A stretch of DNA of 64,000 nt from Euprymna scolopes (lineage: Eukaryota), in the NCBI GenBank assembly GCA_053919585.1, contig CM132785.1; one strand, given 5' to 3'. The translations under genes were made by a program, and so were the position numbers. Below are positions 1-64,000 of this stretch, piece by piece. Position 1 is the stretch's first letter. Every line of letters begins with the position of its first letter. The notes below the pieces were generated by a model. It worked only from the letters and a program-made list of their open reading frames with translations, searched no databases and was not told the origin of the DNA.

Positions 1-12157: not shown

Positions 12158-15100
12158 AGGAAATCGATAATGTACAAGTTATATGTATATATTCCATGGT
12201 TATACACGGTAAATAAGTAATTAAGCATCTAACACAGATACCTCACCCTCTACGCTTGACTGGGGTTGAATTAAAACGAACAATACACCTAAAATCGAAT
12301 AAAAGCCCCCTAGAAAGATTGTAGTTTATTAAACTCACCCTCCTTTTTATGCTTTACAATAACACCCATAACTTATGATCCCACATGATAAACGACTCGA
12401 GGACATACTCATTTTGTTAGGTGATAACAAACATATCACCACCCTAAAATCTAACCAGTGTTCGATTTTCAAACTATCAAAATCTTTTATGACAAATACG
12501 GTAGAAAAGAAACGTTTCCTGCAGCAGCGAGTTCTGCAATAGTTTAAGTTAATGAGATATGTGTTGTTTGTTACTGGCTGGCATTGATAAGACAATGTAA
12601 CACTTAAGATACCTTATTAAACACGAGAAGTACATCGTCGAATACGTGATACCAGAAAAGAGTAGTGACGGAAACTACTGAAAAAAATCCAGGAAATAAT
12701 GATCAAATCATGATGAACTTTAGTGCAAGTTAAGGAGAATGTGATTTTGACAACGTTTCCAGAAATCGTATAACCATGCGTGATCATTTGATGAACTCGA
12801 TGCAAATCTTAATGCATTTAAGAAGATGCAAGTTTAGAATTTTCTGCATTTTCTCTTTTTATCTATTGCTGCTGTTTTGATTCCTCAATGTCTAACTTAT
12901 AAATATTTTTTAAAAATTTGTTCTCATTGAATACCTTATGATTAGTGATACTATATTTTTTATCCCTCTGATAAGTTTCAATATAGAAAGGGGTCATGAA
13001 TTGAAGCAGAGCAAAGAGTATTACCATTTTCTCTTTACAGATGGAATGGTTAAGGAATATTTTCAAATTTACGTGCCCATACGAATATAGATATGAATTA
13101 ATCATGTATTTAACCAGGGCTTATTTAAAGGAGCTAATGCATAGGATCGTTGTTAAATTATTACTTTCTTAATATATATGACAAATTTGCTGTCGACCTC
13201 TATTACATTATAGACTATATTTATAACCGTAATCCTTTAGGTAGGTTAATTCATTTTTTTTTATTCTAAGTCTGTTCCCTTATTTGCCGAATTGCTTAGA
13301 TGTATCAGTGAACTTATTGGGTATTCCCTCCATTTTAATAATTATGGATTTGTTAGAACAAGTTTTATGCAACCTGGAGTCTATTCCAGGGGAATTGGTG
13401 CTTACTTAGTTTCCTCTACTTGTATTATACAAACTAGCCTTTATACTGAAATCTTGTACTGTCCCTTGTATTTAACAATCAGTTATGATAGAATACCAAT
13501 GACAATAAATTCCGTCTAGGTTTAACATCTTTAAGTATCGTTGTTTTGATATATCAGTTCATGTTAGGCAATGTGGTCTCATTTTTTACTTATTTCCTTT
13601 CATTCGAGCCCTCGCATAGTCCAAAAGTGTTGATGGATTCAGACAGTTCTACTACATTTAATTGGTTTATATTCAGATGTATCGGATACAATGTCATCCT
13701 GAATTGGCTCTACAGAGGTAATCTGAAATCTATATCTCGAGAAATTACTAGAATTCACAAACCTCACGAAAATACTCTAACTTTACTACTAGTTCAGTGA
13801 AAACCATAACTTAGGTCCATGAGAAATCTAAGAAGAAAATCGGCAGAAATGTTCTTTGTTTCTGATTTTATGAGACTCCGAACGCAAATTATAATTTTTT
13901 TCGGCATTTTTATTTACATTTCAGACCATTAAGTACCTGGATTGTGATGTTAGACTGAATAATATATAACTTGTGAATGAACACGTACTTTTCTTTTCAA
14001 AGCACTGTGTAATGTCATAGGGTTTTTATGACATCCGGTTGTTTAGAGCCAATTTTGGGGGCAAAATATACGAAATATTCTGTTTTCGGCCGCTTACAGA
14101 TCCAAAATGAAAATTTTCGATTTTTTTCTTCTGATTCTCATTAGTTTAACCAAAGTGCATAAACAAGTATGACCGAGAAAAATCTGTGAAAAATCAGGTT
14201 CTACACCCCCTTCTCTCTTACACTCTCTCTTTCCTTCTCCCTCTCTCTCTATATATATATGTGCGTTTGTGTGCTATAAGTAACATAGTATACGCGTGTA
14301 TTATGTTTTTTTTAGCATTTGTTTAAGTATTGTTAGAACAATAAAACTAACAAACGAAGGGTAAACAAAATTAAAGATGCACAACATTAGTAATCGATGT
14401 TCCTTTGTTTAGTTTTCTAAGTAATATAACTTATCGCCGTTGCTTACGAACATGAAGAAAAATAGTTAAATACAAAAACCTTTTCCTTAACAAAATCTCC
14501 ACCTTTTAGTTTACGATGATGCAACTTGTATTTCATGTTTATGTTCCTACATTAAATACTAGATTTCCCGCTTATTTTATTTGACTTCGTTGGGAAGCAA
14601 GCAACCAAAACGGTTTTATTCCTGCATTGAACCATTATGTCAGTTTATTTTAACTAGTGATTGTAAAAATGCCATTTCTTGCTTTGTATAACAAGTTGCA
14701 ATATAAATGACAGCTTAACTATCAACCGTGATTGACGACTGCCAATGAAAAAATAAAAGAAATTCTTGTCTGAAACTTGAACGTTTTGAATTTATCAGAT
14801 GCAAATAACTGCTGTTCCAACTTTGTTTTTCTCATAATTTTTAATATGCTTCCTTGTATTCATTCCTTGCTGGTGGATTTATTTATTGCCACTTCCTCGT
14901 TCACGTTGTAGTTAACTGCGCCCGAAGAAAATGCTAAAAATCACAATTTTAGTGATTTTCCTTTATACAAGTTTCAAGAATTATTTATGTCAAGTTTAAC
15001 GACGAAATATAGATGACTTTAATTGTGTATGTTTTGTAGTAGAAATTATCCCTCGCGCAAAACACCCTGCATTTGCTTAACCTGAGAAATGCCAGCAGAA

Positions 15101-15839
15101 AATTAGAAAAGAAAATGCAAGCATAATTTTGTAGGTCATTAGTGAACGTATTGCATTAATTTGCATATATACACAATTGGTAACTGTTAATGTGGACGAA
15201 TTATAGAGCAGGGGAGTTGAATTGAGTATTTTGCTAGACAGCTTAAAACGAGAACGTACGGCTGTAGATTATACAAATATACGAGGAGTTATTGCAAGTT
15301 GAGGAACGAAAGGAAAAAGGACTTTCGTGTGTTGTATGAACAAGATGACAGTTCGGATCTGCAGTCATTTTATTTTTGTTGCCTTTATATTTTATAAGCT
15401 ATCTCGGCGTTTTTATTTTATTATATTTTTATTTTTAGTGTCTTTGATAAGCGGTAACAATAACAAAAAATTGACAGATTCGACATTTGTTGAATATCAG
15501 AATTGGATGGGTCTACTGCTGGTCCATCTGTTATCGAATAAGTTGAGAAGTCTAAGCGTATTTGCAAACAGTTCACTACCCCGCAACTATATCTGTTGCA
15601 TAGGGGTCCATATTGGGTCCATATTGGGGGCATATATAAGGGGTGCATGTAATTCAGGGATACATATAACGGATGGTTATGACGATTCTGATGGGAAGAC
15701 ATAACTTTTACAGTTTTTTAACACATAGAAAGAGAAGGAGATACTTCACTTATGATGACGTTGGGGAGCCCACATAATTCTTCGACGGGTTTCCACGGAG
15801 TTCGTTATAAGATGATACACCACATTTACCTTTTTTCGT

Positions 15840-16220
15840 TGTCATGAATGACGACACGAGACAAACAGTTACAAATTATAAATGGTGATTGCTTTATTCA
15901 TCTGATCGGCCGGTCGATCAAGTGAGGAATTCAGCTTGTATCTACATGGTCTAATCTTCAACCCTTCGCCTCTAAGGGATTCTCCTCTGTAACTGACTCT
16001 TTCTCATCAAGTGTCGGCTCTCAACTCTCTGGCAACTGATCTTCTAAAAGAATGGACTAGTTCTAATAAAATTAACAAGAGACTGAATTTTTAAGATTCC
16101 ATTTTTCCATTATCTTAAACACTTGCCTACAGGATTTGATTCTAACCTTATCCTAATATCATATTCACTTATCTAGTATGTCTTCTTATTTACATGATTT
16201 GGGCAACCCTCCATGTAACA
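15840..16220 (-). mobile_element. Probable solo LTR (related fragment at ~308-460)
   Basis: Minus strand reads TGTTACATG...AATAAA...CATGACA. Its 5' part resembles 308-400 (catgtaaat.agaaga...tagata...attaggataag). No clean TSD. Confidence 0.45.
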
Positions 16221-16227
16221 CATTCTA

Positions 16228-16972
16228 ATGAACAGTTTATGATTACTTAGCTGATTTACGGAAGATATCAGCAGCGTTTTGTAGTGTCAACGACAAAATG
16301 TTAAGTTATGCCTTTTTGGTGGGCTTACCAGAGAGTGTCAGTAGAATTTTGCCTACGTGGTCACGTATTGCCAGAGTAATAGCGGACAATTTATTGGTCC
16401 GAACGCGAAAAATCTTTAAGGAACCAAAACAAATTAGAGCATCAGGATGAATAAGGCTTGCCATAGGGAAAGTAGTATGCATATCTATTTCTATTGTGGG
16501 AAAGATTTGTCGGCTATGTTTTAGGACAAAGGATGGGTATGGACGTCGAGGTGGAAATGAACCAAGGAATGACAGACCGATAATGCAATGCCATTCCAAG
16601 GGATACAGTTTCTCCAAGAACCAGGCTACATATGAAGAAGAGCTTCAGCTGTGGATTGATAACGGTTGATTAATACCATACCAACAAGAACGTCTAGGAC
16701 CACCCAAAATATTGATTCCGCTCATGGCTATTGAATAACCGACAAACGTAAGCTTCAAACGGTGATAGATTATCGAGAATTAAATCAGCACGTTGATGAG
16801 GTTACCGGGAATGCAGATGCGTGTACTGCTTAATTACAAGAGTAACGTCAGAAGTAGTGTAGCACTGCTGGACTTTAAGTAAGCCTAACTTTAGATACGA
16901 GTCTATGAGTCAGTGTGGCCATTTCAGGCAGTGATATTCAAGAGTAACGACACTATTTGACACGCTTACATG
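16228..16972 (+). pseudogene. Old Ty3/Gypsy element, part 1: gag and N-terminal RT
   Basis: Translates TVYDYLADLRKISAAF..VNDKMLSYAFLVGLPESV (gag) and YEEELQLWIDNG*LIPY..ERLGPPKILIPLMA..VIDYRELNQHVD..VALLDF..VWPFQ..YLTRL (RT). Many stops. Confidence 0.8.
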
Positions 16973-18029
16973 GTTTTTGTTTGTTTGTTTTTTACATTGG
17001 CATCAACCCTTATCAAGGCCTTGAGGCCACTCGATGATAAGAGTTAAAGAGTGTACAGTAGAAATTGTACAATATAGTAATCGTTAGTAATGGACATTTT
17101 GGGAATTTGTTAACTGATATAGAACGGCTTATCAAAAACCTGTTTGTGTTAGACTTGAAGACCACCATATTGTAATCAGCTGGAAATCAGGAAAACCGAA
17201 AACAATTCCATAGGCTTGTAGTTCTTATAAAGAAGCTTTGCTCATGGAATCTGCGTGTAGGTTTTAGTGGGGGAAATTATTGATTTCTGCTAGACGGGTG
17301 TTTCTTGCGAAAGTTTGGCGAAGGGGGACCATAGATTGCAGCTCAGCCGAGCACTTGCCATGAAAATAACGATAAAGCAGATACAAACTCGCAAAATCTC
17401 TTCTGTAAGAAAGAGGTTGCAGGGAAGAGAAAATGACATCCCCTACGAGGATACGACGCCTATTTTGAACTCTATCAAGCAGGATAATTCCTTTCTAGCA
17501 GCTCCTGCACAGATGTAGCAGCAGTACTCCATCCTTGGACGTACCTGGCTCTTCTATAGATAGGGAATTTAATCAGCAGTGAGATATCTACTAGATCGAT
17601 AGAAGTATCCCACCATTTTTCCAGCGGTCTTGGCAAAGGATTTAATGTATGTGTTCCACTTAAGATCAGGAGTAAAAGTTAAACCCAGAAGTTTGTCAAA
17701 ACATGAGGCTTCCCCAAGACAAGAGCCATTCATTTCAATTGATACCAGATGCGGATCAGAGCGTTGATGATGTAAAGATAAAAGGTTGGTTTTAGATGCA
17801 TTAAAAGTAAGCAACCACTCCTTTCCCCATGTACACCAGATGCTCAGAGGAGAGAGAATCAGAGAGAGTTGGGCCCAGGGTGGACCCCTGAGAGACTCCA
17901 GCTTTAATACTGAGAGTTTCTGATTTCTGCCCATCACCCACTACTCTTATGAACTTATCAGAGAAAAATTATTTAATAATTGAGAAGACATTTCCAGCTA
18001 TATCGTAGCTGGATATCTTGTAAATAAAC

Positions 18030-18235
18030 TTATATAATGGACTGATCCAACACCCCTCAAATGAATGGACTGTTACGTCTATAAAAAGACAAGCAAACTC
18101 TCCTCACGTGGGAGACAGAATTTAGTACTAAGCTGTCAATGGACGCTTAGAAATGTGTGTACCTTTTTACCTAAATAAACCCTTTCTGTACAACCCCAGT
18201 AATGACTTGTTATTCATATAATCTACGATATAACA
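18030..18235 (+). repeat. 5' LTR
   Basis: Direct repeat of 22687-22876 with a 16-bp indel. Ends TAACA; start is mutated TG>TT. Confidence 0.92.
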
Positions 18236-18237
18236 AC

Positions 18238-18250
18238 TGGCGACGAAGAA
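18238..18250 (+). promoter_or_regulatory. Primer-binding site
   Basis: TGGCGACGAAGAA 2 nt after the 5' LTR. Confidence 0.8.
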
Positions 18251-18615
18251 TTCGAACGAAACTCACTAAAAAACAAAGCGAAGGAAAAAGCACACAAGAA
18301 GATTAACGAGCAGAAAACAAAAGAAATCCAAAGAAGGAAGAAAAAATAAAAAACTTCGACAGAGCCAACATATAAAAAGTAAGTGTTTCAGTCTGTTACA
18401 GTCCTAAAAAAAGAGAGAAATTGACATTTTGAAGCGAATATTTTTTTTGAAAAGAACATTTAAAAAAAAGAAGTGTCCATTTATAGTTTTATTCGGCTGG
18501 AAGTGTTTTTTTTTTCTTTTCGGAAGGAAATTGTGCTTTCAATTCATTGAATTTATAGGACATTTGAGTGAATCTTTTGTTTAATGGTGTGGTTTTGTAA
18601 AAAAAAAAATTTAAC

Positions 18616-19583
18616 ATGGAGCAATTAGCGGAATTCACTAGAACCATGCAATCGGCATTGTTTGCACAACAAATGCAAATGGAATTACTTCAGCAACAAC
18701 AATTGAAGCAAAGCAAAATACTAAAGAGTATTTTAACGCAGCAGAAAGACTGTCGTTTCACTCCTGAAGGAATAGCAAATTCTTTATCCGAATTTGTATA
18801 CGAGCCGACAAATGGGTTAACTTTTCCGGCATATTTTCGGAGATACGAACATATTTTTGCTAAGAGATGTCAGTCTTGGACAGACGAAGAGAAGAGTATC
18901 CTTCTTCTTTAAAACTTGGATCTCAGGAAAATACAAAGTATACGAATTTTATCCTGCCAAAGAAACCTGAAGAGATTTCTTTTAGTGAAACAATAAAAAT
19001 ATTGTCAAACATTTGCAGCGAACGAGATAGTCTATTCTATACACGTTATAAATGTTTAAATATCACGAAGCAGGAGGACGAAGATTTTATTACTTATGCA
19101 GGGAAAGTGAATGCTCATTGGGAATCCTTTGAATTAAAAGACCTCAAAGAGAATATGTTTAAAAGTCTAATCTTTGTGCAAGGTTTAACAGCCTCTAAAG
19201 ATAAGGATATTCGTTCAAGGATATTATCCATTATGAACCAAGACACAAAAATAACGTTACAAAAAGTTACGGAAAAGTGTCAGAAACGGTTAAATTTAAA
19301 GCAGGACAATACAAGCATCGAAGGAAAAAAATTTTGAAGAAAAAATATGGGAAAAAAATGGAAAGGGTTATGAAATGTGCACACGAAAATCCTGTAAGAC
19401 ATGTGGGGGAAAGAACACTTCACTAAAGATTGTTACTTTAAATACAAAATATGTAACAAATGTAATAAAATAGGCCATAAATCAACGGTATGCAGGAAAG
19501 GAAAATACCGAAAAGCAGAAATAAAGACCATTGGTTCTAAAAATGAGTCTTGGTGTGATAAAAGAAAATATATTGAAATTTAA
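18616..19583 (+). pseudogene. gag: Gypsy gag (frameshifted)
   Basis: ORFs 18616-18912, 18867-19337 and 19401-19583 contain EFVYEP..GLTFPAYF.RYE, NFILPKKP, IFVQGL and the zinc knuckle CNKCNKIGHKSTVC. Confidence 0.85.
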
Positions 19584-22500
19584 ATTAATGGCTGTAATGT
19601 GAACTGTCTTCTAGATACGGGAAGCGACTTAAGTATAATTGACGAAGTAACTTGGAAGAAAATTGGGTTTCCAAAGTTACAAAATACAAAAAAAATTGCC
19701 AGAAATGTGTCTGGAAATAAACTAAAATTTAAGGGTGAATTTTTACCAATGTGTCTCTAAAGGAGAATGTTGTGAAAACCAAGTTATATGTCGTACCGGG
19801 GAAAAATTCTAATTTGTTCGGTATAGACTTAATGATTCTTTTTAATTTATGGGGGAAACCCATGAGCTCATTTTGCAATAAAGTAAGTCTGGGAGGTTTA
19901 GAAAATTCTAAACTACCAGGAAAGTTTATTGACGAATTAAAACAAGACTTTAAAGAGGTATTCTCTGAAGGTTTTGGGTTGCTGCACGAAAACGGAGGTG
20001 AAATTTGAACTAAAGGACGAGACTAAACCAGTTTTCAAACCCAAAAGAAAGGTTCCATATTCAGCATTGGAAACTATAGAAAAAGAATTAAAGAGACTTC
20101 AAGATATTGGAGTAATAGAAAAAGTGGACTAATCTGAATGGGCTTCACCCACGGTTTACGTTAAGAAGAAAAATAATAAAATCAGGGTATGCGCGGACTT
20201 TTCGACAGATCTAAATGATTGTCTCAAGAAGCATAATTACCCGCTTCCTACCCCAGAGGAATTTTTTTCGAAGTTAAGCGGAGGAAATTTTTTTACAAAA
20301 ATTGATTTGTCTGAAGCGTATTGGCAAGTAAAAGTCCAGGAAGAGTGTGCTAAGTATCTGACATTAAATACCCATTAGGGACTATTTTCACTAAAACTTT
20401 TGGTTTAAAAGTAGCCCCAAATTTGTTCCAGCAAATTATGGATACAATGCTAGCAGGTTTGGATTTTGCTATGGCTTATCTAGATGACATCCTTATAAGA
20501 AGTAAAAATGTGGAAGAGCATAAGATCCACATTGGCAAAGTATTCGAGAGAATATCAAACTATGGATTGAAAGTGGCTCTCGAAAAATGTAATTTTGAGA
20601 TGGACAAAATTGAATATTTGGGACAAGTGATTGATCGAAATGGTAGAAAACCTAATCCTAATAGGACTGAAGCAATCAAAAACATGCCTAGACCGGAAAA
20701 TATAGTGCAGCTACAGTCATTTTTGGGACTAGCAAATTATTATAATTCTTATATTCCAAATGTGCATGACCTAAGAGCACCTTTAAACGAATTATTGAAA
20801 AAGAATAAAAAATGGCTCTGGACAAATGAATGTGATGACACATTCCTAAAGTTTAAAAAATGTCTGTTATCGGATTTAGCACTAGCTCACTACGATCCGA
20901 AAAAAGAATTAATTGTAGCAGCAGATGCGAGCGAATACGGTTTAGGTGCTGTGCTACTACACAGACTCAAAGATGAATCGACTAAACCAATTATTCATGC
21001 CTCAGGGGTTTTGTTACCCGCAGAAAAAAATTATAGTCAGATAGAAAAAGAAGGTCTGGCAATTGTATACGCCATTAGGAAGTTTCTTAGGTTCATCCAT
21101 GGAAGATTTTTTTTATATTGGAAACGGACCACATACATTTGTTATCGATTTTTGGTTCCAAAAAAGGAGTTCCTACTCATATGGCTTATAGGTTACAAAG
21201 ATGGAGCATGATTCTGTTAAACTACAATTTTAAAATGAAACACCTAGCATCCAGCAACATTGCACACGCAGATGGTTTGTCCAGGTTGATCCCAAATAAA
21301 ACTGCATTACTTGAAGAAACTGTTATAGCTGCACTAAAAGAAGAAAATTAACTAACAAATATATTAATAAATACTGTTAGGGAACTTCCGGTAACACTTG
21401 AGGAAATAAAGAAAGCAGCAAGAATAGATGAATACATTAACAAGATAAAAAACCAAGTAGGACAAAAAGAAAAGAAGAGGAAAGGATTAACAATTTTTCC
21501 ATTTTCAAAGTGCGATGAAACTCTAATGTACGCAGATAGAGTGGTAATACCTCAAGTATTACAGAAGAGAATTTTAAAAGAATTCCACATGGGACATCCT
21601 GGAATCTCCAGAATGAAAGCACTAATGAGAGCATATACGTACTGGCCGTGAATGGATCAGGACATAGAAAAAATGATAAACTTATGTAAGGGTTGCCAAC
21701 TAGCAGCAAAAGCGCAACCCACTAAGACGCAGCCTTGGCCTTAAACAGATATACCATGGACACGGATTCATATAGATTACGCAGGACCTCTAAAAGGATA
21801 TTATTACCTGGTAATAGTGGATAGCATGTCGAAATGGCCAGAAATTTTTAAATTCAAATATCCTACAGCGGCAAACACAATAAAGGCGTTGGACGAGGTA
21901 TTTGGGCGTTTTGGCGTACCAAAAACAATTGTTAGTGTTAATGGCACAATGTTTAAAGGTCAAGAATTTAAGATCTACTGTGAGTCACTGGCCATAGAGC
22001 ATATCACAACGCCAACTTTTAGCCCTCGATCTAACGGACAAGTTGAAAGATTTGTCGATACTTTTAAACGAGCGCTAAAAAAGAACGATAACCTCGACAC
22101 TGAAGAAAAAAGTCTTCAGAAATTTTTAGCAGTGTACATGATAACGCCTAATCCGAATACAAATGCAAATTTATCCCCAGCGGAAATAATGTTTGCCAGA
22201 AAAGTGCGCTCTGTGTTCGACCGGTTAATTCCGAGTAAAAAAGTAAAAAAAGTGTAAAAGATAATGTACGATACAAGATATATAAGGACGGGGATAAAGT
22301 TTTTTTCAACAATTATCGGGCAGGGAAGAGTTTTTGGGAAGAAGGCATAATCTCAAAAAGAATTGGAAGAATGGTCTACATTATAAAAGGTCAGACAATT
22401 TCCCACAAAAAACATATAAACTAACTAATACCCCGATATATTGAAATAGTTAAAAACAATGAAGTACAGATGGAAGTACTGTATGACATTTTTCACATAG

Positions 22501-22661
22501 AGCCTCCAAAAAAGGAAGCCCCAGTAACTGAAAATACAAGTCCATCTCCAAAATCAAAAAATTCGCAAACGCAAATTTTAAGGAAAGTGAAAGAAAAAGA
22601 AAAAGAACTGAATTTTTTGGACAAAGTCAAAAACGAAAAAAATGGTGAAGCGACATTCTAG
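19584..22661 (+). pseudogene. pol: Gypsy pol: protease, RT, RNase H, integrase (multiple stops and frameshifts)
   Basis: LLDTGSD at ~19608, YLDD in ORF 20423-21211, DAS..GLGAVL, NYSQIEKEGLA, HIDYAGP at ~21768, SNGQVERF. Confidence 0.93.
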
Positions 22662-22676
22662 GGAAGAATTTAGCTT

Positions 22677-22686
22677 GGGAGGAAGG
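22677..22686 (+). promoter_or_regulatory. Polypurine tract
   Basis: GGGAGGAAGG immediately before the TG of the 3' LTR. Confidence 0.8.
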
Positions 22687-22876
22687 TGATATAATGAACT
22701 GATCCAACACCCCTCAAATGAATGGACTGTTACGTCTATAAAAAGACAAGCAAACTCTCCTCACGTGGGAGACAGAATTTAGTACTAAGCTGCCAATGTG
22801 TACCTTTTTACCTAAATAAACCCTGTCTGTACAACCCCAGTAATGACTTGTTATTCATATAATCTACGATAAAACT
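22687..22876 (+). repeat. 3' LTR
   Basis: Starts TGATATAATG; direct repeat of 18030-18235. Confidence 0.92.
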
Positions 22877-23101
22877 TTAACCTTTATGCCATACTCTATC
22901 AAAGGTCTTTTATATGTTAAGAGCAATGTTCCTAGATAGAAGTCCCCGTCGAGAGATTCGCTAATCATATGAGATATTACTGTAAGCACATCTGCTGTAG
23001 ATCTAGCAGAAGAAACCATATTGCGTCTCACTAAGAAGGTTATTTTTGCTGAGATGCTTGATTACTTCTCTAACACAGACTCCAGCAACTTACTCATGAC
23101 G

Positions 23102-23345
23102 TACATGTTGAACTAAACGTAGCACCCTTAATAATGACAGCTATAATTAAAACTGTTTTTATGCAAGATGAGACCACAGTTAACGCTACTTCAGCTTACA
23201 TTGTTGACATCTCCGTTAATAAAGGCATAATTTCTGCAGATGCGGTTCAAATAAAACATCAATCTTTTGATTTAATAAGCAAGGATCCTAAGCGCTTAAA
23301 GGATGAGAGATTGTGTTTGGCTTTGAGGTCCGGAAGGAAAGTAAA
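23102..23345 (+). pseudogene. Old Ty3/Gypsy element, part 2: RT core
   Basis: LNVAPLIMTAIIKTVF.QD...ATSAYIVDISVN (YIDD mutated)...SKDPKRL. Continues part 1 in frame once the LINE and one TSD copy are removed. Confidence 0.8.
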
Positions 23346-24032
23346 CGAGGGAGCCCGATTCCAGATGTACCTATCACGGACCGTTAGAGCTCCCCAAAAG
23401 AGGGAGCGACAACTTAAAATTCACTAGAGAAAATGAGCAAACGTGACTTTGTATTATATACGGTGCGGCCGGGCGAAAACGAAATCCGTGCTGAGAGAAA
23501 AAAAATGAAATTATAAATATCTTTGTTTAATCCATCAACAACAATGTCATTTATTTCGGTGCAAATAATGATAATTTATGTAATAAACAATGAATGTTTA
23601 CACCTCGAGGATAACTCATCTGCCCTGCGATCATAGGTGTGACCCCGGATGTCTGATTAACCGCTCGCAAAATTATAGGTGCAATTCGTGTCGGAATTCT
23701 AAGAGAACAAATCTAAACATGCCGGAAGTTGATTGGTTGGGGGTACCACCCAACTTTACCCCGACCCGACATATATAATCATTTGCAGAACCATAAATGG
23801 CAGTTGGGAGTTGAGAGTTTGGAGTTTAGAGTTAAAGTTGAGAGTGATCGAGTTTGAGAACCGAATTATCCCTTTTCTCTTACTATGACGGCACGTAAAA
23901 CTAACACTGCACTGCTTAAAATAGAAAGTGAGAAAGCATAAATATCAATTATCTACTTATACGGACTCATTAAGTGTGAACTGTAATTAATAATTGTACA
24001 TACACTCACACATATACACTTCACATCCCCCG

Positions 24033-24035
24033 CAC

Positions 24036-24117
<82 letters not shown>
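24033..24117. repeat. (CA)n(TA)n compound microsatellite
   Basis: Direct reading. Confidence 0.95.
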
Positions 24118-24119
<2 letters not shown>

Positions 24120-24324
24120 AAAATTATCAGTAGACTAGAAAGAAGCTGAGTTTTTATTTTTTCCTATTAATTAAGTTGCCTTCCTGACGCGAGGAGAAAT
24201 GGGAGTTACTGTTTCTTTTTTCTTAGCGTGCAACCGACCAGCGAGGCGACATCATATCAGCCCTGCCGCTAATGGAACTGACAAACACCGGCCGCGAATT
24301 GAAGACTGGGCAGTGCAACCAACG

Positions 24325-25945
24325 GGTCCTACTGCATTGAAAAGGTAACGTCTGGCCATTGTCAATCAAAATAGTGACTCGAACGAGCTCAGAACGTCAC
24401 AAATTAGTAAGGCATTTACCTGCCTGTGGATTGCTTTGAGTGATACAAAAGTACAAAAGAGATTAGCAACTGCGCCCACAAAAAGATGGGATATCATAGT
24501 CAATGACGATTCTCTCCCGCAAATTATAGTTGAAATGTTAGTTTACTGAAACATAAAAGTATCTAAAAACGAATCTGCCCGAGGTGAGTGGCGTGTACTC
24601 GGACATGAAGTGAATGCATAGGTTCACGCGAGATCTTTTGCTACAGCAATAATCTTAGAACGATTGCGTAATGTTGTAGAAGATTCGTGCTAGCGTAGTC
24701 AGAAAAATAATGCACAACATATAAGTTTGGCGGAAATTTATGCACCGCTGAAAGCGCTTAATCTTGCATTGCAGTGGCAGACCCAGGTCGTACATCTCCA
24801 CACTGACTCATTGTGTGTTTACCACTGGTTAACTGACAACTTAACTGGAAATGCACAGAGTAAGACTAAATCCGCAAGTGAAATGTAGATACGAAGGAGA
24901 CTAGCTATAATAAAGTGTATAGTTGACGAATACAGTTTACATGTTGACATTGCCTTAGTGCCATCGGAGCAGAATTGTACTGATAAGCTGACTCAACTTT
25001 CAAAGGGAATGATAGATATAATGAAGCAGGGATATACTTCTCCGCAACTGACATGCACAACGTTAACAGATAAATTAACACCTGATCAGATCCATGACAT
25101 ACATCAGAAGAGGGAACATGATGGAATCTGTCGAACAACATATTTCCGAAGAGTATGCCCTGCAACTACGAAAGTATCGGTCAAGGCAGCAATACACTCG
25201 GCGAATGGTTTAAACGTATTGATCCAGCACCATTCCGATGGCAAAAAAGGGAAGCATGTCGGATGTTCTTGAACGGGGTCACCTGTTCAAAATCTTGAGA
25301 GATAATGCCTCTATATTTCGATATGAAGAATTTCAGAAATTCACAATCGAATGGGGAGTTAGAATGCGTTACCAATGCCCATATTCTGCTGAAGGAAACG
25401 GAATCGCGGAGCGGTGTACCATTCCGTCAAAGGAATTGCAGCCAGGACGTAGTGTTCGATAACAGAAGCTGTGTCCTGGTGACACACAACTATGATGCAA
25501 CATCATCAACTGAACCAGCCAATGGGATTTACCCCTACGAACAGAGTATAAAAGGCATAGATGTTACACCATCATTAGTCGAGACACCGTATAAAGTGCG
25601 TAAATCATTAAATTCTCAGTGCACTACACGGTGTGAAAGCGGACGAAATGAAAATATAATACGTTCTCAGAATATGTTGGTTGATGGTGTCCCACGTCAT
25701 TTGAAAAAATGTCCGCCCCTATTGTGCCTCCTCTACATCGGAGGACGATGATGAAGGAAAAATACAATCGAGTATGATCCTGATCCTTTGCTGCCCCTTT
25801 CTGATTATCTAAGAAATGATGTCTACGGAACTAGAAGGGGGCATTCTGGTACGTGCTAGTGGCGATGAAAAAGATGGGAACGAGGAAATGATACGTAGAA
25901 GTACACATCGAAGGCGATCAGCATCTCCCTGCTATTTATGTGAGA
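24325..25945 (+). pseudogene. Old Ty3/Gypsy element, part 3: RNase H and integrase
   Basis: KLVRHLPACG, ARGEWRV, NAQHISLAE, LNLALQWQ..VHLHTDS.CVYHW, SASEM*IRRRL, DNASIFR.EEF..F..EWGV, GNGIAER, RRST.RRR. Confidence 0.8.
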
Positions 25946-27688
25946 ATTTATTATTTATGTTAGAAATCATCATATTCGCAAACAGCATCCTGTTTGCTTT
26001 GCCTGTTATATACCAGTCAGATTAAAACCGCCTCTGCAGACATTTAGTTTAGTGTTCGTTTGCTACTTTTACAGTTTATTTTTATCAACAATAGTTACAC
26101 AAATGTACGACAATGAAACACGAAAGCACTAGTGTATTACAATTAATGCACAATACGTATTATATAAGCAGCCATGATTGTTGATCTGTTTTTTGCCAAT
26201 CCATTAATTTTAGCACGACGGCTCTCTATCCATGATAATTTCTTCTCTGGTGGAAATTAGGTGCACATAAACATAGCATGTATATTTACATTTTTTTTAA
26301 TTATTCATGTCTAAAACATTATGTCGCATACTGTTACATTTTAAAAGCGCGCCTATTAAATGTAAGGTGTATTTAATGCGAAACGTTTCCTACTTACTTT
26401 AGCAATATTTAGTTTACTAGTTAATATCCCCACAATTTGGTCACACCTTCAAGTAAAAACAAGGCACGCAACCTGGCTGTTGACCGAAACCTTTTATGGC
26501 ACCGCCATTCTACGTGACGGCATGGAAACAGATCTCTCACCGCTTGACCATACGTTTCTGTTATATTTTCTCGAAATCATCAAATTCTAATTGCAAATAT
26601 GCTGTGTTTTCATTTGCTATTTGTTCTCGTCTTGTTTTTCTGTTTTCTTTGATTGCAACGGAATTTCGTCATATCCCCCCTCCCATGGGAATACTCATGA
26701 TAGAGTATTTGTTTATAATTCAACTGGCTAGACATTGCATAGGTTTCTGTACTATCACCATCGTTTGAACGCTAATGTACATTAACAACTATATTTTGTT
26801 TAGAAAAAGCTTTTTTTCCAAGTCGATTATTATATAAAAAAGTTGCTTATAATGATTACGTAAAATAAATTTCTAAATTTATTAAAACGAGGATTCACCA
26901 TTACACGTTAGAGAGCAGAACTTTGTTTCAGTAATATATTAATATCTACAATTTCGTATATACTGCATATATGCCCATATTCCTATTATATATCCAGTTG
27001 TTTATGCTAGATCCTCGATAGCTATACCTAACTTCCAGGTATACCTGCACAGAAATGTAGTTTCAAAATTATATTGCCACTTTAATCTACACTGAAAAGA
27101 TATGTAATTGTTTCTCTCAACACCGATCAAAAAGCAAATTATATCCTATAAATACTTTATCTTAAAGACGACTGCCTGTGTCTGTTTTGCATGATTCACC
27201 TGAGGGAGAGTCTGAGAGAGAGAGAGTCTGAGGACGACAGGCCAGACATGGACATTCGAACGTCTGGAAGCGAGACGGTCACCTTTGAAACATAGAATGT
27301 AAAACTTTGAATACTTGACTAAGAAAACCACGACCGGTCGGAGAAGAAATAAACCCATCATGTGTTTTTATAAACGTCGTCTTTGTGTTGTAATTCTACC
27401 AAAAGTTAAAGTGATTATATGTCTAATATATCATGTGTTTTAAAATGTCTTTACATACACAATGTCTCGACATCACATATCTATAATGTGAACTCTACAC
27501 CTCATATCTACAATGTGAACACTAAGACTGTCTCAACACTACCTCCTCACTAACACTTCTAAGTATTAACATTATATATATATATATGACTCTTTTCATA
27601 ACACGAACACAGAACGCAACATCTCTCATCTAATAAGACTCTCTAAGTCTCTAAGAACAACTTTTAACAACAGCAATAACATCACATA

Positions 27689-27689
<1 letters not shown>

Positions 27690-27742
<53 letters not shown>

Positions 27743-27751
27743 TAATAATAA
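27690..27751. repeat. (AAT)n microsatellite
   Basis: Direct reading. Confidence 0.95.
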
Positions 27752-28382
27752 TATATAAATATAACAATCGTATAGAGGAGTTTTCATAACAAAAATTATT
27801 CGATAATATTTTTTACAAGTTCATATAATTAAAAAAAATAACGCGTATATTGTTGAAATCATAAGGACCTATTGTATTGTTGGATTTTACGCATTATTAT
27901 TTTAATAGAATTGTATATCCGTATTATTTGGATTATTCTTATAATTCTGTTTATCTTGACTTTCATATTCACACATTTTTTGTGCATGTAATTTACGATC
28001 TTATTCATGTGCATGCAATCAAATTTGGAAATATTTTTGTCGGACTCAAAAATCTGGATTAATTTTCGAACCAGAATTTTTTTTTTTTACTTCACCGGTG
28101 GCATGCTATGTTTCCTTAGTTAGAACTTGATAGAAATCATAAGTAATTTACAATTGTATTTTTCGGTCACCCACATTATGAATTAAAGCTTAAACCAGAA
28201 GACATAATTTGTTAAAATAGTAAATCTAACCCAAAAATCTACCCACTGCACCACGGGTTATTTTTAACATTGCTGAAAAAAAGAAAGAATGCTACACTCG
28301 TAATGTGTATAAAAGGTTTTGTTCCAAATTACGCCCAGATTCCCAAGTTCAGCCAAAAACTTCCGAACTCGACAAAATACAC

Positions 28383-28420
28383 CTGAGGAGTTCGGAGGTT
28401 ACGTTGACCGAAACGTTGTC
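28383..28420 (+). ncRNA. Hammerhead-ribozyme-like core in a probable Penelope-derived repeat
   Basis: CTGAGGA - imperfect stem (gttcgg/ttgacc) - GAAACG. Confidence 0.4.
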
Positions 28421-29349
28421 AAAAAATGAGGATAGTAGTAGAAAGACTTCAAATAATACAAGTTTCTACTTAAGGTACACTAAGGTAAGCAACGTAGAGA
28501 ACTGCACAAACGTTTTTATATTAATCTTTAATACGTAATTATTGGTAGAGAACTACACAAAAAATTTCGAAAATCAAGCCGTTTTTATATTAATCTTTAA
28601 ATATTGTTTTCAATTGGACTAGAATCGAATGAAAATTTATCAAATGTTTTGGAAACAAAAATTGATTCTCCTATAAATTGAATCACAGACATAGCAATTT
28701 TCGTGAGGAAATAACTCATTAGCAACCATGAAATGTTAAGTGGATAAGACGGGGATATTTTGTTTTGATTTTCTTTCCAATTTAACTACCTCCTGTATGA
28801 ATAAAAAAGAACATTTAAATATTTTCCTCTGATAAAATTTATTAACATTTGCACACTGACGCAAACACGCAATTAAAAAGAGAATTGGTGATCGCTGAAA
28901 ATACATCTGATCTTCTTAACAACCGAGTCTGCTCAGAAAGCACCGCAGGTTAGTGTTTGCTTAAATGAAAAAAAAAAACAAAAACAAAACAAAAACAGTG
29001 TAACGCAACAGTTGCAATCGCAACACTATTCTATTCATGTAGCTATTTTGCAATTATAATGTTTACTGATAAATTGCTCCACTTGTACCCACATTTATCC
29101 CCATGATGAAAATTTACTATGTGTTGAAAGATTTCTTCTACAATAGGTTTTGAATCGGGCCGATGCGTTTGGTAATTTTATTTATGATCAATAATTGCAG
29201 AACCTACTAACATTCTTGGATTTAACTATGATATCCCCCATCATTTTACTAACTAATTCAACACCCAGACTTTCTCATAGAATCAGACTACTATCAAAGT
29301 ATCCTCATGAACTTGAATGAAAACTTTGCTATTTAGAGATTTATACAGC

Positions 29350-30404
29350 TGTGGTACGATATCTTCACGAACCCGAGTTGGCCGATGGTTTCGTGATTAC
29401 CACATACGTTGACTGGTCTTTCTCTGTTTCCTTCCACGCCCACGTTGCTTTAAGATCCGTAGAAAGAAGAGATGAGTATGGCCCAGACGACGAAGGTTGA
29501 ATTTGTTGCTGGAGGGAAGAAAAGTTGCCAAGCAATCATAGAAAAATGTCTGAAAGCGTTTGTTATAAACAATAACAACGTTTATTAACACAATCTTCAA
29601 ACACCACGCAATGGGAGTGATTGTGGTTGACTGGCGGAATAAAGTTTTCTTAGAAACTCTTGACTGCAATTAAGCAGCGTTGATGAAGAATGACAACGGA
29701 TTTGGTTCTTTAAGCGGCGGCAAAAAAATGAACCAACTCGATTTTTCGCTTTGGGTATCCTCTATTTATTGGCCCGAATACTTGAACAAGCAGTGTCTGA
29801 TTGGCCAGCCAATGGGGATTGCCGACTAATAGCTATCGTCGTAACAATCACTCGGGTTAGCCTTTGATTGGTTTTAGATAATCGGCCAATTAGTTGCAAT
29901 CATTGGGAGGGGCTATACGGAGCAATTCTGTGATTAGTTGATGAATAATGTATAGCCGCCCAGTCCTTGTTCCAAGCTTGTACTCAATTCCAAGTTAGTC
30001 CGACCCAAAAATGATTGCCAACTTAAAAATATATTTATTGTTTATAATTTGATAAATTATGATTTTTCAGCAGGTGCAAACGTCTGCACTTTGTTTTTGT
30101 TTTATCTGTCATTCCCAATTTCTTTGCACTTAAAATGTCGGACTTCCAAACCGAATTAATTTTACTTATATAATTTTGAAAGGTCAATACATCTACAGAT
30201 GGTTTTTGTTTTATTGACAGATTTTTAGGTCAAATCCTGTTCTTGCTAAGGTCGCCATCTCTTTACTACACTTGATTCTTAAAAAATGTTGGCTACCTTA
30301 ACAAATTTTATACTGTTCAATAAAACAATTAATATTATAATTTAATTAATCATTGTTTAATTAACTTCGCCAGTCAACCTTTTGACACTTAATTAAAAGT
30401 GTCA
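29350..30404 (-). repeat. 3' LTR (~1055 bp) of the env-bearing Gypsy
   Basis: Minus strand TG...CA directly after PPT GGGGGAGGAG (30407-30416). Contains CCAAT boxes, a TATA-like motif and AATAAA in the expected order. Confidence 0.75.
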
Positions 30405-31012
30405 TACTCCTCCCCCACTTACCGACATTTAACCTTTGGTTAAAGTCGGTAAATCATGTTTAACGGTACATACAGAAGACATATAATTACAATGATTGAT
30501 TATACAGTTCAGTTTTGTATGTGTCCATAGAAAAATAAATCAAATGTTCATCCTAAAAAACAACCCCATCTTTTTTTTTCTTCCCCCCCCCTTTTTTTTG
30601 ACATTTTAAAATATTACAAAAAATGTTTTCTTTTTTCTTTTTTTTTTTTTACAGAATTATTATCTCTTTTCTTAATATAATGATAGTAATGACAACAACA
30701 ATAATAATAAATGTTCATTGCAGAGTCCTTCATTTTTTTTCATGCATTTGTAGGATTTTTTTTTTTAATGCATTTGTAAAGATTTTTTTAATCGATTGTT
30801 CCAAGTAATTCAGATCATTACACTGAAAGTATCTCCACCGATGGTAATTGCAAGGCTTCTTTCGGGATATTTGTGGTCTGTGGAGTTTGTATGTCACCTA
30901 TTGGTTCAAGTTCGATTTGTTGTTCCAGTCTCTGCTCTTGATCAGTGACAACCGTTCCTGAGCTCCCAACATTCTTGTGCAGTTTAGTTGGTTCATTTCT
31001 CTTAAGCTTACT

Positions 31013-31780
31013 TTAACAATGGCGTACTATCAGGCTTGATGTTAACAAAACTGATACAATTAATAAGATGATGGCTATTACCAAAATTAACCAGGTAGAA
31101 CTACCTACTTGTTCACTTTCTGTTAGGGAATTTTCCTCTCTAAGTGCATCGAGTTTATGTATTAATTCCCTTAAATTTATTTTCTTTAGAGGACTTACGA
31201 CATTAGGGATTGCTTGCCGGGTTATGTTTGGAAATCCTTTTATTAGAGGTTCCCATAGGCTTAATCTACTAGTAAGTGTGATATTCATCAATGGTAAAAA
31301 AGAGTCGCTGGTCTCAAATTTTTCCTCGGCTTGGTAATAGGGAGGAAGGGTTATAGCGCCGCCATAGACCCAACAGCCCAATGGCACCTGCAGAGTGGTC
31401 AACGGAGGAGATATTTTTATTGTTTTTGGAGGTTTTCCGGTACATACCTGAGATAGTTCCAACTCATCTTTCGCTGCTATCGCCCATGCCCCATCTGTTA
31501 TCCTAATAGCTTTTGGCAGCATTACATCTAGGAGGACTTCTATTTGACAATGCTGCCCTATTTCCTTTTTATTATGCTTGTATAATTCGATTACACACAA
31601 ATAGTGATTGCTGAATGTATATATCGGGCTATTTGATACGCAGGTTCCGAGTAGATCATGTGTACATTTTTCTGCCTCGGAAGAGGTAAGCAACATGAAC
31701 TTTTCTCTAGTTTGATCAAGAGCAATATTTTCGGATTCTATTTTGTATTTTATTTTGTTTTGTTTTTCAGACGTATCCAT
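31013..31780 (-). pseudogene. env: Envelope glycoprotein, C-terminal half (baculovirus F-like), N-terminus deleted
   Basis: Lies between integrase and PPT. Cys-patterned ectodomain (KC...GTC...SPIY...LC...HC...VC...GC..ITLP), N-glycosylation sequons (NIT), C-terminal hydrophobic helix WLILVIAIILLIVSVLL. No signal peptide or furin site seen. Confidence 0.7.
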
Positions 31781-31886
31781 AGAAACTTACATAACCATCT
31801 CTCTGTTATATAATGCCGGTTTTACATTTTATCCAGCACACATGCTTGATTCGCTGAGTCACAACTTGGTGCAAGCTGGTGATCAG

Positions 31887-33080
31887 TTATATTATGGGAT
31901 TGGCCCGATGCCAAGTCATCCCTTTTTTATTTTGATAGCTTCTTAATCTGTATTTTAAAGGTGTATCTTCTTTTTCTTGATATCTTTTTCGTAACTCTGA
32001 CAGGGGAAGTTCATCTTCACTCTCCCAACTATCCGATTCATTTTGCACAAAGGCATTTCCTACTTCTTCAATTTCTATTTGTGATTTAGCAATTGGGCTT
32101 GGCTCAATCTCAATTTCTGACTCCGAATCAGTCTCCGAGGGGGCTTCTACCCACCTCGTCCATCTCATACGTGGATTTGTTTCTTTTCTTTTAGGAATTT
32201 CTCATTCTTCTACTCCTGCTAATTTTAAGTCATTTGCATGAGCCTTTTTTACTTTGCCATTTATTTGGTCCCATACAACAAAAGTTACTGGACCTGTCTG
32301 ATTAATTATTCTATAATAAGGAGACCATTTTTCGTTAAGCTTCCCTTGTCGTAGATGTTTCTTATGATACACCGGATCTCCTATTTTGAGGGTTACCTCT
32401 TTCCTCCCCAAGTTTACCCTTTCATTTCGTTTCTTCTGGGCACGTTTTATCCTCTGCCCAGCTTGCATAAATATCTTATGTTGATTTTGGAGGATTATCT
32501 GGTGAAAATCTTCTCCCAGATATTTCCTACGGGGTTTTAATAGATTATCAATAGGCAAGATTACATCTCGACCAAATAGTAAAAAATAAGGGGAAAATCC
32601 GGTCACTTCATTAATAGAAAATCTTATGGCCCCTAATGCCTGGGTCAGGAATAAATCCCAATTTTCCTTGTCGTCTTTAGTGAGCTTTGCCAATGTATCT
32701 CCCAAGAATCGGTGGAACCGCTCAACCTTAGCATAAGCTTGTGGGTGATAGGGGGATGTTACAATGTGCTTGATGTTGAGACCTTCAGTTGTTTGTCTCA
32801 TTACTTCATTAACGTTTTCTGGGCCATTATCAGATACCAGTTCTAAGGGGGTCCCAAAGCGCGGGATTATTTCGGTTAGTAATAGTCTAGCTACAGTCTG
32901 AGCTTTCTTATCTGGTACTGCATAGGCTTCCGTCCAGTTAGTTAGCCAATCCACAAAGCTAACTATGTATTTATTTCCCTGTGAAGTTTCCCCATAGGGT
33001 CCGGAGACATCTACACTAATTTTTTCAAAGGGATAAAATGGGACATCAGTTTCTTCAAGGGGTGCAATTTCAGATTTAAC
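31887..33080 (-). pseudogene. pol: Gypsy integrase catalytic core and C-terminus (HHCC domain lost)
   Basis: PFEKISVD..GP, VSDNGPEN, SPYHPQ..AKVERF (D,D,E intact), SPYFLLFGR. Open from ~33080 to the stop at 32202; the acidic tail ORF 31887-32168 follows. Confidence 0.92.
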
Positions 33081-33353
33081 AGTAACTAAAGCAAATGGAC
33101 AGAAAATGAAACTAAATGGTATGATCCACCTACCTATTAAAATCGGAAAGATTAAGACAGGTTCAAAATTGTACATTGCACCTGACTTAGACCAAACCAT
33201 GATTTTAGGGGAGGATTGGTTAAAAATAAATAAAGCACAATTATGTTTTAATCCAAATCGGCTAACGATAAGAGGGGTAGAAATTCCCTTGGGTAATAGT
33301 TCCGGCGGGGAAATTAAAATCTACACTACGGACAGTGTAAAATTATCCCCACG
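33076..33353 (+). pseudogene. Gypsy aspartic-protease C-terminal fragment, inverted relative to integrase
   Basis: KANGQKMKLNGMIHLPIKIG...YIAPDLDQTMILGEDWL matches the retropepsin ANG...ILG.DWL pattern. Confidence 0.75.
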
Positions 33354-33394
33354 AACTCGGGTTCGTGAAGATATCGTACCACATAGCTTCATTT

Positions 33395-33520
33395 CAAATA
33401 GTTGGAAATGCTTTATCAATCATTAAATCATTTCTCTCTGATAGGTTCATAAGAGTAGTGGTTGATACGTAGAAATCGGATGCTCACAGTATTAATGCTG
33501 GAGTCCCTCAGAGTTCCATC
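33395..33520 (+). pseudogene. Short CR1-type LINE RT fragment
   Basis: SIIKSFLSDRFIRVVV....INAGVPQ.SI, same family as 42505-43785. Confidence 0.75.
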
Positions 33521-33719
33521 AACCCAATGTAATGATTTTACAAAGATTCCACGACACTATTTTATATATTTGTTATATATGATTATCAATGCAAATAAAG
33601 TTAGATTATACTTTGATGATTCAATTTTGATATTGCAATTACAATATAATCTCACAAATAGACGGATTCCAACACATTTTCATACATTATTTAGTGCGTT
33701 TAAAATAAAATACTCGAAT

Positions 33720-33920
33720 GGATAAGAGAGAATTGCACATTGCATTGTTATGATGATCAAGCTCATGAAATTATGACCTGGCACCTAACCAATCAACTGG
33801 ACACTTTTGAACGTTTACGAAGCCGGTGCAGTTGGTTTCAAAGCAGTTTCACCGTGGCGACATAAATATGAGTGATAAAACCAGCTACGGATGTTTATTA
33901 ACAACTAGTAATATAACGCA
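33720..33920 (+). pseudogene. Possible decayed mariner transposase HTH fragment
   Basis: VQLVSKQFHRGDINMSDKTSYGC resembles the mariner V..WF.RF..GD..L.D..RSGRP motif. Confidence 0.35.
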
Positions 33921-36900
33921 TTCAAAGGTGTATTCATGTAAAAATGGATTTTGGAGCGTTTATACTTTTCATTTTTCATTTATAACGTACGGCACGGTAG
34001 TTCCCTAACGTTTAAATTTTGAGCATAACCATGTGAGTAATATTGACCATTTAAAAAAGTACATCTTTTGATAATTTATTAGCCCTTAGTAAAGTGGTCA
34101 ATTTCTCAGTTGTACATACTTTCTGTCGTAAGCAGTACATTTATGTAATTCTTTCATTTGCTTTCTGATTTTCATATAGAAGAGAATCAATTTAATTTCA
34201 GTTGCAAGGTTACTTGCCTCTATTATATTCGTCCATTAAACCTAGTTATTATACTTTTTATGTATAAATTAAGACATATCATAACAATCGTCATAGCATG
34301 ACATAGTTATGTACCCAAATCATTTGTACAGAAATGCATAATTATATTGCTACGAATATTATCTAAGACAAACAAATTTTTATTTGATACTTGAAAACAC
34401 ACATAGTTTCATTAAATTAAATGTTATTCCTATATTTATTTAAAAACATTTTCTCATATTAGATCTATTTTAAAAAGTCTCTAATGGAAACATTAACTTC
34501 ATCCTTTCAAAATGGATGCTCCTACAAATATGTTGATGCTAATATATCTACAGAATTAGACTACTTTTTAATATGACAAACTGCATTGTCTTATATGAAT
34601 AAATCAAACCATCAGAACATGTCCAATAATTTAAATAATAGTTAAAATCCAGTATACTGTGTAGATATATGATTAACCGAATAGTTTCCCAGTGCGTTCA
34701 GGGACAATCGTGTGGAATGGTTAACAATGTTGTTTCGAGCATATTGAAAATATTATACGATACCTAGATTACTGTGATAGATAACCTTTAAACAAGACTT
34801 GCTATTCCGTTTTGTGTGATTTTTTTCATCATTTTTTCAAGCAGGTGATGAGAATCGTACCGGATGCAAAACATTGATCTCATACTAAGATATTCCCACC
34901 ACGCGATCTTTTAAACATTCTCGCGACCGTCCCTTTAAGTGTAATTATATACACTTCGTTCATTCAGAAATGTACAAACCAATGGAACGGATTATTTATA
35001 CATTTATGTATATAATGTAAATACGCAAACATTTCTAAGAAAATTACATACATAAATATAAAATTACCGTTTGATAACTAAATGAAGAAAAATATTTGAG
35101 TGTATTTTCAAAATAAGAAATGTATTATAAGATATGTTATTAAATCTCTATATGTTTTACAATTAATTTATCAAATAAAATGATATTTAATTAAAAAAAT
35201 CTTATCAAAACAATAAATATAAACATTTACGGGGTTGAAGCATTAGCAATTCATTAGAAAATATATAAAAGTTTGGTTGCAAGACTACAGTAATAATATT
35301 AAGTAACCAAACTATTGTCAAAATTATTTTTTGTAATGAAATATAATTAAGGTGATGTATACTCATGAAATAATATACTGATAGGTGAACTTTCTTAGAA
35401 TATAAATGCTACAACTGCGAATGACGTTTGTTTATCCCTTATGTTTAATAATTGATAAGTTAAACTTAGTCATTTGCAGATTTCTGTAGTTATGAAAAAA
35501 CTCACAGAATATTGTTTATATAATGATCTCCATCTTGGGTAATTATATTACTGAATATCAGGTATGATAATGCTTAGCATCTACTTTTCTCCATGCATTC
35601 TTTTGCTCGAACGAGTGATTATATTTTTCATTTCATTATTCTGACAGTTTCGATTATTTAAATCTAAAATACAATGAGTTTCTCAATACTGAAACACATT
35701 TCTGCTCATGTATCTATGTTCGTCGTGGCGATATTTTTCTCTACGTTTGATATTTTTTGCTTTAAATTTAACACCCAAAGATGGCTCAGGCACCCCTGAA
35801 TTTAGTACTATATATTTGTATTAGTATGAAATTTAGTGATATAAGCACATGCAAAGGAAATAATGGAAAATTAAGTTTGTTGGTAAAATAACTGACTAAT
35901 TTATATTAAAAAATCCAAAAGCCGTTATTTAATTGATTTTTAAATATAATAAAATTCATATCAACTTCAGGTAAAAGCTTAAGTACTGTTTTTTGTATAA
36001 AATTCAAGTCAACATTAAAGTAATTTTAAATTAAGGAATTCCTAATGTAAAATACAAGCATGAAGAAAGTTGGAAATTAAAATAATGCTTTTATAAACTT
36101 AAAATAGTGCATGCAGTCTGTATGGTCATTGATAAAAATAAATGTACACATGAGCGAGAATGATACACTCCACATTATTTGCCCGAAAAAACCCTGTTTT
36201 GGTGATGAGCGAATATTACAGATTATTTAATGCGGATAATGAATAAACTTTTCATTCTGCATTATGTATCAGGTTTTTTTATAGAAAGAGAAATACCCAT
36301 GCAAATGCTAAGCACACACAAAGAGGTATTATTTGGGCAAGTAAATTACCATCATTATATATAAGTCCAAAAGAAGCAGTGAATGGCTAACGAAATAACA
36401 TCACGTTAGCAAGTGAAATGATATGTAATAACAGGATATAGAGGGAGAGAGGTGTAAATAAACGAAGGAAGAGATTGAACTAAAGATTCTTCCGCTAGAG
36501 TGTGTTATACTTTTAGAAACAATTTGCGTTTAGAGACATGGCATGAGTTCATACAAATTAATATAAAAGTGTACACTAATTTACCAAAGAAACGTTCTTA
36601 TTTTTACAGATAACAATTGCCATCAGAAAACTTTTTGTTAATCGACGTTCTTTTTAAAATACTTTTTTTCTCTTGACTATAAATTTATTTTTAAAAGATT
36701 GTTCACTTTTTATGCGATTCCGCATTCCATTATTTTCTGCTCACAGTTTGAATTTTATTTATTTGTTAAGCTTTTTTTTCGTTAACAAAAATAACCAAGC
36801 CTACAGCCTTATGTGTTCCTGCATTTTTTGTAATATCTAAAATTTAATCTTTTGCCCAAGATAAAGGAAATAATTATTCTTTAAATGATGAGTTGTAGTA

Positions 36901-38449
36901 TGATTAGCTATTTTTACTAAAGATCACTGCCTATATCTATTTTATTAACTCTTTATACCCCATAAGCTTACGCTAACTCCATCCGTGTATCTTGTATAAA
37001 TTAATACCCTATCTGTTTCCATAGTTCAAATTAATTATTTTAATTACAATTTATACAAGAAATGTTAGTTCAAATTTATACAAGAAATGTTAGTTCTCGA
37101 CGTTGTAAGATATTTCCGTACACTATTCTTTATATGAGAGGGAATATCTTTTTTTTTAGCTCATTTTAATTTTTTAAAAATCAGCATAGAATTATTTAAG
37201 CATTCGAAACTAACTCACGAGAAAGAATTAAATCTAATAAATAAATAAACAAATATGTTTAAAGCCTTTATTACATACCAGCGACAAGGAAAAGCCAAAC
37301 ATCTAAATGAAACACATTTAATACTTCGACACCGTGCATTTAACTCACCTCACTCTTTTAAACGCCAATAAAGATAGAATAATATACTAAATTATTTCGA
37401 TTATTTAAAAGAGGTAAATGTTATATAGATACTAAGATATTTACTACAAACTTATTTAATCCTTATAAACCATGCGGGACGCAGAAATATATGATTTAGA
37501 ACAAACGTGTAGCCTTACCCCTCTTGGTGTTTATGGAGCTGAATATCTCCTCAGAAAATCTATGAGAAGAACACTCTCCTGTATTATACCTGTGCTACTG
37601 ACTTCATATGTTTTGGTACCGAACAAGGATGGAGGCCTCTATATTCCTAACATTCCTAGAGCCGGTGACTCCAAATATTACAGGTGTGATAACCTAAATT
37701 TTAAAGGAAGTAATGGGGCTACGTCTATCGCCCTGCTTTCATACTCTTTCGTTACTTATTATTCAGGCTCAGATGTACGATCGGAGCAACTCGGAAGAAA
37801 CATGCTTTGTTGTACATTGTTTTATGTCTAAGTGCTTACTTGCGTTGCACGTTGGAAATTGTGCACGTCTACTTTGTGTAGAACCTCTCGACCTAAAACT
37901 CAAACTATTAAATGAAATGACAACTCAAGGAACTAATACGATAATACCAGATTTACCCCCTCCAAAATAATTCGCATCCTAAATTGAGGCTTTCATTCAC
38001 AAATATCCGCGGACTTAGAACTAACTTAGACGATCTAAATTTATGTCTCTTTGAAAATTCACCGGTATCTCAGCGTTAAGACAAACTATTCTTCACTCCT
38101 TCATCTGTTATAACTTTCAACAAGCCTGATTCTCATATTTTCCAGTAGGAACTGGGGCAGACATAAGTATGGACGCGGAATTTATATACTTGACACATCT
38201 TCCCCCTTTACTAGAAAAACCGCAATAGAATCAGATGGTCAAGTATTCATACACTTAAGATTAAATCTGCAACAAATCATTTAAATACTTACTTCTTCCT
38301 ATGTAGTAATGCTTAAGTACATCTATTTGGTGATTGTAATGTTCATCATCGGTACTGGTTTGGCTTTACTACTTAGTCAGATGAAAACGATAGCATTACA
38401 CACAGCTTTTCTATATCCATACACTGTCATAGATACTTAAGCTGCCGGT

Positions 38450-40460
38450 CCATCTACAAGATCGACGGCAGTGTGCCACACATCTCCATAGTCCACTTGG
38501 GAATTATGGTCACGCTAGAAATCGCTCATAACACCCGACCATAAGTCGAAGACGCATTACTAAATATAACTATAAAAAGGGCTTAGTAGAAAACCTTAAC
38601 AGATCACATCATAGACTCTACATGAAATAGTCTCTGTTCTCTTCCTGCATCATTGTTTGCAAATGAGGTTACTACATGCTTCAAAGCAGCTACTAACGCT
38701 AACGTTTAAATAAAAGTTCTTAAGCAAACCCCACTCTCGATATTGGTTCATTTCTATTTATGCATTGCAATTACTCAAAGACAGAATGTCCATTTCATTT
38801 AGGCAAACGTATATAATAGCAAGATAATTTCAAAGGGGGGAAATAACCGTATCCGAAGGATGACACTTAGAACTTAGTAGAAAAAACAATACTTCAGAAA
38901 TCCAGAACTCGCGGTTTTTGGAAAATTGATAACAGTATAGTAAATAATGGATTGTAAACAATCCACGAACTACTGAACACCCATTAGTTTACTTTCACGA
39001 ATATCAAAAAGGAAAGTTTTTTTTGCCCGACAGTTTGTCTCTAAATCCATTTGAGACCCAATGGACTTTCAGAATTCCCTGTACGGACAAGAAACACACG
39101 ATGATCTGAAAGTCATCCCCTACTTTTTCCTGATGCCATAAAAAGGTGGACCCGTCAAAGGCGTGTGAGCCTGATCTAATCACTGTTATACGATAAAAAT
39201 TGCTTAGATGATGTTGGCCAGATTCTCCTTAAACGTTATCAAGTCTTGCGTTTCTGATTGCTGCAAAACTGATTTCGTTTTCTGTTTTAAAGAATTATGG
39301 CGAAACCTACTAAGTTATCGCCATGAATCACATCCTTACTCTAAGCCCATAATTTCTCTTCGTCTCAATTTTGAGCCGTTACGCAATCAATCACTAGTTT
39401 AACATTTGATAGATAATTAACTTTTTTTCCGGCCGACAGTATTGATATAAGCATACCTGTTCTACTGCAGATATCCTTGCTGTTTTCTCTCATCTATATA
39501 TTATTCATTGAATTAGGAAGGAAAGTAGTTGTAGACATATTTAAGTCCTTTGACATAGATTTTTATTCTGATCTTCTCAAAAAATTAAATCCTGTGATAT
39601 TACTGGAAGATACTTAACATAATCAAACCTTTCTTTAGAAAAATTGGCAATCTGCGTAGTACGTCAAAACAGCATGATATAAACCTTGGTGTGTCACAGG
39701 AGTCGATCCTTAGACCTTTATTATTCCTCATATTCATATACACCTCTCTGATAGAATTCTCTCTGACAAAGGTACATTTACTGAGGATACTGTATTATAA
39801 ACTGAAGAGGAAACTGAATAGAAACTTATTTAAGAAAATAGGTAAAAGCTCTAATGAGTACCTCTAGTCTGTATGTGAATGGGGCTTGGAATGGATTGTT
39901 ACGATTGATGCTGCGCAGACTAAGCTTCTTTTTCATAACTTCAAGAAACCTTATAAAGCACTGATGCTATGGCTTATATTACACTACTGCAGAAAATTTT
40001 CTTTAAAATTCATAGGCTTCTCATTCACAGGCAACATGATTTTAGGGGGTTTGCAAAGTGTGCGGCGAAGAACGTGTGGTTTGTCTATCAGATAAGAAAA
40101 AAATATAAGAGTATCCTGAACCTCTACTAAGCTACTATTTGTCTGTGCATCGAGCAGTGTTTCTAGATCAAGGCTAGTGCCCCTGCCAGTCGCCTTTCAA
40201 GGCTCTAAACAAATTAACCAACCTAATTGATCCCGCATTTTCAACAAAACCCTAACCTCTAAGCATCACAGGTATTTTCCATCTCTCTTGTGGTGTTGCA
40301 TGAACTTTAATGGAATATGCTCTGGTGAAATATTGAATTATTAGTACTTGTCCTTCCGACAAACCAGCCAATTAGAAAAAAAACACCCATACACTGTCGA
40401 TATCCATAGATACCGAAGGGCTTTTACTTAAATAACTTCTTTCTTCTAACACTTGGGTTC
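38450..40460 (+). pseudogene. Very old CR1-type LINE ORF2 remnant
   Basis: SPLGNYGH (~38490), STADILAV, VDIFKSFD, INLGVSQESILRPLLFLIFI, EWIVT.DA..TKL. Boundaries approximate. Confidence 0.6.
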
Positions 40461-40746
40461 CTGTTTACCTGACTTTTCTTACATGCATATTTGCACGTGT
40501 TATGTGACGAAATACGTATCTTACAAACAACCTGTGCGTGTCAATTTGATCTCATATATTAGCCCCTTACGAAAACATTCCGCTGTGCTTATTTGGAGTG
40601 ACATACAAGTAAGAATAATACTACAAATACGCGAAATTCATTTATTTCGAGTAGTTATTTATCGGAACTATATATTTTGACATTAAATGTAATGCAGAAA
40701 TCTTTAAATTAGCATGCATACAAAATATTGGGTCAGTGAGAAAATA

Positions 40747-40914
40747 NNNNNNNNNNNNNNNNNNNNNNNNNNNNNNNNNNNNNNNNNNNNNNNNNNNNNN
40801 NNNNNNNNNNNNNNNNNNNNNNNNNNNNNNNNNNNNNNNNNNNNNNNNNNNNNNNNNNNNNNNNNNNNNNNNNNNNNNNNNNNNNNNNNNNNNNNNNNNN
40901 NNNNNNNNNNNNNN
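40747..40914. other. Assembly gap (N run)
   Basis: Run of n. Confidence 1.
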
Positions 40915-40973
40915 ATAAACTTGTACGATCGTTTCGGCAAAACGGTCTAATCCTTATAATATATATGCCGACT

Positions 40974-41343
40974 GTCAACACGACGGTTCTAGTTTCAATC
41001 CTTGGCTTGCGAAGGATGCTAGTCTAGCGGCACTGATGAGTTGTGATACAACGAAACATGACTGTATGTAGACGACTACAAATATATTTTAAGCCCCCCC
41101 TCTTTGGGTAGAGCACTGTCGTAAATAATCTCGCCCGGTACTTAATTGGCTGAAAATGCGAAGCTCGTTGTTTGTTTGTTTACAAATAGGAAGTTTGAGC
41201 ACTGTAAAAGTGGTGGCGGATGTCTATTTAAATAGACATTCCGATGAGTTATTTGCGGGCGTCCCTTCTGTGGTCAACACGACGGTTCTAGGTTCAATCC
41301 TTGGCTTGGGAGGGATGCTAGTCTAGCGGCACTGTATGTCGAT

Positions 41344-41346
<3 letters not shown>
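40974..41346 (+). mobile_element. ~299-bp partial tandem repeat carrying a hammerhead ribozyme (retrozyme / Penelope pLTR-like)
   Basis: 40974-41035 is repeated at 41273-41333; the first copy has the HHR core. Confidence 0.6.
41027..41076 (+). ncRNA. Hammerhead ribozyme core
   Basis: CTGATGA (41033-39), perfect stem II GTTGT/ACAAC, GAAA (41053-56), stem III ACATG/TATGT, GTA cleavage triplet (41068-70). Stem I pairing is uncertain. Confidence 0.7.

Positions 41347-41408
<62 letters not shown>
41347..41408. repeat. (TA)n microsatellite
   Basis: Direct reading. Confidence 0.95.
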
Positions 41409-41411
<3 letters not shown>

Positions 41412-42354
41412 CTTTATTTTTGCACCAATGTAATAGTATAAAGTAATATTGTCTTAATCCTCTGCGTATATTAGTTGCCATCGGAATTTTTATTTCTGGT
41501 TGGTCTGTCAATTATTTTAATTCATGGGTATTATTTTTATTTTGATAATGAAAAATAAATCGTACTTTTATAATAACCTTTCTCTTCTTATTTTAATTAA
41601 CAACCGACTACGTGAATTTTCTTTTACATGCTATTCATCTGGTCTTTTAATTCGTTTATTTCGAAACTCAAGCTAGTACATTATTACGATACAGATGCAG
41701 AAAAATATATACACTTATAATAAATATTTAAGATGAAAATATATTTATTTTCTCTATTATAACAATTTAAGAAATCGAGCTAAATGAATCAGCATATTAA
41801 ATTAAAAATTATACGATGCTCAACTCGCATTACTGAAAAACCTAGAAACCTGGAAAACATATGTTTATTACTTGATAACAATTACTTATTGTTTTTGTTT
41901 TAAATTCTGTTATATTGACATTATTGCACATATTTTCAGTACGTATTACTCAATATACTTTGATTTATCTATATATATATTGCTTTGATTAACTTTCTTT
42001 TTTAATCGTTTCTCTCATCGATTATTGAAGTAGAAATAATTTCACACTGCGAAAGCATGCTGACATAATATTTATCTTCAATTATTTTTTTTGTTACAAT
42101 TATTCCCTTTTCTTAACAGAATAAAAAAGAAACATTAAATCTTTTATAAATCACAGTATGCCTGCTTCAATTTATTTGTCGCCTATCTACACCAGTATGC
42201 CTACGTATCTCGCGGGAAAAATTTAGAATAAATGGTTTGAGTTTTTAAAACTAAATTATCACTTCTAATATAAACTTATCTCATGTAGCGGTAAAATTGC
42301 AAGTTAATTGATTTGAGTAAATCTCTGACTATAGGAAGAAATGCTCATAAAATC

Positions 42355-42387
<33 letters not shown>

Positions 42388-44235
42388 GGCATCACCACAT
42401 TATCAAGGCCCAGAGGCCACTCAAGGATAAGGGTTAAAGAGTGTACAGTAGAAGTTGGTCAATATAGTAATCATTAGTAATGAAAATTTGGTAAATTTAA
42501 TAACTTATATGGAACGGCTCATCAAGAACTTATTTACCTTAGACTTGAACACAACCATATTGTAGTCAGCCGGAAAGCAGGAAAACGGAAGACAATTCCA
42601 CAGGCGTGCAGTTCTAAGAAAGAAGCTTTGTTCATGGAATCTATGTTTAGGTTTAGGCACAGATAAAGAGTGGGGGAAATTATTGATAGTGTTTACAGCT
42701 AGACGAGTGTTTCTTGTGAAAGTTTGGCGAGGGGGGACCATAGATTGAAGCTCAGTTGAACACTTTCCATGAAAATAACGATACATCAGAGACAAACTCG
42801 CAACATCTCTTCTGTGAGATAGAGGTTGTAAGGAGGAGAAAAGGACATCTCCTACGAGGCTACGAAGTCTATTTTGAACTCTATCAAGGCAGGACAAGTC
42901 CTTTCTAGCAGCTCCTGCCCAGATGTGGCAACAGTATTCCATCCTTGGACGTACCTGGCTCTTATATAGATAGAGAATAGCATCAGCAGTGAGATATCTA
43001 CTGGATCGATAGAAAGATCCCACCATTTTTCCAGCGGCCTTGGCAACAGATTTGATATACGTGTTCCATTTAAGATCAGGAGTAATGGTCAAGCCCAGAA
43101 GCTTGTCAAAACTTGAGGCCTCCTGAAGACGAGAGCCATTCATTTCAATTGATGACAAATGTGGATTAAAATGTTGATGATGTAAAGAGAGAAGCTTGGT
43201 TTTAGATGCATTAAAAGTAACCAGCCACTCCTTTCCCCATTGTACTACATGCTCAAGATCAGAGGAGAGAGAATTGGAGAGTACTTGCTCGTTTACTGTT
43301 TTAGATGTGGTACCATAAATGGTAGTGTCGTCAGCATAAATGTCTACAAATGATGTAAGGATATGATTTGGAAGATCATTAATGTAGATCAGGAAAAGAG
43401 TTGGGCCCAGGATGGATCCCTGAGGGACACCGGCATTAATACTGAGAGCTTCTGATTTTTGCCCCTCAACTACTACTCTTATGAACCTATCAGAAAGAAA
43501 TGATTTAATAATTGAGAAGACTTTTCCAGCTATACCATAGCTAGCGATCTTATGAAGTAAACCTTTATGCCATACCCTATCAAAGGCTTTAGATATGTCA
43601 AGAGCAATTTCCCTAGAAAGATTGCCACCGTCGAGAGATTTGCTAATCCTATGCGATATAACTGTAAGGACATCTGCTGTAGATCTAGCAGAACGGAAAC
43701 CATATTGAGTGTCACTAAGAAGGTTATTTTTGTTGAGATGTTTGATTACTTCTGTATTTAACACAGATTCTAGCAACTTACTCATGACGCACAGGAGACT
43801 TATTGGCCTGTACTGAGAGGGGGATGAGCGATCACCTGAATTCTTAAATACAGGGCATACTGATGAGATTTTCCAGGGAGATGGGAAACTATTCTCCTTA
43901 AGACAACGTTTAAACAGTTTTGTAAGTATGGGCGCTAGTTCAGGTTGAAGTATTTTGAGTACTATAATTGGAATACCATCAGGGCCAGTTGCTTTACTGG
44001 AATCAAGGTTTTTGATTAGCTTGGCAACATCACGTACAGATATACGTATATCACATAGCGTGTTTTCTGATACAGGAGGAAATATTGGGGGTTGGCGGTC
44101 TTGGTCGCAAAGGGTAGAATTAGCTGCAAAGTTCTTGACAAAGAGTTGGCTTTGTCTGATGCTGACGAGATTACCTCAGGTCCATTGATAATAGTTGGGA
44201 TGGAGCACACGCTTCTGTTCAGGATTCTGTTTGCT
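42355..44235 (-). mobile_element. Young 5'-truncated CR1-type LINE with poly(A) tail
   Basis: Poly-T at 42355-42382, short 3' UTR, long RT reading frame. Confidence 0.93.
42505..43785 (-). CDS. LINE ORF2 reverse transcriptase domain (5'-truncated; frame stays open upstream through KATGPDGI...YRPISLL)
   Basis: QYGFR, LDISKAFDRV, GVPQGSILGP.LF..YIND, YADD, LGL..DLKW, RPRMEYC; no stops in 426 aa. Confidence 0.9.
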   Translation of the reverse strand: MSKLLESVLNTEVIKHLNKNNLLSDTQYGFRSARSTADVLTVISHRISKSLDGGNLSREIALDISKAFDRVWHKGLLHKIASYGIAGKVFSIIKSFLSDRFIRVVVEGQKSEALSINAGVPQGSILGPTLFLIYINDLPNHILTSFVDIYADDTTIYGTTSKTVNEQVLSNSLSSDLEHVVQWGKEWLVTFNASKTKLLSLHHQHFNPHLSSIEMNGSRLQEASSFDKLLGLTITPDLKWNTYIKSVAKAAGKMVGSFYRSSRYLTADAILYLYKSQVRPRMEYCCHIWAGAARKDLSCLDRVQNRLRSLVGDVLFSSLQPLSHRRDVASLSLMYRYFHGKCSTELQSMVPPRQTFTRNTRLAVNTINNFPHSLSVPKPKHRFHEQSFFLRTARLWNCLPFSCFPADYNMVVFKSKVNKFLMSRSI

Positions 44236-44299
44236 ATTTATAAATCTATTAAAATACATATTTTACACACGCATAGATTACAAATGTATATATATACAA

Positions 44300-44443
44300 N
44301 NNNNNNNNNNNNNNNNNNNNNNNNNNNNNNNNNNNNNNNNNNNNNNNNNNNNNNNNNNNNNNNNNNNNNNNNNNNNNNNNNNNNNNNNNNNNNNNNNNNN
44401 NNNNNNNNNNNNNNNNNNNNNNNNNNNNNNNNNNNNNNNNNNN
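44300..44443. other. Assembly gap (N run)
   Basis: Run of n. Confidence 1.
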
Positions 44444-44529
44444 GAAAAAAATCCAGTAAAGTGCTCGATCGTAGATGTGAGAGCTGAAGATACAATATTT
44501 ATTATTACACTATATATACATATTTCAAG

Positions 44530-44604
44530 GTCGTACCATTGGTTTCGATACACCGAAAACAGTAATAATATACTGTGGAAAATCGGTATAATCTCTTCGG
44601 CGAC
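44530..44604 (-). ncRNA. Minimal type-I hammerhead-like motif (inverted copy)
   Basis: Reverse complement of 45973-46047. Confidence 0.55.
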
Positions 44605-44746
44605 AAAGAAAAATCTGAAACTAATGCAAAATGAACGAACATAGAAGAAACGCTAGACGAGCGTTTAAGACTCAGAATTTCATATTTAAAAAAATATCGT
44701 TTTAAAACTGACGTTAATAGATTATTATAGAAGAAAGAAAGGAAGA

Positions 44747-44781
<35 letters not shown>

Positions 44782-45068
44782 CGTGCGTGCATAGCGGGGA
44801 AGGGGGTGCGATGGAAAACTCTCTAAAAAATATAAAGGTCCTGTTAAAGCCATATTAATAAATAAAAGTAGGACAATTAACGATAATAAATAATGAGAAA
44901 GGCATGAATATATTAATATGATTTATAAATATAGCCTGTATGAATATTAAAAACGAAAAATAGCCTGTATGAATATTAAAAACGAAATCTTCAGACAATG
45001 TCCCCACAAAAGAAAATTCCTCCTCGCCAAATGGCCTAACAACAGCATAACTTAACCGATTCACACTC

Positions 45069-45340
45069 CATTTACACAAAGACTCCTAATTCACACATAG
45101 ACACCTAAATACCACATTCACCTCTCACTCTAAACCTCAAATCATCTCTCTTCTAATCATACCTCAACATTCCTCGCCACCTTACCTCCTTACTATCACA
45201 CACCCTATTTACACAAAGACACCCTATTCACGTATAGACACCTAAATTCCACATTCACCTCTCATTCTAATCTCCAAACCAACTCTCTTCTACTCATATC
45301 TCAACCTTTCTCACCACCTAATATCCTTAACTTTACCATA
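45069..45340. repeat. Diverged ~138-bp tandem duplication in the Penelope 3' UTR
   Basis: tttacacaaagac...atagacacctaaat.ccacattcacctctca occurs twice. Confidence 0.75.
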
Positions 45341-45791
45341 TAACCCCCCCAATAATAAGGATAACCTTTATAGAGAAACTATTCCCCTTCCCCCCCACAA
45401 CCTTCGCATCTGATAGTTGTATAGTCTTTTAATATTTATTAATTTCCTTTAATTATTTTAATTATCTTAAATTTCTCCATTCACTATTATTCTCTCATAA
45501 TTAAAATATTAATATTTTTAAAATAAATTTAAAATTCTTTTAAAGTTCTTATTTTTTATTTATTTATTAAATTTACCTTATTTATCTTTATCCTTATTTT
45601 ATTTAATTTAATTCATTTAATTAATTTAAATAATTTTAAAATTTTTATAAATCATATTAATATATTCATGCCTTTCTCATTATTTATTACCGTTAATTGT
45701 CCTACTTTTATTTATTAATATGGCTTTAACAGGACCTTTATATTTTTTAGAGAGTTTTCCATCGCACCCCCTTCCCCGCTATGCACGCACG

Positions 45792-45830
<39 letters not shown>

Positions 45831-45972
45831 TCTTCCTTTCTTTCTTCTATAATAATCTATTAACGTCAGTTTTAAAACGATATTTTTTTAAATATGAAAT
45901 TCTGAGTCTTAAACGCTCGTCTAGCGTTTCTTCTATGTTCGTTCATTTTGCATTAGTTTCAGATTTTTCTTT

Positions 45973-46047
45973 GTCGCCGAAGAGATTATACCGATTTTCC
46001 ACAGTATATTATTACTGTTTTCGGTGTATCGAAACCAATGGTACGAC
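45973..46047 (+). ncRNA. Minimal type-I hammerhead-like motif with CCGAAGA core variant
   Basis: Stem I GTCG/CGAC, CCGAAGA, long stem II (gat.ataccga/tcggtgtatc), GAAA, minimal stem III ACCA-A-TGGT, GTA site. Confidence 0.6.
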
Positions 46048-46080
46048 CTTGAAATATGTATATATAGTGTAATAATAAAT

Positions 46081-46087
<7 letters not shown>

Positions 46088-46154
<67 letters not shown>
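46088..46154. repeat. (TA)n microsatellite
   Basis: Direct reading. Confidence 0.95.
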
Positions 46155-46157
<3 letters not shown>

Positions 46158-46197
46158 AATATCTTACTGTCATTTACTTTCAAATGATTTTCCCTGT

Positions 46198-46720
46198 AAG
46201 GATGGAATCCTGCTTCCATATCTGGGCAGGAGCTGCTAAAAACAGCCTATCCTGCCTTGACAGAGTACAAAATAGACTTCGTGGTTTAGTGGGGGATGCC
46301 CTTTTCCCTATCCTGCAACCTCTCCCACAGAAGAGACGTTGCGAGCCTATCCTTGTTTTATCGTTATTCCCATGGAAGGTGCTCGTCTGAACTCCAATCT
46401 CTGGCCCCTCCCTCGCCAATCTTTCACGTAAAACACCCGTCTAGCTGAATCCACTGTGAAATATTTCCCCCACTCTTTATCTGTGCCTAAATCAAAACGT
46501 GAATTCTATGAACAAAGCTTCTTTCTTAGAACTGCACGCATGTGGAACTCTGTTCCTCTGCCTGCTTCCCACCTGACTACAACGTGGGTGTCTTCAAGTC
46601 CAACGTTAAAAAATTCCTAATGAACCGCCCCCTTAAGTAAACACTTCATCAAATCTCCACACTAACGTACTGTACTTGCAATAACCCTTATCCCTTGGTG
46701 GCTTGCGGGCATTGATAAGT
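46198..46720 (+). mobile_element. CR1-type LINE 3' fragment
   Basis: RMESCFHIWAGAAKNSLSCLDRVQNRLRGLVGD, colinear with the C-terminus and 3' UTR of the 42355-44235 copy. Confidence 0.85.
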
Positions 46721-48148
46721 GAATTTTTTTTTTAAATACTAGTTTTAAATATATAAGTTATAAATTGTTCGCGACTTTTATTGTTGTGGATTTATTGTCT
46801 CTGACCAGAACAGACTACTAACACTTAATCCGAGTCGCCAAAGACAGATTTAATTAAAAATAGAAAATTATAAACTGCCCATTAAAAAAAAAACATATCT
46901 ACGATTGATATTCCAATTTGTGTCCTGGACATAAGATAAACACTCTTTCAATGTTGAAAAAAAGCAAATTAAACAGCACAAAGCCTAACAATAAATTAAA
47001 AGATCACTAATTTGGTAAACAATAGTTACTACCGACACAATTGACGTACAGTCAATAAGCGTATGCTATTCGTGCAATTAGTATTTTTTCGTTACACTCC
47101 ATTTAGGGCTTATCTGCTTTAAAACTATTATTAACTGGTTATAATTAATACAATTATGTGCCTTATTCTTGTATTCTGTTCATGTAACTGAAGAGGGTTA
47201 TAATTTCAAGCTTGATCTGGCTATTAAATGTGCTATCTTTTTTGTGAATCATATACTACATATTGATTTGGCGTTAGTATCGAGAAAATACCGTCGAGTT
47301 CTAAAATATGCTAAAGACCATTTCAAAAGAAAAAGCTAAGATTGTTAAAAAAATAACAGAGTTGTAGTTTGTTAAAACGAGTTTTAAATCAAATTCACGA
47401 AATTGTAATTAGCTGTATTGGTGGTTGTTATCATATTTACGGTATATCTGCTTTATATATTTTAAATACAGACACATGTTTAGATTACTTCGTAGAATTG
47501 TGGATGTTAAAATTACATATATAATTTTAAAGAACAAACACTCATTATTCATTACAAACAGTTAAAAACTTTGACGCATATTCATCAAAAATATTTTCTT
47601 CTTACTAAATTATAGACTTGGCAAATTTAGTATAATTATAAATGTGCTATTCTATTTACTCAATAAAACGAATCAAATGCATCAATAAAAATAAATATTT
47701 TCTTCAACAGGAAATATCTAACCAAACACATCATCCACACATTTTATTAATAGTAGAAACAGAAAAGGCTGATGAGAAAATAGCTAATTATCTTGGGAAA
47801 AGATTTCAAAGATGCCAATTTGCAAAAGAAAAACAAATGTGTTACTTTATCACAGTGAATTGACATCATTGTAAAACTCATGCCGTTGAGTGTGAAGATC
47901 TCGGATCGACAAAAGCGAAAATTGAATTCTGTTACAATTTCAAATAATGGAAGATAACATCTTGCGTTCACAAAAGTGAACACACCTGTTGAGGAATTCG
48001 TTATTGCTGATGAAGGAATCATGATAAGCGATCACACTTTCTGAATAATTATGCGGTTTTCTACGTTGACAAATGGAATTCCATCCTTCTGTTTTTCTGA
48101 TATAATAGGTTTTCCAAGCCAGCATCGCAGCAAACTTTCTCTGTGATC

Positions 48149-48153
<5 letters not shown>

Positions 48154-48234
<81 letters not shown>
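48154..48234. repeat. (TA)n microsatellite
   Basis: Direct reading. Confidence 0.95.
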
Positions 48235-48236
<2 letters not shown>

Positions 48237-48290
48237 CTTAAACGGTCGTAATTATCGGGCTTGCAACCGACTGTGTCAATGACTCTAACA

Positions 48291-48622
48291 NNNNNNNNNN
48301 NNNNNNNNNNNNNNNNNNNNNNNNNNNNNNNNNNNNNNNNNNNNNNNNNNNNNNNNNNNNNNNNNNNNNNNNNNNNNNNNNNNNNNNNNNNNNNNNNNNN
48401 NNNNNNNNNNNNNNNNNNNNNNNNNNNNNNNNNNNNNNNNNNNNNNCCAAGCCAGAATCGCACGNNNNNNNNNNNNNNNNNNNNNNNNNNNNNNNNNNNN
48501 NNNNNNNNNNNNNNNNNNNNNNNNNNNNNNNNNNNNNNNNNNNNNNNNNNNNNNNNNNNNNNNNNNNNNNNNNNNNNNNNNNNNNNNNNNNNNNNNNNNN
48601 NNNNNNNNNNNNNNNNNNNNNN
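48291..48622. other. Two assembly gaps (48291-48446, 48465-48622) separated by an 18-bp island
   Basis: Runs of n. Confidence 1.
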
Positions 48623-48689
48623 ATTCAGCAGATTGCTCAATTAAAAGGGAAATCCGAAATATAAGAGCGTATTTATATTTTGTATTTTG

Positions 48690-48877
48690 TGTACAGAAAG
48701 TTGTTGGGTGAGACAAGTCATTGGTAACGTCAGCTTATACTCATATCTTGATGAGTATTAGTATCATTTCAGAGATGAGTATTAGCTGAAGAGAGCTTTA
48801 TATGGATATCTTAAACGGTCCTAATTATCGGGTTGCTACCGACGGTACCAATGTCTCGTCTAACAACTTTCTGTACA
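48690..48877 (+). mobile_element. Small Penelope-like pLTR remnant with imperfect inverted ends
   Basis: tgtacagaaagttgtt...cattggtaacgtc vs gacggtaccaatg...aacaactttctgtaca. Decayed ctgaaga...aaacgg core. 48809-48865 has a diverged copy at 48236-48290. Confidence 0.45.
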
Positions 48878-48902
48878 TAATATATATACACACACACACA
48901 CA

Positions 48903-48945
<43 letters not shown>

Positions 48946-49447
48946 GTAAGACGAGGTTTTCCATATTACAATATGTGGAGCAGTTTTATTAACAAATTGC
49001 AAAAGAGACAGGTTTACTATTGCATTGGTTAAACTCGTCAATTGATCCGGTTATGTAAAAGTTAATAATTATATTCAATCGATTTTGTTAAATTTTAATA
49101 GTCATGTAGCTGGGTTTCTTTGGTTTCATCATTTTTAACATCGCTCAATCAGAAGGTATAATTATCACTCCCTCAAAAGCCATTTAACTGCAAGTTCGTA
49201 TATTTGTACTAACAGTTTATCAGTCATTAACATTAGTATCCAAATACAGATGGTCTCATTTATTTACCACTTATGAAGAAAAATAGACAAAAGTAACTAT
49301 CAGATTTAAACACTTTCCAAATTTTTAGTTGAAAAGGAAATTACACGAAGACAATTTTAGTTTACACCGTTAACCTAAACAATTAACTTAGTCTTGAAAG
49401 AAATAAGCGTGCGACTTTAAGTAATACGAATATGAATTTATTAAGTA

Positions 49448-50512
49448 CTAGCGTGGGGTACCGGCCTTTCCCGGGTGTTTGAAGGTATGGGTATGTGTGT
49501 GCGTGTGTGTGTGTGTGTGTGTTAAAAATAGGTGTAAAAGAAAAAAAGAAAGTTTTGGTAGGAATGTCGGATTGAACCACGAAGCCTTGACGCGTAGGTG
49601 GAAACGAAAGAAAAAAGCCAGTCGCCTACCCATCTGGGCCACGACGGAGAGGAACTTATAAGGGCCATATATGAATGTTTATGAAGCGAAATAAACAGGT
49701 GCGAGGAAATCTGACATAATTTTGCAAGACAAATCATTCGCGGACATACACAAGAAAAGCGATAAAAGATTTGACCACTTCCATGATTGTAACAGACTTT
49801 GGCCGAGAACTCTCAGCAGAAAACAAACAAACAAATAAACAAATAAAACGAACTGGAAAGAATAAAAATGTGGGGGGAAACCCCAACAAGCTTACCGTGT
49901 AAAATGCAAAAATGTTTATGGTATTTTATTTAATTTTTTATTTATTTATTATTGGTTTGTTTTCTGCAATAAAATCCAATAAACAAAACTGCAAAAAATA
50001 CAAATGGTGAAAAAAAAAATAAAACCAGAAAACTGACCGTATATAATAACAATATGTTTAATAGATTTTTTTTAATGTTTGTTTGTTTTCTGAAAAAAAT
50101 GTATTTTTAAACCGTATAATTGTTAGGTGTAAGTACAACGATGGAAAAATGCCGATCCATTTTTTGTAAGCAACTAAGAAATCACACCGGTGTTTCCTCG
50201 TAAATACCCTTGTGGACGTATCCGAAACGATGTTAAGTGGTCGCGAGGGGGGTATGAATCTAATACAGAGAAAAGATTTTACCACTTCCATTGATTGTAA
50301 CCGAGTTTGGCCATGAACTCTCAGCAGAGAAAAATATAGGGATCTAAAATTATCGAGGAAGTGGATAGGTAATAGGCCTATAACACACCAGAGATATCGT
50401 GCTACAGTCCGTGCATAATACATTCGCATGAAATGTCTGGATTTTACGCCTATAAGTCGACCATAGGGGGGAATGAGTTCATTTTTATGTACATAGAGAT
50501 TTATATAAGAGA
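49448..50512 (-). mobile_element. Non-autonomous Helitron with termini like 7388-7907
   Basis: Minus strand starts TCTCTTATATAAATCTC and ends aaacacccgggaaaggccgg...CTAG|T. Internal ~60-bp duplication (49765-49825 / 50271-50332). Confidence 0.7.
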
Positions 50513-50832
50513 CGTTAAAAGTAATTGATACGTTTTTCTTATCAAAATTGCAAAATTCTAAACGATCTTAGACATGGGAGTAACAGCTTAAATGACAAAA
50601 GGACTAAAAAACGATCGTAAAAAATGATTCATAGAGTTGTATATATACAGTGATGATCATATTTATTGGCACGGTAAAATAAAAGTCAAATTTTGTCTAA
50701 TAAATTCTAAAAAAAGGATTAAATTAAAGAAAATAACAAAGTATATTATGTATTTTTAACTGGCCTTTCCGATGCAGCAATCGGATTTTAGAAAAAATAA
50801 ATAACAAAGGAACGACAAACATAATTGCAAAA

Positions 50833-53800
50833 TACGAACGGATATTTTAAGCATATTGAGCACGAAGGGATATTTTAAGCATATTAAGTACGCAATGATA
50901 TTTTAAGCATATTGAGAACGAAATGATATTTTAAGCATATTGAGTACGACAGGATATTTAAAGCATATTGAGTACGAAATGATATTTTAAGCATATTGAG
51001 TACGAAAGGTTATTTTAATCATATTGAGTACGAAATGATATTTTAAGCATATTGAGTACAAAATGATATTTTAAGCATATTGAGTACGAAATGATATTTT
51101 AAGCATATTGAGTACGAAATGTAATTGTAAGCATAATGAGTACGAAATGATATGTAAGCATAATGAGTACGAAATGATATGTTAAGCACATTGAGTACGA
51201 AATGATATTTTAAGCATATTGAGTACGAAATGATATTTTAAGCATATTGAGTACGAAATGTAATTGTAAGCATAATGAGTACGAAAGGATATGTAAGCAT
51301 ATTGAGTACGAAAGGATATTTTAAGCATATTGAGTACGAAATGTAATTGTAAGCATAATGAGTACGAAAGGATATGTAAGCATATTGAGTACGAAAGGAT
51401 ATTTTAAGCATATTGAGTACGAAATGATATTTTAAGCATATTGAGTACGAAATGATATTTTAAGCATATTGAGTACGAAATGATATTTTAAGCATATTGA
51501 GTACGAAATGATATTTTAAGCATATTGAGTACGAAATGATATTTTAAGCATATCCATTACGACAGGATATTTTAATCATATTGAGTACGAAAGGATATTT
51601 TAAGCATATTGAGTACAAAATGATATTTTAAGCATATTGAGTACGAAAATATATTTTAAGCATATTGAGTACGAAATTATATTTTAAGCATATTGAGTAC
51701 GAAAGTATATTTTAAGCATACTGAGTACGACAGGATATTTGAAGCATATAAAGTACGAAATGATATTTTAAGCATATTGAGTACGAAATGATATTTTAAG
51801 CATATTGAGTACGAAATGATATTTTAAGCATATTGAGTACGAAAGGATATTGTAAGCATATTGAGTACGAAATGATATGTTAAGCACATTGAGTACGAAA
51901 TGATATTTTAAGCATATTGAGTACGAAAGGATATTGTAAGCATATTGAGTACGAAATGATATGTTAAGCACATTGAGTACGAAATGATATTTTAAGCATA
52001 TTGAGTACGAAATGATATTTTAAGCATATTGAGTACGAAATAATATGTTAAGCACAGTGAGTACGAAATGATATTTTAAGCATATTGAGTACGAAATGAT
52101 ATTTTAAGCATATTGAGTACGAAATGATATTTTAAGCATATTGAGTACGAAATGATATGTTAAGCACATTGAGTACGAAATGATATTTTAAGCATATTGA
52201 GTACGAAATGATATTTTAAGCATATTGAGTACGAAATGATATTTTAAGCATATTGAGTACGAAATGATATGTTAAGCACATTGAGTACGAAATGATATTT
52301 TAAGCATATTGAGTACGAAATGATATTTTAAGCATATTGAGTACGAAATGATATTTTAAGCATATTGAGTACGAAATGATATGTTAAGCACATTGAGTAC
52401 GAAATGATATTTTAAGCATATTGAGTACGAAATGATATTTTAAGCATATTGAGTACGAAATGATATTTTAAGCATATTGGGTACGACATGATATTTTAAG
52501 CATATTGAGTACGAAATGATATTTTAAGCATATTGAGTACGAAAGGATATTGTAAGCATATTGAGTACGAAATGATATGTTAAGCACATTGAGTACGAAA
52601 GGATATTTTAAGCATATTGAGTACGAAATGATATTTTAAGCATATTGAGTACGAAATGATATTTTAAGCATATTGAGTACGAAATGATATGTTAAGCACA
52701 TTGAGTACGAAATGGTATTTTAAGCATATTGAGTACGAAATGATATTTTAAGCATATTGAGTACGAAATGATATTTTAAGCATATTGGGTACGACATGAT
52801 ATTTTAAGCATATTGAGTACGAAATGATATGTTAAGCCCATTGAGTAGCAAAAGGATATTTTAAGCATATTGAGTACGAAATGATATTTTAAGCATATTG
52901 AGTACGAAATGATATTTTAAGCATATTGAGTACGAAATGATATTTTAAGCATATTGAGTACGAAATGATATTTTAAGCATATTGAGTACGAAATGATATT
53001 TTAAGCATATTGAGTACGAAATGATATTTTAAGCATATTGAGTACGAAATGATATTTTAAGCATATTGAGTACGAAATGATATTTTAAGCATATTGAGTA
53101 CGAAATGATATTTTAAGCATTTTGAGTACGAAATGATATGTTAAGCACATTGAGTACGAAATGATATTTTAAGCATATTGAGTACGAAATGATATTTTAA
53201 GCATATTGAGTACGAAATGATATGTTAAGCACATTGAGTACGAAATGATATTTTAAGCATATTGAGTACGAAATGATATTTTAAGTATATTGAGTACGAA
53301 ATGATATTTTAAGCATATTGAGTACGAAATGATATGTTAAGCACATTGAGTACGAAATGATATTTTAAGCATATTGAGTACGAAATGATATTTTAAGCAT
53401 ATTGAGTACGAAATGATATTTTAAGCATATTGAGTACGAAATGATATTTTAAGCATATTGAGTACGAAATGATATTTTAAGCATATTGGGTACGACATGA
53501 TATTTTAAGCATATTGAGTACGAAATGATATTTTAAGCATATTGAGTACGAAATGATATTTTGAGCACATTGAGTACGAAATGATATTTTAAGCATATTG
53601 AGTACGAAATGATATTTTAAGCATATTGAGTACGAAATGATATTTTAAGCATATTGAGTACGAAAGGATATTTTAAGCATATTGAGTACGAAATGATATT
53701 TTAAGCATATTGAGTACGAAATGATATTTTAAGCATATTGAGTACGAAAGGATATTTTAAGCATATTGAGTACGAAATGATATTTTAAGCATATTGAGTA

Positions 53801-56800
53801 CGAAATGATATTTTAAGCATATTGAGTACGAAAGGATATTTTAAGCATATTGAGTACGAAAGTATATTTTAAGCATACTGAGTACGACAGGATATTTGAA
53901 GCATATTGAGTACGAAATGATATTTTAAGCATATTGAGTACGAAATGATATTTTAAGCATATTGAGTACGAAAGGATATTTTAAGCATATTGAGTACGAA
54001 ATGATATTTTAAGCATATTGAGTACGAAATGATATTTTAAGCATATCCATTACGACAGGATATTTTAATCATATTGAGTACGAAAGGATATTTTAAGCAT
54101 ATTGAGTACAAAATGATATTTTAAGCATATTGAGTACGAAAATATATTTTAAGCATATTGAGTACGAAATTATATTTTAAGCATATTGAGTACGAAAGTA
54201 TATTTTAAGCATACTGAGTACGACAGGATATTTTAAGCATATTAAGTACGAAATGATATTTTAAGCATATTGAGTACGAAATGATATTTTAAGCATATTG
54301 AGTACGAAATGATATTTTAAGCATATTGAGTACGAAAGGATATTGTAAGCATATTGAGTACGAAATGATATGTTAAGCACATTGAGTACGAAATGATATT
54401 TTAAGCATATTGAGTACGAAAGGATATTGTAAGCATATTGAGTACGAAATGATATGTTAAGCACATTGAGTACGAAATGATATTTTAAGCATATTGAGTA
54501 CGAAATGATATTTTAAGCATATTGAGTACGAAATAATATGTTAAGCACAGTGAGTACGAAATGATATTTTAAGCATATTGAGTACGAAAGTATATTTTAA
54601 GCATATTGAGTACGAAATGATATTTTAAGCATATTGAGTACGAAATGATATGTTAAGCACATTGAGTACGAAATGATATTTTAAGCATATTGAGTACGAA
54701 ATGATATTTTAAGCATATTGAGTACGAAATGATATTTTAAGCATATTGAGTACGAAATGATATGTTAAGCACATTGAGTACGAAATGATATTTTAAGCAT
54801 ATTGAGTACGAAATGATATTTTAAGCATATTGAGTACGAAATGATATTTTAAGCATATTGAGTACGAAATGATATGTTAAGCACATTGAGTACGAAATGA
54901 TATTTTAAGCATATTGAGTACGAAATGATATTTTAAGCATATTGAGTACGAAATGATATTTTAAGCATATTGGGTACGACATGATATTTTAAGCATATTG
55001 AGTACGAAATGATATTTTAAGCATATTGAGTACGAAAGGATATTGTAAGCATATTGAGTACGAAATGATATGTTAAGCACATTGAGTACGAAAGGATATT
55101 TTAAGCATATTGAGTACGAAATGATATTTTAAGCATATTGAGTACGAAATGATATTTTAAGCATATTGAGTACGAAATGATATGTTAAGCACATTGAGTA
55201 CGAAATGGTATTTTAAGCATATTGAGTACGAAATGATATTTTAAGCATATTGAGTACGAAATGATATTTTAAGCATATTGGGTACGACATGATATTTTAA
55301 GCATATTGAGTACGAAATGATATGTTAAGCCCATTGAGTAGCAAAAGGATATTTTAAGCATATTGAGTACGAAATGATATTTTAAGCATATTGAGTACGA
55401 AATGATATTTTAAGCATATTGAGTACGAAATGATATTTTAAGCATATTGAGTACGAAATGATATTTTAAGCATATTGAGTACGAAATGATATTTTAAGCA
55501 TATTGAGTACGAAATGATATTTTAAGCATATTGAGTACGAAATGATATTTTAAGCATATTGAGTACGAAATGATATTTTAAGCATATTGAGTACGAAATG
55601 ATATTTTAAGCATATTGAGTACGAAATGATATGTTAAGCACATTGAGTACGAAATGATATTTTAAGCATATTGAGTACGAAATGATATTTTAAGCATATT
55701 GAGTACGAAATGATATGTTAAGCACATTGAGTACGAAATGATATTTTAAGCATATTGAGTACGAAATGATATTTTAAGTATATTGAGTACGAAATGATAT
55801 TTTAAGCATATTGAGTACGAAATGATATGTTAAGCACATTGAGTACGAAATGATATTTTAAGCATATTGAGTACGAAATGATATTTTAAGCATATTGAGT
55901 ACGAAATGATATTTTAAGCATATTGAGTACGAAATGATATTTTAAGCATATTGAGTACGAAATGATATTTTAAGCATATTGGGTACGACATGATATTTTA
56001 AGCATATTGAGTACGAAATGATATTTTAAGCATATTGAGTACGAAATGATATTTTGAGCACATTGAGTACGAAATGATATTTTAAGCATATTGAGTACGA
56101 AATGATATTTTAAGCATATTGAGTACGAAATGATATTTTAAGCATATTGAGTACGAAAGGATATTTTAAGCATATTGAGTACGAAATGATATTTTAAGCA
56201 TATTGAGTACGAAATGATATTTTAAGCATATTGAGTACGAAAGGATATTTTAAGCATATTGAGGACGAAATGATATTTTAAGCATATTGAGTACGAAATG
56301 ATATTTTAAGCATATTGAGTACGAAAGGATATTTTAAGCATATTGAGTACGAAAGTATATTTTAAGCATACTGAGTACGACAGGATATTTGAAGCATATT
56401 GAGTACGAAATGATATTTTAAGCATATTGAGTACGAAAGGATATTTTAAGCATATTGAGTACGAAATGATATTTTAAGCATATTGAGTACGAAAGGATAT
56501 TTTAAGCATATTGAGTACGAAATGATATTTTAAGCATATTGAGTACGAAATGATATTTTAAGCATATTGAGTACGAAATGATATTTTAAGCATATTTAGT
56601 ACGAAATGATATTTTAAGCACATTGAGTACGAAATGATATTTTAAGCATATTGAGTACGAAAGGATATTGTAAGCATATTGAGTACGAAATGATATTTTA
56701 AGCATATTGAGTACGGAATGATATTTTAAGCATATTGAGTACGAAATGATATGTTAAGCATATTGAGTACGAAATGATATTTTAAGCATATTGAGTACGA

Positions 56801-59800
56801 AAGGATATTTTAAGCATATTGAGTACGAAATGATATTTTAAGCATATTGAGTACGAAATGATATTTTAAGCATATTGAGTACGAAATGATATTTAAGCAT
56901 ATTGAGTACGAAATGATATGTTAAGCATATTGAGTACGAAATGATATTTTAAGCATATTGAGTACGAAAGGATATTTTAAGCATATTGAGTACGAAATGA
57001 TATTTTAAGCATATTGAGTACGAAATGATATTTTAAGCATATTGAGTACGAAATGATATTTTAAGCATATTGAGTACGAAATGATATTTTAAGCATATTG
57101 AGTACGAAATGATATTTTAAGCATATTGAGTACGAAATGATATTTTAAGCATATTGAGTACGAAATGATATTTTAAGCATATTGAGTACGAAATGATATT
57201 TTAAGCATATTGAGTACGAAATGATATTTTAAGCATATTGAGTACGACAGGATATTTTAAGCATATTGAGTACGAAATGATATTTTAAGCATATTGAGTA
57301 CGAAATGATATTTTAAGCATATTGAGTACGAAATGATATTTTAAGCATATTGAGTACGAAAGGATATTTTAAGCATATTGAGTACGAAATGATATTTTAA
57401 GCATATTGGGTACGAAATCATATTTTAAGCATATTGAGTACGAAAGGATATTTTAAGCATATTGAGTACGAAATTATATTTTAAGCATATTGAGTACGAA
57501 ATGATATTTTAAGCATATTGAGTACGAAATGATATGTTAAGCCCATTGAGTAGCAAAAGGATATTTTAAGCATATTGAGTACGAAATGATATTTTAAGCA
57601 TATTGAGTACGAAATGATATTTTAAGCATATTGAGTACGAAATGATATTTTAAGCATATTGAGTACGAAATGATATTTTAAGCATATTGAGTACGAAATG
57701 ATATTTTAAGCATATTGAGTACGAAATGATATTTTAAGCATATTGAGTACGAAATGATATTTTAAGCATATTGAGTACGAAATGATATTTTAAGCATATT
57801 GAGTACGAAATGATATTTTAAGCATATTGAGTACGAAATGATATTTTAAGCATATTGAGTACGAAAGGATATTTTAAGCATATTGAGTACGAAATGATAT
57901 TTTAAGCATATTGAGTACGAAATGATATTTTAAGCATATTGAGTACGAAAGGATATTTTAAGCATATTGAGTACGAAATGATATTTTAAGCATATTGAGT
58001 ACGAAATGATATTTTAAGCATATTGAGTACGAAATGATATGTTAAGCCCATTGAGTAGCAAAAGGATATTTTAAGCATATTGAGTACGAAATGATATTTT
58101 AAGCATATTGAGTACGAAATGATATTTTAAGCACATTGAGTACGAAATGATATTTGTAGCATATTGAGTACGAAATGATATTTTAAGCATATTGAGTACG
58201 AAAGGATATTTTAAGCATATTGAGTACGAAATGATATGTTAAGCCCATTGAGTAGCAAAAGGATATTTTAAGCATATTGAGTACGAAATGATATTTTAAG
58301 CATATTGAGTACGAAATGATATTTAAAGCATATTGAGTACGAAATGATGTTTTAAGCATATTGAGTACAAAATGATATTTTAAGCATATTGTGTACGAAA
58401 TGATATTTTAAGCATATTGAGTACGAAATGATATTTTAAGCATATTGAGTACGAAATGATATTTTAAGCATATTGAGTACGACAGGATATTTTAATCATA
58501 TTGAGTACGAAAGGATATTTTAAGCATATTGAGTACGAAATGATATTTTAAGCATATTGAGTACGAAATGATATTTTAAGCATATTGAGTACGAAAGGAT
58601 ATTTTAAGCATATTGAGTACGAAATGATATTTTAAGCATATTGAGTACGAAATGATATTTTAAGCATATTGAGTACGAAATGATATTTTAAGCATATTGA
58701 GTACGAAATGATATTTTAAGCATATTGAGTACGAAATGATATTTAAAGCATATTGAGTACGAAATGATATTTTAAGCATATTGAGTACGAAATGATATTT
58801 TAAGCATATTGAGTACGAAATGATATTTTAAGCATATTGAGTACGAAATGATATTTTAAGCATTTTGAGTACGACAGGATATTTTAAGCATATTGAGTAC
58901 GAAATGATATTTTAAGCATATTGAGTACGAAATGATATTTTAAGCATATTGAGTACGAAATGATATTTTAAGCATATTGAGTACGAAAGGATATTTTAAG
59001 CATATTGAGTACGAAAGGATATTTTAAGCATATTGAGTACGAAATGATATTTTAAGCATATTGAGTACGACATGATATTTTAAGCATATTGAGTACGAAA
59101 GGATATTTTAAGCATATTGAGTACGAAATGATATTTTAAGCATATTGAGTACGAAATGATATTTTAATCATATTGAGTACGAAAGGATATTTTAAGCATA
59201 TTGAGTACGAAATGATATTTTAAGCATATTGAGTACGAAATGATATTTTAAGCATATTGAGTACGAAAGGATATTTTAAGCATATTGAGTACGAAATGAT
59301 ATTTTAAGCATATTGAGTACGACATGATATTTTAAGCATATTGAGTACGAAAGTATATTGTAATCATATTGAGTACGAAAGGGTATTTAAAGCATATTGA
59401 GTACGAAATGATATTTTAAGCATATTGAGTGCGAAATGATATTTTAAGCATATTGAGTACGAAATGATATTTTAAGCATATTGAGTACGAAATGATATTT
59501 TAATCATATTGAGTACGAAATGATATTTTAAGCACATTGAGTACGAAAGAATATTGTAAGCATATTGAGTACGAAATGATATTTTAAGCATATTGAGTAC
59601 GAAATGATATTTAAAGCATATTGAGTACGAAATGATATTTAAGCATATTGAGTACGAAATGATATTTTAAGCATATTGAGTACGAAATGATATTTTAAGC
59701 ATATTGAGTACGAAATGATATTTTAAGCATATTGAGTACGGAATGATATTTTAAGCATATTGAGTACGACAGGATATTTAAAGCATATTGAGTACGAAAT

Positions 59801-62800
59801 GATATTTTAAGCATATTGAGTACGAAATGATATTTTAAGCATATTGAGTACGAAATGATATTTTAAGCATATTGAGTACGACATGATATTTTAAGCATAT
59901 TGAGTACGAAAGGATATTTTAAGCATATTGAGTACGAAATGATATTTTAAGCATATTGAGTACGACATGATATTTTAAGCATATTGAGTACGAAAGGATA
60001 TTTTAAGCATATTGAGTACGAAATGATATTTTAATCATATTGAGTACGAAAGGATATTTTAAGCATATTTAGTACGAAATGATATTTTAAGCATATTGAG
60101 TACGAAATGATATTTTAAGCATATTGAGTACGAAATGATATTTTAAGCATATTGAGTACGAAATGATATTTTAAGCATATTGAGTACGAAATGATATTTT
60201 AAGCATATTGAGTACGAAATGATATTTTAAGCATATTGAGTACGAAATGATATTTTAAGCATATTGAGTACGAAATGATATTTTAAGCATATTGAGTACG
60301 AAAGGATATTTTAAGCATATTGAGTACGAAATGATATTTTAAGCATATTGAGTACGACATGATATTTTAAGCATATTGAGTACGAAATGATATTTTAAGC
60401 ATATTGAGTACGAAATGATATTTTAATCATATTGAGTACGAAAGGATATTTTAAGCATATTGAGTACGAAATGATATTTTAAGCATGTTGAGTACGAAAT
60501 GATATTTTTAGCATATTGAGTACGAAAGGATATTTTAAGCATATTGAGTACGAAATGATATTTTAAGCATATTGAGTACGACATGATATTTTAAGCATAT
60601 TGAGTACGAAAGGATATTTTAATCATATTGAGTACGAAAGGGTATTTAAAGCATATTGAGTACGAAATGATATTTTAAGCATATTGAGTGCGAAATGATA
60701 TTTTAAGCATATTGAGTACGAAAGGATATTTTAAGCATATTCAGTACGAAATGATATTTTAATCATATTGAGTACGAAATGATATTTTAAGCACATTGAG
60801 TACGAAAGAATATTGTAAGCATATTGAGTACGAAATGATATTTTAAGCATATTGAGTACGAAATGATATTTAAAGCATATTGAGTACGAAATGATATTTT
60901 AAGCATATTGAGTACGAAAGTATATTTTAAGCATATTGAGTACGAAATGATATTTTAAGCATATTGAGTACGAAATGATATTTTAAGCATATTGAGTACG
61001 AAATGATATTTTAAGCATATTGAGTACGACAGGATATTTAAAGCATATTGAGTACGAAATGATATTTTAAGCATATTGAGTACGAAATGATATTTTAAGC
61101 ATATTGAGTACGAAATGATATTTTAAGCATATTGAGTACGAAATGATATTTTAAGCATATTGAGTACGAAAGGATATTTTAAGCATATTGAGTACGCAAT
61201 GATATTTTAAGCATATTGAGTACGACATGATATTTTAAGCATATTGAGTACGAAAGGATATTTTAAGCATATTGAGTACGAAATGATATTTTAAGCATAT
61301 TGAGTACGAAATGATATTTTAATCATATTGAGTACGAAAGGATATTTTAAGCATATTGAGTACGAAATGATATTTTAAGCATATTGAGTACGAAATGATA
61401 TTTTAAGCATATTGACTACGAAAGGATATTTTAAGCATATTGAGTACGAAATGATATTTTAAGCATATTGAGTACGACATGATATTTTAAGCATATTGAG
61501 TACGAAAGGATATTTTAATCATATTGAGTACGAAAGGGTATTTAAAGCATATTGAGTACGAAATGATATTTTAAGCATATTGTGTGCGAAATGATATTTT
61601 AAGCATATTGAGTACGAAATGATATTTTAAGCATATTGAGTACGAAATGATATTTTAATCATATTGAGTACGAAATGATATTTTAAGCACATTGAGTACG
61701 AAAGAATATTGTAAGCATATTGAGTACGAAATGATATTTTAAGCATATTGAGTACGAAATGATATTTTAAGCATATTGAGTACGAAATGATATTTTAAGC
61801 ATATTGAGTACGAAATGATATTTTAAGCATATTTAGTACGAAATGATATTTTAATCATATTGAGTACGAAATGATATTTTAAGCATATTGAGTACGAAAG
61901 GATATTTTAAGCATATTGAGTACGAAATGATATTTTAAGCATATTGAGTACGAAATGATATTTTAAGCATATTGAGTACGAAATGATATTTTAAGCATAT
62001 TTAGTACGAAATGATATTTTAATCATATTGAGTACGAAATGATATTTTAAGCATATTGAGTACGAAATGATATTTTAATCATATTGAGTACGAAAGGATA
62101 TTTTAAGCATATTGAGTACAAAATGATATTTTAAGCATATTGAGTACGACATGATATTTTAAGCATATTGAGTACGAAAGGATATTTTAATCATATTGAG
62201 TACGAAAGGGTATTTAAAGCATATTGAGTACGAAATGATATTTTAAGCATATTGAGTACGACATGATATTTTAAGCATATTGAGTACGAAAGGATATTTG
62301 AAGCATATTGAGTACGAAATGATATTTTAAGCATATTGAGTACGAAATGATATTTTAAGCATATTGAGTACGAAATGATATGTTAAGCATATTGAGTACG
62401 AAATGATATTTTAAGCATATTGAGTACGAAATGATATTTTAAGCATATTGAGTACGAAAGGATATTTGAAGCATATTGAGTACGAAATGATATTTTAAGC
62501 ATATTGAGTACGAAATGATATTTTAAGCATATTGAGTACGAAATGATATTTTAAGCATATTGAGTACGAAATGATATTTTAAGCATATTGAGTACGAAAT
62601 GATATTTTAAGCATATTGAGTACGAAAGGATATTTTAAGTATATTGAGTACGGAATAATATGTTAAGCACATTGAGTACGAAATGATATTTTAAGCATAT
62701 TGAGTACGAAAGGATATTTGAAGCATATTGAGTACGAAATGATATTTTAAGCATATTGAGTACGAAATGATATTTTAAGCATATTGAGTACGAAATGATA

Positions 62801-64000
62801 TTTTAAGCATATTGAGTACGAAATGATATTTTAAGCATATTGAGTACGAAATGATATTTTAAGCATATTGAGTACGAAATAATATGTTAAGCACATTGAG
62901 TACGAAATGATATTTTAAGCATATTGAGTACGAAATGATATTTTAAGCATATTGAGTACGAAATGATATTTTAAGCATATTGAGTACGAAATAATATTTT
63001 AAGCATATTGAGTACGAAAGGATATTTTAAGCATATTGAGTACGGAATAATATGTTAAGCACATTGAGTACGAAATGATATTTTAAGCATATTGAGTACG
63101 AAATAATATTTTAAGCATATTGAGTACGAAAGGATATTTTAAGCATATTGAGTACGGAATAATATGTTAAGCATATTGAGTACGAAATGATATTTTAAGC
63201 ATATTGAGTACGAAAGGATATTTTAAGCATATTGAGTACGGAATAATATGTTAAGCACATTGAGTACGAAATTATATTTTAAGCATATTGAGTACGAAAT
63301 GATATTTTAAGCATATTGAGTACGAAATAATATGTTAAGCACATTGAGTACGAAATGATATTTTAAGCATATTGAGTACGAAAGGATATTTTAATCATAT
63401 TGAGTACGAAAGGGTATTTAAAGCATATTGAGTACGAAATGATATTTTAAGCATATTGAGTACGAAATGATATTTTAAGCATATTGAGTACGAAATGATA
63501 TTTTAAGCATATTGAGTACGAAATGATATTTTAAGCATATTGAGTACGAAATGATATTTTAAGCATATTGAGTACGAAATGATATGTTAAGCATATTGAG
63601 TACGAAATGATATTTTAAGCATATTGAGTACGAAATGATATTTTAAGCATATTGAGTACGAAAGGATATTTGAAGCATATTGAGTACGAAATGATATTTT
63701 AAGCATATTGAGTACGAAATGATATTTTAAGCATATTGAGTACGAAATGATATTTTAAGCATATTGAGTACGAAATGATATTTTAAGCATATTGAGTACG
63801 AAATGATATTTTAAGCATATTGAGTACGAAAGGATATTTTAAGTATATTGAGTACGGAATAATATGTTAAGCACATTGAGTACGAAATGATATTTTAAGC
63901 ATATTGAGTACGAAAGGATATTTGAAGCATATTGAGTACGAAATGATATTTTAAGCATATTGAGTACGAAATGATATTTTAAGCATATTGAGTACGAAAT
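50833..64000. repeat. 28-bp satellite array, consensus GATATTTTAAGCATATTGAGTACGAAAT, ~470 monomers, runs off the window end
   Basis: Head-to-tail 28-bp period with point variants and no spacers. Confidence 0.99.

What the first reader, a model, noticed from the sequence alone, without database searches (positions are those of the whole stretch)
29346..33387. env-bearing Gypsy element with two U5 ends: an LTR retroelement converted into a TIR-bounded unit
Seen: the last 30 nt of the LTR (TGTGGTACGATATCTTCACGAACCCGAGTT, 29350-29379) recur as a perfect inverted copy at 33354-33383. The flanks are CAGC and TAGC, a 4-bp TSD with one transition. Inside are LTR, PPT, a partial env, an integrase core with D,D,E intact, and then an inverted protease fragment; RT, RNase H, gag and the 5' LTR are absent. 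Known: Gypsy integrases join CA-ending termini and make 4-6-bp TSDs. Ginger DNA transposons use Gypsy-like integrases with TGT..ACA TIRs and 4-bp TSDs. Inference: integrase inserted an aberrant cDNA carrying U5 att sites at both ends, giving a Ginger-like architecture directly from an LTR element. It could be a one-off accident or a founder of a TIR-type derivative family.
Basis: partly seen in the sequence, partly recalled or inferred. Interest (0 to 1): 0.75.

Follow-up and report, generated by a model that had tools for sequence, protein, structure and literature searches.

The report
Broken retroelement with two identical ends
A decayed copy of an envelope-carrying retrotransposon has the same end sequence at both sides, in mirror image, probably from a one-off copying error; it has the outline once proposed as a first step from a retrotransposon to a DNA transposon, but nothing shows that it ever moved again.

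Summary
A perfect 30-nt inverted repeat (29350-79 / 33354-83) bounds 4,034 bp of a Gypsy element with F-type env (errantivirus-like). The minus strand carries the integrase core, the rear half of env, a polypurine tract and a putative 1,057-bp LTR. The plus strand carries a protease fragment fused to the last 30 nt of that LTR.

New here: both junctions overlap by microhomology (about 9 nt inverted at 33069-77; at least 4 nt at 33354-57). A third deletion removes the front of env. A sister copy has a similar pol-to-LTR-end fusion, which ties the repeat to the LTR. The 30-nt arm ends in the loop of a terminal hairpin.

Best reading (0.45): one nascent minus strand switched template twice, giving a cDNA with U5 at both ends, which integrase inserted once. 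The site duplication (CAGC/TAGC) is weak support, about 1.3- to 3-fold over chance, and a flank-continuity test was inconclusive, so two head-to-head copies joined by deletion remain possible (0.25).

It is not a Ginger: the integrase lacks its zinc finger and carries a stop, there is no PBS, and no second copy was found. Genome-wide copy number could not be checked.

The parts
29346..29349 (+). left host flank CAGC, candidate 4-bp target-site duplication
   Evidence: sequence; chance level 6.5% for at least 3 of 4
29350..30406 (-). putative 3' LTR, 1,057 bp, ending in CA at 29350; its inferred start after the purine tract does not begin with the canonical TG
   Evidence: purine tract and boundary; 29439-29368 matches the tail of sister protein P0130, 19 of 24 residues, E 1.5e-7; size within the 371-1,847 bp of the 10 mollusc F-env elements with LTR coordinates among 15 rows seen; boundaries inferred
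29350..29379 (+). left arm of the 30-nt perfect inverted repeat (last 30 nt of U5)
29350..29404 (.). imperfect terminal hairpin of the LTR: two 7-bp stems (29350-56 with 29398-404; 29365-71 with 29390-96); the 30-nt arm ends in its loop
   Evidence: RNA fold z -1.75; 11 of 200 shuffles fold as well; borderline
30407..30416 (-). polypurine tract candidate (10 purines); a second, A-rich purine run at 30599-30569 is an alternative
   Evidence: choice between them is inference
30818..31750 (-). rear half of an F-type env with transmembrane segment and tail; one in-frame stop at 31013-15; signal peptide, furin site and fusion peptide region missing
   Evidence: 96.8% to P0121 over 310 aa, 81.6% to residues 348-597 of P0122; P0122 matches Pfam Baculo_F, E 4e-17
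31751..31886 (-). junction 3 (env front deleted near 31750) and a short unassigned stretch between pol and env
   Evidence: env similarity stops abruptly at 31750 in 4 of 4 relatives
31887..33077 (-). integrase core and C-terminal part with intact D,D(35)E; zinc-finger domain absent; in-frame stop at 32202-04, similarity continues to about 31938
33069..33077 (.). junction 1: inversion point with about 9 nt shared by the integrase (minus) and protease (plus) pieces
   Evidence: unrearranged protease-region copy P0245 agrees down to 33069 then stops; integrase relatives agree from 33077
33069..33357 (+). inverted protease C-terminal half and linker, without the catalytic motif
33354..33357 (+). 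junction 2: at least 4 nt shared by the pol linker and the LTR end
   Evidence: Pro at 33349-51 in 71 of 71 relatives with the motif, Thr/Ser at 33355-57 in 64 of 71, next residue matches 1 of 71; inference from protein columns
33354..33383 (+). right arm of the inverted repeat (last 30 nt of U5, ending in CA)
33384..33387 (+). right host flank TAGC, candidate target-site duplication
33384..33520 (+). host flank: fragment of a LINE reverse-transcriptase gene, solid from 33398
   Evidence: 84% to 43533-43411 and 83% to 18001-17881

Best explanation
A dead, one-off insertion of an errantivirus-like Gypsy element whose cDNA was made wrongly. Steps: (1) in a particle holding two RNA copies, one tRNA-primed minus strand ran normally through U5, R, U3, env and integrase (inferred from Gypsy biology). 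(2) The second tRNA-primed strand copied only the last 26-30 nt of U5, up to the loop of the terminal hairpin, then jumped by at least 4 nt of microhomology to the pol linker behind the protease (junction shown; timing inferred). (3) After about 290 nt it switched again, by about 9 nt of inverted microhomology, onto the first minus-strand DNA at the start of the integrase core and copied it to its end (junction shown; timing inferred). (4) The product had a U5 end on both sides, and an intact integrase supplied in trans inserted it in one reaction with a 4-bp duplication (inferred). (5) It then decayed: one change in the duplication, two nonsense codons; the env deletion may be older or later. 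With no PBS, no 5' LTR and no zinc finger it should neither retrotranspose nor excise itself.
For: Both boundaries stop exactly at the CA of the same LTR end. Both junctions lie 290 nt apart on the one strand that starts like a tRNA-primed minus strand, so a single strand history explains both. Overlap at junction 1 is bracketed from both sides by unrearranged relatives; overlap at junction 2 by column conservation. Sister copy P0130 runs from integrase straight into the last ~90 nt of the same LTR, so pol-to-U5 fusions recur in this family. In HIV-1, deletions running from upstream into the 3' LTR were seen in 24 of 88 proviruses and inversions in 2 proviruses (1.3% each of the non-clonal set), and the authors ascribe the LTR deletions to reverse transcription (PMC9278108, passages). 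The unit sits inside one gap-free contig stretch, 7.4 kb from the nearest N run. 3 of 4 flank bases match.
Against: The duplication is imperfect although the copy is young (96.8% env identity) and the arms are 30 of 30 identical; likelihood ratio over chance only about 1.3-3.4. The right flank is LINE sequence almost from the boundary, while LINE similarity in the left flank is not significant: 1 of 48 test settings gave P below 0.05 (0.038), and none of the 24 against the best-kept LINE copy went below 0.35 (one search gave 0.10-1.0). The family's normal duplication length is unknown. The hairpin loop could as well attract a later DNA-level deletion. Microhomology does not separate reverse-transcriptase switching from end-joining repair. 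No report of a two-U5 provirus turned up (searches returned 0 papers), so the prior is low.
Confidence: 0.45

Rival explanations
1. Two separate insertions of the same family lay head to head; a deletion joined the integrase of one to the protease of the other and removed both 5' ends with the host DNA between; the right copy was already, or later became, a pol-to-U5 deletion derivative. The flank match is chance. This is close to the route Bao et al. proposed for Ginger1 TIRs.
For: LINE sequence begins at the right boundary with no significant continuation on the left; chance of at least 3 of 4 is 6.5%, 9% if 4-6 bp are allowed; pol-to-U5 deletion copies exist (P0130).
Against: Needs two close insertions and two or three deletions; no other copy of this LTR end in 64 kb; a weak LINE-like run of about 16-20 nt does cross into the left flank against one LINE copy.
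Confidence: 0.25
2. Two different cDNAs each gave a U5 end to one integration complex; the host then joined the two dangling tails by microhomology (junction 1), and the resulting long inverted repeat lost most of one arm, breaking at the hairpin loop (junction 2).
For: Same flush ends, near-duplication and microhomologies; the inferred U3 start is non-canonical, which would favour U5 ends if it predates insertion; aberrant HIV ends can be joined to further viral DNA in either orientation (PMC5041404, passages).
Against: Needs a chromosome break repaired without loss of host bases, plus a separate deletion; two-molecule integration is known to me only from in-vitro work (recalled).
Confidence: 0.1
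3. A normal provirus was rearranged in place: replication or repair switched templates three times, deleted the 5' part and left short inverted copies of protease and U5, the last switch using the short terminal repeat shared by U3 and U5.
For: The order integrase - protease - U5 - flank equals the original order with each piece flipped in place; short templated inversions with microhomology are typical of such repair (recalled).
Against: Needs a third switch landing exactly on the LTR end and the flank; the inferred U3 start matches the U5 end at only 5 of 8 bases.
Confidence: 0.1
4. Assembly or library chimera.
For: The assembly is gapped (5 N runs) and shows perfect inverted duplications beside gaps (44490-44777 / 45800-46087; 2177-2212 / 2537-2572). 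Inverted microhomology joins are typical of amplification chimeras, and 30 nt equals the overlap of a k=31 graph (both recalled).
Against: No N within 7 kb; a graph misjoin could swap the right flank but cannot create the 4- and 9-nt overlap junctions.
Confidence: 0.07
5. The 30-nt arms are TIRs of an unrelated DNA transposon that captured Gypsy fragments.
For: TGTGG fits the TGTNR terminus of Ginger (PMC2836005).
Against: P0130 links the same terminal sequence to this family's integrase in another copy; the right arm is fused directly to pol; target is neither CCGG/CCGT nor RTATAY.
Confidence: 0.03

Closest known systems
Ty3/Gypsy errantiviruses with F-type env, non-insect ('ancient') group (PMC13524379; passages and 15 mollusc rows of supplementary table 1 seen)
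   Same: Protease-RT-RNase H-integrase pol relatives at 51-72% (full length) and up to 84% (fragments) identity; F-type env; LTR size in range.
   Different: Only the 3' part is left, with an inverted protease piece and an inverted U5 end where the 5' LTR should be; no gag, RT, RNase H or PBS. Clade placement by tree was not done.
Ginger1 and Ginger2/Tdd DNA transposons (PMC2836005; abstract, first part of results, discussion and passages read)
   Same: TGTNR termini in inverted orientation around a Gypsy-type DDE core; 4-bp flank repeat as in Ginger1; matches in outline the paper's guess that Ginger1 TIRs came from two oppositely oriented LTRs flanking an integrase.
   Different: TIR 30 bp (Ginger1 about 40-270); target CAGC/TAGC (Ginger1 CCGG/CCGT, Ginger2 6-bp RTATAY); no H2C2 finger, no YPYY region, no OTU or Ulp1 domain; integrase is a close relative of RT-bearing pol; single copy as far as seen.
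Defective retroviral proviruses with asymmetric LTRs, inversions or aberrant ends (PMC9278108, PMC5041404; passages only)
   Same: Deletions running from the body into the 3' LTR, internal inversions, extra viral DNA in either orientation at one end.
   Different: In the passages seen those keep a 5' LTR or have one host-joined ragged end; none is described with a flush U5 end on both sides.
GingerRoot (PMC6839031; passages only)
   Same: Integrase-related DDE enzyme between TIRs.
   Different: 6-bp duplication, 100-150-bp TIRs, mostly TA termini, multicopy family.

Membership tests
Errantivirus-like Gypsy (derivative of) | Gypsy-type integrase belonging to an RT-bearing pol | tested here: met
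   Best full-length relatives (69-72% identity) carry RT and RNase H Pfam domains
Errantivirus-like Gypsy (derivative of) | env of F or gB type downstream of pol | tested here: met
   82% to P0122, which matches Baculo_F; rear half only
Errantivirus-like Gypsy (derivative of) | Intact gag-pol-env between two direct LTRs with PBS | tested here: not met
   No second LTR in direct orientation, no RT/RNase H inside; a defective derivative, not an intact member
Errantivirus-like Gypsy (derivative of) | Placement in the published RT or env trees | not tested
Ginger1 | TIRs of about 40-270 bp with TGTNR ends | tested here: not met
   TGTNR present, but the repeat is 30 bp and is an LTR end
Ginger1 | 4-bp CCGG or CCGT duplication | tested here: not met
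   CAGC/TAGC
Ginger1 | Transposase with YPYY, H2C2 finger, DDE, GPY/F and OTU or Ulp1 domain | tested here: not met
   Only rve core by Pfam; similarity starts after the second Cys of the finger; a GPV motif at 32294 is the likely GPY/F equivalent (label recalled)
Ginger2/Tdd | 6-bp RTATAY target and H2C2 finger | tested here: not met
   6-bp register TACAGC / TAGCTT; finger absent
Any TIR DNA transposon | Several copies with the same ends and different target duplications | not testable with these tools
   No eukaryotic genome collection; one copy in the window; no protein with the junction-1 fusion among 244 relatives or 24 representative hits
Single integrase-mediated insertion | Target-site duplication with contiguous empty site | tested here: inconclusive

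The most novel reading that the evidence does not exclude
The unit was inserted once as a cDNA with two U5 ends and has since been copied as a unit, by an integrase or transposase acting in trans on its ends, so that other loci carry the same junctions with different target duplications: a living example of the Gypsy-to-Ginger 'reverse evolution' step. The milder part of this claim (one integrase insertion of a two-U5 product, never remobilised) has about 0.55 probability and about 0.45 interest.
Probability: 0.05. Interest if true: 0.8.

Novelty: new variant of a known kind. Interest (0 to 1): 0.4.

Why it matters
[quoted passage not shown] This locus has that outline in a young family, with junctions still readable, and suggests a shorter route: one faulty reverse transcription. 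If such two-U5 copies can be counted across genomes, the supply rate of Ginger-like precursors becomes measurable. As a single decayed copy it shows that the raw material arises, not that it can move.

Tried and rejected
Exact search for the 30-mer in bacterial and archaeal genome contigs, in the hope of host contamination: 0 matches. Profile search of the same collection: 5 loci of 29 pattern matches; L001 and L002 are distant Gypsy relatives (48% and 44%) and showed no usable LTR ends; L003-L005 (27-33%) were not examined further. Empty-site continuity through the host LINE: inconclusive. Search for another copy of junction 1 as a fused protein: none; the best hit P0245 is an antisense frame of a normal protease region; weak evidence because animal genomes are unevenly covered. 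The open frame across junction 1, with ATGs at 33200 and 33176, is not a sign of selection, since the same antisense frame is open in P0245. Right flank read as a PBS: rejected, it does not start with TGG and is LINE. Autointegration or nested insertion: rejected, no LTR end is joined to internal element sequence. A shifted register gives a perfect AGCT repeat (29347-50 / 33385-88) but would need one end a base short and the other a base long; not preferred. DNA fold of 121 nt at the left end was not significant (z -0.29). Literature: searches returned 0 papers; one search listed 4 of 4, 25 of 145, 20 of 149, 1 of 1, 15 of 145; none of the listings described a two-U5 insertion. Most subscription and older papers are outside the library, so absence from print is not shown.
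Full report
Setting. The window is AT-rich animal DNA (about 25-41% GC) from a gapped assembly (5 N runs), with LINE fragments, microsatellites and a 28-bp satellite. The nearest named relatives of the element's proteins are from molluscs at 51-56% identity, so the host is probably a lophotrochozoan invertebrate (inference). No eukaryotic DNA collection was available, so everything about other copies comes from protein databases.

Observation. The 30-nt inverted repeat is exact and ends sharply on both sides. It is far beyond chance (2 matches of an 18-mer with up to 3 mismatches, 0.03 expected). Of 8 perfect non-simple inverted repeats of 20 nt or more in bases 1-50700, the other 7 are pairs of LINE copies or lie near assembly gaps. 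The unit spans 29350-33383.

Anatomy. Minus strand: integrase from 33077 to about 31938, 58-66% identical over the aligned length to the five closest full-length pol proteins, D,D(35)E intact, one in-frame stop at 32202-04, zinc-finger part missing: the Cys found in 86 of 86 relatives with the anchor motif (of 120) is absent. Then env from 31750 to 30821, 300 of 310 residues identical to P0121 and covering only residues 348-597 of the 599-aa P0122, with one in-frame stop; P0122 matches Pfam Baculo_F, so the parent is an F-env errantivirus-like Gypsy as described in PMC13524379 (passages and part of supplementary table 1 seen). Then a 10-nt purine tract at 30416-30407 and a putative LTR of 1,057 bp ending in CA at 29350. 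Plus strand: the rear of the protease and its linker, 33069-33357, followed by the last 30 nt of the LTR.

Is the repeat really an LTR end? No second LTR is present, so this was open. P0130, a relative 84% identical over the integrase, continues directly into 24 residues that match a reading frame of 29439-29368 (19 of 24 identical, E 1.5e-7). So another copy of the family carries the same terminal sequence, fused to pol about 90 nt from the end. This is 1 protein of 244 examined. It argues against a foreign DNA-transposon TIR and shows that pol-to-U5 fusions recur.

Junctions. Junction 1 (inversion): P0245, an antisense frame of an unrearranged protease region, agrees with the window down to 33069 and then diverges completely; close integrase relatives (P0128, P0170) agree from 33077. 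About 9 nt therefore belong to both parents. Junction 2: the linker motif shows Pro in 71 of 71 relatives where it was found (of 75 protease hits) and Thr/Ser in 64 of 71 at 33355-57, inside the repeat arm, while the next residue matches 1 of 71; at least 4 nt are shared. The arm ends in the loop of a 55-nt terminal hairpin of borderline stability (11 of 200 shuffles as good). Junction 3 removes about 1 kb of env; a distant relative, L002, has a further 304-codon frame between pol and env, so the loss may be larger.

Was it one insertion? This is the weak link. Random site pairs match at 3 or more of 4 bases 6.5% of the time; a true duplication at 1-3% divergence per copy shows exactly one mismatch 7.5-20% of the time, against 5.9% by chance. 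The right flank is a LINE fragment, 84% identical to the copy at 43533-43411, which offered a test: if the flanks were once contiguous the left flank should continue the LINE. Against one copy the alignment crosses 20 nt into the left side, but across 48 settings only 1 reached P below 0.05, and none against the best-kept copy. The result neither supports nor refutes contiguity.

Mechanism. Read from 33383 downwards, the minus strand begins exactly as a tRNA-primed minus strand would, jumps after 26-30 nt to pol, copies about 290 nt, then changes polarity onto integrase and runs out through env and the LTR. Two microhomology-guided switches by one nascent strand, in a particle with two RNA copies, give a linear DNA with U5 at both ends, which a normal integrase could insert. 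The junctions are shown; their timing and the single insertion are inferred. I give this 0.45, a two-molecule integration with later repair 0.10, two head-to-head copies joined by deletion 0.25, in-place rearrangement of a normal provirus 0.10, an artefact 0.07 and foreign TIRs 0.03. HIV-1 offers partial precedents: body-to-3'-LTR deletions and inversions (PMC9278108, passages) and aberrant ends joined to further viral DNA (PMC5041404, passages).

Comparison with Ginger. The unit works like nothing active: it has no PBS or 5' LTR for retrotransposition, and its integrase lacks the finger that both Ginger groups keep (PMC2836005; abstract, first results part, discussion and passages read). TIR length, target sequence and domain content all fail the Ginger1 and Ginger2 tests. 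What it shares is the outline of the precursor that paper proposed: two oppositely oriented LTR ends around an integrase. That retroviral integrases need the zinc-finger domain for end processing and joining, and do not normally excise, is recalled knowledge; the paper itself calls the excision mechanism unknown.

Novelty. A new variant of a known kind: a rearranged, defective errantivirus-like copy. I found no description of a natural insertion with two flush U5 ends (listings only, and the library omits most older and subscription papers; supplements of these papers were not read except part of one table). No second copy of the junctions was found in 244 relatives or 24 representative hits, which is weak evidence.

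Verdict. Real and unusual, most likely dead on arrival. Interest 0.40; it would rise to about 0.8 if the same junctions were found at other loci with different target duplications (probability about 0.05).

Noticed in passing
window 18864-22257 (+): A second, distantly related Gypsy-type pol (RT, RNase H, integrase; Pfam; 28-42% to this clade) lies between two LINE pieces (23105-22879 and 18035-16974) that abut on the LINE copy at 42505-44175; no clean TG..CA ends seen at the two breaks.
   Followed up: partly
window 42505-44175 (-): LINE reverse-transcriptase frame open for 556 codons (Pfam RVT_1 E 4.5e-36), with at least six older fragments elsewhere in the window.
   Followed up: partly
window 50833-64000: 28-bp satellite, about 470 copies at 94% match, strong GC skew, running off the window end.
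   Followed up: no
window 44490-46087, 1415-3618, 2177-2572: Perfect or near-perfect inverted duplications beside N gaps, probably gap-filling artefacts; the 1456-1691 / 3300-3573 pair at 76-90% could be a real inverted-repeat element.
   Followed up: no
protein P0130: Sister-family integrase fused to the last ~90 nt of the LTR: a second pol-to-U5 deletion.
   Followed up: partly
protein P0127: Matches the protease region at residues 7-48 (55%) and the integrase at 220-496 in a 496-aa protein, suggesting another internally deleted copy.
   Followed up: no
L002 1906-2817; L001 and L002 as a whole: A 304-codon frame without Pfam match between pol and env in a related element. Both contigs are filed under a bacterial genome assembly but encode Gypsy pol, so they look like animal host DNA.
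   Followed up: partly
window 30384-30406: A short inverted repeat at the inferred start of the LTR, whose first bases are not the canonical TG.
   Followed up: no
window 24889-25751 (+): Two frames of 127 and 150 codons that look like a decayed integrase-region remnant by eye; no Pfam match at E 0.01.
   Followed up: no
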